Source: Bacteroidia bacterium
GTDB lineage: Bacteria; Bacteroidota; Bacteroidia; B-17B0; Aurantibacillaceae
Reading direction: 5' to 3'
Assembly: GCA_035567575.1 (NCBI GenBank)
Contig: DATMPR010000378.1
Coordinates: 1 to 43,037, forward strand
Length of the DNA: 43,037 bases
Shown: positions 1 through 43,037 of the stretch, one piece after another
Layout of the letters: each line of letters opens with the position of its first letter
How positions within the stretch are numbered: the first letter of the stretch is position 1
The notes under the pieces: model-generated
Told to the model about the DNA's origin: nothing
Databases searched by the model: none
Seen by the model: only the letters and a program-made list of their open reading frames with translations
Translations under genes and position numbers: made by a program

Positions 1-1
1 A

Positions 2-283
2 AAAACACCGGCTGAGGACCGCGACAGGATCTCACTGGCGAAACAAAGACATCTTATCAATAATTTTAAATTAGCTACAGAATTAGGAGCGGAAGTTATT
101 CAGGCAAAGAATAAAAATATTGCGCAAGCTATTTTTGAAACTGCACTTCAATATAAAACAACAACTATCTGTATAGGGAAACCACACGTCAGCCTGCTTA
201 AATCCATTCTTAGCAATACAATAACTGATCAGTTGCTTATTAAACTGGGCGATTCAGATATTGATCTTATAATATTATCATGA
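2..283 (+). CDS. kdpD: 3' fragment (5'-truncated by the window edge) of a KdpD-type potassium sensor N-terminal/USP-domain protein
   Basis: Frame 2 is open from base 2 to TGA at 281-283. It is absent from the ORF track because there is no start codon in the window. The translation ...LATELGAEVIQAKNKNIAQAIFETALQYKTTTICIGKPHVSLL...DSDIDLIILS aligns by eye with the end of the USP domain of E. coli KdpD (LAQELGAET...LGRP...DLDQVLV). An ATGA overlap joins it to the downstream kinase. Confidence 0.6.
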   Translation, partial: KTPAEDRDRISLAKQRHLINNFKLATELGAEVIQAKNKNIAQAIFETALQYKTTTICIGKPHVSLLKSILSNTITDQLLIKLGDSDIDLIILS

Positions 284-1983
284 TGCAAATAAAAATAAAA
301 ACCAAATTAAGTTTAGGTCTTGGCTTCCTGTTTGTGGTCATTATTCTCATCGGAACTGTAGGCGCAACTTATATTCACACTATTGCTGAAGAATCGAAAA
401 AAATATTAAAAGATAATTATGAATCAGTAGAGTATTCGAAATTAATGCTGCAGGAATTAGATGGTATCAGCACCGATAGTTCTACAGTTTTTAAAAAAAT
501 TGAATCGAATTTAAAATTGCAGGAAAGTAACGTCACAGAAATCGGTGAAAAAGAATATACCGAAGAGGTCCGGACAGCATTTAATAATATCAGAAGAAAA
601 GGCCAAGATAGTATATCTGTATTAAAACTTAGAAACGCACTTTATAAAATAACAGACCTTAACATGCAGGCAATTTTAAGAAAGAACAACCAGGCTCAGG
701 CCACGGCCGACAAGGTGCTTGTGTATATTGGAATAATTGGAGGTATCTGCTTTCTTGTCGTATTTACATTTATTATAAATTTTCCGGGATATATTGCCAA
801 TCCGATAAAAGAATTAACTGAGAGCATCAAACAAATTTCAAATAAAAATTATAATCAGCGTTTACATTTCAGATCCAACGATGAATTCGGAGAATTGGCT
901 GAAGCTTTCAATACAATGGCTGAAAAACTGGAACATTACGAAAACAGCAATCTTGCCAAGATCATGTTTGAGAAAAAACGGATCGAAACCATTATTAATA
1001 ATATGAAAGATGCTATCATTGGTTTAAATGAAAAGAAACTGATCTTATTTGCAAACATGCAGGCTGTTCAGTTATTAAATCTAAAGGAAGATGAAATGAT
1101 AGGAAAATATGCGCCTGACGTTGCTTTAAGAAATGATCTTCTGCGTTTATTACTGAATAATGCTAACGCTTCAAAACCTTTAAAGATTATCAGCAGTAAT
1201 AAAGAATGTTATTTTACAAAAGAGAATATTTCAATTTCAACCGATGAAAAACCAATTGGTGAAGTGATCTTACTAAAAAACATAACTCAATTCAAAGAAC
1301 TTGATCTTGCTAAAACCAATTTTATAGCTACAGTCTCTCACGAATTTAAAACGCCGATCTCATCCATAAAAATGAGTTTGCAAATTTTAGAAGAAGAACA
1401 CGCCGGCAAAATTAATGAAGAACAAAAACATTTGTTAGATAGCATTAAAGATGATGCAAACAGACTGCTAAAAATAACTGGCGAATTACTTAACATGACT
1501 CAAGTAGAAAGCGGAAACATACAATTAAGCATGATCCCTACCGAGCCAAAGGAAATAATTCAATACGCCATAAATGCAAATAAAGTACTGGCCGATCAAA
1601 AAAAAATTAAACTGAATGTTCTTTGTCCTGAAGAAACTCCGAAAGTACTTGCAGACAGTGAAAAAACGACCTGGGTATTTACCAACCTTATTTCGAATGC
1701 TATTCGCTATTCGGATGATAATTCAGCTGTTCAAATCAACATTACTCTCAAGGAAGGACATGTGTCATTTTCTGTGAAGGATACTGGCCAAGGTATTCCG
1801 TCACAATACAAGGATAAAATATTTGACAGATATTTCCGTGTTCCGGGAACAAAAAAAGAAGGCACAGGACTTGGTCTTGCCATAAGTAAAGAATTTATAG
1901 AAGCGCAAGGTGGGAAAATCGAACTGGAAACAAATTTAGGATCGGGCAGTGAATTTATTGTAACATTAAATAAGGCCGGCTAG
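280..1983 (+). CDS. Sensor histidine kinase (TM-HAMP-PAS-HisKA-HATPase), probably the kinase half of a split KdpD
   Basis: 567-aa ORF with two TM segments and a HAMP-like linker (PIKELTESIKQIS...EFGELAEAFNTMAEKL). It has a PAS-like segment, the H-box FIATVSHEFKTPISSI, and ATP-lid motifs DTGQGIP and GTGLGLAISKEF. Confidence 0.85.
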   Translation: MMQIKIKTKLSLGLGFLFVVIILIGTVGATYIHTIAEESKKILKDNYESVEYSKLMLQELDGISTDSSTVFKKIESNLKLQESNVTEIGEKEYTEEVRTAFNNIRRKGQDSISVLKLRNALYKITDLNMQAILRKNNQAQATADKVLVYIGIIGGICFLVVFTFIINFPGYIANPIKELTESIKQISNKNYNQRLHFRSNDEFGELAEAFNTMAEKLEHYENSNLAKIMFEKKRIETIINNMKDAIIGLNEKKLILFANMQAVQLLNLKEDEMIGKYAPDVALRNDLLRLLLNNANASKPLKIISSNKECYFTKENISISTDEKPIGEVILLKNITQFKELDLAKTNFIATVSHEFKTPISSIKMSLQILEEEHAGKINEEQKHLLDSIKDDANRLLKITGELLNMTQVESGNIQLSMIPTEPKEIIQYAINANKVLADQKKIKLNVLCPEETPKVLADSEKTTWVFTNLISNAIRYSDDNSAVQINITLKEGHVSFSVKDTGQGIPSQYKDKIFDRYFRVPGTKKEGTGLGLAISKEFIEAQGGKIELETNLGSGSEFIVTLNKAG

Positions 1984-2148
1984 AATTTAGATCCCCCGCC
2001 TCATGCTAATAAAAAACCGTGCTGCATTTGTTTATTAAAGGTGTATTCGAAACGCGCGACAATATCACAAAAGTTTATAAAATCTAAGCGTAAACGTACA
2101 AAAGAATAAAGAGAAATCCAATAAAAGGGTAAATATGTAAAGATAAGG

Positions 2149-3228
2149 TCAAAAACTCTCTCCTAAAGTAAAATAAAATCCACTATTATATTTACTGTAG
2201 TAACCGTAATCGATACGGATGTTTAATTTATCTTTTTGCAAAACACTTAATCTCACACCGCCGCCAAAACTGTAACGGAATTCGTTATTTAATAATGGAT
2301 CTTTTGAACTATAAACATTTCCAATACCGCCAAAAGCAACCAAACTAAATCGCCAATAAATAGGTGCGCGGTATTCAGCTACGCAACTAGCCATGTTAGC
2401 ATCGCGCAATCGTCCCTGATAAAAACCACGTAAATTATCGGAACCTCCAAGCCGCGCTAAATTTTTCATCGGACTTTCACCGAATGTAGAATAATTATAA
2501 AACTGTATAGCAAGAATATGTTGTAAAAATAATTTTTGAAATAAGCGGAGATCAATTGTCCATTTGTAAAAATTATAATTGGAGCCAATTGCTTTATCGT
2601 AATCAGTGAAAATGGAATTTATATAAAAACCTTTTGTCGGCCAAAATGCTTTATTGCGGGTATCGTAACTTACACTAAAACCCGCGCCTGAAATTTGGTA
2701 GGGAGATTTTCCTAAAAAAGCAGTTGTATCAAAAATTCCGCCCGCATTATATTTTAATCTGAAAACATTTTGATAGTCGTAAAGCAGGCCGGCAAATAAT
2801 CCCCTAAATAATTTTTTCTTAATATGAAGTGAAGATGTAAATTGATCTGATACATAACGTTCGTGCCATTCGTCTTTTGTATTCGGACCAATACCCCAAA
2901 AATTTTCAGGGAAATAAGAATGACCGGCATCAAAATATAAAATATATTTTTCTTTTGGTAAATAGATAACTGCATCGACAGCTTGTATGTTCTGTCCGCG
3001 CTCGGTCCAAACCCCAAATACGGAGACAAAAGAAGTTCTTGTTAAAGAATCATTTTTATGAGTTGTTTTAAAAGTGGCTTGACCGGCAGCACCATAAGCC
3101 CAACCGGTTTCGGGCGTACGGAAAAGTGCAGGAAGAACTAAAAAATTTACATTACGTGCAGTATCTTGTTTAAATTGTGCAGAAAGCAAAGCGGAATAAA
3201 AAATAAATATGAAGAAAAATTTATGCAA
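2149..3228 (-). CDS. Outer-membrane beta-barrel protein, Omp85/BamA-family barrel without POTRA domains
   Basis: 359-aa ORF with signal peptide MHKFFFIFIFYSALLSAQ and an alternating hydrophobic beta-strand pattern rich in Y/G/F. The C-terminal YFTLGESF is an aromatic beta-signal. The start codon is TTG at 3228. Confidence 0.7.
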   Translation of the reverse strand: MHKFFFIFIFYSALLSAQFKQDTARNVNFLVLPALFRTPETGWAYGAAGQATFKTTHKNDSLTRTSFVSVFGVWTERGQNIQAVDAVIYLPKEKYILYFDAGHSYFPENFWGIGPNTKDEWHERYVSDQFTSSLHIKKKLFRGLFAGLLYDYQNVFRLKYNAGGIFDTTAFLGKSPYQISGAGFSVSYDTRNKAFWPTKGFYINSIFTDYDKAIGSNYNFYKWTIDLRLFQKLFLQHILAIQFYNYSTFGESPMKNLARLGGSDNLRGFYQGRLRDANMASCVAEYRAPIYWRFSLVAFGGIGNVYSSKDPLLNNEFRYSFGGGVRLSVLQKDKLNIRIDYGYYSKYNSGFYFTLGESF

Positions 3229-3235
3229 TGTATTT

Positions 3236-3286
3236 AAAATAAAAACGCCCCGTCGTTCGGCAAGCTCACGATGACAAGGGCGTTTT
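3236..3286 (-). terminator. Putative intrinsic terminator downstream of glyA
   Basis: The minus strand reads AAAACGCCC-(27 nt, partly self-paired)-GGGCGTTTTTATTTT. This is a GC-rich stem followed by a T-run, beginning 15 nt after the glyA stop. Confidence 0.5.
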
Positions 3287-3301
3287 GATTATTAGTAATT
3301 T

Positions 3302-4576
3302 TTAGTCTTTAAATAAAGGGCGTTTGCCCATCATGGTATTTACTTTCTTTTTGATCTTCTCTAATTCTTTTGGATTTGACTTATTCATTAAAGCTGCATC
3401 AATTAAATCAATCACTTTAATGCAATCTTTTTCTTTTAAGCCGCGTGTTGTTACAGCAGCGCTTCCAATACGAATGCCAGAAGTCACAAATGGTGATTTA
3501 TCATCAAAAGGAACCATATTTTTATTTACAGTAATATCTGCTTCACCTAAAGCTTTTTCTGCTTCTTTACCTGTAATGTTTTTATTGCGTAAATCAATTA
3601 ACATGCAATGGTTATCAGTTCCGCCTGAAATAATTTTATAACCTTTTGCAACTAAAGCTTTCGCCATGGTGGCTGCATTATTCACCATTTGCACGCAGTA
3701 TTTTAAATACGCATCGCTTAATGCTTCTTCATAAGCGATCGCTTTTGCGGCTATAACGTGCTCCAGGGGTCCGCCTTGTGTACCGGGGAAAACAGCTGCA
3801 TCTAAAATAGCGCTCATCATTTTTGGTTCACCTTTCAATGTTTTTTCTCCCCATGTATTTTCGAAATCTTTACCTATCATGATCATTCCTCCCCTTGGTC
3901 CGCGTAATGTTTTGTGTGTTGTTGTTGTTACAATATGACAATGCGGTAAAGGATCATTTAAAATTCCCTTTGCAATTAATCCTGAAGGATGTGAAATATC
4001 TGCCAATAATAAAGCACCAACTCCATCAGCAATTTTACGTAAGCGTTCATAATCCCAATCGCGTGAGTAAGCCGATGCGCCGCAAATAATTAATTTTGGT
4101 TTTTCCTGTTTTGCTGTGGCTTCAACAATGGCGTAATTAATTTTGCCTGTGCTTTCTTCAACACCATAAAATGTAGCACGGTATAATTTTCCTGAAAAAT
4201 TCACAGGTGAGCCGTGGGTTAAATGTCCGCCGTGCGAAAGATTAAAACCTAAAATGGTATCGCCCGGTTTTATACAGCCTAACATTACTGCTGCGTTTGC
4301 TTGTGCACCTGAGTGTGGCTGTACATTTACCCATGCCGCGCCAAATAATTTTTTCGCGCGATCGATCGCTAATTGCTCAATTTTATCTACTACTTCGCAG
4401 CCGCCATAATAACGTTTGCCCGGCAAGCCTTCAGCGTATTTATTAGTTAACACACTTCCCATGGCTTTCATAACCTGATCACTTACGTAATTTTCGCTGG
4501 CAATAAGTTCGAGTCCGCGTGTTTGGCGGTGTTGCTCTTCCTTAATTAATTTAAAAATGGTGTTGTCTTTTTGCAT
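3302..4576 (-). CDS. glyA: Serine hydroxymethyltransferase
   Basis: 424-aa ORF with canonical SHMT blocks: [27 protein letters not shown], and [14 protein letters not shown] containing the PLP lysine. Confidence 0.97.
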
Positions 4577-4583
4577 ATAAAAT

Positions 4584-5051
4584 TTATTTTTTGTTCAATT
4601 TATTAGTGGCTAAAAAAAATAAAACCGGAAGCGGTGATTGTGCTATGCCCATTAACCATCGGCTAACAGAATATTCATCACTATCCAGATTTACCCTTAC
4701 AAAGTACGACCATAACATTAATACAGAGCTTAAAAGTAATAATACTAAATAAGAATACGTAAACCATTTCAATAAATTTTTATTAGCCTTAAAAACCTTC
4801 AGAGACCAATAAGATAAGCCAAAAAAGAGAATAAAGAATACCAGTGTAAAAACGTATTTTAAATAGTAGGCTGTTTTATAGGAAAGACCAAGAAAATAGT
4901 TAAAATTTTCGTTAACGGGCACCGTGGTATTGTGGTTATAAAGCAAGTACATTGCATTGTTGTAATTTCCGAAAAAATATTCGCGGTAATAACCTAAGAG
5001 GGCAAATAGGGCGCCAAAAAAAACAAATAATATGGATTTATTTTTTAGCAT
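4584..5051 (-). CDS. Exosortase F system-associated membrane protein
   Basis: 155-aa polytopic membrane ORF that overlaps the 3' end of the xrtF-like gene by 14 nt. Its size, position and C-terminal [12 protein letters not shown] segment fit the XrtF partner family as I remember it. Confidence 0.6.
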
Positions 5052-5577
5052 CGTTTGATAAGGCAGAATATTTGTTTACCCAGATCATCCACAATAAAAA
5101 AATAAAACCATAGATAATAAATGTAAAAGTGTAGGTATGATTAAAATCAAGAACCTTTGGATTGTAAAAAGCAATTAACGCCAACGCAACAACTCTAAAA
5201 ATATTTAGAATATGAATTAATAATATCCCCAATGGTAAAAACCATATTTTCTTTTTTTGATGTCCGGGATAAGCAGCAATAAAAACGGCAAATAAACAAA
5301 ATAAAGTTATAGCGTTACAGCTTGATCCGATCCAAACACCATCAGAGCCATCAATACCAATTACCTGATAATCGGTATCGCTTAAAGTTTTAAAAGTATT
5401 GTAACCGAATAATTTTAAAATGGCATCCGATGAATTAATAATAAATGCAATAAACGTTTGATCGATGACTGTATACTTTTTTACACCGAATTGGTATATA
5501 AGATAAAGACCCAGATAACTTAGAGAGGAAAAAATTAAAAATTTAAGAAAGCGGTTTTGTTTAAGGGCAGTAAACAT
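5038..5577 (-). CDS. xrtF: Exosortase family protein XrtF
   Basis: 179-aa polytopic ORF with an exosortase-like Cys/Arg/His series (GSSCNAI ... LNIFRVVALA ... FNHTYTF). The small size and the paired downstream membrane protein are typical of Bacteroidota XrtF. Confidence 0.75.
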   Translation of the reverse strand: MFTALKQNRFLKFLIFSSLSYLGLYLIYQFGVKKYTVIDQTFIAFIINSSDAILKLFGYNTFKTLSDTDYQVIGIDGSDGVWIGSSCNAITLFCLFAVFIAAYPGHQKKKIWFLPLGILLIHILNIFRVVALALIAFYNPKVLDFNHTYTFTFIIYGFIFLLWMIWVNKYSALSNDAKK

Positions 5578-5606
5578 GGTATAAAGATAAAACCCCAGCA
5601 GTAGAA

Positions 5607-5828
5607 TTAAACGATAGTTGAATCTTTTTTCTTTTTATCGTAAAGTTTTTTTGCACCATAAGCAGCACCGGCAATAATTAGAGCGCTAATGCCTCCGTCA
5701 ATAGGGATACATGGTGGCGGCCAGCAAGGAGGACTAACTGATGGCGGAGGTGGTGGAGCAGCTGCAAAAGCAGTTTGACAATAAAGAACCACAAAAAACA
5801 GGACTAATATAAAGCCTAATCGTTTCAT
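5607..5828 (-). CDS. Small secreted Pro/Cys-rich protein with a PEP-CTERM-like C-terminal sorting tail (candidate XrtF substrate)
   Basis: The tracked ORF is 5607..5876, but a TATATTTG -7 box (5853..5846, minus strand) lies inside that extension, so Met17 (ATG at 5828) is preferred. The product is signal peptide MKRLGFILVLFFVVLYCQTAFA, then AAPPPPPSVSPPCWPPPCIPIDGG, then TM ISALIIAGAAYGA, then KKLYDKKKKD. Confidence 0.55.
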   Translation of the reverse strand: MKRLGFILVLFFVVLYCQTAFAAAPPPPPSVSPPCWPPPCIPIDGGISALIIAGAAYGAKKLYDKKKKDSTIV

Positions 5829-5845
5829 TTTTAATACAATAACTG

Positions 5846-5853
5846 CAAATATA
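5846..5853 (-). promoter_or_regulatory. Bacteroidota -7 promoter box (TATATTTG) for the small-protein/xrtF/glyA unit
   Basis: Plus-strand CAAATATA equals minus-strand TATATTTG, which matches the TAnnTTTG consensus. Its G lies 17 nt upstream of the ATG at 5828. Confidence 0.35.
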
Positions 5854-5900
5854 AAATAAAAATACCTGAACACCAAAACAATTTATCTTTTAAAATCAAC

Positions 5901-5908
5901 TATCTTTG
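5901..5908 (+). promoter_or_regulatory. Bacteroidota -7 promoter box (TATCTTTG) for the wzc-hisH-hisF unit
   Basis: TATCTTTG matches TAnnTTTG and sits 12 nt before the GTG start at 5921. No clear -33 TTTG was seen. Confidence 0.35.
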
Positions 5909-5920
5909 TAACTTCTACAC

Positions 5921-8320
5921 GTGGAAACCAAGAAACAAGCCATAATAACCGAAAAAGACCTTAATCTCTTATGGCGTGTAATAAAATCCAATTGGTATAT
6001 CCCCATTATTCTTGTGCCAATATTTTATGTTGCAGGTTCTTTTTGGGCTCACAAACAAGTAGATATCTCTCAGGCATCTACACAACTTTTACTGAATAAA
6101 AATGATGAATATTATGGTGGTAGTTTAGTAACTGATGCTAGCGCTTATTATATTGATAACTCAAATGAAATGAAAGTTATCGGTTCTTATGATTTAATGA
6201 AAGAAACCATATCGCGTTTAAAAGACAAACTTCAGGTATCCTATTATATTATTGGAAGGGTAAAAACTACGGAACAGTTTTCAGGCAATCCTTTCGAAAT
6301 CATTATTAATAATATTAATCCTGAATGGTATGAAGCAGTAGTTGATTTTAAAATTCTGGACTTTGATAAATATGAAATGTCGATGCATAGTGGTGATCAG
6401 ATCAAAACATTCAGAGGGGAATTTGATAAAGAACTAATTAATTTGGAATTTGATATTTTAGTAAAACGCTCAGGCATTTTTACAAAAGAAATAGTGCCTA
6501 GTATATCTGGATTAAACTATCAAATAATAATTCATTCTACAGATTGGCTAATTGGAACTTTTCAGGCTAGTATGAAGGTTGAAAATCCTGAATATACCAA
6601 TATTTTAAAAGTAAGCATGGACGATATTATTCCGGAAAGAGCCGTGCTGGTATTAGATACTTTAAACAGGGTGTATTCTGAAAACTCTTTAGTATCAAAA
6701 ATAGAACTGAACGAAAAAACCATTACTTATATTGATAAGCAATTACACGAAATTACGGATACTTTAAAGAATATTGAAGATACCATGCAGTGGTATAAGG
6801 AGAGTAAAAATATTTTAGATCTGAATTGGGAGAAAAACGATTATTTCGGAAAACTATCGGCGTATGATAACATGCGCTCTGGCTATAAACTACAGATAGA
6901 AACTTTAAATGATCTTGAAAAATACATCATTGAAGATAAGGATCCACAGTTTTTGCCTCCAAGTGTTTTCGTATCAGAAAAAGGAGGCTTTATGCCCTCT
7001 GCAGTTGATGAACTTTATAAAACGCAATTAACTTTAAATAGGACTTATGCCACGGCTAAAGAAAATTATCCGGGTATAAGTGATCTTAAACAAACTATTA
7101 AAAAATTAAAACAAGACCTTTTGGTTTATATTAGCAACTCCCGAAAGGCAATCTTTAAGGCTATTGAAAACGTAAACCAGGAGATAGCAGGTTATATTGG
7201 CAGTATAAAAACACTTCCGGGGAAGCAGCGTGAAGTTACCAATATTCAACGGAAAGTAAACATAAGCGAAAATTTATATAATTTTTTATTAGAAAGAAGA
7301 GCAAGTACCCGAATTGCGCGTGCCAGTATTATCCCTACCGTAAAAATAATTGAACAACCAAGAAATATTGGGTTAATAGATGAGTATAAGCCCAAAATAT
7401 TAAAGCAATTTATTACTGCAGGACTTTTAGTCTCAATAATGATAATAATAATAAGGGCCTTCTTTTTCTCGCGAATTAAAACTGTTAATCACCTTAAAGA
7501 ACTTACCGATCTGCCGGTTATTGGTGTTTTGCCTTCTATTAAAATGCATAGTGATAAGGGTATTGCCGTTGATGAGCAACCGAACTCTAAAATATCAGAA
7601 GCCTTCCGGAATTTACGGACCAATTTGCAATATGCGAACATTGATGCGCAATCACGCTCATTTTTGGTTACCTCTTATTCTCCCGGTGAAGGAAAAACAT
7701 TTACATCAATTAACCTTGCAACAATTTTAGCTAAAACCGGAAAAAAGGTAGTCTTACTTGAATTGGATTTACATAAGCCACGTGTTAGCAGGGTAATGGG
7801 TGTAATTCCAAAAATTGGTATTAGTACTTTTTTAGCGGGGCAAAATACAATTGAAGAAATAACCGAAAAGACAGTAATTGAAAATTTGTATTGTATTTAT
7901 GCAGGCCCTATTCCTCCTAATCCATCTGAATTAGTGCTTTCTGAAAAATTGAAAGACCTTATTATTTATACTAAAAATAATTTCGATTATGTAATTATTG
8001 ATACGCCTCCTGCAGGACTTTTATCTGATGCAATTTACTTAATGCAATTTGTGGATGCAGCTTTATTTGTATTGAATACAAAAGCGGCTACTAAAAAAGT
8101 GGTATCCTTCGTACAAAATCTGGTTGTAAACAATAATCTTAAAAACATGTTCTTGATTCTAAATGGTGTTAAGAGTATGTCAGGAAAATATTATTACAAA
8201 GGTTATGGTTATACTTATGGATACGGTTATGGATACGGATACGGTTACGGATATGGTAAAGGTTACGGTGGTGGATACGGAAGTAAAGGCAGCGGAAAAT
8301 CAGGCTATCTAAAAAAATAA
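5921..8320 (+). CDS. wzc: Polysaccharide co-polymerase / BY-tyrosine autokinase (Wzc/PCP-2a type)
   Basis: 799-aa ORF with a GTG start. It has an N-terminal TM, a long coiled periplasmic-type region and a second TM. The kinase motifs are Walker A SPGEGKTFTS, A' VVLLELDLHKP and B DYVIIDTPP, followed by a C-terminal Tyr-rich tail. Confidence 0.85.
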   Translation: METKKQAIITEKDLNLLWRVIKSNWYIPIILVPIFYVAGSFWAHKQVDISQASTQLLLNKNDEYYGGSLVTDASAYYIDNSNEMKVIGSYDLMKETISRLKDKLQVSYYIIGRVKTTEQFSGNPFEIIINNINPEWYEAVVDFKILDFDKYEMSMHSGDQIKTFRGEFDKELINLEFDILVKRSGIFTKEIVPSISGLNYQIIIHSTDWLIGTFQASMKVENPEYTNILKVSMDDIIPERAVLVLDTLNRVYSENSLVSKIELNEKTITYIDKQLHEITDTLKNIEDTMQWYKESKNILDLNWEKNDYFGKLSAYDNMRSGYKLQIETLNDLEKYIIEDKDPQFLPPSVFVSEKGGFMPSAVDELYKTQLTLNRTYATAKENYPGISDLKQTIKKLKQDLLVYISNSRKAIFKAIENVNQEIAGYIGSIKTLPGKQREVTNIQRKVNISENLYNFLLERRASTRIARASIIPTVKIIEQPRNIGLIDEYKPKILKQFITAGLLVSIMIIIIRAFFFSRIKTVNHLKELTDLPVIGVLPSIKMHSDKGIAVDEQPNSKISEAFRNLRTNLQYANIDAQSRSFLVTSYSPGEGKTFTSINLATILAKTGKKVVLLELDLHKPRVSRVMGVIPKIGISTFLAGQNTIEEITEKTVIENLYCIYAGPIPPNPSELVLSEKLKDLIIYTKNNFDYVIIDTPPAGLLSDAIYLMQFVDAALFVLNTKAATKKVVSFVQNLVVNNNLKNMFLILNGVKSMSGKYYYKGYGYTYGYGYGYGYGYGYGKGYGGGYGSKGSGKSGYLKK
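8189..8317 (+). repeat. Imperfect tandem GGN-TAY hexanucleotide repeat encoding the (GY)n tail of Wzc
   Basis: It encodes YYYKGYGYTYGYGYGYGYGYGYGKGYGGGYGSKGSGKSGYLKK. The codons alternate among ggt/gga and tat/tac. Confidence 0.8.
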
Positions 8321-8326
8321 ATCCAA

Positions 8327-8932
8327 ATGATCGTTATTGTTGATTATGGTTTAGGAAACCTTGTTTCAGTAAAAAACATGCTCAAGAAATTGGGTATCGA
8401 ATCAACAATTACTGATAAAAAAGACGCAATTGAGAAAGCGCAAAAAATAATTTTACCCGGTGTTGGCGCTTTTGACAACGGGATGAATCTTATTAAACAA
8501 AAAGGTTTATTGGGAGTATTAAATCAAAAAGCTACAATAGAAAAAATTCCTGTTCTTGGAATTTGTTTAGGGATGCAGTTGCTAACTAAAGGCAGCGAAG
8601 AGGGAATTGAAAAAGGATTAGGCTGGGTAGATGCACAAACCATAAAATTTAATTTTACGGATAGAGTCTTGAAAATTCCGCATATGGGCTGGAGTTATAT
8701 TGATGTAAAAAAAGAAAATGAATTGATCAGGAAAGAAGATAAACACCGTTTTTATTTTGTGCATTCGTATTATGTAAAATGCAATGATGAAAGTGATGTG
8801 ATCGCCACCTGTAATTATGGTACTGAATTCACTTGCATTTTAAACCACGGAAATATTTTTGGCGCACAATTTCATCCCGAGAAAAGTTTGAAATTCGGAA
8901 TGGAACTCCTTAATAATTTTAGTAAGCTATAA
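8327..8932 (+). CDS. hisH: HisH-type glutamine amidotransferase subunit (WbuY-like paralogue in a glycan locus)
   Basis: 201-aa ORF with a class-I GATase triad context: GICLGMQLL (Cys), and FVHSYY and FHPEKS (His/Glu). Confidence 0.85.
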   Translation: MIVIVDYGLGNLVSVKNMLKKLGIESTITDKKDAIEKAQKIILPGVGAFDNGMNLIKQKGLLGVLNQKATIEKIPVLGICLGMQLLTKGSEEGIEKGLGWVDAQTIKFNFTDRVLKIPHMGWSYIDVKKENELIRKEDKHRFYFVHSYYVKCNDESDVIATCNYGTEFTCILNHGNIFGAQFHPEKSLKFGMELLNNFSKL

Positions 8933-8959
8933 TTTTAACCGTTAAATCTAACCTCCAAA

Positions 8960-9715
8960 ATGGCACTCAAAAGGATCATACCATGCTTGCTTTACGACGG
9001 TAAAGGTTTAGTAAAGACGGTTAAGTTTAAAAACCCTTCCTATGTGGGTGATCCTATAAATGCCATAAAAATATTTAATGAGAAAGAGGTTGATGAACTA
9101 ATTCTAATCGACATTAACGCTACGCGCGAGCGGAGGAAACTAAACATTTCAAAAATTGCTGATTTGGCAGGAGAATGTTTTATGCCCTTTGCTTATGGCG
9201 GTGGGGTAAAAACCGTTAGTGAGTTTTATGAGTTGTTTAAAAATGGTGTTGAAAAAGTAGTTGTTAATTCTTTAATTTTCGAAAACCCTTCAGTCATAAT
9301 AGAAGCTGTGAGTAAATATGGTTCCCAAGCTGTTGTAGCTTGTGTAGATTTTAAGAAGAATTTATTTGGTAAAAAAAATGTTTATTCTTTTAGCGGACAT
9401 TCAGTTAAGTACAGCATGCCCGATTTTATTAAATATCTCGAAGAGGAATTAGGTGTTGGCGAATTGTTTTTGCAAAATGTGGATGCAGAAGGAACCTGGA
9501 ATGGTTTTGATAACGAGTTCGTAAAACAAATTACCGATCTAACTTCCTTACCGGTAATTGCCTGCGGGGGTGCCGGCAATATTCAACATTTAAAAGACAT
9601 ACTTTATACTTCGGGAGCAAATGCTGCCGCAATTGGCAGTATGGCAGTGTATTCTAAAAAAGGAATGGGTGTTTTGATTAACTTTCCACAGCGAAGCAAT
9701 GTTATAATCGAGTAA
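8960..9715 (+). CDS. hisF: HisF-type cyclase-like subunit (HisF2/WbuZ/AglZ-type acetamidino-modification protein)
   Basis: 251-aa ORF with TIM-barrel HisF blocks RIIPCLLYDGKGLVKTVKF, ELILIDINAT, PVIACGGAGN and AAAIGSMAV. It is adjacent to hisH within a polysaccharide locus rather than a his operon. Confidence 0.85.
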   Translation: MALKRIIPCLLYDGKGLVKTVKFKNPSYVGDPINAIKIFNEKEVDELILIDINATRERRKLNISKIADLAGECFMPFAYGGGVKTVSEFYELFKNGVEKVVVNSLIFENPSVIIEAVSKYGSQAVVACVDFKKNLFGKKNVYSFSGHSVKYSMPDFIKYLEEELGVGELFLQNVDAEGTWNGFDNEFVKQITDLTSLPVIACGGAGNIQHLKDILYTSGANAAAIGSMAVYSKKGMGVLINFPQRSNVIIE

Positions 9716-9800
9716 TATTATAACCATTTAAAAATCAATATATTAAATTAATATTAAGCACTTAAAATAATCACCTATTTATTGTTTTTTAGCTTAAATC

Positions 9801-9817
9801 GAGTAACTTTGTTACTC
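9801..9817 (+). promoter_or_regulatory. Perfect 7-3-7 inverted repeat GAGTAAC-TTT-GTTACTC overlapping a TAACTTTG -7 box (promoter plus candidate operator)
   Basis: Read directly from the sequence. The repeat arms are 9801-9807 and 9811-9817, and TAACTTTG is at 9804-9811. The ATG of the wHTH regulator is at 9822. Confidence 0.45.
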
Positions 9818-9821
9818 ATTA

Positions 9822-10355
9822 ATGATTGATACACTAATATCCTCCAAAACCCGTATCAAACTGTTGCTTAAGTTTTTTCTGAACAGCAACACAACCGCTT
9901 ATTTACGGAACCTTGAAGAAGAATTCGGTGAGTCAACAAACGGCATCAGGATCGAATTAAATAAATTCGAAAAAGCAGGTTTTCTCGATTCCTTTTCAAA
10001 AGGAAATAAAAAAATGTTTACCGCAAATACCAAACATCCTTTATTTAAAGAGATCCATAAAATTATTTTAAAAATGGTTGGTGTTGAATATGTGGTTGAT
10101 TACATATTGCAGCGTATTGGTGATCTTGAAAAAGTTTATTTAGTTGGTAAACTTTCTACCGGTCAGGATTCAAATATTATCGATCTGGTTTTAGTGGGAA
10201 ATGATATTAACAAAACCTTCTTGATAGAACAGATAGAAAAGGCTGAGAAAAAGATTGATAAGAAAATAAGATATGTGCACTTTAGGGCTGACGAATTTGA
10301 TATTAGTAAAATTACGGAGCCCGGTACACATCCGCTTCTTTTGTGGAGCAAATAA
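9822..10355 (+). CDS. Winged-helix (ArsR-like) transcriptional regulator fused to a minimal-nucleotidyltransferase-like domain
   Basis: 177-aa ORF. The N-terminus KTRIKLLLKFFLNSNTTAYLRNLEEEFGESTNGIRIELNKFEKAGFL looks like a wHTH. Residues 105-126, VYLVGKLSTGQDSNIIDLVLVG, resemble the GSxxxGx5SD[IL]D MNT motif. Confidence 0.5.
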   Translation: MIDTLISSKTRIKLLLKFFLNSNTTAYLRNLEEEFGESTNGIRIELNKFEKAGFLDSFSKGNKKMFTANTKHPLFKEIHKIILKMVGVEYVVDYILQRIGDLEKVYLVGKLSTGQDSNIIDLVLVGNDINKTFLIEQIEKAEKKIDKKIRYVHFRADEFDISKITEPGTHPLLLWSK

Positions 10356-10457
10356 TTTTCGTACCCGCTTGTTATGTCGAGCGGAGTCGATACGATGTGA
10401 AAAAATAAAGCTTGCTTGGTTAGTAATGTGACTGAGGAGGCGAAGCCGTGAAAAGCG

Positions 10458-10970
10458 ATGGTAGAAAAAGAAAAAAATTGGCACGCGTTATATGTTGCTT
10501 CGCGGCAAGAAAAAAAAGTATTAAAACGTCTTGAACAAAAAAACATTGAAACGTATTTGCCAATTTTAAAAACAATGAAACAATGGAGCGACCGTAAAAA
10601 AATGGTAGAGCTGCCTTTATTGAATGGTTATATTTTTGTGAGAATAACAAATTTAGAAAATGAAAAGACTATACAAACTCCCGGCGTTGTTAATTTTGTC
10701 CGTGCCGAAGGAAAAATTGCCAAAGTACGCGATATTGAGATTGAGCGCTTAAAACAATTGATCGATTTAGGATATCAAATGGAATTGAATGGCGTGAAAC
10801 GAAATTATAGAGAAGGCGATAAAGTAAAAATAACTTCAGGCGCGTTAAAAAATGTAGAAGGATTTGTTGTCGAGAATAAGGAAGGCAGATATATAGATGT
10901 TTTATTAGAAAGTATTGGCCAAAGTATCCGTGTTAAATTGCCCGAGGAAATTTTAATACCAATAAAATAA
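10458..10970 (+). CDS. UpxY-family (NusG-like) transcription antiterminator
   Basis: 170-aa ORF with an NGN-like N-terminus WHALYVASRQEKKVLKRLEQKNIETYLPI...WSDRKKMVELPLLNGYIFV. A KOW-like segment GDKVKITSGALKNVEGFVV follows. It lies at the head of the glycan operon. Confidence 0.8.
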   Translation: MVEKEKNWHALYVASRQEKKVLKRLEQKNIETYLPILKTMKQWSDRKKMVELPLLNGYIFVRITNLENEKTIQTPGVVNFVRAEGKIAKVRDIEIERLKQLIDLGYQMELNGVKRNYREGDKVKITSGALKNVEGFVVENKEGRYIDVLLESIGQSIRVKLPEEILIPIK

Positions 10971-11825
10971 ATGACTGAAGAAAAAGATTGGGATATAATT
11001 ATTAAACCAAAACCAAAATTATTTCATTTTGGTTTTAAAGAAATTTGGGCTTACCGCGACCTCATAATTTTATTTGTAAAACGCGATATTGTTTCACAAT
11101 ACAAACAAACTATTTTAGGCCCATTATGGTTAATTATTCAACCAATATTAACTACTGTTTTTTTTACAATTATTTTTGGAAAATTTGCAAAATTCGATAC
11201 AGGGGGTATTCCATTTCCTATTTTTACTTTATCAGGCTTAACAATTTGGAATTTTTTTGCCATGTCACTTAACAAAACTTCCTCTGTATTTGTAAATAAT
11301 GCTACCATATTTGGTAAAGTTTATTTCCCGCGATTAACAGTTCCTTTTTCTGCGATTATAGCAAACTTCATAACCTTTCTTGTTCAGTTTGCCATTTTAT
11401 TATTGTTGTTGTTTTATTATAAATTTTTTAATAATTATGTTTGGCAAATAAATTATTTCGGATTATTAGGGCTGCTATTATTGCTTATTATTTTCAGTCT
11501 TTTTGGTTTAGGTGCCGGACTAATTGTTTCTTCCATTACTACTAAGTATAGGGATTTAGGATTTTTAGTAGGTTTTGCTTTGCAGTTCGTAATGTACTTT
11601 TCATCTGTTGTTTTTCCTTTAGATAAATTGGGACCTAAATGGGGATCGATTATAAACTTAAATCCATTAATTCATTTAGTTCATTGGTTCAGGGCAATTA
11701 TAATAAATGCTCCAATGCCAAACATGTCATTACTCTTATATAGCACTGCTTTTATGATAATAGTGTTGTTTAGTGGTATTTTAGTTTTTAACCGGGTTGA
11801 AAAATCTTTTATGGATACTGTTTAA
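10971..11825 (+). CDS. wzm: ABC-2 type polysaccharide export permease
   Basis: 284-aa ORF with about 6 TM segments. The N-terminal ELWxYRDL-type motif is present (EIWAYRDLIILFVKRDIVSQYKQTILGPLW). Its stop overlaps the start of the ATPase gene (TAATG). Confidence 0.85.
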   Translation: MTEEKDWDIIIKPKPKLFHFGFKEIWAYRDLIILFVKRDIVSQYKQTILGPLWLIIQPILTTVFFTIIFGKFAKFDTGGIPFPIFTLSGLTIWNFFAMSLNKTSSVFVNNATIFGKVYFPRLTVPFSAIIANFITFLVQFAILLLLLFYYKFFNNYVWQINYFGLLGLLLLLIIFSLFGLGAGLIVSSITTKYRDLGFLVGFALQFVMYFSSVVFPLDKLGPKWGSIINLNPLIHLVHWFRAIIINAPMPNMSLLLYSTAFMIIVLFSGILVFNRVEKSFMDTV

Positions 11826-13114
11826 TGAAAAGCGTAATTAAAGTAGAAAATATTAGCAAACTGTACCAGTTAGGTGATATAGGTTCAGGTTCTATTGGTA
11901 ATGATCTTAAAAAATGGTGGGCTTCTGTAAGAGGTAAAGAAGATCCATTCGCAGCCATTGCAGAAACAAACGATAGAGCTGCTAAGGGAAATTCGGATTA
12001 TGTATGGGCTTTAAAAGATATTAATTTTGAGGTTAACCAGGGGCAAGTCCTTGGTATTGTAGGTAAAAATGGAGCAGGTAAGTCAACATTATTGAAAATA
12101 TTATCTAGAACCACTTTACCTAATAAAGGAGAAATTAAAATTAAAGGGAGAATTGCCAGTTTGCTTGAAGTTGGGACTGGCTTTCATCCTGATCTCACTG
12201 GCAGGGAAAATGTTTTTTTGAACGGCGCAATTCTGGGGATGACCAAAGCAGAAATTAAAAGTAGGTTTGATGAAATAGTTGACTTTAGCGGTGTTGAGCG
12301 ATATATTGATACACCTGTTAAAAGGTATTCATCAGGTATGTATGTGCGTTTAGCTTTTGCAGTGGCCGCGAATTTAGAGCCGGAAATTTTAATAGTTGAT
12401 GAAGTGTTGTCGGTGGGAGATGCAGAATTTCAAAAAAAATGTATGGGTAAAATGAAATCTGTTTCCGGACTCGGCAGAACTATTCTTTTTGTTAGTCATA
12501 ATATTCCTTCGATTCGACTGCTTTGTGATAAATGTCTTTACCTCGAAAAAGGAAGCGTTAAACGCTTGGGAGATACAGATACTATAATTGCTGAATACCT
12601 TGCCGGGGATGTTAAAGAAAAAAATTTAGTGTCGGGAGAAATACCTGATAAATTAAGTTTATATAATACAGGAGAGGCTAAATTCAGGAAGATATATATC
12701 ATTGATAAAAATAACGATAAAGTAAAAGAACTTGAATTTACTGAAAAATTAATTGTTGAATTGGAAATGGAAGTGTTTAAGGATATAGATAGTGTTACCC
12801 TAGAAGTAAATATAGTTAATCAATATGGTGAAGTAGTGATAATGGCGAATGAAAACGAAAAATATAAACCTGTTTCTTTTCAAAAAGGGAGATATTTAAT
12901 AAATGTAGATTTTAATGAAGAATTAATGCCAGGTAATTATTCATTAGGTGTTGGAATCTCTCATTTTCATACAGGAAGCAGTATAGATCTTATAGAAAGT
13001 TTTTATCCATTTACGATAAGTAAAGAATCTAAATCAAAAAACATGGAATACCCTTGGGCAACAATACGGGGATATATTAAACCTAAAACAACGTGGAACG
13101 TAACAAAAATTTAA
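11825..13114 (+). CDS. wzt: Polysaccharide ABC exporter ATP-binding protein with a C-terminal glycan-binding (Wzt_C-like) domain
   Basis: 429-aa ORF with Walker A GKNGAGKST, signature YSSGMYVRLAF and Walker B ILIVDEVLSVGD. An extra ~165-aa beta-rich C-terminal extension (from about 12608) is present, as in Wzt proteins with a carbohydrate-binding module. Confidence 0.9.
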   Translation: MKSVIKVENISKLYQLGDIGSGSIGNDLKKWWASVRGKEDPFAAIAETNDRAAKGNSDYVWALKDINFEVNQGQVLGIVGKNGAGKSTLLKILSRTTLPNKGEIKIKGRIASLLEVGTGFHPDLTGRENVFLNGAILGMTKAEIKSRFDEIVDFSGVERYIDTPVKRYSSGMYVRLAFAVAANLEPEILIVDEVLSVGDAEFQKKCMGKMKSVSGLGRTILFVSHNIPSIRLLCDKCLYLEKGSVKRLGDTDTIIAEYLAGDVKEKNLVSGEIPDKLSLYNTGEAKFRKIYIIDKNNDKVKELEFTEKLIVELEMEVFKDIDSVTLEVNIVNQYGEVVIMANENEKYKPVSFQKGRYLINVDFNEELMPGNYSLGVGISHFHTGSSIDLIESFYPFTISKESKSKNMEYPWATIRGYIKPKTTWNVTKI

Positions 13115-13116
13115 TC

Positions 13117-14100
13117 ATGGAAATAAAAAATTCAAAAATTTTAGTTATCGGCGGTGCAGGCTTCATTGGAAGTTTTGTCGTAGCTGAATTGTTAAAAGAA
13201 GATGTAGCTGAAATTGTGGTGTACGACAATTTCGCACGCGGTAAGAAAGAATACCTTGAAGAATCTTTAAAAGATAAACGTTGTCGGATTTACCCAATTG
13301 GCGGTGACATACGCGAAACCGATATTTTAAATAAAGCAATGGAAGGCATGGATCATGTTATTTGTCTTGCAGCCATGTGGCTTCTTCATTGCAAAGATTT
13401 TCCCCGTACTGCTTTTGAAGTAAATATCGCAGGAACATTTAATATTTTGGAGGCTTGCGTAAATAATAAAATAAAAAAATTAATTTGGTCATCTTCCGCG
13501 TCAGTTTACGGTGATGCTGTTGAATTGCCAATGACAGAATCTCACCCATTTAATAATAAAAATTTTTATGGCGCTACAAAAATTGCAGGTGAAGCAATGG
13601 CGACCGCGTTTAACGACCGTTACGGATTAAAAGTAATTGGCTTGCGTTACATGAATGTATATGGCCCGCATCAGGATCAAACTGCTGCTTATACAGGAGT
13701 GGTTCCAATCATGTTAAATAAAATTGATGCGAACGAAGCGCCGTTAATTAATGGCGATGGAAGTCAGGCATACGATTTTATTTATGTTGAGGATGTAGCA
13801 AAATGTAATGTGCAAGCATTGAAATCAAATGCTGATTTTGGTTTTTATAATGTGGGAACAGAAGTACAGACATCTATAAAATCTTTATGCGATCTGATCC
13901 TCAAACTAAAAAAATCAAATTTAAAAGTCACCTATGTTCCATACAGCGCTGATGATGCACGCGCCTTAGTGCAAAACAGAATTGGATCTGCAGTAAAAGC
14001 AGAAAAAGAATTAGGTTTCAAATATAAATATTCATTGGAAGAAGGTCTCTTATGTTTAATTGCATGGAGAGATAAAAATAAAAAAGCACAATTAGCTTAA
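13117..14100 (+). CDS. Extended-SDR NAD-dependent NDP-sugar epimerase/dehydratase
   Basis: The motifs are ILVIGGAGFIGS, SSSASVYG and YGATK (YxxxK). The ATG at 13117 is preferred over the tracked GTG at 13093, which would overlap wzt by 22 nt. Confidence 0.8.
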   Translation: MEIKNSKILVIGGAGFIGSFVVAELLKEDVAEIVVYDNFARGKKEYLEESLKDKRCRIYPIGGDIRETDILNKAMEGMDHVICLAAMWLLHCKDFPRTAFEVNIAGTFNILEACVNNKIKKLIWSSSASVYGDAVELPMTESHPFNNKNFYGATKIAGEAMATAFNDRYGLKVIGLRYMNVYGPHQDQTAAYTGVVPIMLNKIDANEAPLINGDGSQAYDFIYVEDVAKCNVQALKSNADFGFYNVGTEVQTSIKSLCDLILKLKKSNLKVTYVPYSADDARALVQNRIGSAVKAEKELGFKYKYSLEEGLLCLIAWRDKNKKAQLA

Positions 14101-14102
14101 TC

Positions 14103-15245
14103 ATGGAAAAACGAAATATACCAATTTCACTTCCTTCCATGGGACAGGAAGAATGGGAAGCAACAAAAGAACCAATTTTTAGCGGCTGGATCACACAAGG
14201 CCCTAAAGTTGCAGAGTTCGAAAAATTATTTGCTCAACGACATAAAGTAAAACATGCTATTGCAGTTTCAAATTGTACAACTGCATTGCATTTAGCTTTA
14301 GCTGCATTGGATGTTAAAGAGGGAGATGAAGTTATTGTTCCTGCCTTCACATGGGTATCAACCGCAAATGCAATTATGTATTGCAACGCAAAGCCTGTTT
14401 TTATTGATATTGATATCAAAACATTTAATATTGATGTTACTCAATTAAAAAATAAAATCACATCAAAAACCAAAGTGATCATACCGGTTCACTTATTTGG
14501 TTTGTGCGCAAATATTGATGAGATAAAAAAAATTGCTCCCAATTTAAAAATTGTTGAAGATGGAGCTTGCGCAGCGGGAGCCGGAATTAATGACAGACCC
14601 GCAGGAAGTTTAGGTGACATTGGTTGTTTCTCATTTCATCCTCGTAAATCAGTTACAACCGGTGAAGGCGGAATGCTAACGACAAATGATGATAAATTAG
14701 CTGAACGCTTAAATATGTTACGCAATCACGGAGCATCCGTTTCAGAAGAACAAAGACACAAAGGACCGAAGCCTTATATTTTGCCGGAATTTGACATGAT
14801 TGGTTTTAATTATAGAATGACGGATATACAAGGTGCAGTTGGCGTTGTGCAAATAAAAAAATTGGATAAGTTTATTGATGAGCGCCAGCAATGGGCCGAT
14901 TATTTTACAAAAGAATTATCCGCTATTTCATGGTTAAGAACTCCATTTATTCCGAATGGCTATAAACATGGCTGGCAATCATACGTTTTATTTATTGATG
15001 AAACGAAATCACCAATAAAAAGAAATGATCTGATGGAATTGTTACAACAAAAAGGAATTAGTACACGACCCGGAACGCACGCCGTTCATATGTTAGGTTT
15101 TTATAAAAAAACATTTGGCATTAAACCCGGTGATTATCCGAATGCCTTTGCAGCAAACGAATATAGTATGTCAATACCTTTACATAATAAAATGGTAAAA
15201 GAAGATTTCGAATATATTGTGTCAGCATTAAAATCCATAAAATAA
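14103..15245 (+). CDS. DegT/DnrJ/EryC1-family PLP-dependent sugar aminotransferase
   Basis: 380-aa ORF. The block SFHPRKSVTTGEGGM contains the PLP lysine. LRNHG and FNYRMTDIQGAVG are also typical of the family. Confidence 0.9.
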   Translation: MEKRNIPISLPSMGQEEWEATKEPIFSGWITQGPKVAEFEKLFAQRHKVKHAIAVSNCTTALHLALAALDVKEGDEVIVPAFTWVSTANAIMYCNAKPVFIDIDIKTFNIDVTQLKNKITSKTKVIIPVHLFGLCANIDEIKKIAPNLKIVEDGACAAGAGINDRPAGSLGDIGCFSFHPRKSVTTGEGGMLTTNDDKLAERLNMLRNHGASVSEEQRHKGPKPYILPEFDMIGFNYRMTDIQGAVGVVQIKKLDKFIDERQQWADYFTKELSAISWLRTPFIPNGYKHGWQSYVLFIDETKSPIKRNDLMELLQQKGISTRPGTHAVHMLGFYKKTFGIKPGDYPNAFAANEYSMSIPLHNKMVKEDFEYIVSALKSIK

Positions 15246-15260
15246 ATAATGTTCTGTTTA

Positions 15261-15283
15261 CTCCCAACTCCCAACTCCCAACT
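15261..15283 (+). repeat. Tandem heptamer (CTCCCAA) x3 plus a partial unit, in the intergenic spacer before asnB-1
   Basis: Read directly as ctcccaa ctcccaa ctcccaa ct. It ends 5 nt before the ATG at 15289. Confidence 0.9.
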
Positions 15284-15288
15284 TTCCA

Positions 15289-17181
15289 ATGTGCGGAATA
15301 ACCGGCATATTTAACATTAACGGTACTGCAGTATCAGCTTCAGTTTTAAAAAACATGACTGATAAAATTGCTCATCGCGGTCCTGACAGTGAAGGAATTT
15401 TTATTAACGAAAATATTGGACTCGGTCATCGTCGCCTGGCAATTTTAGATACTTCACGTCTTGGCGGTCAGCCAATGTTTTCAAAAAATGGAGAATGGGC
15501 AGTTATTTTTAATGGTTGTATTTATAATTATCCCGAATTAAAATCTGAATTAAAATCGAGAGGACATTCATTTGTTTCAACAACAGATACAGAAGTTATA
15601 ACGGAAGGCCTCGCAGCTTATGGAATTTCTTTTTTTGAAAGATTCGATGGTATGTTTGCAATTGCAGCGTGGCATGAGCCAAGCAAAACATTGTATTTAA
15701 GCCGCGACCGTTATGGCATTAAACCTTTATATTATTGGCTGAATGGTAAAACGGTTTTATTCTCTTCGGAAATAAAAGCTTTTATGGCTCATCCTGATTT
15801 CAAAGTTGAAGTAAATAAAGCGGCTCTAAACGAATATTTTACTTTCCAAAATCTTTTTTCTTACCAAACACTTTTTAAAGATGTGATAATGTTACCGCCT
15901 GCTAATACTGTAAAGGTAGACACAAGCAGTGTAACAGCAATAAAACATAGTTCGTGGTGGAATTATGATTTTTCGGAAACCGATGAAAGCATGAGTTTCG
16001 AAGATGCCAAAATGGAAACCGAGCGCTTATTAAAAAATGCAGTTAAAAAGCAGATGATATCGGATGTTCCTGTTGGTTCTTATTTATCAGGAGGAATGGA
16101 TTCTGGTTCTTTAACTGCTATTGCAAGTAAACATGTAAACCGCTTAACAACATTTACAGCAGGATTCGATATGTCTTCAGTAACCGGTGTTGAAGCAAAT
16201 TACGATGAACGTCGTGATGCTGAGTTAATGGCTAATTATTTTAAAACTGAACATTATGAGCAAGTAATAAATGCGGGCGATCTCGCTTGGTCATTACCAA
16301 GAGTTGTTTGGCATTTAGAAGATCTTCGTGTTGGAATGAGTTACCCGAATTATTATATAAGTCGTTTAGCTTCAAAATTTGTGAAGGTTTGTTTACAAGG
16401 AACCGGTGGAGACGAATTATACGGTGGTTACCCATGGAGATATTATAGGATTTTTCAATCTTTAGATCAAAGGTCTTTTTTCGATAATTATTATAGTTTC
16501 TGGCAAAGATTGGTTTCGGATAGCGATAAAAAAAATATTTTTAACCAGGATTTATATTCGGGAATTGACATTGATGAACCGCGTAAAGTATTTGAACGTG
16601 TATTTACTTTTAATAAGAAATTGAAATATGAAACACCTGAACAACATATTAATAATAGTTTGTATTTCGAAATAAAAACCTTTTTACCCGGCTTACTTTT
16701 AGTAGGTGATAAATTATCAATGGCAAATGGTTTGGAAGAAAGGTTTCCATTTTTGGATAATGATCTGGTAAATTTTGCCCAGAAAATTCCTGTTCGTCAT
16801 AAATTAGGAAACTTACAAAACATGAAAAAACTGGATGAAAATATGTCATCTAAACGCGATAAGTATAAAGAGTTTGATGATGGGAAAAATGTTTTAAGAA
16901 AAGCTATGCTCGACTTTATTCCTGAATCAATTGTAAATAGAAAAAAGCAAGGTTTTTCAGCACCCGACGAAAGCTGGTATAGAGGTGAGAATGCAGACTA
17001 TGTAAAGGAACTTTTGTTAAATAAAAAAACCATCTCATCGGAATTCATAAATCCAGATTTTACCAAAAAAATTATTGATGAACATGTTAATCATCGTGTT
17101 AATCATCGCTTATTGATTTGGTCCTTGATGAATTTTGAATGGTGGTGTCGTTTATTTTTAAACGGAGAAAAAATCTCATAG
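15289..17181 (+). CDS. asnB: Asparagine synthase-like glutamine-hydrolysing amidotransferase (paralogue 1)
   Basis: 630-aa ORF with the N-terminal nucleophile MCGITGIF. Further blocks are HRGPD, GHRRLAILD, FNGCIYNY and TDTEV, plus the PP-loop SGGMDSGS. Confidence 0.9.
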   Translation: MCGITGIFNINGTAVSASVLKNMTDKIAHRGPDSEGIFINENIGLGHRRLAILDTSRLGGQPMFSKNGEWAVIFNGCIYNYPELKSELKSRGHSFVSTTDTEVITEGLAAYGISFFERFDGMFAIAAWHEPSKTLYLSRDRYGIKPLYYWLNGKTVLFSSEIKAFMAHPDFKVEVNKAALNEYFTFQNLFSYQTLFKDVIMLPPANTVKVDTSSVTAIKHSSWWNYDFSETDESMSFEDAKMETERLLKNAVKKQMISDVPVGSYLSGGMDSGSLTAIASKHVNRLTTFTAGFDMSSVTGVEANYDERRDAELMANYFKTEHYEQVINAGDLAWSLPRVVWHLEDLRVGMSYPNYYISRLASKFVKVCLQGTGGDELYGGYPWRYYRIFQSLDQRSFFDNYYSFWQRLVSDSDKKNIFNQDLYSGIDIDEPRKVFERVFTFNKKLKYETPEQHINNSLYFEIKTFLPGLLLVGDKLSMANGLEERFPFLDNDLVNFAQKIPVRHKLGNLQNMKKLDENMSSKRDKYKEFDDGKNVLRKAMLDFIPESIVNRKKQGFSAPDESWYRGENADYVKELLLNKKTISSEFINPDFTKKIIDEHVNHRVNHRLLIWSLMNFEWWCRLFLNGEKIS

Positions 17182-18239
17182 AAATCGTGAAAATTAAGAT
17201 ATTAAATAGTTCTTTGGAAAAACAATACAGTGATTTTTTATTACAGTATCCTGAAACTTTATTATATACTTCCAATAAATACCGTTTACTTTTGAAACAA
17301 TTTTTGAAAGAAGAAGATATTTATTTAATGGCCATTGATGATAAGGATGAAGTTAAAGGGGTCTTACCTGCCTTTCTAAAGAAAAATGGGGGGTTTGGAA
17401 ATGTTTTGAATTCAATTCCATTTTACGGAAGCAATGGAGGAGTTGTTGAATTTGAAAATAATGAAAGCGTAAGGAATTTATTAATAGAGGAATTTTATAA
17501 ATTGGCTAAACAATACAATTGCGTTTCAACAACACTTATTTCTTCACCGCTTTATCCAATGGAAGATTTTTTTGAAAAAACGACAGATTATACGTTAAAG
17601 GATTCGCGCATAGGTCAATTGACTCGATTGCCTGAATTTTCGGATGATGTGGATGGAAGTGTGATGAAGATCATACATTATAAAACCAGAAATCTGATCA
17701 GAAAAGCTCAAAAAATGGAAATTTCATTTAGTGATGAATCCGGAAAAGGATATCTGGACTTTTTGATTGAAACCCATCAGGAGAATTTAGCTGCAATTGG
17801 AGGAATTTCAAAACCGGAAATTTTTTTCCGGCTGATCCCTGAAATATTTATTTACGGCAGCGACTACAAAATATATCATGCTAAAAAAGATGGGAAATTG
17901 ATCGCAGCACTTTTGGTTTTCTATTATAACAAAACGGTTGAATATTATACTCCGGTTATCAAAGCTGAATTCAGAAACTCCCAGCCCATGAGTTTGCTTA
18001 TTTTTGAAGCGATGAAAAATGCGGTTGTTGCAGGTTATAATTGGTGGAATTGGGGTGGAACATGGGCTTCGCAAGGCGGTGTTTATCAATTTAAAAGCGG
18101 ATGGGGAACTCAGGATAAAATGTATTATTATTACACCAAAATATTCAGCGATTCTATTTTAAATAAAACAAAAGAACAATTGCTGAGCGAGTATCCTTAT
18201 TTTTTTGTTGCCCCGTTTAATGTACTTAAACCCAGTTAA
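17139..18239 (+). CDS. FemAB-like / GNAT-fold (aminoacyl- or acyl-) transferase
   Basis: 366-aa ORF whose C-terminal block YQFKSGWG resembles the FemX/FemAB FK.GFG motif. The size and two-lobed pattern also fit. The start is uncertain: ATG 17139 overlaps asnB-1 by 43 nt, while an in-frame GTG at 17187 lies 5 nt after its stop. Confidence 0.5.
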   Translation: MVVSFIFKRRKNLIEIVKIKILNSSLEKQYSDFLLQYPETLLYTSNKYRLLLKQFLKEEDIYLMAIDDKDEVKGVLPAFLKKNGGFGNVLNSIPFYGSNGGVVEFENNESVRNLLIEEFYKLAKQYNCVSTTLISSPLYPMEDFFEKTTDYTLKDSRIGQLTRLPEFSDDVDGSVMKIIHYKTRNLIRKAQKMEISFSDESGKGYLDFLIETHQENLAAIGGISKPEIFFRLIPEIFIYGSDYKIYHAKKDGKLIAALLVFYYNKTVEYYTPVIKAEFRNSQPMSLLIFEAMKNAVVAGYNWWNWGGTWASQGGVYQFKSGWGTQDKMYYYYTKIFSDSILNKTKEQLLSEYPYFFVAPFNVLKPS

Positions 18240-18245
18240 ATTTTT

Positions 18246-19265
18246 ATGATAATAGTTACAGGCGCCACAGGCTTTGTTGGATTCTATTTAGTGAATCAAC
18301 TTAAATCAGAAGGTTTCAAAATTCTTGCTGTTGATATTGGTGGAAAGGAAGAAGCCGATTATTTTAAAAAGAACGGAATTGATTTTGTTCAATTTGATAT
18401 CACAAAGGAAAGTGAATTTGAAAAGCTTCCAAAAACCGGAGTGGATGCTTTTATTAACCTGGCCTGTGTTCAGCCAGCCAACATGCCCGATGAAGTGTAC
18501 GATCCTGCGAAATATGTTAGCGTAAATATTTTAGGTGTCACCAATATTTTCAAATATTGTCAAAAAAATAATATTAAGAAAGTTCTTCATACCATTTCTC
18601 ATCGTAATGTGCAAGGTTTATGGGAAAAAGGCGAAGTTATCAATGAAGAATCTCCTCGAGCAATAAAGTTTACCGGAAAATATTCTATGTTCAGTATTTC
18701 GGAAAGTGCGGCAGCGGATATTATTGAATACTTTAACCAGGATTACGGCATGAATGGAATTATTTTCAGATTGCCTTCAGTTTATGGCTACGGACATCAC
18801 GAAAGTTTTTTTAAAGACGGAAAAGTTGTAAAAACCGGGTTAGGTGTTTTTATTGATAATGCAATTAACGGTGAAACATTTGAAATTTGGGGAGATAAAA
18901 ATAAAGGCAGGGATGTAGTTTATGTGAAAGACGTAGTGTCTGCTATTGTTCTTGCTTTAAAAAGTAAACAAGCCAAAGGCATGTATAATATTGCTTCCGG
19001 AAAAAAATTATCACTTCAGCAGCAAGTGGATGATGTAATAAAAGTTTTTTCGCCGAAAGATAAGCCTAGTAAAATTGTTTATTTGCCCGAAAAACCAAAC
19101 TCTGTAGACCCTTGCGTTTATGATATCAGTAAAGCTAAACGTGAATTGGGTTGGGAACCAAAATATTCTTTTGTTGATATTTTAGCGGATTATAAAAAAG
19201 AAATGGAAAGTGGTAAATGGGAATTTTTATTGAAACGCAAAAAAAGAATGGTAAACGAAAATTAA
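18246..19265 (+). CDS. Extended-SDR family protein with an atypical (apparently degenerate) catalytic motif
   Basis: The Rossmann motif VTGATGFVG is present. At the expected YxxxK position the sequence is FSISE (18690-18704), and HTISH replaces the usual SS(S/T)xxYG block. Confidence 0.65.
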   Translation: MIIVTGATGFVGFYLVNQLKSEGFKILAVDIGGKEEADYFKKNGIDFVQFDITKESEFEKLPKTGVDAFINLACVQPANMPDEVYDPAKYVSVNILGVTNIFKYCQKNNIKKVLHTISHRNVQGLWEKGEVINEESPRAIKFTGKYSMFSISESAAADIIEYFNQDYGMNGIIFRLPSVYGYGHHESFFKDGKVVKTGLGVFIDNAINGETFEIWGDKNKGRDVVYVKDVVSAIVLALKSKQAKGMYNIASGKKLSLQQQVDDVIKVFSPKDKPSKIVYLPEKPNSVDPCVYDISKAKRELGWEPKYSFVDILADYKKEMESGKWEFLLKRKKRMVNEN

Positions 19266-19283
19266 ATTTAAAAAATAGAGTAT

Positions 19284-19868
19284 ATGATAAATCACAACAT
19301 TCCAAAAGATTTCCCCGGTAACGAATTTATGGCGGATAACGTTCGCTCGCTTTTGAAAAAATGTGGACCGAATACAAAATTATTTCCGCTTGCAAAATTA
19401 TGCAAGCCGGATGTAATAGAAATTGGTGATTGGGTACGCGTACATGATTTTGTTTTTATGTGGGGTGGCCTTGGTATTAAAATTGGCAACTACAACGACA
19501 TCCAACCTTTTGTAAATATTTGGGGCGGCGGCGAGTTAATTATGGGAGATTATATTTCAATCGGAGGCGGTTCACAATTACTTACTGCAACTTATGATTA
19601 TAAAGGGTATAGAATGGTGGATGGTTTACCTGAAGATCACACCAATACCTTATTTGGAAAACTGGTTATTGAAAATGATGTTTACGTTGGTGTAAATTGT
19701 ACCATAATGCCAAACGTAACCATTGGAGAAGGAGCTGTTATTGGCGGCGGGAGTTTTGTTAATAAAGATATTGAGCCATGGAGCATTAATGTAGGAAGTC
19801 CGGCAAAAAAAATTGGCGAACGTCCGCGTTTAAAAGACCATATTAAAAACTGGAAAGGAATGCTTTAA
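19284..19868 (+). CDS. Left-handed beta-helix (hexapeptide-repeat) acetyltransferase
   Basis: 194-aa ORF with hexapeptide periodicity: VYVGVNCTIMPNVTIGEGAVIGGGSFVNKDIEPWSINVGSPAKKI. Confidence 0.75.
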   Translation: MINHNIPKDFPGNEFMADNVRSLLKKCGPNTKLFPLAKLCKPDVIEIGDWVRVHDFVFMWGGLGIKIGNYNDIQPFVNIWGGGELIMGDYISIGGGSQLLTATYDYKGYRMVDGLPEDHTNTLFGKLVIENDVYVGVNCTIMPNVTIGEGAVIGGGSFVNKDIEPWSINVGSPAKKIGERPRLKDHIKNWKGML

Positions 19869-19888
19869 TATAAATTAATTTTTTACGA

Positions 19889-20596
19889 ATGAATATTTTG
19901 ACATTTGACATTGATTGGGCCCCTGAAAAGGTTATTGAGGATGTAATAAATTTATTAAGTACATACAATATAAAGGCAACATTTTTTGCAACGCATGAAT
20001 CAGAAATTTTAAAAAAGATTGAGAAAGAAGGAATTCATGAAATGGGAATTCACCCAAATTTTAATCCATTACTGTTGGGACAGGGGGGAAATTATCAAAA
20101 AAAAATAGATGATTTATTGAAAATTTATCCTTCAGCTGTTGGTTTTCGAGCTCATTCATTAACTCATTCATGTCCTATATTACTTTATTGTTTAGAGAAA
20201 GGAATAAAATATGATTCTAATATTTACATTCCTTTCGGTAAAGAGTTGAAGGCTTTTAATTATTTTGGATTGATGAGAATCCCTTATAATTGGGAAGATG
20301 ACGGACAATGGGTTTCAGGAAAATCATTTAGCGATATTGGTTTAAAATTAGATGCCGAATTAAATATCTTTAGTTTTCATCCCATTCATGTTTATTTGAA
20401 TACCTACGACCAAGCCATGTACGATAATGTAAAACAATTTTACCAGATGCCCGATGAGCTATTAAAAAACAGGAATAAAAGCATTCCTGGAACCAGAGAC
20501 TTACTTTTGTTTTTATTAAAGAAATTCGCAGAGGACGGATCACGCGTGCCTACTTTAAAGGAATATTATAATCACATTAAGGAAGATATTGAATAG
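19889..20596 (+). CDS. Divergent polysaccharide deacetylase-like (CE4/NodB-fold, WbmS-like) protein
   Basis: 235-aa ORF. TFDIDW resembles NodB motif 1, and HEMGIHPNF resembles the His-His metal motif. Confidence 0.5.
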   Translation: MNILTFDIDWAPEKVIEDVINLLSTYNIKATFFATHESEILKKIEKEGIHEMGIHPNFNPLLLGQGGNYQKKIDDLLKIYPSAVGFRAHSLTHSCPILLYCLEKGIKYDSNIYIPFGKELKAFNYFGLMRIPYNWEDDGQWVSGKSFSDIGLKLDAELNIFSFHPIHVYLNTYDQAMYDNVKQFYQMPDELLKNRNKSIPGTRDLLLFLLKKFAEDGSRVPTLKEYYNHIKEDIE

Positions 20597-20623
20597 TTTT
20601 TACTCTGAAGAAATTGAACTAAT

Positions 20624-21976
20624 ATGAAAACAGTGACGATAATAGGCGGCGGCGCAAGCGGCATGTTAACTGTAGTGAATATTATTAAAATGTCTACAAA
20701 ACCAACGACTATTAATATTATCGAACCTAATTCAATTGGACTCGGAATGGCTTTTAATGTAGATAGTATGAATTTGTTATTAAATGTCCCTGCCATTAGA
20801 ATGAGCTGTATTTCTACGGAACCAAAACATTTTATTAATTGGATAGCTGAGAAACAATTATCTTATGGAGAAAAAGATTTTGTGCCAAGAAAAATATATG
20901 GTCAATACCTTTCCGATACATATAACAAATTTGTTAAATCAAATAAACTAGTAAGCGTAGATCATATTAAGGATCTTGCAGTGGATATAGTTTTAGAAAA
21001 TGATTCCTATTATGTAGAAACAAAAGCCGGTAAGAACATAAAGTCAGATAAGGTTGTGCTTGCTCTTGGAAATTACCCCCCAAATCATCCTAAAACAAAA
21101 TCTTTAGGTTATATTAATAGTCCTTTATATATTTCAAATCCTTTAAATAATAATTCTTTAGATGGATTAGGTCCGGATATTAAAAATGTTTTTGTATTGG
21201 GGACAGGTTTAACTGCCGTTGATTCAATAATTTTAGTTCGCCAAAAATATCCTAAATCGAATATCATTGCTTTTTCGAACCACGGGTATTTGCCTGTCCA
21301 ACATAATTTGTCTCAAACTTACCCTTCATTTTATGATGAGTTAAAAGGAGTAAAAACAACTTTGGAAATTTTTAAAACAGTAAATAAGCATATTAAAATA
21401 GCTGCGAGCCAACAAATAGATTACAAAGCGGTTACTGATTCGATACGACCTTATACTCAGGAAATATGGAATAATCTTCCCGACGAAGAAAAACTTGCTT
21501 TTCTCCGTCACTTACGTCACATATGGGGAGTGGCGAGGCATCGGATGCCATACGAATCGTCTAATTATATTTACGAATTAATAAACTTTGGTAAAATAAA
21601 ATTGTTCAGTGGAAAAGTGAAGGAGATAGTTGAAGAAAATAAGCACCTGAATATTACTTTGCAAATAGGAAAAAAGCAAATAGAAGAAACTTTTAGCGTA
21701 GATTGTTTGTTGAATTGTACCGGTCCTCAAACCGATTATGAAAAAATCGATAATGAATTGGTAAAAAACATTTTGCAAAAAGGGATAATTCAAACCGATA
21801 AAATTAAATACGGAATTAATACAGATCAAAACGGAGCGATTATCAATAAAGAAAACGAGGTTTCTCAAAAAATTTATACCATTGGTCCGCCAATGAAAGG
21901 AATTTTGTGGGAATGTGTCGCGATACCCGAAATTAAAATGCAGGCGTATAAGCTTGCCGAAAAATTAACCGAATAA
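20624..21976 (+). CDS. FAD/NAD(P)-binding two-Rossmann flavoprotein of unknown function (YdhS-like)
   Basis: 450-aa ORF with an N-terminal TIIGGGASGML and a second dinucleotide motif VFVLGTGLTAVDS. The block HLRHIWGVARHRMP is one I recall from YdhS/PF13454-type proteins. Confidence 0.6.
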   Translation: MKTVTIIGGGASGMLTVVNIIKMSTKPTTINIIEPNSIGLGMAFNVDSMNLLLNVPAIRMSCISTEPKHFINWIAEKQLSYGEKDFVPRKIYGQYLSDTYNKFVKSNKLVSVDHIKDLAVDIVLENDSYYVETKAGKNIKSDKVVLALGNYPPNHPKTKSLGYINSPLYISNPLNNNSLDGLGPDIKNVFVLGTGLTAVDSIILVRQKYPKSNIIAFSNHGYLPVQHNLSQTYPSFYDELKGVKTTLEIFKTVNKHIKIAASQQIDYKAVTDSIRPYTQEIWNNLPDEEKLAFLRHLRHIWGVARHRMPYESSNYIYELINFGKIKLFSGKVKEIVEENKHLNITLQIGKKQIEETFSVDCLLNCTGPQTDYEKIDNELVKNILQKGIIQTDKIKYGINTDQNGAIINKENEVSQKIYTIGPPMKGILWECVAIPEIKMQAYKLAEKLTE

Positions 21977-22833
21977 TGTTTAAAAAGAATAAAATGCAAC
22001 AAACAAAAAAAGATAGCTTAGTAAATAATAAATTTTTTATTTCCGGTTGCGGTAGAAGCGGAACAACCGCAATGGCTAAAATTTTAAATACTGCATCAAA
22101 TGCCGAAGTTTTTGTTGAACAAGAACCAAAGTTATGTATTGAGTCCCGGGATGCTTATAAAGGTATGCTCTCTGATCCAACTGAAACCTTAAGGAACTTA
22201 AAGGAAAAACATATCGATGAAACAATTAATAAGGGATTAATATTTGGTGATAAGAATCAAAATTATTTACCTTTTATTCCATACCTCGAGAAATTATGGA
22301 AACCAAAATATATTTTTATGATTCGGGATGGCCGTGATATTATTCGATCCGGAATTGACAATCGTAAATTTATGAAAAGAGGAGGGATTTTTTCAATGAA
22401 TGAGGATGATGTTAATTCAACTGTTACCGCTAAAGAAGATTGGTGGGATTATAGCAGACTAAGACCTAATATTGGCACAGAATACCATGAAGTTTGGCAG
22501 AGCATGGATATTTTTGAAAAGTATTGTTGGTTTTGGAATGAATACAATGAAGTTCTATTGGAAAATCTTAAAAAAATAGAATCCGAAAGATACATGCTAA
22601 TAGATATTTCATCTCTTACTAAAGAAAAATGCAAAGAGGTTTTTGATTTTTTAGGATTAGAAGGTTTTGATCCTGAGAAGATCGAAAACTTGATCTCTTC
22701 TAAAGTTAATTCTCTCGAAGAAAAAACCGGTAAAGAGCATGTCTTTCCTCACTGGAAGGATTGGTCGGCTGAACAAAATAATATTTTTAATAAGCACTGT
22801 GGTGTGATGATGAAAAAACTGGGGTACTTATGA
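21976..22833 (+). CDS. PAPS-dependent sulfotransferase
   Basis: 285-aa ORF. It has the 5'-PSB-like loop FISGCGRSGTTAMAKIL and the 3'-PB-like FMIRDGRDIIRS. Its start overlaps the upstream stop (TAATG). Confidence 0.8.
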   Translation: MFKKNKMQQTKKDSLVNNKFFISGCGRSGTTAMAKILNTASNAEVFVEQEPKLCIESRDAYKGMLSDPTETLRNLKEKHIDETINKGLIFGDKNQNYLPFIPYLEKLWKPKYIFMIRDGRDIIRSGIDNRKFMKRGGIFSMNEDDVNSTVTAKEDWWDYSRLRPNIGTEYHEVWQSMDIFEKYCWFWNEYNEVLLENLKKIESERYMLIDISSLTKEKCKEVFDFLGLEGFDPEKIENLISSKVNSLEEKTGKEHVFPHWKDWSAEQNNIFNKHCGVMMKKLGYL

Positions 22834-22855
22834 TTTCTGAATTTTATAAATTATA

Positions 22856-24175
22856 ATGAAAAGAAAATATCACCTTTTGCTGTTTGAAGCTATTATTTTT
22901 TATGGTATTTCCATCTATTGGTTTTTCATAAGAAAGAAATTAGTTAATAGCAGGAAGTATGATTCAAAACCGAGATTGTTTTTTGGCCCTACTCCAATTA
23001 TAAATAACAAATATTGGTCTCATTCTCTTATTGAATTAGGTTATACAAGTAAAACGGTAATGAATGGTGTTTATTCTATAAATAATAAAGAAGATTTTGA
23101 TCTGTATTTCGATGAAATTTATGATCCATGGGGTAACTGGAAGTACAGGAAAGTAGCAGATTATTTAAAAATATGGCAGGGCTACAAACTGCTGGATTAT
23201 GCTCTAAAGAATTTTGACATTTTTCATATTCCATATGACGGAATTTTTTTACCAAACTCTATTTTTTGGAAAAAAGAAGCTCTAATCTTAAAAAAATATG
23301 GATGTAAAATTGTCACTATCCCGTATGGCGGAGATTTTTATGTGTATTCAAAGTTAAGAAGTCATTCTCGGCATCATACTTTTTTAATGAGTTACCCTGA
23401 AAAAGCTGATCAGGAAGATTCAATTAACGAAAGAGTTAGTCATTGGAATAAATATTCGGATTGTATTATTGTATCTAGAGCTATAGACAGTATCCCTAAA
23501 TGGGATATTCTAACATTTAGTATTCTAAATATTAATACAAAAGAATGGCAATCACAGGGCAAAAGAAAATTTGAAACAGACGGTGTCAATGGGAGTGTTA
23601 AAATAGTTCACGCGCCAAACCATAGGGGTGTAAAGGGTACGGAATTTATTGTTGAAGCAATAAAGGAATTAAAAGCTGAGGGAATTCTTATCGATTTTAT
23701 TTTAATAGAAAAGATGAAGAACTCTGAGGTTAAGAGAATTTTGCAAACTGAAGCTGATATTTTGCTTGAGCAGATAATTATTGGACACGGATTAAATGCC
23801 ATTGAAGGAATGGCTTGTGGTTTACCGGTGATCACGAATCTTGAAGAGGAAGGGTATGCAAATGTTTTCAGGAGATTTTCTTTTTTTAATGAATGTCCCT
23901 TGGTTTCAGCAACTCCTGAAGACATTAAAGAAACCCTTAGATTATTGATAAAAAATCCAGCATTAAGACAAAAGCTGGGAGATGCCGGAAAAGAATATGC
24001 GGAAAAGTATCATTCATATCGATCATCTCAATATATGTTTACTAAAGTTTATGAAAAGATCTGGCATGGAAAGCAAGTTGATCTTATTAACTTATATCAC
24101 CCATTATTTCCCGACAGTTATAATAACCAAAGCCCGAAAGTTCAGCATCCATTGATCGAAAATAAAATAAAGTGA
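22856..24175 (+). CDS. GT-B fold glycosyltransferase with an N-terminal TM anchor
   Basis: 439-aa ORF. The C-terminal half has GT1/GT4-like blocks VHAPNHRGVKGTEFIVEAIKELK and EGMACGLPVITN. It is a paralogue of the 27327..28571 product. Confidence 0.6.
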   Translation: MKRKYHLLLFEAIIFYGISIYWFFIRKKLVNSRKYDSKPRLFFGPTPIINNKYWSHSLIELGYTSKTVMNGVYSINNKEDFDLYFDEIYDPWGNWKYRKVADYLKIWQGYKLLDYALKNFDIFHIPYDGIFLPNSIFWKKEALILKKYGCKIVTIPYGGDFYVYSKLRSHSRHHTFLMSYPEKADQEDSINERVSHWNKYSDCIIVSRAIDSIPKWDILTFSILNINTKEWQSQGKRKFETDGVNGSVKIVHAPNHRGVKGTEFIVEAIKELKAEGILIDFILIEKMKNSEVKRILQTEADILLEQIIIGHGLNAIEGMACGLPVITNLEEEGYANVFRRFSFFNECPLVSATPEDIKETLRLLIKNPALRQKLGDAGKEYAEKYHSYRSSQYMFTKVYEKIWHGKQVDLINLYHPLFPDSYNNQSPKVQHPLIENKIK

Positions 24176-24233
24176 TCTTCAATAAATTGAAATAGAATAA
24201 TGAAATGAATTTTAAAAAATTTAATTTTATATA

Positions 24234-24827
24234 ATGGAAAAGAACGTAATTCCACATTCGCATACGGTTACAAAAAAAATCCGCCAGTTAACGTATAACC
24301 ATAAATCGTTAGTAATATGGTTTACCGGACTATCCGGATCAGGAAAATCTACTCTGGCTGGTAAATTGGAAGAATTTCTTTTTAAAGACGGAATAAAAAC
24401 TTACGTTCTGGATGGTGATAATATTCGCACCGGATTAAATAAGGATTTAAATTTTTCACATGAAGACAGAGTGGAAAATATCAGGCGGATTGGAGAAGTA
24501 TCTAAATTATTTATTGATGCAGGAGTAGTTGTTTTAACTGCATTTATATCACCGTATGAAGCAGATAGGGCAATTGTCAGAAATCTTCTTGGAGAAAGTG
24601 AGTTCATTGAAGTTTTTGTAAAATGTCCGGTAGAAACTTGTGAGCAACGTGACGTAAAGGGCCTTTATAAAAAAGCACGCGCCGGAGAAATTAAAAATTT
24701 TACCGGAATTAATTCGCCTTACGAAGAACCAAAAAATGCGGAGGTTGTTATTGAAACAAATAAATTAAGTCTTGATGAATGTGTTGAAAAAATCAGTCAA
24801 TATATTCTGCCTCGTCTCAAACCTTAA
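24234..24827 (+). CDS. cysC: Adenylyl-sulfate (APS) kinase
   Basis: 197-aa ORF with P-loop [45 protein letters not shown] and [25 protein letters not shown] are canonical CysC blocks. Confidence 0.95.
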
Positions 24828-24841
24828 AGAAAACATACGGA

Positions 24842-25708
24842 TTGAATATACTAATCACCGGTTGCAATGGTTTAGTTGGAGAAACTTTATCGAAAGAGTT
24901 AAATAAAAATTCTTCTTTAAATCTTTACGGACTTGGACGAACAGATAAAGGCCATATTAACACCATTGTATTAGATCTTAATACAAATTGGTCTGAAAAT
25001 CAATTGCCGCAAAAAATAGATATAATTATTCATCTGGCACAGTCTGAAAAGTTCCGCGAATTTCCTGAGTCATCTTTAGAAGTTTTTAATGTTAATACTA
25101 TTAGTACTCTAAAATTATTAGATTATGCCCGTAAAGCCGGTGCATCAAAGTTTATTTATGCTTCTTCAGGCGGTATTTACGGAAATAGCAATGTCGGATT
25201 TAATGAAGATGATCTGGTAGTAAATAAAAAAGATCTTGGCTTTTACCTTGGTTCAAAATTCTGTTCTGAGATAATCGCTGAAAATTATAACACATTTTTC
25301 GATATTATTATTCTGCGCTTCTTTTTTGTTTACGGAAAAGAACAAAAATCTTCAATGCTTATTCCGCGCCTTTTGAATAACATTTTACAGGAAAAGGAAA
25401 TTGTTATTCAAGGCAACGACGGTATTAAAATAAATCCGGTTCATGTAGATGATGCTTCAAAAGCTATTATAAAATGTTTAGATATTAAGGGAAGTCATAA
25501 AATAAATATTGCCGGCCCGGATGTGCTGAGCTTACGCGAAATTTGTGAAATAATAGGAACTAAGATCGACAAAAAACCAATTTTTAAAGCGCAGGACACT
25601 GAACCAAAACATTTATTTGGAGACATTGCTAAAATGCAAAAACTATTAATTAAACCTGAAATTAAATTTGCAGAGGGAATAAACGAGCTGATCGAAAAGT
25701 ATGCTTAA
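24842..25708 (+). CDS. Extended-SDR NAD-dependent epimerase/dehydratase/reductase
   Basis: 288-aa ORF with ILITGCNGLVG, ASSGGIYG and YLGSK (YxxxK). A TTG start is required, because the Rossmann motif begins at residue 6 and there is no upstream ATG. Confidence 0.75.
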   Translation: MNILITGCNGLVGETLSKELNKNSSLNLYGLGRTDKGHINTIVLDLNTNWSENQLPQKIDIIIHLAQSEKFREFPESSLEVFNVNTISTLKLLDYARKAGASKFIYASSGGIYGNSNVGFNEDDLVVNKKDLGFYLGSKFCSEIIAENYNTFFDIIILRFFFVYGKEQKSSMLIPRLLNNILQEKEIVIQGNDGIKINPVHVDDASKAIIKCLDIKGSHKINIAGPDVLSLREICEIIGTKIDKKPIFKAQDTEPKHLFGDIAKMQKLLIKPEIKFAEGINELIEKYA

Positions 25709-26447
25709 GCTTTTTACCATTGAAGGATATAACCATTTATTAGAGCTTGCTCTTAATAATGATTATGCATTTATAGATTTTGACAAAAGTATAATAGATA
25801 AAACCGAAAAACTTTGTTTATTACGTCACGACATTGATGCCGATCTTAAAGCAGCTTTTGCCATGTCGGAAATTGAAGCGAGTTTGGGTATAAAGGCAAC
25901 TTATTTTTTAATGCTGCGTTCACCTGTTTATAATTTATTCGGGCGACAAAATCATAAATTTACAGAGGGAATACTAAAAAATGGCCATGCAATTGCTCTG
26001 CACTACGATGAAGGTTTTTATCCCGCAAACAATAGAAATTTGCAAGAACATATAGAAGCTGAAGCAAACATTCTTGAAAACATGTTTGGACAGAAAATCA
26101 GAACTGTTTCTTTTCATCAACCGGGACCTAAGATCATCTCTAATGAAATAAGGATTAAGAATTATATTAATACTTATGATAAAGAAGATTTAAAGGATAT
26201 TCAATATTTTTCTGATTCAAATAAGGTTTGGAAAAAAGATAATGCCTGGGAAATATTCGAAAAAGGCGAACATAAAAAGATTCACTTGCTTATTCATCCA
26301 ATGTGGTGGATCACAGAAAAAGAATATAGTACGGAAGAATTATGGGATAAAGTTCTGTTAGATAATATTGGAAGAAGCATGAACCAAATTGTGGAGACCG
26401 AAAGGGCTTTTGGAAATAAACGTTCTGTGAAAATTAATAAAGAGTAA
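25701..26447 (+). CDS. Divergent polysaccharide deacetylase-like (CE4-fold) protein
   Basis: 248-aa ORF. LLRHDIDADL resembles motif 1, GIKATYFLM is present, and GHAIALHYD is a His-His-like motif. Confidence 0.5.
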   Translation: MLKLFTIEGYNHLLELALNNDYAFIDFDKSIIDKTEKLCLLRHDIDADLKAAFAMSEIEASLGIKATYFLMLRSPVYNLFGRQNHKFTEGILKNGHAIALHYDEGFYPANNRNLQEHIEAEANILENMFGQKIRTVSFHQPGPKIISNEIRIKNYINTYDKEDLKDIQYFSDSNKVWKKDNAWEIFEKGEHKKIHLLIHPMWWITEKEYSTEELWDKVLLDNIGRSMNQIVETERAFGNKRSVKINKE

Positions 26448-27337
26448 TGGTTAAAATTGTAATGTGTGGCAATCATATTGGAGGAAAACCAATTATTGAA
26501 GCACTTTTAGCGGCAGGATATAAGTTTGCGTATTTTGTTTGCCTAACTCCCGAACAAGCGATTGAGAATAATGTTTCCGGATATTATGATTACACACCTT
26601 TAGCAAAAGAACACAATATATCTGTTTATATTCCTGAAAACTTTACTTTGAAAAGCGAAAAAGATCTTAATTTTTTTCATGAAAATAAATTTGATCTCTT
26701 AATACAAGGCGGATGGCAACGCCTTTTTCCAGGCGAAGTTTTAAATACTTTATCAATTGGTGCCTTAGGTTATCACGGCAGTTCCGAATTTCTTCCAAAA
26801 GGACGCGGACGTTCACCAATGAACTGGTCGCTTATTGAAGACAAAAAACAATTCATCATGCATTTATTTCTGATGAAAGAAGGAGCTGATGATGGTGACG
26901 TGATTGACTATGAAATTTTTGAGATCAATGATTTTGATGATATTGAAACATTGTATTTTAAATATGCAATTGTAAATAAAAAACTTGTTTTAAGAAATAT
27001 TGATTCTCTTATTAAAAAACAATTCAAAATTATTCCTCAGGAAGGAGAGCCAACTTACTACGCCAAGAGGACTGAAAAAGATGGCGAAATAAAATGGGAA
27101 ACAATGAGTGTTAGACAAATTTATAATTTGATAAGAGCAGTTACAAGGCCATATCCGGGCGCATGGACTTTTATAGAAGAGAAAAAAATAATTATTTGGA
27201 AAGCAAGACCGTTCGATACGAAAATAAAATACACCGGGGCCGGTTGTGGTGAAATTGTTGAACGCTTCGAAAACAAATTGGTTATAAACTGTATGGATGG
27301 TTTATTATTGGTTGACGAGTTTACGTATGGGCAATAA
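26447..27337 (+). CDS. Sugar N-formyltransferase (Fmt/ArnA-N/WbkC-like)
   Basis: 296-aa ORF. The block LLIQGGWQRLFP...GYHGSSEFLPKGRGRSPMNWSLI corresponds to the formyltransferase N/H...LLPxxRG region. The motif DDGDVI and a C-terminal Fmt_C-like domain are also present. Confidence 0.75.
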   Translation: MVKIVMCGNHIGGKPIIEALLAAGYKFAYFVCLTPEQAIENNVSGYYDYTPLAKEHNISVYIPENFTLKSEKDLNFFHENKFDLLIQGGWQRLFPGEVLNTLSIGALGYHGSSEFLPKGRGRSPMNWSLIEDKKQFIMHLFLMKEGADDGDVIDYEIFEINDFDDIETLYFKYAIVNKKLVLRNIDSLIKKQFKIIPQEGEPTYYAKRTEKDGEIKWETMSVRQIYNLIRAVTRPYPGAWTFIEEKKIIIWKARPFDTKIKYTGAGCGEIVERFENKLVINCMDGLLLVDEFTYGQ

Positions 27338-28571
27338 TAAAATTTTCATAGGTTTTAATAATATTGCTTCTCAGATCCCTGAAATAAAAGAATCTTTTAA
27401 AATAAATCACAAAATAGAATGTTTAACTGCTGTTTACGATTCCGGATCTTCTATCATTTCAAGCAAAGACATTGATTATGATATTGCGGCGGTAAAAAGA
27501 AAGTTAAAGTTATTTAATCCGCAGCGTATAGGTTTTCCGGTTAAAGAATGGTGGGATAACCGTGCAGAAGAAAAAATTTGGAAGCGTGCATTACGCGAAT
27601 GTCATACTTTTATATTTATTGTCGATTCGTTTAAAAAAGATCATCAGGAATTCGAAACCCTTAAACAAAAAAGAAAAAAAATAATTCAGGTTTTTGTTGG
27701 TGATGATGCGAGGTGGTATAATGCAATGAAGCAGGAGTTTGAAATATATAAAATGCGGCCAATTGAATATAAGGACTCCTATCATACTTCACTTGCTCAC
27801 CTGGAAGATAATTTGTGCAGGATACGCATGGCCGAGAAATATGCTGATGCCATTTTCAGCCGGCAAGATCAAGGACAAATTCAATTAAAACCATTTTACA
27901 GATGGAATATGATGGTAGTGCCTTCTCTTTATTCACACAAACCGGAACAGAGAAAAAATAAGCCTGTTATTGTGCATGCTCCATCTTCATCTGAATTCAA
28001 GGGAACCCGTTTTATTTTAGAGGCTATTGAAAAGCTAAAAGGCAAAGTTGATTTTGAATTTAAATTGATACAAAACATGCCTCGTGAAGAAGCTTTAAAA
28101 GCATATGGAGAAGGAGATATTTTAATTGACCAGGTATTATGTCCTGGTACAGGAAAAATTGCGACAGAAGCTTTAGCAAGTGGTACAATTGTTTTGTCGC
28201 TTATGAATTACGAAAAATATCCTCAGAAGAACCCGGAGGATTGTCCCGTAATTGATGTGAATCCCGATACCATTTATGATGTGTTACTTAAAATTATTCC
28301 TGATCATGAATTCAGAAGACAACATGCTTTAAAAGGCAGGCCTTACGTTGAAAAATATTTGGATGTGAGATATTTTACTGAAAAAGTTGTAAAAATAATG
28401 GAAGGCAGTCCTCCCGAATTTGACTATCACCCAGATTTTTTTAGAAATGAATTTAAACCGAAAAGTAAGCAGGAAGAAATATTAATGAATTATTGGAATT
28501 ATAAATTAAAAGATGAACCCTGGTATAAAAAAAATATAGAAGCGGGGGAAAGAGACGGTTTAATTTTTTAG
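27327..28571 (+). CDS. GT-B fold glycosyltransferase-like protein (paralogue of 22856..24175)
   Basis: It shares IVHAPSSSEFKGTRFILEAIEKLK and EALASG blocks with the 22856 product. The ATG at 27327 (MGNNKIFIGF, 11-nt overlap) is preferred over the tracked 27297 (41-nt overlap). Confidence 0.5.
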   Translation: MGNNKIFIGFNNIASQIPEIKESFKINHKIECLTAVYDSGSSIISSKDIDYDIAAVKRKLKLFNPQRIGFPVKEWWDNRAEEKIWKRALRECHTFIFIVDSFKKDHQEFETLKQKRKKIIQVFVGDDARWYNAMKQEFEIYKMRPIEYKDSYHTSLAHLEDNLCRIRMAEKYADAIFSRQDQGQIQLKPFYRWNMMVVPSLYSHKPEQRKNKPVIVHAPSSSEFKGTRFILEAIEKLKGKVDFEFKLIQNMPREEALKAYGEGDILIDQVLCPGTGKIATEALASGTIVLSLMNYEKYPQKNPEDCPVIDVNPDTIYDVLLKIIPDHEFRRQHALKGRPYVEKYLDVRYFTEKVVKIMEGSPPEFDYHPDFFRNEFKPKSKQEEILMNYWNYKLKDEPWYKKNIEAGERDGLIF

Positions 28572-29798
28572 ATGAAAAAGAAAACTATTTTGATAATCTG
28601 CTTTAATACACTTCATAACGATCCGCGTGTATTACGTCAGATAAAAGCGCTTAAAGAAGATTTTAATATTGTTGCGGCCGGTTTTTCGGATCCAAATTGT
28701 GGAGTAGATTTTATTAAACTGGAAGAGTATAAATATAAAATGATAGACTTCTATTTTAATTATCCATGGCTATTCAGGAAATTCTTCGCTCTGCTTACCA
28801 TGATCTGCATGAGAGTTAACTCTTTTAGTAGAAAATGGTCTAAGCGAATTCTTACAAGTCCGCCTTTTAATGCTTCCAACTATTATTATGAAAAAAATTA
28901 TTGGGCTGTAATGAAAAAACATTTTGTCAAATTAAAAAATGTAAACCCTGACCTAATTATAGCAAACGATTTAGATACTTTGCCTCTGGCAATAAAATTA
29001 AAAACAAGTAATACAAAAATTGTGTTTGATGCACACGAATATCATCCTCTCGAATTAGATGAAGTTGAAACATGGCGTAAAAATAGTAAACCAAAAGTAG
29101 AATATCAGTGCAAAAAATATTTGAAGGAGGCTGATTTAATGTTTACAGTTTCAGAACCAATTGCAAGAGAGTACGAAAAAAATTATGGAATTAAACCTTT
29201 GGTAATTACAAATGCGCCTTCATTTGTTAATTTAGAGCCGCGAAAAATTGAAGGGAAAATAAAATTAATTCATCACGGTGGAGCCATAAAGGAAAGGTTA
29301 TTGGAAGAAACTATTAATGTTATAAGTTATCTTGATGATAATTATACATTGGATCTGATGCTGGTATCTTCTGATCCTGTATATCTCGATCATTTAAAAG
29401 ACAAATATAAAACAGAAAAGAAAATAAAATTTCTTGATCCTGTATCTACAACTGAAATAAGCCAGAAAATAAACCAATACGACATTGGCATTTATATTTT
29501 ACCGCCTTTAAATTTTAATAATATAAATGCTTTACCCAATAAATTTTTCGAATTTATACAAGCACGTTTGGCAGTGGCTATTGGACCAATGCCTGCCATG
29601 GCTGATATAGTAAATAAATATAAGTTAGGAGTAGTGGCTGAAGGTTATGCGTCTGAAGCTTTAGCAAATTCTATCAAAAAACTCTCCGGAACAGAATTAT
29701 TCGAATGCAAAAAGAATGCAGACCGGGCTGCTAAAGAATTGTCGGCTGAGAATAATAAAGCAATTTTATTAAAAGAAATTAAAAAACTGGCGAGCTAA
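28572..29798 (+). CDS. GT4-like glycosyltransferase, module copy A
   Basis: 408-aa ORF with blocks DPRVLRQIKAL, DAHEYHP, ITNAP, IHHGG and ALPNKFFEFIQARLAV. It is a clear paralogue of 31688..32869. Confidence 0.6.
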   Translation: MKKKTILIICFNTLHNDPRVLRQIKALKEDFNIVAAGFSDPNCGVDFIKLEEYKYKMIDFYFNYPWLFRKFFALLTMICMRVNSFSRKWSKRILTSPPFNASNYYYEKNYWAVMKKHFVKLKNVNPDLIIANDLDTLPLAIKLKTSNTKIVFDAHEYHPLELDEVETWRKNSKPKVEYQCKKYLKEADLMFTVSEPIAREYEKNYGIKPLVITNAPSFVNLEPRKIEGKIKLIHHGGAIKERLLEETINVISYLDDNYTLDLMLVSSDPVYLDHLKDKYKTEKKIKFLDPVSTTEISQKINQYDIGIYILPPLNFNNINALPNKFFEFIQARLAVAIGPMPAMADIVNKYKLGVVAEGYASEALANSIKKLSGTELFECKKNADRAAKELSAENNKAILLKEIKKLAS

Positions 29799-29800
29799 GT

Positions 29801-31687
29801 ATGTGTGGCGTTGCAGGAATATTAAGTAAAGAGAAAACTAACGTTCAGTCATTGAAAAAAATGACGGATGCTATTGCACACCGTGGTCCCGATGGTGAGG
29901 GACAATGGTTAAATCCTTCAGCCAATATTGCTCTTGGCCATCGCCGTTTGTCAATTATAGATCTGAGTGATAACGCTTCGCAGCCCATGCACAGTGCTGA
30001 CGGACGTTATACGATGGTGTTTAATGGAGAAATTTATAATTACATTGAATTAAAGGAACAGTTATTAAGATCAGGACATAAATTTAAAACCGAATCCGAT
30101 ACTGAGGTACTTTTGAAATTGTATGAAATTGAAAAAGAAAATTGTCTTCAGAAACTAGATGGCATGTTTGCTTTCGCCATTTGGGATGAAAATGAAAAAA
30201 CTTTGTTCTCCGCCCGAGATCGTTTCGGTGAAAAACCTTTTTATTACTATTATGAACCAGGTAAGCAATTTATGTTTGCCTCTGAAATGAAAGCCATTTT
30301 TGCACTCGGCGTTAAAAAGGAAATTAATAACGAGATGCTCTATAATTTTATTCAGTCATCGTTTTATATAACAAGTCCTACCGACCGGAGTCAAACATTT
30401 TACAACACTATTAAAAAATTACCGCCCGCACATTTCCTGATCCTTAATGAAAGCCTTGAATTAAGTATAAAAAAATATTGGAGTCTTGATAATATTCAGA
30501 TCGATACAAATATTTCTTTTGAAGAAGCAAAAGAAAAATATACAGAATTGTTTTACCGCTCGGTGCAACGAAGATTAAGAAGCGATGTGCCTGTTGGTTC
30601 TAGTCTTTCAGGAGGATTAGATAGTTCTAGCATTGTTTGTGTAATTAATGATCTGAATAAAGAAAGAAAAATAAAACAAAATACTTTTTCGGCGCGTTTC
30701 GCTAATTTTCACAGGGATGAAGGTGATTTTATTCAGAAGGTAATTGATAAAACTAATGTGCAGCCATTTTTTACGTGGCCTGACGAGGAAGGATTTTTAG
30801 ATAACTTCGATAAATTATTGTACCATCAGGAAGAACCATTTCCCTCAGCAAGCATTTACGCGCAATATTGTGTGATGCAAAAAGCAAAAGAAGAAAATGT
30901 AACAGTATTATTAGATGGTCAGGGTGCCGACGAAATATTAGGCGGTTATGAATATTATCTTGATTTTTATTTAAGTTCCATTTATTTGGAGCAGCCTTCA
31001 GAATACAAAAAACAATTGCACGAATTCAGAAACTTGCATAAACACATGCAATTTATTGATTTAACCGAGGCACCTCCTGTTTTAAAGCCCGTGATTAAAG
31101 AAAAAACATTAACAGATAAAGTTAAAGATGTAATTCGTCCGGCTTATAAATTAGTTAATCCCGGTAAATATAAACGCATCATGGAAAAAGTTCCGGTGCC
31201 GGGATTTTTTGATAAAGAATTTACTGCAAACTTCAATAAAAACATAGGCTATGATTTTGTTTATCATGGAACAGATCTGAATGGTTATTTGAGACATTCG
31301 GTTACAACAAATAATCTCGAGGATCTGCTTAGGTTTTGTGATCGCAATTCAATGGCGCATAGCAGGGAAGTACGACTTCCTTTTCTAAGTCACGAATTAG
31401 TTGAATTTATTTTTAGTTTGCCACCGGAATTTAAAATTCATAATGGCTGGACAAAATATTTAATGCGCGAAGCGATGAAAGATATATTACCTGAAGAAAT
31501 AACCTGGCGCGTTGATAAGATCGGTTATGAGCCTCCTCAGAAAAAATGGTTAGCAACAAAAAAAGTTGTTGATAGTACGAATGATGCTTTTGAATTATTA
31601 AAGAGCAAACATATTCTTGATAAAAACGCCATTATGGAAGATCATCATAAATGGCCCGTTTTAATGTGCGCCTATTTGTTTAAGTAA
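29801..31687 (+). CDS. asnB: Asparagine synthase-like glutamine-hydrolysing amidotransferase (paralogue 2)
   Basis: 628-aa ORF with MCGVAGIL, HRGPDGEG, GHRRLSIIDLS, FNGEIYNY and SDTEV, plus the PP-loop SGGLDSSS. Confidence 0.9.
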   Translation: MCGVAGILSKEKTNVQSLKKMTDAIAHRGPDGEGQWLNPSANIALGHRRLSIIDLSDNASQPMHSADGRYTMVFNGEIYNYIELKEQLLRSGHKFKTESDTEVLLKLYEIEKENCLQKLDGMFAFAIWDENEKTLFSARDRFGEKPFYYYYEPGKQFMFASEMKAIFALGVKKEINNEMLYNFIQSSFYITSPTDRSQTFYNTIKKLPPAHFLILNESLELSIKKYWSLDNIQIDTNISFEEAKEKYTELFYRSVQRRLRSDVPVGSSLSGGLDSSSIVCVINDLNKERKIKQNTFSARFANFHRDEGDFIQKVIDKTNVQPFFTWPDEEGFLDNFDKLLYHQEEPFPSASIYAQYCVMQKAKEENVTVLLDGQGADEILGGYEYYLDFYLSSIYLEQPSEYKKQLHEFRNLHKHMQFIDLTEAPPVLKPVIKEKTLTDKVKDVIRPAYKLVNPGKYKRIMEKVPVPGFFDKEFTANFNKNIGYDFVYHGTDLNGYLRHSVTTNNLEDLLRFCDRNSMAHSREVRLPFLSHELVEFIFSLPPEFKIHNGWTKYLMREAMKDILPEEITWRVDKIGYEPPQKKWLATKKVVDSTNDAFELLKSKHILDKNAIMEDHHKWPVLMCAYLFK

Positions 31688-32869
31688 TTGAAGAAAAGAA
31701 TTCTTATTTTTTGTGAATCTGACCCTAACAAAGAACCTCGTTTGATCAGAACTATTGAGGCTCTTCAAAATAATTATAATCTCACTGTTGGAAGTTATGT
31801 TCAGTGCAAAAATTGCGATTTCATTGATTTAAGGGAATTCATTGAAAAAAAACAGCAAATTAAATTTCATTTAAAATATCCCACTATTATCCGTAAGCCA
31901 ATATCGCTTCTGCTTAATATATTTTACTATAGGACCCGATCTAAAACGGATTTCGGTCTTCTTAATCCTTTTTTCAATAACATTAAAGCAAAGAATGAAA
32001 TTAGCAAGAAGGAATTTGATGTTATTATTTGTCATGGATTAGGGTTTCTTGAGCTAAGCGCAATGTTGAAAAAAAAGCCTGTTAAATTAATTTTAAACGC
32101 TCACGAATATTACCCTTCTGAATTTGAAGATAAACCTGAGTGGAAAGAAACCGGTGAAAAATATATTAAAATACTTAATTCGTGCGCTCCGAAAATTGAT
32201 CTGATCTTTGCTGTGAATGAAACAATCGGACTGCGCTATAAAAAAGAATTTAAAATTGATTTTGTTGAAATTACAAATGCAACGGATTATGAAGTATCGT
32301 TGAAACCTGTGGAAGTAAAAAATCCAATAAAAATAGTGCATCATGGTGTTGCTTTAAAGAACAGGAAAATCGAATTAATGATAGAAGCAGTTTTAAAAAC
32401 AAAAACCCCCTGTGAATTGCATTTGATCTTGGTTCCGACAGAAAAAGATTATTATCAAGACTTGATCGAAAAATATAAAGACAAAAAAGAAATTTCATTT
32501 GAAAAACCGGTTGAAGTAAAACAAATCGCCCAAACTATAAATAAATTTGATGTCGGCCTTTTTTATCTGCAGCCTGTAAATTATAATTGGCTACACGCAT
32601 TGCCGAATAAGTTATTTGAATTTGTTCAGGCGCGTTTAGCCGTTGTTGTTAGTCCAAATCCTGATATGAAAAATTTAGTTGAGAAGTATGATCTTGGTTG
32701 GGTTGTTAATGATTTTACGTCTGAAGCTTTGGTAAAAACGCTGGATGAAATTTCGCCTGAGAAAATCAAAAATTTTAAATTAAATGCTGATAAATATGCT
32801 AAAGAACTTTCTTCCATGAAAGCGAAAGAAGCGATGTTAAATGCGATTAACCAATTATGTGCGGCATAG
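31688..32869 (+). CDS. GT4-like glycosyltransferase, module copy B
   Basis: 393-aa ORF. Its TTG start abuts the asnB-2 stop and is supported by N-terminal alignment with copy A (KKRILIFCESDPNKEPR against KKKTILIICFNTLHNDPR). Shared blocks are NAHEYYP, ITNAT, VHHG and ALPNKLFEFVQARLAV. Confidence 0.6.
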   Translation: MKKRILIFCESDPNKEPRLIRTIEALQNNYNLTVGSYVQCKNCDFIDLREFIEKKQQIKFHLKYPTIIRKPISLLLNIFYYRTRSKTDFGLLNPFFNNIKAKNEISKKEFDVIICHGLGFLELSAMLKKKPVKLILNAHEYYPSEFEDKPEWKETGEKYIKILNSCAPKIDLIFAVNETIGLRYKKEFKIDFVEITNATDYEVSLKPVEVKNPIKIVHHGVALKNRKIELMIEAVLKTKTPCELHLILVPTEKDYYQDLIEKYKDKKEISFEKPVEVKQIAQTINKFDVGLFYLQPVNYNWLHALPNKLFEFVQARLAVVVSPNPDMKNLVEKYDLGWVVNDFTSEALVKTLDEISPEKIKNFKLNADKYAKELSSMKAKEAMLNAINQLCAA

Positions 32870-34791
32870 CGGGTATATGGAATCTTAACGGAGAATCTTT
32901 GGATTCAAATACTCTCAAAAAATTCACGGATTCAATTTCGCATCGTGGTCCTGATGGCTCGGGATACGATTTGTTTTGCAATAACACATTGGGTTTAGGA
33001 CATCGCCGTTTGTCGATATTAGATCTGAGCGAGGCGGGGAAGCAGCCAATGTATAACACCGAGAAAGATCTGGTTATAAGTTTTAACGGGGAAGTATATA
33101 ATTTTATTGAGATAAAAAAAGAACTTGAACTAAGCGGTGAAAAATTTGTTACGCAAACTGATACCGAAGTTGTTTTGCGTGCGTATAAAAAATGGGGAAA
33201 AGAGTGTCTGAATAAATTTAATGGCATGTTTGCCATTGCTATTTGGGATTTAAAAAATGAAGAATTATTTTTAGCCCGCGATCGTTTCGGTGTGAAGCCG
33301 CTTTATTATTTATTTCTTCCGGGGGATAAATTAGCATTTGCTTCAGAAACTATTGCCTTTAAAAACCTGAATGGTTATTCAAGAGAAATAAACTCAAAAA
33401 TATTAAACATTGCGTTATCTACACCCGATATTATTGAAGGTTCGGATAAAACTATATTTCAAAATGTTTACCAATTGCTGCCCGGACATTTTCTAACCAT
33501 TAAGCAAAAAGAAGAACCTAAATTAAAACGTTGGTGGAACACAGCGGAAAATTTTGTTAAAGTTCCCGTGTCTTATAACGATCAAGTTGAAGAATTTACT
33601 AAACTATTTGAAAATGCCTGCAAGTTAAGGATGAGAAGCGATGTAAATATTGCTTCCGCACTTAGCGGCGGACTGGATTCAAGCTCGGTTTATTGCACGC
33701 TGCATAGATTAAAAAATTCGGGAAGTAATATTGAACGCTTGCCGCAAAACTGGCAAAAGGCTTTCGTAGCAACATTTCCCGGAACAACAGTGGATGAAAA
33801 AAAATATGCCGAGCAGGTTGTTAAATATGTCAATGGAAATGCAGTTTACATAACTCCGGATTATAAAAATTTAGTTAACGATGTTATTACCGCTACAAAA
33901 TTATTTGATGGTATTATTCAAACTCCAATAACCTCTATTTCGGATGTTTATAGATCTATGAAACAAAATGGGATAACAGTTTCTCTCGACGGACATGGTG
34001 TTGATGAAATGATGTATGGTTATAATAGCTATGTATTCGAAGCATTTTACGATTGCATAAAGAAAAAACAATTTGAGAAAGCGGAAGAATATGCTAAAAT
34101 AGTTTGTGGACTATCATCCGATTATAAATATGAGGATTTACTGAAAACAATAAAACAGTTTGACAAGTCTGTTGTTGAAAAAGGAATTTTGTTCATAAAA
34201 AATAAATTTAATAAGTCAAATCGAACCGGTAATTCATCTTCAGATTCTCCAAGATGGACAAATGCAATTGATAAGCAAACTTATGATGAAATCGTTTCCG
34301 GTTTTTCAAGCCCGGCTAAATTAAGTTCTCCTGAACAAAAAATGTACAACGATTTTCATTACAGAAGTCTGCCAATTAACTTACGTGATTTCGACCGGGC
34401 ATCCATGCAGCACGGTATAGAAATACGAATGCCATTCATGGATTACAGATTGGTGCAATATGTTTTCTCTCTTCCCTTGGAATCAAAACTGGGCGGTGGA
34501 TTTACAAAACGTATTTTACGCGACGCCATGAAAAACACAATGCCTGAGGAGATAAGAACACGAACTTTAAAAATCGGGATTGGCGCACCGATGAAAGAGT
34601 GGTTTAATAATGAATTGAAAACGTACATACTCGATACCATTCATTCCGGTAGATTTACAGGTTCTTCCTATTGGAATGGTAAAGACATCCGGGATTCGGT
34701 AGATAAGTCCTACGCCGAAAATACTTTGAATAAAAATTTTTGCAATAAAACCTGGACATTTTTAAATGCTGATATAATTTTAAATGGATAA
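32857..34791 (+). CDS. asnB: Asparagine synthase-like glutamine-hydrolysing amidotransferase (paralogue 3)
   Basis: 644-aa ORF with MCGIAGIW, HRGPDGSG, GHRRLSILDLS, FNGEVYNF and TDTEV, plus the PP-loop SGGLDSSS. It overlaps the upstream gene by 13 nt. Confidence 0.9.
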   Translation: MCGIAGIWNLNGESLDSNTLKKFTDSISHRGPDGSGYDLFCNNTLGLGHRRLSILDLSEAGKQPMYNTEKDLVISFNGEVYNFIEIKKELELSGEKFVTQTDTEVVLRAYKKWGKECLNKFNGMFAIAIWDLKNEELFLARDRFGVKPLYYLFLPGDKLAFASETIAFKNLNGYSREINSKILNIALSTPDIIEGSDKTIFQNVYQLLPGHFLTIKQKEEPKLKRWWNTAENFVKVPVSYNDQVEEFTKLFENACKLRMRSDVNIASALSGGLDSSSVYCTLHRLKNSGSNIERLPQNWQKAFVATFPGTTVDEKKYAEQVVKYVNGNAVYITPDYKNLVNDVITATKLFDGIIQTPITSISDVYRSMKQNGITVSLDGHGVDEMMYGYNSYVFEAFYDCIKKKQFEKAEEYAKIVCGLSSDYKYEDLLKTIKQFDKSVVEKGILFIKNKFNKSNRTGNSSSDSPRWTNAIDKQTYDEIVSGFSSPAKLSSPEQKMYNDFHYRSLPINLRDFDRASMQHGIEIRMPFMDYRLVQYVFSLPLESKLGGGFTKRILRDAMKNTMPEEIRTRTLKIGIGAPMKEWFNNELKTYILDTIHSGRFTGSSYWNGKDIRDSVDKSYAENTLNKNFCNKTWTFLNADIILNG

Positions 34792-35938
34792 TAAGAATTA
34801 TAGAACGTGCACACGCTGCGTGATGGATACAACCGCCACTGAAATTGTGTTTGATGAGAAAGGCACATGTAATTTTTGTAGGGATTATGATGTGCTTGCT
34901 GTTAAAACAGTTTTACGCCCGCTTGAAGTACGGCTTAAAGAATTAGACGAAGCCGTTTCAAAAATAAAGGAATTTGGCAAAGGACAAAAATACGATTGTC
35001 TGATTGGTTTAAGCGGTGGAGTTGACAGCTCTTATATTTGTCTCTGGGCAAAAAAAGTCGGGCTAAGACCACTTATTGTTCACTTCGATAATGGATGGAA
35101 CAGTGAGCTGGCTGTAAAGAACATTGAAAATATTATTCAAAAACTTGGATTTGATTTATACACTCACGTCATAAGCTGGGAAGAATTTAAAGATCTGCAA
35201 TTAGCATATTTGAAAGCTTCAGTAATTGATATTGAGGTTCCAACTGATCAATTAATTTTTGCTTCGTTATTTGAAATCGCAAAAAAATATAAAATTAAAT
35301 CAGTTGTAAACGGACTTAATATTGTTACTGAAGCTATTTTACCAAGGAGTTGGGTTTACATGGATAAATTGGATATCGTTAATCTTACCAACATCCATAA
35401 AAAATTTGGTACGATTCCGCTTAAAAACTTTCCGAAACTTGGTTTGACTAAGCAATACGTTAACCGTATTCTTTATAAAATGAACTCTGTTGCTCCTCTG
35501 AATCTTATTGATTATAATAAGAATGAGGTTAAAGAAACTTTAATTAATGAATTAGGCTGGCGTGATTACGGCGGGAAACATTACGAATCGGTATTTACCC
35601 GTTTTTATCAGGGATATATTTTGCTTAAAAAATTTGGTGTGGATAAACGGAAAGCACATTTATCTACAATGATCGCTTCAGGGCAAATTACAAGGGAGGA
35701 AGCACTTCATGAATTAGCACAACCAACCTACGATGAAAAATTGCAAAAAGAGGATCTTGAGTATGTAATTAAAAAATTTGGGTTAACTCAAGAGGAATTT
35801 GATGAATTAATGAGCAGACCTCCGGTACCGCATGAATTTTATGGTACGCAATGGGATAAACATGAGTTCAGGAAACATTATATTTTTAAAAGGTTAGTTG
35901 GGCCGTTATTAAATGTTGTAGCGGCCATTAAAAAATAA
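34784..35938 (+). CDS. N-acetyl sugar amidotransferase (WbuX/WbpG/PseA family, PP-loop ATPase)
   Basis: 384-aa ORF with an N-terminal Cys4 knuckle, CTRCVMD...CNFCRDYD. The PP-loop GLSGGVDSS is present. The family is known to work with HisH/HisF-like partners. Confidence 0.85.
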   Translation: MDNKNYRTCTRCVMDTTATEIVFDEKGTCNFCRDYDVLAVKTVLRPLEVRLKELDEAVSKIKEFGKGQKYDCLIGLSGGVDSSYICLWAKKVGLRPLIVHFDNGWNSELAVKNIENIIQKLGFDLYTHVISWEEFKDLQLAYLKASVIDIEVPTDQLIFASLFEIAKKYKIKSVVNGLNIVTEAILPRSWVYMDKLDIVNLTNIHKKFGTIPLKNFPKLGLTKQYVNRILYKMNSVAPLNLIDYNKNEVKETLINELGWRDYGGKHYESVFTRFYQGYILLKKFGVDKRKAHLSTMIASGQITREEALHELAQPTYDEKLQKEDLEYVIKKFGLTQEEFDELMSRPPVPHEFYGTQWDKHEFRKHYIFKRLVGPLLNVVAAIKK

Positions 35939-35939
35939 G

Positions 35940-37115
35940 ATGGCCAACGTTGCTCTTTTTATTTTTGGTGTTGGCGAACTTACGGGCGGGGGAGGAGCAG
36001 AACGTTTTTTTGCGGATTTTTTCGAAATATATAATCGGTCAAAAACAAAACACAATTTATATTATATCATTGATAAAACATCGGTTGTAAACCTTAATAA
36101 GGTTGGAAAATTAAATGGGACTAAGAACATACTTAATTTTAAGATTTTTTCGAATCGTTTTAAAGATACACTTGAGTTATTTGGTTTATTGAAATTTATT
36201 GTCACCAAACGGATCAAATTAATTCATATTCCCCTTTATTCCATAAGTTATATTCCTTTAATTAAGAAACTGAATAATCTACCTTCTTTTTTGAAACCAA
36301 AAATTGTCATAAATATTGTAAACTGTTATGTGCCGTTTGCATTGGATGATGAAAATCATGTTTCTCATAAGGGGATAAAAGGTACTTATGAACCTTTATT
36401 TAAAGAAGTAAGTGTTGATGGATACTTTTGCTGGAATCAAAATTTTGTAGATTACATAAATACTTCTTCTATTTATCCGCCCGAAAAACAACCATTGCTA
36501 TATGCAATTAAGTCGCGTTTTTCAGATACTCAAAAATTTTATCCGGCGGAAAAGAAAAACACTATTGTGTTTGCATCAAGACTCGATTTTCAAAAACATC
36601 CTCAATGGTTTGTTGAAGCTATCCATATCTTAAATAAGCAAAACGCATCATTATTAAATAATTGGAAATTTTTATTGAGCGGTAACGGCCCTTTGCGTGA
36701 TTCACTGATTGACTTTGTAAATAAAAATAAATTAAATCATCTGATTGAATTTGTTATTGAAGGTGATCTTTCCAAATTAGTTAATAATTCAAAAGCATAT
36801 GTTTCCTGTCAGGATTATGATAATTTTCCTTCACTTGCGATGGCTGAAGCTATGGCAGCTGGAAATGCTATCATTGCAAGAAATGTTGGTCAAACTGATC
36901 TGTTTGTAAAACACATGAAAAATGGTTTGGTGCTCGAAAAAGATTCACCCGGGGGTTTAGCAAATGCAATTAAGTTTTATATTGAAAATGAATCGTTGCA
37001 TGCAAAGTTCGCAGCAGAAAGCGTAAGATTAATGAAGGAAGTACATACAGAAGATAATTTTATTACACAAATTGATTCCTATTGGGATAAAGTATTGGAT
37101 CAGCAAAAAAATTAA
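35940..37115 (+). CDS. Glycosyltransferase family 4 (GT-B)
   Basis: 391-aa ORF with an N-terminal GGGGAERF and a C-terminal E-x7-E region, PSLAMAEAMAAGNAIIARNVGQT. Confidence 0.75.
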   Translation: MANVALFIFGVGELTGGGGAERFFADFFEIYNRSKTKHNLYYIIDKTSVVNLNKVGKLNGTKNILNFKIFSNRFKDTLELFGLLKFIVTKRIKLIHIPLYSISYIPLIKKLNNLPSFLKPKIVINIVNCYVPFALDDENHVSHKGIKGTYEPLFKEVSVDGYFCWNQNFVDYINTSSIYPPEKQPLLYAIKSRFSDTQKFYPAEKKNTIVFASRLDFQKHPQWFVEAIHILNKQNASLLNNWKFLLSGNGPLRDSLIDFVNKNKLNHLIEFVIEGDLSKLVNNSKAYVSCQDYDNFPSLAMAEAMAAGNAIIARNVGQTDLFVKHMKNGLVLEKDSPGGLANAIKFYIENESLHAKFAAESVRLMKEVHTEDNFITQIDSYWDKVLDQQKN

Positions 37116-38335
37116 TGGAAAAACCAAATACTTTACATTTATTCACCATGTCGTATCCTAACGGAAACAGCGAATCTTTTGTGGAGAACGAAGTAAATTA
37201 CCTGGCTTTAAAATTCAAGAAAATTTATATTTATCCTTCTACCGGCGATTCTGTACAAAGAAATATTCCGTCTAACGTGACTGTTATGAATCTTGATTCA
37301 GATAAGATCAAGGTTTCAGCATTGAAAGTGATGCTGAAAAATATTGGTTTGGTCATCAACGTGCATTTTAAGGAACTTATTCATTCGTCCAAAAAAATTA
37401 CTTACATAAAACATTTGCGGGAATTTAACAGTCGTTTGCTAAAAGGAATTGTTATTGCTGATAAAATAAACACAATGTCAGTAAATAATGATATTTTCTA
37501 TTCGTTTTGGATGAATGAAAACGCTTTGGCTTTAGCGGTTTTAAAGTATAGGAAGAAAATAGATCATTTTGTTTTTCGTGCTAATGGTTTTGATCTGTAT
37601 GATGTTCAGGCAAAATATCAGTATATCCCTTTCAGGCCATTTATTTTTAAGCAAGCCGATAAAATGTTTGCTGTTGCAAAAAAGGGAAGTGATTACATGA
37701 AATCGTTTAATGTTTGCCCTGAAAAAATTACTTACAGTTATTTCGGTACCAACGATCTCGGCGTTTCAGTTTTCAATCCAAATGAAAAATTCACCATTTT
37801 TACTTGTTCTGATCTCCGGAAAATAAAAAGGGTGGATGCCATGGTTGACATTCTTAGTTTCATAAAATTTCCTGTAAAATGGATTCATCATGGGAATAAA
37901 GGTGACAATGAAAAAGTCTTCTATGAGAAATTGAAACAATTATCAAGCAATGTTGAATTTATTTTACATGAACGAAAAGAAAATTATGGTGATGTGCTTC
38001 AATTTTTCAAGCAAAATCATTTTAATCTTTTTGTATTATTGAGCAGCATTGAAGGTTTGCCTGTTTCGCTTATAGAAGCAATGAGTTTTGGAATTCCACT
38101 TTTGGCGACGGATGTTGGTGGAGTTTCAGAGGTAATTAATGAAAATAACGGGATTTTAATTGAATGCGACTTCAAACCAAATCAAGTGGCAGAAAAAATA
38201 ACACAATTTTTACAAAGCGAAAAAAACACTCCTACTTTCAGAAAAAAAGTCAGAACAGATTGGGAGAACCGTTTTTCTGCAACTAAAAATTACGAAAATT
38301 TTTATTTAAATTTAATAAACTATGAACTTAGCTAA
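37115..38335 (+). CDS. Glycosyltransferase family 4 (GT-B)
   Basis: 406-aa ORF with the C-terminal block SSIEGLPVSLIEAMSFGIPLLATDVGGVSEVI. Its start overlaps the upstream stop (TAATG). Confidence 0.75.
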   Translation: MEKPNTLHLFTMSYPNGNSESFVENEVNYLALKFKKIYIYPSTGDSVQRNIPSNVTVMNLDSDKIKVSALKVMLKNIGLVINVHFKELIHSSKKITYIKHLREFNSRLLKGIVIADKINTMSVNNDIFYSFWMNENALALAVLKYRKKIDHFVFRANGFDLYDVQAKYQYIPFRPFIFKQADKMFAVAKKGSDYMKSFNVCPEKITYSYFGTNDLGVSVFNPNEKFTIFTCSDLRKIKRVDAMVDILSFIKFPVKWIHHGNKGDNEKVFYEKLKQLSSNVEFILHERKENYGDVLQFFKQNHFNLFVLLSSIEGLPVSLIEAMSFGIPLLATDVGGVSEVINENNGILIECDFKPNQVAEKITQFLQSEKNTPTFRKKVRTDWENRFSATKNYENFYLNLINYELS

Positions 38336-39314
38336 TCAAAGAATTTTAGTTACCGGTGCCGATGGTTTTATTGGTTCGCATTTGGTAGAAACACTTTTGG
38401 GACAAGGCGCTAAAGTTAGAGCTTTAAGCTATTATAACTCGTTTAATTATTGGGGCTGGCTCGAAGATATTAAAGCTAATCCGAATCTTGAAATTATTTC
38501 TGGTGATATCCGCGACAATAATTACTGCTTAAAGATCACAGAAGATATTGATATCATTTTTCATTTAGCAGCTTTAATTGCAATACCGTATTCTTATGTT
38601 GCACCTGATAGTTATGTTGACACTAATATCAAAGGTACTTTAAATATTTGTCAGGCCGCCATACGTAATAAATGTAAAAAAGTAATTCATACTTCAACCA
38701 GTGAGGTGTATGGTACAGCCCAATACGTTCCGATCGATGAAAAACATCCATTACAGCCGCAATCACCTTATAGCGCAAGCAAGATCGGTGCCGATGCAAT
38801 GGCCATGAGTTTTTATAATGCATTTAATTTACCAATGATAATTGCCCGGCCATTTAATACTTATGGGCCGCGACAATCTGCAAGAGCAATTATTCCAACT
38901 ATTATTTCACAAATTGCAAGCGGAAAAAAGGAAATTGAAATAGGAGATGTAATTCCTACACGGGATTTTAATTATGTAAAGGATACTTGTTCTGGTTTTA
39001 TTCAATTAGCATTAAGCAATAAAGCAGTTGGTGAAACTGTGAACATCGGTTCTAATACAGAAATATCAATCGGAGATCTGTTCGAAAAAATAAAAAAACT
39101 GATGAACAGCGATGTGAAATTTATAGTTGATAAAAACCGTAAACGTCCGGAGAAATCGGAAGTATTCAGATTGGTTTGCAATAATTCTAAAATAAAAGAA
39201 CTTACCGGTTATAAAAATAATTATGATCTGGATAAAGGGTTAACCGAGACAATAAAATGGTTCCTGGATAAAGAAAATTTAAAAAAATATAAAACCAACA
39301 TTTACAATGTCTAA
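38322..39314 (+). CDS. NDP-sugar 4,6-dehydratase (extended SDR, LegB-like)
   Basis: 330-aa ORF with ILVTGADGFIGSH, YYNSFNYWGWLE, AALIAIPYSY, TSTSEVYG, YSASK and ARPFNTYGPRQS. As I recall the family, it closely resembles LegB-type NAD-dependent 4,6-dehydratases. Confidence 0.75.
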   Translation: MNLANQRILVTGADGFIGSHLVETLLGQGAKVRALSYYNSFNYWGWLEDIKANPNLEIISGDIRDNNYCLKITEDIDIIFHLAALIAIPYSYVAPDSYVDTNIKGTLNICQAAIRNKCKKVIHTSTSEVYGTAQYVPIDEKHPLQPQSPYSASKIGADAMAMSFYNAFNLPMIIARPFNTYGPRQSARAIIPTIISQIASGKKEIEIGDVIPTRDFNYVKDTCSGFIQLALSNKAVGETVNIGSNTEISIGDLFEKIKKLMNSDVKFIVDKNRKRPEKSEVFRLVCNNSKIKELTGYKNNYDLDKGLTETIKWFLDKENLKKYKTNIYNV

Positions 39315-40017
39315 ACGAGCAGTTATATTGGCAGGTGGAAAAGGCACGCGCTTAAGACCATATACAGTTGTATTACCGAAACCTTTAATGCCGGTTGGAG
39401 AATTTCCAATCCTTGAAGTTATCATAAGACAACTGGCCATAAATGGTTTTACACACGTTACCATGGCGGTTAACCATCAAGCTAACATTATAAAAGCATT
39501 TTTCGGGAATGGAGAAGCCTGGAATGTAAAAATAGATTATTCTTTGGAAGATAAACCCTTAAGTACAATGGGTCCGTTAAAATTAATAAAAGATCTTCCG
39601 GATAATTTTTTAGTAATGAATGGCGATATTCTTACCGATATTAATTTTACCGAATTTTATGATACGCATTGTAAAGCGCAAAATATTTTTACGATTTCTG
39701 CTGCTAAACGTGAGCAAATAAGCGAATATGGCGTGTTGGTTAAAAATGAAACCAATCAACTGGTGGATTTCATGGAAAAACCAAAGCAGAATTTTTTAGT
39801 GAGCATGGGAATATATATGGTAAGCAAAAAAGCTGTCGATATGATCCCTGCTGATACAATTTATGGTTTCGATCATTTGATGCTTGAATTAATAAAACAA
39901 AAAAAATACGCCGTTGTAAAAGAGCACAGTGGATATTGGCTTGATATAGGTCGCCCTGATGATTATGCACAGGCCATTGAAGAATTTGAACAGAAAAAAC
40001 ATTTGTTTCTTAAGTGA
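39307..40017 (+). CDS. Sugar-1-phosphate nucleotidylyltransferase
   Basis: 236-aa ORF with the N-terminal AVILAGGKGTRLRPYT signature. LVMNGDILTD and YWLDIGRPDDY are also present. Confidence 0.85.
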   Translation: MSKRAVILAGGKGTRLRPYTVVLPKPLMPVGEFPILEVIIRQLAINGFTHVTMAVNHQANIIKAFFGNGEAWNVKIDYSLEDKPLSTMGPLKLIKDLPDNFLVMNGDILTDINFTEFYDTHCKAQNIFTISAAKREQISEYGVLVKNETNQLVDFMEKPKQNFLVSMGIYMVSKKAVDMIPADTIYGFDHLMLELIKQKKYAVVKEHSGYWLDIGRPDDYAQAIEEFEQKKHLFLK

Positions 40018-40862
40018 GTAAAGTATTAATGACCGGTTCCAACGGATTTATTGGAAAAAATCTTGTCCAAAAACTGAGACAGTTAAATTATTCTGTAATA
40101 GAATTTAGCGGCGATATTTTGGAAGAGGAATCTTACCGCAAGTTACATAAGGAAGATATCACCCATTGTTTTCACTTGGCAGCAAAATCATTCGTGCCGG
40201 AAAGCTGGAACTCACCCGATGCTTTTATTGAAACGAATGTTTATGGTACTGAAAAGGTTTTGGAATTCTGCAGGCAAAAATCAATCCCTCTGACTTTTAT
40301 TAGCAGTTATCTGTATGGTAGTCCGAAATACTTACCAATTAACGAACAACATCCTTTACAAACTCCAAATCCTTATGCCCTTTCAAAACACATGGCAGAA
40401 GAGTTATGTAGATTTTATTCGGAATATTATAAAATGAAAATTTGCATCATTCGTCCTTTTAATATTTATGGTCCTGCACAAGATAAACGTTTTTTAATTC
40501 CTGAATTGATCGGTAAGTTTCAGGGTAGTGATAAAGAAGTTCGGGTAAAAGATCTGGAACCAAAACGCGATTACGTTTACATAAGTGATCTGGTTGAAGC
40601 CCTTGTTCTTACTCTTAAAGTAAGTGAAGAATTTCTGATCTTAAATATTGGAAGTGGATATTCACTTAGTGTCGCTGAGATAACTGAAAAAATCAAATCC
40701 ATTTCCGGAAGCACTAAAAATATTGTGTCAAGCAATGAAAAAAGAGTAAATGAAATTCCGGATACTGTAGCTGATATTAAATTAGCTTTTGAAAAGTTGG
40801 GATGGAAATCCAAAATAAGTTTTGAAGAAGGAATAAATGAAATACTTAAGTCGAAAAAATAA
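40014..40862 (+). CDS. Extended-SDR NAD-dependent epimerase/reductase
   Basis: 282-aa ORF with VLMTGSNGFIG, and with YALSK as the YxxxK motif. The GTG start (GTGA overlap with the upstream stop) is needed to keep beta-strand 1 ahead of the Gly motif. Confidence 0.75.
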   Translation: MSKVLMTGSNGFIGKNLVQKLRQLNYSVIEFSGDILEEESYRKLHKEDITHCFHLAAKSFVPESWNSPDAFIETNVYGTEKVLEFCRQKSIPLTFISSYLYGSPKYLPINEQHPLQTPNPYALSKHMAEELCRFYSEYYKMKICIIRPFNIYGPAQDKRFLIPELIGKFQGSDKEVRVKDLEPKRDYVYISDLVEALVLTLKVSEEFLILNIGSGYSLSVAEITEKIKSISGSTKNIVSSNEKRVNEIPDTVADIKLAFEKLGWKSKISFEEGINEILKSKK

Positions 40863-40865
40863 TAA

Positions 40866-41903
40866 GTGGAAGTCGTAAAAACCCGTTACGAAAATTTAGA
40901 TTATTTACGCGGACTTTGCGCTTTGTCGATCATGGCCTACCATTATATTGGCTGGACCATGAGAGGATTGGATATTAGTACAGCACTTGCGAAACTTGGT
41001 GTTTATGGTGTGTCTATGTTTTACGTATTAAGTGGTTTAACAATGTATTTAGTGTATTTTAAAAATTTTGCATTGGATAAAACATTTTTTAAGAACTTTT
41101 ATGTGAAACGTATTTTCAGAATTTATCCTCTCATGTGGTTTGTAATGATATTAGCAATAATAATGTACGGAACCAAAGCAACGCCAATGGATCTGGTTTT
41201 ACAATTTACAGGTTTGTTTGGAATTGTGGATTGGACATCGAATGTACCGGTTGGAATTTGGTCTATCGGAAATGAGTTGAGTTTTTATTTAATGCTTCCT
41301 TTGTTTTTTTATTGCATAAAAAAAAATAATATTCTTTTTGCTTTGATTTCTATAATTGTATTTGGCATGTATTGTTATTTTGCTTTTGTTTTATTCGATA
41401 AAACGCAGCCCGTTGCCAATCAGGATTACCTATACAAAAACCCATTAAATCAAGTTGGTTTATTTTTTGGTGGTATTTTAGTCGGACATTTTTTTAAAGA
41501 GAAACATTTTAAGAATGTTCCCGTTCTGATTTTATTAGGAACATTGCTTGTTGCGTTCGTTTTTTATCCTGTTGATGGAAATGCAATTAATATCATTGCT
41601 GGTGCCGAAAGAATCCTTTACACCCTAATTTGTTTTGGGGTCGCATTTTGTTTTTTAAAAGCTGATTTTAATTTTATTCCTGATCTCCTTAAAAAACCTT
41701 TAAAATGGTTTGGCGATATATCGTATTCTCTTTATCTCCTGCATCCGCATATTTGGGCGTTAGTAACGTATACATCTTTAAAGATCCGTTTTGTATTTCC
41801 TATTGCTAGTGTTGCTACATTAATAGTATGTTGGTTAGTGTATAAATATCTCGAAAGCCCGGCCCGGAACCTGGGTGTTAAATTAGTAAGTCATACAAAT
41901 TAA
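40866..41903 (+). CDS. Acyltransferase family 3 membrane O-acyltransferase (OafA/WecH-like)
   Basis: 345-aa polytopic ORF. The N-terminal NLDYLRGLCALSIMAYHY is the family signature. A GTG start is required, since the first in-frame ATG would delete that motif. Confidence 0.8.
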   Translation: MEVVKTRYENLDYLRGLCALSIMAYHYIGWTMRGLDISTALAKLGVYGVSMFYVLSGLTMYLVYFKNFALDKTFFKNFYVKRIFRIYPLMWFVMILAIIMYGTKATPMDLVLQFTGLFGIVDWTSNVPVGIWSIGNELSFYLMLPLFFYCIKKNNILFALISIIVFGMYCYFAFVLFDKTQPVANQDYLYKNPLNQVGLFFGGILVGHFFKEKHFKNVPVLILLGTLLVAFVFYPVDGNAINIIAGAERILYTLICFGVAFCFLKADFNFIPDLLKKPLKWFGDISYSLYLLHPHIWALVTYTSLKIRFVFPIASVATLIVCWLVYKYLESPARNLGVKLVSHTN

Positions 41904-41913
41904 AAAATAAGTT

Positions 41914-42927
41914 ATGGATTTAAATGGAAAACATGTTTTAATTACGGGAGGTACCGGTTCGTTAGGAAAACAATTGGTGAAAACAATTTTGGAGCGCTGG
42001 CCAAAAGTAAAACGCTTAATTATTTTTTCGCGTGATGAGCAAAAACAATTTCAAATGAATATGGAGTATCCAAGCATTGCCGGCGGAAACATGCGCTATT
42101 TCATTGGTGATGTCCGAGATTCAGAACGTTTGAAAAGAGCTTTTAAAGGTGTAACCCACGTTATACATGCCGCCGCAATGAAACACGTTCACATTGCAGA
42201 ATATAATCCAATGGAATGCGTTATGACCAATGTAATGGGTGCAGAGAACGTTATTAATGCAGCCATGGATGCGGGTGTCGAAAATGTAGTTTCTTTGTCT
42301 ACCGATAAAGCTGCAGCTCCAATTAATTTGTATGGCGCTACAAAATTATGTTCGGATAAATTATTTGTCGCGGCCAATAACATTAAAGGTTTCAGCAATA
42401 TTAAATTTTCTGTAGTTCGCTATGGAAATGTAATGGGCTCTAATGGTTCTGTAATTCCATTTTTCATGGAACGTAAAAAAACGGGTGTTTTACCAATAAC
42501 AGATCCAAATATGACACGCTTTAATATTTCGTTACAAGAAGGTGCAGATTTAGTTTTACACGCCATGGAACACGCTTGGGGCGGAGAAATATTTGTTCCG
42601 AAAATTCCATCTTATAAATTAACGGATGTAGCAAAAGCAATTGGTCCTGAATGTAAAGTTGAAATTGTAGGAATTCGTCCGGGAGAAAAAGTGCACGAAG
42701 AAATGATAACCGAATCCGATTCATTCAGCACTTATGATCTTGGAAAATATTACGCTATTTTACCACAGGTTCCTTCGTTTAACATGAGTGATTACATAAA
42801 AAACTTCAATGCTAAAAAAGTTAAAGAAGGATTTAAATTTAATTCCGGACAAAATGCTGATTGGGTTAACGCGGAGCAATTACGTGACTTAATTAAAAAA
42901 CACTTGGACCCTGATTTCACAGTATAA
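41914..42927 (+). CDS. pseB: UDP-N-acetylglucosamine 4,6-dehydratase (inverting), PseB/FlmA type
   Basis: 337-aa ORF with VLITGGTGSLGKQLV, IIFSRDEQKQ, YGATKLCSDK and RYGNVMGSNGSVIPFF, all typical of PseB/CapD-like short dehydratases. Confidence 0.8.
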   Translation: MDLNGKHVLITGGTGSLGKQLVKTILERWPKVKRLIIFSRDEQKQFQMNMEYPSIAGGNMRYFIGDVRDSERLKRAFKGVTHVIHAAAMKHVHIAEYNPMECVMTNVMGAENVINAAMDAGVENVVSLSTDKAAAPINLYGATKLCSDKLFVAANNIKGFSNIKFSVVRYGNVMGSNGSVIPFFMERKKTGVLPITDPNMTRFNISLQEGADLVLHAMEHAWGGEIFVPKIPSYKLTDVAKAIGPECKVEIVGIRPGEKVHEEMITESDSFSTYDLGKYYAILPQVPSFNMSDYIKNFNAKKVKEGFKFNSGQNADWVNAEQLRDLIKKHLDPDFTV

Positions 42928-42938
42928 AAAAACAAACC

Positions 42939-43037
42939 ATGCAAACAGAGCAAACAAAATTTTGGGAAAGCGAATTCGGTAAAGAATATACCGACCGTAA
43001 CACATTTACCGCTGCAGATTGGAATAAATGGTATTCT
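42939..43037 (+). CDS. 5' fragment of a methyltransferase resembling the pseudaminic-acid-biosynthesis-associated methylase (3'-truncated by the window edge)
   Basis: From the ATG at 42939 it encodes MQTEQTKFWESEFGKEYTDRNTFTAADWNKWYS. The FW..EFG.EYTDRN N-terminus matches my recollection of that family. Only 33 codons are visible. Confidence 0.45.
   Translation, partial: MQTEQTKFWESEFGKEYTDRNTFTAADWNKWYS

Follow-up and report, generated by a model that had tools for sequence, protein, structure and literature searches.

A probable dedicated exosortase sorting system of the PID-CTERM/exosortase X type in an uncultured lineage of Bacteroidota

PEP-CTERM signals tag many varied cargo proteins per genome. 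Archaeosortase A (ArtA) is the best-studied precedent for this type of sorting, in which a C-terminal helix is cleaved and a lipid is attached, and it is our model for the mechanism proposed below; ArtA and sortase are both transpeptidases. A dedicated sorting system can be recognized, following Haft, when the enzyme and its target are encoded by consecutive genes (10.1101/2023.06.07.544157). In Flavobacterium johnsoniae, mutants in the exosortase gene xrtF no longer form biofilms or colonise surfaces, and the substrates of XrtF were stated in 2024 to be unknown (PMC10936215). The targets of Bacteroidota exosortases are thus called unknown in the experimental literature, and for XrtX and XrtY, sister enzymes of XrtF, the databases hold a candidate. 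RefSeq and GenBank records for the clade described here are already named 'PID-CTERM protein-sorting domain-containing protein' and 'exosortase X', so that the pairing of a mini-gene with an exosortase gene is a curated database system that we have rediscovered; literature searches for PID-CTERM and exosortase X (XrtX) found no paper.

The window analysed here, the whole 43,037-nt stretch of DNA from an uncultured Bacteroidota lineage, contains a locus that is probably a dedicated one-enzyme, one-adjacent-target exosortase sorting system of this curated type. The initial annotation had described a 73-residue open reading frame, an exosortase-like gene, an overlapping membrane partner and glyA only 7 nt further on, all on the minus strand, and this layout and the motifs named in it are as we find them. 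The mini-gene (5607..5828 including the stop codon, minus strand; ATG at 5828, stop at 5607) is separated by 29 nt from the exosortase gene, and the two are adjacent at 80/80 loci compared, which is the consecutive arrangement that Haft describes. An 89-residue reading of the mini-gene from a TTG at 5876 is unlikely because the orthologues begin at MK... and because a TAnnTTTG box (5853-5846) lies inside the extension.

The 73-residue product reads MKR, a hydrophobic core, AFA|AAPPPPPSVSPPCWPPPCIPIDGG, ISALIIAGAAYGA and KKLYDKKKKD, and has hydropathic segments at residues 1-25 (the signal peptide) and about 45-59 (the C-terminal helix). A Sec signal peptide is predicted by inspection at residues 1-22 (MKRLGFILVLFFVVLYCQTAFA; 5763..5828, minus strand), in which an n-region, a hydrophobic core and an AxA site can be read and whose layout is the same in the orthologues; signal peptidase I would presumably cut after AFA (AFA|AA). 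A lipoprotein reading at Cys17 was dropped because this cysteine is not conserved. The predicted mature periplasmic segment, residues 23-41 (AAPPPPPSVSPPCWPPPCI; 5706..5762, minus strand), has a polyproline stretch and the cysteine pair of CWPPPC, and is followed by the PID-CTERM sorting domain, residues 42-65 (5634..5705, minus strand), comprising PIDGG, the transmembrane helix and the start of the lysine cluster. The tripartite signal (PIDGG, then ISALIIAGAAYGA, then KKLYDKKKKD) is thus at the extreme C-terminus, ending 8 residues before the stop.

A search for CTERM sorting-signal models matched NCBIfam NF046080 (PID_CTERM, also Pfam PF28310) at 43.3 bits (cutoff 26), with residues 42-65 aligned to profile positions 2-25 of 25, confirming the earlier proposal that the C-terminus is an exosortase-type tripartite signal. 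No PEP-CTERM model is listed among the matches at E<=1, and there was no match in a Pfam copy evidently older than PF28310, an entry seen in precomputed annotations. All 187 homologues of the mini-protein (66-111 aa) carry PF28310; the invariant pattern in the alignment is PPP..CWPPPC.PIDGG..L..G..KK. Among 39 sequences, P26-28, C35, W36, P37-39 and C40 are all invariant, and CWPPPC, a loop that lies outside the 25-position PID_CTERM model, is intact at 79 of the 80 genome loci; Cys35 and Cys40 probably form a disulfide. The cysteine pair is invariant in the clade of the studied locus, and elsewhere in the family its spacing varies or the cysteines are absent.

A homologue of about 72 aa is immediately upstream of the exosortase gene, on the same strand, in every one of 80 species-representative genomes, and the invariant residues of C-W-P-P-P-C-x-P-x-D-x-G are encoded by every synonymous codon. 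The dN/dS ratio of the mini-ORF is 0.013 against its closest relative, with a median of 0.16 over 1842 pairs, which speaks against a spurious ORF and points to strong purifying selection on the encoded protein. The adjacency and the selection together lend good support to the initial suggestion of a dedicated substrate encoded beside its sortase. There is one PID-CTERM tail within the 43-kb window, and one per ~8.5-kb locus.

The exosortase gene, xrtX (5038..5577, minus strand), encodes a 179-aa polytopic membrane protein with the conserved Cys, Arg and His that define the exosortase superfamily. The candidate catalytic residues are Cys87 in GSSCNAI (5317-5319), Arg128 in NIFRV (5194-5196), and His147 in FNHTY (5137-5139) or possibly His122; C87, H122, R128 and H147 are all invariant in 23 homologues. 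The protein matches the exo/archaeosortase signature TIGR04178 at 49.6 bits (cutoff 23). An AlphaFold2 model (pLDDT 76.5) has five long helices and a small beta-sheet at residues 61-84, and no solved relative was found either by sequence search of solved structures or by a Foldseek search of the model against the PDB.

The initial annotation called this enzyme XrtF, and if that were so the mini-protein would be the missing XrtF substrate. In keeping with that reading, the TIGR04128 (XrtF) score is 92.9 bits, just above the cutoff of 90, JGI annotations name proteins of the clade XrtF, and the F. johnsoniae study (PMC10936215) regards the substrates of XrtF as unknown. However, the score for NF046081 (exosortase X) is 181 bits, twice that for XrtF although only 11 bits over its own cutoff of 170; XrtX is the top family and matches all 23 homologues, with a best E-value of 4e-54 compared to 3e-31 for XrtF, and the XrtY score is 59.9. 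NCBI names clade members 'exosortase X', and the partner protein weakly matches an XrtX-associated family, with no XrtF-associated family listed among its matches at E<=1. The enzyme is best classed as exosortase X rather than XrtF, and a genuine XrtF system is highly improbable here. The expectation that the locus would inform on XrtF was therefore not realized directly: the enzyme and the signal both fall within the XrtX/PID-CTERM models, names that are already in the databases.

The third gene (4584..5051, minus strand) overlaps xrtX by 14 nt and encodes a 155-aa polytopic membrane protein. It aligns with NF046082, the XrtX-associated membrane protein family, at 38.8 bits (E=7e-10; residues 5-147 on profile positions 4-141 of 147), a score below the cutoff of 75; the same model matches 37 of 40 partner orthologues, all of them far below cutoff (best E 8e-12, roughly 45 bits). 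By its alignment and equivalent position we consider the partner to be a homologue of this family from a divergent clade, and it is found at all 80 loci. The idea of a 'split exosortase' was rejected, since hhalign comparison of the partner and XrtX profiles gave a probability of 0.5%, and the two proteins are accordingly regarded as unrelated.

A gap of just 7 nt separates the partner gene from glyA (3302..4576, minus strand), which encodes serine hydroxymethyltransferase (NF000586, 596.7 bits; PF00464), is downstream at 78/80 loci and is probably co-transcribed with the partner gene. A scan between the operon genes revealed no terminator-like site, and the mini-gene, xrtX, the partner gene and glyA probably form a single transcript. 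The divergent intergenic region (5829..5920) contains a Bacteroidota-type -7 box, TATATTTG (TAnnTTTG; 5853->5846, minus strand), 17 nt upstream of the mini-gene ATG. The strict motif is upstream of the mini-gene at 19/80 loci, compared with 7% of random 120-nt windows, and hints at a promoter at this position; a sigma-70 promoter scan performed no better than on shuffled sequence, and Rfam gave no RNA family match anywhere in the window.

On the other side of this region and transcribed divergently is a gene for a Wzc-like polysaccharide co-polymerase/tyrosine autokinase (5921..8320, plus strand; TIGR01007, 155 bits, cutoff 108, together with Wzc-family matches), which heads a long plus-strand polysaccharide cluster with Wzc, Wzm-Wzt, NusG-like and sugar-modifying genes. 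A wzc gene is present at 74 of the 80 loci, divergent and upstream of the mini-gene at 73 and downstream at one, the others being cut by contig ends or having no match. In a marine relative (L084), wzc is present, glyA is missing and the gene order differs. The linkage to wzc and glyA could simply be gene order inherited within one lineage.

By analogy with sortases, ArtA and exosortases, from which every step is drawn, we propose the following pathway. The 73-aa precursor would leave the cytoplasm through Sec, and signal peptidase I would cut it after AFA. About 20 residues (AAPPPPPSVSPPCWPPPCIPID...) would then remain periplasmic, anchored by the C-terminal helix, and the lysine cluster would lie in the cytoplasm. 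PIDGG would then be recognized by XrtX at the outer face of the membrane, using the invariant Cys87 and Arg128 and a histidine, and cleavage via a thioester intermediate would transfer the short proline-rich and probably disulfide-looped peptide to an acceptor, with the 155-aa partner presumably assisting. The acceptor is most likely an envelope glycan or lipid, since nearly every copy of the operon has wzc and a polysaccharide cluster as its divergent neighbours.

Alternatively, XrtX could be a hydrolytic maturation protease that transfers nothing to an acceptor but releases a polyproline peptide of ~20 residues, looped by a disulfide, to the periplasm or the medium; the mini-protein would then be the precursor of a released signal or RiPP-like peptide. 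A signal peptide, a short conserved core with an invariant cysteine pair, a removable C-terminal segment and a dedicated adjacent protease-like enzyme would all suit such a precursor, but the operon has no conserved modification enzyme, exporter or receptor genes, the core is of very low complexity and varies widely across the family, and the characterised relatives of XrtX act by transpeptidation. We consider this quite unlikely.

The peptide itself, rather than a passenger domain, appears to be the product of the proposed transfer, because no sampled PID-CTERM tail is on a large protein. The top 120 of 3706 matches to a 42-column tail profile are all mini-proteins. The same holds for 149 of the 150 best-ranked representatives and, in metagenome sequence sampled at random, for 78/78 true tails; among the tails sampled, none is on a large cargo protein. 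These observations bear on a further explanation, that the mini-protein is not processed at all and, as a single-pass membrane protein, permanently forms part of or regulates the XrtX-partner complex or the neighbouring Wzc machinery, with PIDGG, the small-residue helix and the KK residues as a docking element. The lack of a passenger domain among the sampled tails is in its favor, as is a periplasmic part that in one case (L126) is down to about 7 residues before PID, which would be odd for cargo, and the helix and AYGAKK motif are conserved as well as PIDGG is. Against this, the tripartite layout with an adjacent Cys/Arg/His exosortase fits every characterised sortase-like sorting system, the strongest invariance within the clade is in the periplasmic CWPPPC-PIDGG segment, which would be superfluous in a pure membrane dock, and many family members have no nearby exosortase or wzc to dock to. 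An unprocessed subunit is thus unlikely, and we favor the processed substrate of a dedicated exosortase.

In the metagenome sample (tblastn), an exosortase gene adjoins 17 of the 23 mini-genes that have a cysteine upstream of PID and sufficient flanking sequence, but only 2 of 34 that are Cys-less; hmmsearch with an XrtX profile identified 18 loci with an XrtX-like ORF. Cys-loop mini-genes thus adjoin xrtX, whereas the Cys-less ones usually trail type IX secretion system (T9SS) cargo genes and have no exosortase nearby. A T9SS C-terminal domain is encoded by 40/43 genes immediately upstream of mini-genes according to a local profile of this domain, compared with 12/206 other ORFs, and by 30/35 according to NCBIfam. 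What is new here is the restriction of the sampled tails to mini-proteins and the association of the Cys-loop type with xrtX and of the Cys-less type with T9SS cargo genes. Because many Cys-less PID-CTERM minis in Bacteroidota are far from any exosortase, XrtX-type enzymes may also act in trans.

These associations raise a broader and rather tentative interpretation, that PID-CTERM is not a passenger-sorting tag but that the Pro/Gly-rich peptide is itself the product, moved by XrtX-type exosortases to an envelope lipid or glycan, with the exosortase pathway coupled to surface attachment of T9SS cargo or polysaccharide and with mini-genes, across Bacteroidota, almost always accompanying T9SS type A cargo genes. 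If so, the enzymes so coupled would be XrtX, XrtY and possibly, acting in trans, XrtF, the phenocopying of porU and porZ mutants by F. johnsoniae xrtF mutants would be explained, and the locus described here would be a cargo-less, wzc-linked, Cys-loop version of the mini-gene/T9SS arrangement. With a tiny invariant substrate, an enzyme and a partner in about 1.3 kb, it provides a clean test case, and working out the processing and the acceptor here would reveal the role of a class of enzymes that affects biofilm formation and surface colonisation in Bacteroidota.

Of the systems described, the locus corresponds most closely to the PID-CTERM/exosortase X/XrtX-associated membrane protein set (NF046080, NF046081, NF046082; PF28310), with which gene order and sizes agree and for which the signal and enzyme here score above the curated cutoffs; the clade is nonetheless at the edge of these models, with XrtX 11 bits over its cutoff and the partner orthologues well below theirs. 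XrtF of F. johnsoniae (Fjoh_1448/Fjoh_1449; TIGR04128) is likewise a small exosortase of ~180 aa with a small polytopic partner, and XrtX proteins cross-match the XrtF model at about 1e-26, but it represents a separate, sister family (the enzyme here scores 181 bits for XrtX and 92.9 for XrtF). The PEP-CTERM/exosortase A (EpsH) system shares the tripartite signal, a polytopic Cys/Arg/His enzyme and linkage to Wzc-type polysaccharide genes, whereas the tail here is only on mini-proteins, as sampled, with the target adjacent and one-to-one, and the first ~95 positions of the EpsH Pfam profile have no counterpart in XrtX. The PGF-CTERM/archaeosortase A system of Haloferax volcanii has an enzyme of the homologous superfamily (TIGR04178), but it is archaeal, with a large S-layer glycoprotein as cargo and a different motif, and the match was only weak (27.8 bits, cutoff 75). 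JDVT-CTERM and other dedicated systems (10.1101/2023.06.07.544157) are similarly one-to-one with consecutive, co-operonic genes, but the signal is another one and the enzyme is of a different class, an Rce1-like intramembrane protease.

Three minus-strand genes lie head to tail: a 73-aa mini-ORF (5828→5607), an exosortase-like gene of 179 aa (5577→5038) that follows a 29 nt spacer (5606→5578) and encodes the motifs GSSCNAI, NIFRV and FNHTY, and a 155-aa membrane partner gene (5051→4584) that shares 14 nt with the end of the exosortase gene. The glyA gene (serine hydroxymethyltransferase; 4576→3302, minus strand) starts 7 nt beyond the partner. The ORF list and a reverse-strand read agree with all of the gene coordinates in the initial annotation. 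The mini-protein reads MKRLGFILVLFFVVLYCQTAFA followed by AAPPPPPSVSPPCWPPPC-IPIDGG-ISALIIAGAAYGA-KKLYDKKKKD-STIV, and its hydropathy shows a signal-like N-terminal segment and a single C-terminal helix.

Families were assigned from NCBIfam profile scores relative to the curated cutoffs. The mini-protein matches the PID-CTERM sorting domain (NF046080) with 43.3 bits (cutoff 26) and has no other match of note, so that its architecture had been read correctly as that of a sorting signal; the hope that no matching CTERM model existed was misplaced, as the precomputed Pfam label on all of the mini-protein homologues, PF28310, is also PID_CTERM. The locus had been labelled XrtF, and the enzyme does pass the XrtF cutoff (92.9 bits, cutoff 90) and is still called XrtF in the JGI annotation of its clade. 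We nonetheless reject a true XrtF system, as the exosortase X (XrtX; NF046081) score is 181 bits (cutoff 170; XrtY scores 59.9), and each of the 23 homologues of the enzyme that were tested has XrtX as its top family, the best E being 4e-54 versus 3e-31 for XrtF. Judged by the scores of these homologues, the clade lies only just over the XrtX cutoff. The partner aligns over its full length with the XrtX-associated membrane protein family NF046082 (E=7e-10) yet remains under cutoff (38.8 bits, cutoff 75), as do its orthologues, 37/40 of which match, at best with an E of 8e-12, which is well under cutoff; no XrtF-associated family is among the NCBIfam matches listed for it. Clade members in GenBank/RefSeq are named 'PID-CTERM protein-sorting domain-containing protein' and 'exosortase X', and these names together with the profile scores indicate a somewhat divergent member of the curated PID-CTERM/XrtX system rather than XrtF. 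This curated system was independently rediscovered in the initial annotation; a literature search found no mention of PID-CTERM or exosortase X in any paper. The locus therefore speaks for XrtX and does not bear directly on XrtF, whose substrates are still described as unknown; Flavobacterium johnsoniae xrtF mutants share their phenotype pattern with porU and porZ mutants (PMC10936215).

A protein search returned 187 homologues of the mini-protein, nearly all of 66–111 aa, and an alignment of 39 shows that P26-28, C35, W36, P37-39, C40, P42, I43, D44, G45, G46, L50, G54, K60 and K61 are invariant. All synonymous codons are used at the invariant C-W-P-P-P-C-x-P-x-D-x-G positions across 80 loci, and the 42-codon core is under purifying selection (dN/dS 0.013 against the nearest relative, median 0.16 over 1842 pairs); the mini-ORF is therefore translated and strongly constrained. 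Translation from a TTG at 5876, which would give 89 aa, is improbable, because orthologues start at the MK position and because a Bacteroidota-type -7 box, TATATTTG (5853→5846, minus strand), falls within the extension.

A one-genome-per-species scan yielded 277 genomes with an XrtX relative, from which 80 loci were kept, all in Bacteroidota metagenome-assembled genomes (MAGs); the closest of them, at 92% identity, comes from Sphingobacteriaceae. In 80/80 loci the gene immediately preceding xrtX on its own strand is a mini-ORF of ~72 aa, with the motif P[IV]DGG in 71 and P[IVA]D[NT]G in nine, and CWPPPC is intact in 79. The sole disrupted copy (…PPPYIPIDGG…, in a shortened frame at L034:3797-3979) appears to reflect a frameshift or a fault in the assembly, not genuine variation. 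In all 80 loci the partner comes next after xrtX, and wzc is detected in 74, in 73 of these upstream of the mini-gene and divergently transcribed; in the others either a contig end cuts in or there is no match. Consecutive enzyme and target genes are what Haft takes to mark a dedicated one-to-one sorting system (10.1101/2023.06.07.544157), and the mini-gene and xrtX are so arranged. Two metagenome contigs, L104 and L109, are possible exceptions to strict adjacency, having a CWPPPC-type mini-gene with no XrtX-like ORF detected within several kb downstream; glyA is still present in L109. The glyA gene is next downstream in 78/80 related genomes, a constancy for which a housekeeping gene offers no evident functional rationale.

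A full HMMER search, covering 1.84 billion protein representatives, gave 157 matches at E<1e-10, and 149 of the best 150 are 53–130 aa, the single long protein being a polyproline artefact. The best 120 of 3706 matches to a tail-weighted profile are all 66–74 aa, and a metagenome DNA-pattern scan (P[IVM]DGG-11 aa-G[AG][KR]K) gave 81 matches, including 78 true tails, every one in a mini-ORF. Among the proteins sampled (metagenome loci L089-L168, protein sets P0241-P0387) no PID-CTERM tail carries a passenger domain, and all are on mini-proteins of ~55–130 aa. Their N-termini have CWPPPC, other Cys pairs, a single Cys, or no Cys upstream of the PID motif. In some, the mature periplasmic part is predicted to span just ~7 residues (QGAPPAT before PIDGG, L126/L099). 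As a rule, mature Bacteroidota proteins begin with Gln, which is converted to pyroglutamate, and many mini-proteins fit this rule with Gln directly after an AxA site.

By tblastn an exosortase adjoins 17/23 Cys-bearing mini-genes with enough flank but only 2/34 Cys-less ones, and hmmsearch with the XrtX profile finds an XrtX-like ORF in 18 loci. The PID_CTERM cutoff is passed by 8/10 Cys-less mini-proteins, one cluster of which corresponds to a protein of Yeosuana (a Flavobacteriaceae genus) in RefSeq. Cys-less mini-genes usually lie directly after a large same-strand gene, and NCBIfam places a type IX secretion system (T9SS) type A sorting domain in 30/35 of these neighbours. With a local profile, whose derivation from the same set makes it partly circular, the domain is in 40/43 upstream neighbours that are 200 aa or longer (mini-genes of all classes) versus 12/206 other ORFs (Fisher p≈7e-32). 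Cys-less examples are at L132:5920-6144, L159:6850-7053 and L141:8208-8441 and 10806-11036, the last being two tandem modules, each an ~800-aa T9SS protein and then a mini-gene. Cys-less mini-genes after T9SS genes usually have no exosortase in the flank covered (L089-L168, L084, L086, L087). The relatives L084, L086 and L087 have a large upstream gene and then a mini-gene, followed in L084 and L086 by an XrtX or XrtY-like enzyme; the large gene is T9SS-type in L086 and just under the domain cutoff in L084. The window clade has no cargo gene, and wzc directly abuts its mini-gene.

The candidate catalytic residues of XrtX (Cys87, His122, Arg128 and His147) are invariant, and an AlphaFold2 model (pLDDT 76.5) has five long helices and a small beta-sheet; sequence and model-based structure searches found no resembling solved structure. 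The mini-protein would be exported by Sec, cleaved after AFA and anchored N-out/C-in, with a putative Cys35-Cys40 disulfide; XrtX, with the partner as a possible helper, would attack PIDGG via Cys87 and pass the ~20-residue peptide on to a lipid or glycan of the envelope. Less probably, the mini-protein could be an unprocessed membrane subunit or the source of a released peptide.

The operon is flanked by a HAMP/PAS histidine kinase gene (280-1983, plus strand) and an Omp85-family outer-membrane protein gene (2149-3228, minus strand), the latter following glyA in only 12/80 related loci. From 5921 onward the plus strand carries a large polysaccharide cluster encoding a Wzc-like kinase, a HisH/HisF-like pair, a NusG-like (UpxY-type) regulator (10458-10970), a Wzm/Wzt ABC exporter (10971-13114), epimerases, a DegT aminotransferase, an AsnB-like enzyme, a FemAB-like protein, a deacetylase, a sulfotransferase, an APS kinase and glycosyltransferases, and continues with ~15 more same-strand ORFs (26447-43037). 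The tyrosine-kinase tail at the C-terminus of the Wzc-like protein (8180-8320) consists not of a short Tyr cluster but of a Gly-Tyr repeat of unusual length (…YYYKGYGYTYGYGYGYGYGYGYGKGYGGGYGSKGSGKSGYLKK). The HisH/HisF-like amidotransferase-cyclase pair, AsnB-like amidotransferase, sulfotransferase and APS kinase (8327-9715, 15289-17181, 21976-24827) suggest that the glycan is amidated and sulfated. The position of this cluster beside the xrtX operon echoes the exopolysaccharide linkage of the classical exosortases.

Follow-up and report, generated by a model that had tools for sequence, protein, structure and literature searches.

The analysed DNA (the window) is a 43,037-nt stretch of an uncultured Bacteroidota MAG (527 contigs, 86% complete). 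It harbours an operon headed by an UpxY-family antiterminator gene, 3' of which every gene runs in the same direction (Table 1). The exporter genes come next. Wzm is 46–47% identical to the Wzm proteins of two related loci, L115 and L116, and Wzt matches both ABC_tran (81.7 bits) and, over residues 280–403, Wzt_C (57 bits, cut-off 30.4), in agreement with the binding domain that a preliminary description of this DNA had attributed to it. The Wzt C-terminal domain shares 48–50% identity with its L115 and L116 counterparts. The SDR, DegT and AsnB proteins encoded downstream, 83, 90 and 73% identical to those of L115, respectively, are predicted to be amino-sugar or uronamide enzymes of a set that recurs with the sulfotransferase family, homologous genes being found upstream of the sulfotransferase gene in most loci of both family branches.

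Positions 20,624–24,827 hold four plus-strand ORFs in one direction, coding for a flavoprotein, a sulfotransferase, a GT4 and an APS kinase. The intergenic gaps of this single-strand sulfation block range from -1 to 58 nt, and the TAA stop of the flavoprotein gene overlaps the ATG of the sulfotransferase gene by one base (TAATG). The preliminary description had assigned this interval to a sulfation module; the sulfotransferase gene is indeed present, but as the second gene, the first one encoding a PF13454 flavoprotein, whose annotation is not that of a sulfation enzyme. Its view that a sulfotransferase and an APS kinase sit inside one ABC-transporter glycan operon, separated by a membrane-anchored glycosyltransferase, holds, as Pfam identifies both enzymes and the protein encoded between them matches Glycos_transf_1 and has a single N-terminal hydrophobic helix (residues 7–25, read from sequence). 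A paralogue of this GT4 is encoded at 27,297–28,571.

Table 1. Features of the glycan operon in the window, with the evidence for each assignment
Feature	Position	Strand	Size (aa)	Evidence
UpxY-family transcription antiterminator, operon head	10458..10970	+		NCBIfam NF033644, 138.5 bits (cut-off 100)
Wzm, ABC-2 permease, glycan exporter	10971..11825	+		NCBIfam matches Wzm/RfbD and KpsM
Wzt ATPase with C-terminal Wzt_C carbohydrate-binding domain	11825..13114	+		Pfam profiles
SDR (WbpP/WbgU-like), DegT aminotransferase and AsnB-like amidotransferase	13093..17181	+		NCBIfam, PDB matches
WbmS-like CE4-type (polysaccharide deacetylase-like) protein	19889..20596	+		Pfam PF22537, 182 bits
FAD/NAD(P)-binding flavoprotein	20624..21976	+	450	PF13454, 115.7 bits
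PAPS-type sulfotransferase, TPST-like	21976..22833	+	285	Pfam, alignment, AlphaFold model
Membrane-anchored GT4-type glycosyltransferase	22856..24175	+	439	Pfam Glycos_transf_1, 33.6 bits; Glyco_trans_1_2, 28.9 bits
CysC, adenylyl-sulfate (APS) kinase	24234..24827	+	197	Pfam, NCBIfam profiles
Second, divergent CE4-like protein	25701..26447	+		25% identity to L048 c25 protein

The sulfotransferase scores above the Pfam gathering thresholds with both Sulfotransfer_1 (32.0 bits, gathering 22) and Sulfotransfer_3 (29.7 bits, gathering 27). Profile scores of 30–32 bits are modest. The two PAPS-binding loops claimed for it were located at residues 24–31 (GCGRSGTT) and 117–125 (RDGRDIIRS). R27, S28, E48, K93, R117 and S125 do not vary in an alignment of 26 sequences, in which G29, T30 and T31 also reach at least 90% conservation. 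E48 is a candidate catalytic base, assigned by spacing only and not by superposition. The AlphaFold model is globular over the 285 residues (pLDDT 93), and its best 50 fold matches in the PDB are all sulfotransferases, with TPST2 first. Human TPST1/2 (PDB 3ap3, 5wrj) share with it the GxxRSGTT 5'-PSB loop, the RDGRxxxxS 3'-PB motif and the 21-residue spacing between the loop arginine and the invariant glutamate.

As tyrosylprotein sulfotransferases are its best fold and sequence matches, the enzyme might modify protein tyrosines, as TPST and RaxST do, or else a lipid or a small molecule. However, identity to the TPSTs is just 15–18% with a TM score of ~0.52, and unlike those Golgi enzymes acting on protein tyrosines, the window's family is found in glycan loci throughout. 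Close homologues in 75 loci from many phyla always lie among glycan genes (e.g. SDR, DegT, AsnB, WbmS, Wzx or Wzm/Wzt), with no protein or lipid context among the 75, and members of the family are fused to Wzt, methyltransferases or CE4-like domains. A non-glycan substrate is thus very improbable.

Two proteins recur with the sulfotransferase family, a SAM methyltransferase and a CE4-like deacetylase, either encoded nearby or fused to it. The window's WbmS-like protein matches Bordetella WbmS in the PDB (3hft, E = 3.5e-40), and with a WbmS homologue adjoining or neighbouring the sulfotransferase in 11 non-Poribacteria loci plus L112, it is the conserved partner of the family. The protein encoded at 25,701–26,447 has no Pfam match. 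Its similarity to the L048 c25 protein extends over 116 residues (pairwise E = 4e-7), and the C-terminus of P0190 is a c25-like domain; it is thus distantly akin to a domain fused to sulfotransferase-methyltransferase proteins in other loci. A coupling of deacetylase and sulfotransferase is also known from the heparan-sulfate N-deacetylase/N-sulfotransferase NDST (PDB 8ccy), and NDST1 is among the fold matches of the sulfotransferase model; nevertheless, the NDST deacetylase is of an unrelated fold and family, and here the two activities are separated by a methyltransferase or flavoprotein.

The APS kinase was correctly recognized as a canonical CysC: it scores 236.7 bits with Pfam APS_kinase, 299.7 with NF003013 (cut-off 163) and 273 with TIGR00455 (cut-off 138.7), and has the P-loop GLSGSGKST and the motifs LDGDNIR...ENIRR. 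APS-kinase homologues also act in the Campylobacter MeOPN pathway, on a 3'-phospho-CDP-phosphoramidate route. If the cofactor here were such a compound rather than PAPS, the product would be a (methyl)phosphoramidate instead of a sulfate, and the constant methyltransferase partner of the family would suit a methylated phospho-group. This is hardly credible given scores of 273–300 bits on APS-kinase equivalog/subfamily models, far over their cut-offs, and the canonical motifs retained. Furthermore, no glutamine-kinase-like gene was found among the window ORFs, and most loci of the family are without dedicated donor genes, as expected if the donor is a housekeeping compound like PAPS.

As stated in the preliminary description, there is no cysD or cysN among the ORFs of the window; both genes lie on contig C240 with cysH, in line with its proposal that APS is supplied by assimilatory genes elsewhere. 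CysH carries the APS-reductase Fe-S motifs CCFIRK and SIGCAPCT. With a CysH of this type the kinase is unneeded for assimilation, and PAPS would be made for sulfation only. A whole-genome search for cysC returned the window gene and, on contig C314, a remnant corresponding to the last 77 residues of the cysC found genus-wide. The window cysC is therefore the only intact copy in the assembly and probably the sole PAPS source of the cell, although a missing contig could hold another one. Since the genus-wide gene is truncated and at least four further sulfotransferase genes are present on contigs C278 and C492, the window cysC probably serves all sulfotransferases of the host cell. Thus, of the ‘self-contained’ module with a ‘dedicated’ kinase initially described, the intact and co-located kinase stands, but not its dedication to the glycan. 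Candidate PAP phosphatases are encoded elsewhere in the genome.

The same observations might mean that co-location is largely incidental, with cysC a replacement housekeeping PAPS source that came in with the operon or was inserted into it by chance, and glycan sulfation, if any, a minor decoration. In keeping with this, cysC was found within 10 kb of the sulfotransferase gene in only two of the 75 homologous loci, and the pairing is no trait of the sulfotransferase family at large. Nevertheless, in the closest relatives (L211, L212, L115 and L116) cysC is fixed beside the same flavoprotein gene in the same type of glycan operon, with 83% identity between the L211 and window proteins and with cysC and the flavoprotein gene placed between wzm and wzt in L115 and L116. 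Together with the restriction of the sulfotransferase family to glycan loci, this makes an incidental association improbable.

The flavoprotein, which the preliminary description did not mention, belongs to the sulfation module. In two well-supported clades of its family, its own and a second one, of 5 and 3 members, every member adjoins an APS kinase, accompanied by a sulfotransferase on all contigs of sufficient length; one of these proteins carries a fused CysQ domain (254.6 bits, cut-off 228.8). L176 provides a third, separate case. The flavoprotein forms a triad with an APS kinase and a sulfotransferase in the glycan loci L115, L116, L176 and L216 and in the NRPS-type clusters L114 and L217. 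In the wider flavoprotein family, cysC is absent from nearly all of 80 metagenome loci (28–38% identity), as well as from the surroundings of the homologues in five of five Bacteroidota genomes and of three of three homologues at 40–42% identity. Much of the family is found in housekeeping contexts.

Based on its model (pLDDT 90), the flavoprotein is predicted to have a fold of the class-B N-hydroxylating monooxygenase type. The best Foldseek match is the aspartate N-hydroxylase FzmM (E = 2e-23, TM 0.77), followed by SidA, PvdA, KtzI, DesB and DfoA. With these enzymes (FzmM/CreE and the others, TM 0.63–0.77) it shares the fold and two dinucleotide-binding motifs, here GGGASG and GTGLT. Nevertheless, identity is just 10–14%, a phmmer search of the PDB found no sequence relative, the protein falls in PF13454 (YdhS-like) and not in the Lys/Orn oxygenase family, and these N-hydroxylases are not known to have any link with APS kinase or glycans. 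The flavoprotein might N-hydroxylate an amine freed by the WbmS-like deacetylase, the sulfotransferase then O-sulfonating the N-OH to an N-sulfooxy group; the order of the deacetylase, N-hydroxylase and sulfotransferase genes would then be collinear with the chemistry. Fold matches that are solely amine N-hydroxylases, the two motifs, the stop-start overlap and the recurring triad are consistent with such a route. However, the flavoprotein adjoins CysC or CysQ more often than a sulfotransferase, so that a role in cofactor supply fits equally. Sulfotransferase orthologues operate in other loci without such a flavoprotein, none being found as a neighbour of other family members in the homologous loci surveyed. 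The housekeeping contexts of the flavoprotein family and a literature search that found no N-hydroxylated or N-sulfooxy sugar also count against this chemistry, which we regard as rather unlikely.

Pathway-specific PAPS supply combined with a carbohydrate sulfotransferase is familiar from the rhizobial NodH/NodPQ and LpsS systems. There, NodPQ provides ATP sulfurylase as well as kinase, and sulfate goes onto Nod factor and LPS; we know of no tie of these systems to a Wzt_C exporter. The preliminary description considered gene-level evidence for sulfated bacterial surface polysaccharides scarce, but sulfated-capsule gene clusters have been described in Vibrio sp. KMM 8419 and Cobetia marina KMM 1449, and the presence of PAPS genes together with a sulfotransferase has been called a hallmark of sulfated polysaccharide synthesis (PMC11641403, PMC11766843). 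The window is thus of a kind already known: like those clusters, it combines PAPS synthesis and sulfotransferase genes in an ABC-transporter polysaccharide cluster. It differs from them by its Wzm/Wzt exporter with Wzt_C, in contrast with KpsMT-type group 2/3 capsule loci; by having cysC alone locally, whereas they have extra cysDN(C) and, in Cobetia, cysQ; by its TPST-like sulfotransferase family with WbmS and methyltransferase partners; and by the N-hydroxylase-like flavoprotein. The window also resembles the Bordetella wbm locus, its WbmS homologue likewise being encoded in an O-antigen-type locus that is ABC-dependent and contains genes for an SDR, an aminotransferase, an amidotransferase and a formyltransferase, but the description of the Bordetella locus includes no sulfotransferase or cysC (PMC3849452).

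It had also been proposed that sulfate caps the glycan. The sulfate, or a sulfated and otherwise modified end residue, would form a non-reducing-end cap that halts polymerization and is read by Wzt_C for export. In the polymerase-terminator O-antigen systems of Escherichia coli O9a (the kinase-methyltransferase WbdD) and Klebsiella pneumoniae O7 (ORF6) and O4 (ORF7), chains are known to be capped by methyl, methyl-phosphate or Kdo (PMC3482155, PMC11231755); a literature search found no sulfate cap. The window shares with these systems a Wzm/Wzt exporter with a carbohydrate-binding domain, and no WbdD-like kinase or methyltransferase was found among its ORFs. Similarly to the two-activity WbdD, the sulfotransferase family combines group transfer with a SAM methyltransferase and is encoded next to wzt or fused to it. 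In Methylococcaceae, Planctomycetota and Mariprofundus the sulfotransferase gene directly follows wzm-wzt (L032, L037, L048, L050) or is near wzt (L049), with Wzt_C carried by all five Wzt proteins. P0020, among the closest homologues (52% identity), is encoded in the order WbmS-sulfotransferase-Wzt(Wzt_C)-methyltransferase. P0191 unites ABC_tran, Wzt_C, a sulfotransferase of the window's family and a methyltransferase in one 910-aa protein, to which the window enzyme aligns end to end (32% identity, E = 1e-50), and in P0188 a helical-repeat region of ~370 aa precedes the sulfotransferase domain, reminiscent of the long helical regions of terminators. Bordetella wbmS lies in a variable region linked to terminal-sugar modifications (PMC3849452), and L115 and L116 retain the Wzt C-terminal domain along with cysC and the flavoprotein gene between wzm and wzt.

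Nevertheless, the sulfotransferase gene of the window is 9 kb from wzt and has no methyltransferase partner, and its product is devoid of the coiled-coil that serves as a ruler in published terminators (PMC11231755). Moreover, among the 28 genomic homologues closest to it, 26 are encoded next to a Wzx-type flippase and lack an ABC exporter within 10 kb, which points to internal decoration in those loci, and the sulfotransferases of L115 and L116 belong to a different family. The comparative data thus support a terminal cap without proving it, and we consider it a tentative possibility, somewhat short of even odds.

Altogether, we interpret the region from 19,889 to 24,827 as the sulfation part of an UpxY-controlled, Wzm/Wzt-dependent surface-glycan operon (probability about 0.8), the exported glycan of which very probably carries sulfate. 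What is directly established is the identity and order of the genes, the folds and motifs of their products, and the sulfur-pathway make-up of the genome; from these we infer which sugar is the acceptor, where the sulfate sits and what reaction the flavoprotein catalyses. In the proposed pathway, APS produced by CysDN would be converted to PAPS by CysC, and the TPST-like enzyme would use the sulfuryl group to sulfate a sugar within the undecaprenyl-linked glycan at the cytoplasmic membrane face. The likeliest acceptor would be an amino or uronamide sugar made by the SDR, DegT and AsnB proteins and prepared by the WbmS-like putative deacetylase. The flavoprotein would act in the same functional unit, most likely in N-oxygenation of an amine of the acceptor residue. 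With the ancestral cysC decayed, the operon gene would now also be the PAPS source for the other sulfotransferases that the cell encodes. Two elements look new: a TPST-like family accompanied by a SAM methyltransferase and a CE4-like deacetylase, in several phyla beside a Wzt_C-bearing Wzt, and an N-hydroxylase-fold flavoprotein with two clades always linked to APS kinase and a sulfotransferase and one fusion to CysQ. If sulfate does terminate the chain, the sulfotransferase would represent a chemically new kind of chain terminator.

The four genes of the block belong to a co-directional operon (about 10458-42927) that extends to the end of the window and is headed by genes for an UpxY antiterminator, Wzm and Wzt. 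The remainder of the operon comprises amino-sugar, amidotransferase, formyltransferase and glycosyltransferase (GT) genes. The TAA stop codon of the flavoprotein gene overlaps the ATG of the sulfotransferase gene (TAATG), and the remaining gaps are of 22, 58 and 14 nt. A scan of positions 10000-29900 for sigma-70 promoters and terminators yielded counts equal to those of shuffled sequences and so carries no information; Bacteroidota promoters differ from the sigma-70 model anyway. The source genome is a Bacteroidota MAG (527 contigs, 86% complete) whose G+C content (34.8%) is matched by that of the window, contig C378 (33.6%). HisH- and HisF-like genes together with a gene for a WbuX-family N-acetyl-sugar amidotransferase (302 bits) are found at 8327-9715 and 34784-35938, and by their annotation they predict a putative acetamidino sugar in the same glycan.

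Genes of the sulfation block, with their products and assignments
Product	Length (aa)	Position	Strand	Profile or feature
FAD/NAD(P)-binding protein (flavoprotein)	450	20624-21976	+	Pfam PF13454, 115.7 bits
Sulfotransferase	285	21976-22833	+	Pfam Sulfotransfer_1 and Sulfotransfer_3
GT4-type glycosyltransferase	439	22856-24175	+	single N-terminal hydrophobic helix
APS kinase (CysC)	197	24234-24827	+	APS-kinase profiles

The sulfotransferase passes, if modestly, the gathering scores of Sulfotransfer_1 (32.0 bits, cut-off 22) and Sulfotransfer_3 (29.7 bits, cut-off 27). The two motifs pointed out in the preliminary description are present, GCGRSGTT at residues 24-31 (5'-phosphosulfate-binding loop) and RDGRDIIRS at residues 117-125 (3'-phosphate-binding motif). 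In an alignment with 25 homologues (26 sequences), R27, S28, E48, K93, R117 and S125 are invariant, and G29, T30 and T31 are conserved at ≥90%. The AlphaFold model built from that alignment (pLDDT 93, pTM 0.89) retrieved sulfotransferases for all top-50 Foldseek matches in the PDB, with human TPST2 and TPST1 first (E = 5e-6, TM ~0.52). A phmmer search of PDB sequences gave at best a TPST at E = 0.5, and thus the fold comparison alone is informative. The invariant E48, a candidate catalytic base by its spacing, lies 21 residues past R27, presumably the same spacing as between R78 and E99 of TPST2; the phmmer alignment to TPST sets the gap differently. The family is real, if not large: a profile search of 1.84 billion representatives collected 144 sequences at E <= 1e-30 and 1394 at E <= 1e-10.

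The APS kinase is unambiguous, with scores of 273 bits for TIGR00455 (cut-off 138.7), 299.7 for NF003013 (cut-off 163) and 236.7 for Pfam APS_kinase, and with a GLSGSGKST P-loop and an LDGDNIR...ENIRR motif. Both enzymes thus match their profiles above the curated cut-offs, and the observation that sulfation genes reside in a glycan operon is real. We consider it probable, at roughly 0.8, that the block directs PAPS-dependent sulfation of a glycan: CysC would make PAPS from housekeeping APS, and with this PAPS the TPST-like enzyme would, in the cytoplasm, add sulfate to a sugar of the lipid-linked glycan. Clusters combining PAPS genes and sulfotransferases have been described for the sulfated capsules of Vibrio sp. 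KMM 8419 (PMC11641403) and Cobetia marina KMM 1449 (PMC11766843), and the co-occurrence of a PAPS-synthesis gene and a sulfotransferase gene within a polysaccharide synthesis and export cluster was named a hallmark of sulfated-polysaccharide clusters in the Vibrio study (PMC11641403). That co-occurrence is found in the window, where cysC and the sulfotransferase gene are flanked by GT genes, sugar-modifying genes and wzm-wzt in a single co-directional operon. The module is therefore of a known kind, with two undescribed features.

Two other substrates or donors were considered. The enzyme might act on a protein (tyrosine) or a lipid, as its resemblance to the TPSTs could suggest; we rank this low. 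Also ranked low is the transfer of a phosphoramidate instead of sulfate, as for Campylobacter MeOPN. The Campylobacter system combines a Cj1415-type kinase with glutamine kinase, amidohydrolase and cytidylyltransferase genes. The window kinase passes the APS-kinase equivalog cut-offs, and inspection of the ORFs revealed no large PEP-utilising-type ORF in the window.

Analyses of sulfur metabolism in the rest of the genome qualify the description of the module as self-contained and of its kinase as dedicated. Contig C240 groups cysH, cysD and a cysN gene whose 414-aa product has no kinase domain. CysH harbours the cysteine motifs CC...CxxC (CCFIRK and SIGCAPCT), which are known to mark Fe-S APS reductases, and therefore PAPS is not needed for sulfate assimilation. 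All 14 same-genus genomes encode another CysC of 176-178 aa. In the MAG, that gene is found outside the window (C314:1366-1596, minus strand), where its usual synteny is kept: it is flanked by a FemAB-like 420-aa gene on one side and a 311-aa gene on the other. Only residues 98-174 (the last 77) remain, and the P-loop half has therefore been lost. This looks like gene displacement by the operon cysC, in an assembly that is a MAG. The idea that the window gene is the normal copy of the genus was rejected, as it is 46% identical to the genus copy, whose remnant keeps the syntenic place on C314. A genome search identified the window cysC as the only intact APS kinase gene of the assembly.

The genome harbours at least four further sulfotransferase genes, three on C278 and one on C492. 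Those on C278 (3708-7619) are grouped with a GT gene and genes for large membrane proteins, an acyl-CoA dehydrogenase, FabH and ACP, a cluster that could represent a sulfated lipid or glycolipid pathway; the fourth (C492:1752-2618) is on a contig that is short and low in GC. From their family assignment, two genes of the Inositol_P family could provide a PAP phosphatase. The window kinase is probably the general PAPS source of the cell. Thus, although it is indeed co-located with a glycan sulfotransferase, 'dedicated' is too strong a word for a kinase that probably serves the whole cell, where other sulfotransferases are present and the genus cysC has decayed. The module is likewise less self-contained than was claimed. 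More generally, a local cysC can be the sole PAPS source of a cell, so that dedication is not inferable from gene position alone.

The sulfotransferase was absent from all 14 same-genus genomes, and therefore the sulfation genes are accessory here. We rejected the possibility that the locus is shared with the same-genus genome G001, which has no such sulfotransferase and whose second cysC belongs to another type of locus. That gene, 54% identical to the window cysC, is found in a Wzx-type polysaccharide locus (L086, contig C85, ~9883-15408), next to a gene whose 307-aa product has a GAAKSGTT loop like that of sulfotransferases. The genus may thus commonly make sulfated glycans.

By sequence, the flavoprotein is just 'YdhS-like', a name for which we found no functional study, and a phmmer search of PDB sequences revealed no relative. 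Its dinucleotide-binding motifs are GGGASG and GTGLT. The predicted structure (pLDDT 90) was more telling: the best Foldseek match is the aspartate N-hydroxylase FzmM (E = 2e-23, TMq 0.77), followed by the ornithine, lysine, putrescine and cadaverine N-hydroxylases SidA, PvdA, KtzI, DesB and DfoA, and all top-50 matches are N-hydroxylases. The modelled protein thus shares the two-dinucleotide-binding fold of class-B flavin N-hydroxylating monooxygenases but not their Pfam sequence family. It has no match to PF13434 (Lys_Orn_oxgnase), only to PF13454, Pyr_redox_2 and, weakly, HI0933_like, and its relatives show at most a faint or weak precomputed match to PF13434.

The flavoprotein family is large (1291 word-based matches) and rare in Bacteroidota (5 of 400 genomes). 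The hypothesis that the whole family is linked to cysC was rejected, since most members are found elsewhere: nearly all of 80 metagenome loci had no cysC near the flavoprotein-family gene, L176 being the one that did, and no link to sulfur activation was found in any of the five Bacteroidota genomes or for three of three homologues at 40-42% identity. The claim of linkage is thus limited to two clades and one further case. The two clades, both well supported in the tree, are wholly linked to APS kinase, and for the proteins P0164 and P0133 this linkage was forecast from the tree beforehand and confirmed in both. In the clade of the window protein, the gene orders are GT, flavoprotein (78% identical), CysC (83% identical) and AsnB in locus L211; flavoprotein, then CysC in L212; and Wzm, CysC, flavoprotein and Wzt with a Wzt_C domain in L115 and L116, with a sulfotransferase further on. 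The second clade comprises L216 (GT4, CysC, flavoprotein, sulfotransferase), L217 (sulfotransferase, CysC, NRPS, flavoprotein) and L114 (sulfotransferase, flavoprotein-CysQ fusion, CysC), in which the CysQ domain passes the TIGR01331 cut-off. The third, separate case is L176 (WcaJ-like transferase, CysC, flavoprotein).

Two of these loci are NRPS-type clusters. In L114 (4062-9769), the triad is accompanied by PALP and ornithine-cyclodeaminase-like genes and a condensation domain, and in L217 (1107-7392) by an NRPS module, a thioesterase and a penicillin-amidase-like gene; their products may be N-sulfonated or N-sulfooxy small molecules. Other family members follow an SBP_bac_11/permease/ABC(TOBE) importer or lie beside a TauE/SafE sulfite-exporter-family gene (L118, L157, L160 and L129, L148, L151), which hints at a link of the wider PF13454 family to sulfur oxyanions.

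These features are consistent with the flavoprotein N-hydroxylating an amine that is then O-sulfonated. We regard this as a tentative and rather unlikely proposal, and we found no precedent for pairs of N-hydroxylase and sulfotransferase in the literature. Alternatively, since the flavoprotein adjoins CysC or CysQ more often than the transferase, it may have a role in PAPS or PAP handling.

To establish where the sulfotransferase family occurs, one genome per species was scanned, which yielded 75 loci from many phyla, and clustering of their ORFs revealed two patterns. Close homologues (39-53% identity) are found in 28 loci, 17 of them from Poribacteria. A class-I SAM methyltransferase gene directly precedes the sulfotransferase gene in 26 of these loci, with a gene for a WbmS-like (CE4-type, polysaccharide deacetylase-like) protein and then SDR, DegT and AsnB genes usually found further upstream, and genes for a multi-TM protein and a Wzx-type flippase usually downstream. 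The SDR of most close loci is 54-73% identical to that of the window, across phyla. A cysC gene is found <=10 kb from the sulfotransferase gene in a single close locus (1/28), the second case, L052, being a distant homologue. The 17 Poribacteria genomes, from sponge symbionts (L007-L021, L038, L042, L043), share a near-identical block coding for Gfo/Idh/MocA, hexapeptide acetyltransferase, SDR, DegT, AsnB, an unknown 367-aa protein, methyltransferase, sulfotransferase, a multi-TM protein and Wzx; its gene content predicts a putative conserved sulfated and methylated amino-uronic glycan. Several loci (L006:7819-9264, L026 and L047) have a B12-binding radical-SAM gene that separates the WbmS-like gene from the paired methyltransferase and sulfotransferase genes, and in protein P0223 a radical-SAM domain is fused to the sulfotransferase domain.

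Distant homologues (28-34% identity) were found in 16 loci, 12 of which code for sulfotransferase-methyltransferase fusions of ~500 aa. In this survey the sulfotransferase gene immediately follows wzm-wzt in L032, L037, L048 and L050, and wzt is nearby in L049; all five Wzt proteins carry Wzt_C. P0020, among the closest homologues (52% identity), is encoded in the order WbmS-like protein, sulfotransferase, Wzt with Wzt_C, methyltransferase, and in L112 a sulfotransferase homologue adjoins wzt. P0191 is a single 910-aa chain in which ABC_tran and Wzt_C are joined to a sulfotransferase of the family and to a SAM methyltransferase; residues 3-285 of the window protein align with it at 32% identity (E = 1e-50). 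Among other fusions, P0188 has a ~370-aa helical-repeat N-terminus ahead of its sulfotransferase domain, and P0190, P0211 and P0244 (835-882 aa) start with sulfotransferase and methyltransferase domains. The C-terminal extra part of P0190, the one sequence read, resembles the conserved CE4-like neighbour, to which the product of window gene 25701-26447 is distantly related. Therefore, these recurrent neighbours and fusions identify the deacetylase-like protein, the methyltransferase and the sulfotransferase as an old functional unit with repeated ties to exporters that have Wzt_C. The flavoprotein takes the place of the methyltransferase in the window.

The nearest relatives of the whole locus are L115 and L116, whose proteins are 83-84% (SDR), 90% (DegT), 62% (Wzt) and 72-73% (AsnB) identical to those of the window, as are HisF and UpxY of L115 only (77% and 75%). 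Their Wzt C-domains are 48-50% identical to that of the window. Both carry CysC, the flavoprotein and a sulfotransferase, the latter of another family with no detectable similarity to the window enzyme. As CysC, the flavoprotein and some sulfotransferase are retained, this type of glycan seems to have retained sulfation as a trait, with the transferase swapped.

ABC-dependent O-antigen synthesis is known to use methyl, methyl-phosphate and Kdo as caps, and the enzymes that install them carry a coiled-coil ruler (PMC3482155, PMC11231755). For K. pneumoniae O4, loss of orf7 is reported to cause a build-up of undecaprenyl-linked polymer with uncontrolled length and a loss of export (PMC11231755). 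We found no report of a sulfate cap in the literature on ABC-dependent glycans. As in WbdD-type terminator systems, the Wzt of the window has a C-terminal carbohydrate-binding domain (Wzt_C, 57 bits, cut-off 30.4). The sulfated residue might thus be the chain end that Wzt_C recognises for export, as the preliminary description proposed. The adjacency to Wzt and the Wzt fusion in the sulfotransferase family argue for this, as does the pairing with a methyltransferase, which resembles terminators, and no other terminator candidate was found in the window. The link to WbmS points the same way: Bordetella wbmS belongs to a variable region tied to terminal-sugar modification (PMC3849452), and the WbmS-like protein of the window matches the Bordetella structure at E = 3.5e-40, while a literature search for 'wbmS' returned unrelated acronyms only. 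Nevertheless, most close homologues are found in a Wzx context, and in the window the sulfotransferase gene is 9 kb from wzt, though in the same operon. Furthermore, the protein that carries a WbdD-type terminator activity also has a coiled-coil molecular ruler (PMC11231755), unlike the 285-aa window sulfotransferase, whose globular model has no coiled-coil and a longest helix of ~20 residues. A ligand shared with the distant sulfotransferase-adjacent Wzt proteins is not arguable, as the similarity of the Wzt C-domains is weak (23% identity, E = 0.006). On balance, we view a terminal sulfate cap read by Wzt_C as possible, at somewhat less than even odds.

Improbable in our view, a joint reading would have two undescribed units meet in this operon. 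The first would be a capping module made up of the WbmS/CE4-like protein, the TPST-like sulfotransferase and another modifying enzyme, which in most loci is a SAM methyltransferase and here the flavoprotein; Wzt_C would recognise as its signal the sulfate-bearing group that this module places on the final sugar of the chain. The second would be a portable cassette composed of the FzmM/SidA-fold flavoprotein, APS kinase (together with CysQ) and sulfotransferase, in which N-hydroxylation and then O-sulfonation would generate N-sulfooxy groups (N-O-SO3-) on glycans and NRPS-type products.

There is biotechnological interest in sulfated polysaccharides from bacteria, and the characterisation of polysaccharide sulfotransferases is still poor (PMC11641403). 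The flavoprotein-APS kinase-sulfotransferase triad, together with the CysQ fusion, offers a first clue to function for part of the YdhS/PF13454 family, which is large and unannotated, and points to possible N-O-sulfate chemistry. As for the termination and export recognition of ABC-dependent glycans, they are understood for three cap chemistries only. A sulfotransferase family found beside, and once fused to, Wzt with Wzt_C is a testable candidate for a fourth, and offers a defined Wzt_C domain as a target for ligand identification. If true, sulfate would join methyl, methyl-phosphate and Kdo as a fourth chemical class of cap that terminates the chain and licenses its export.
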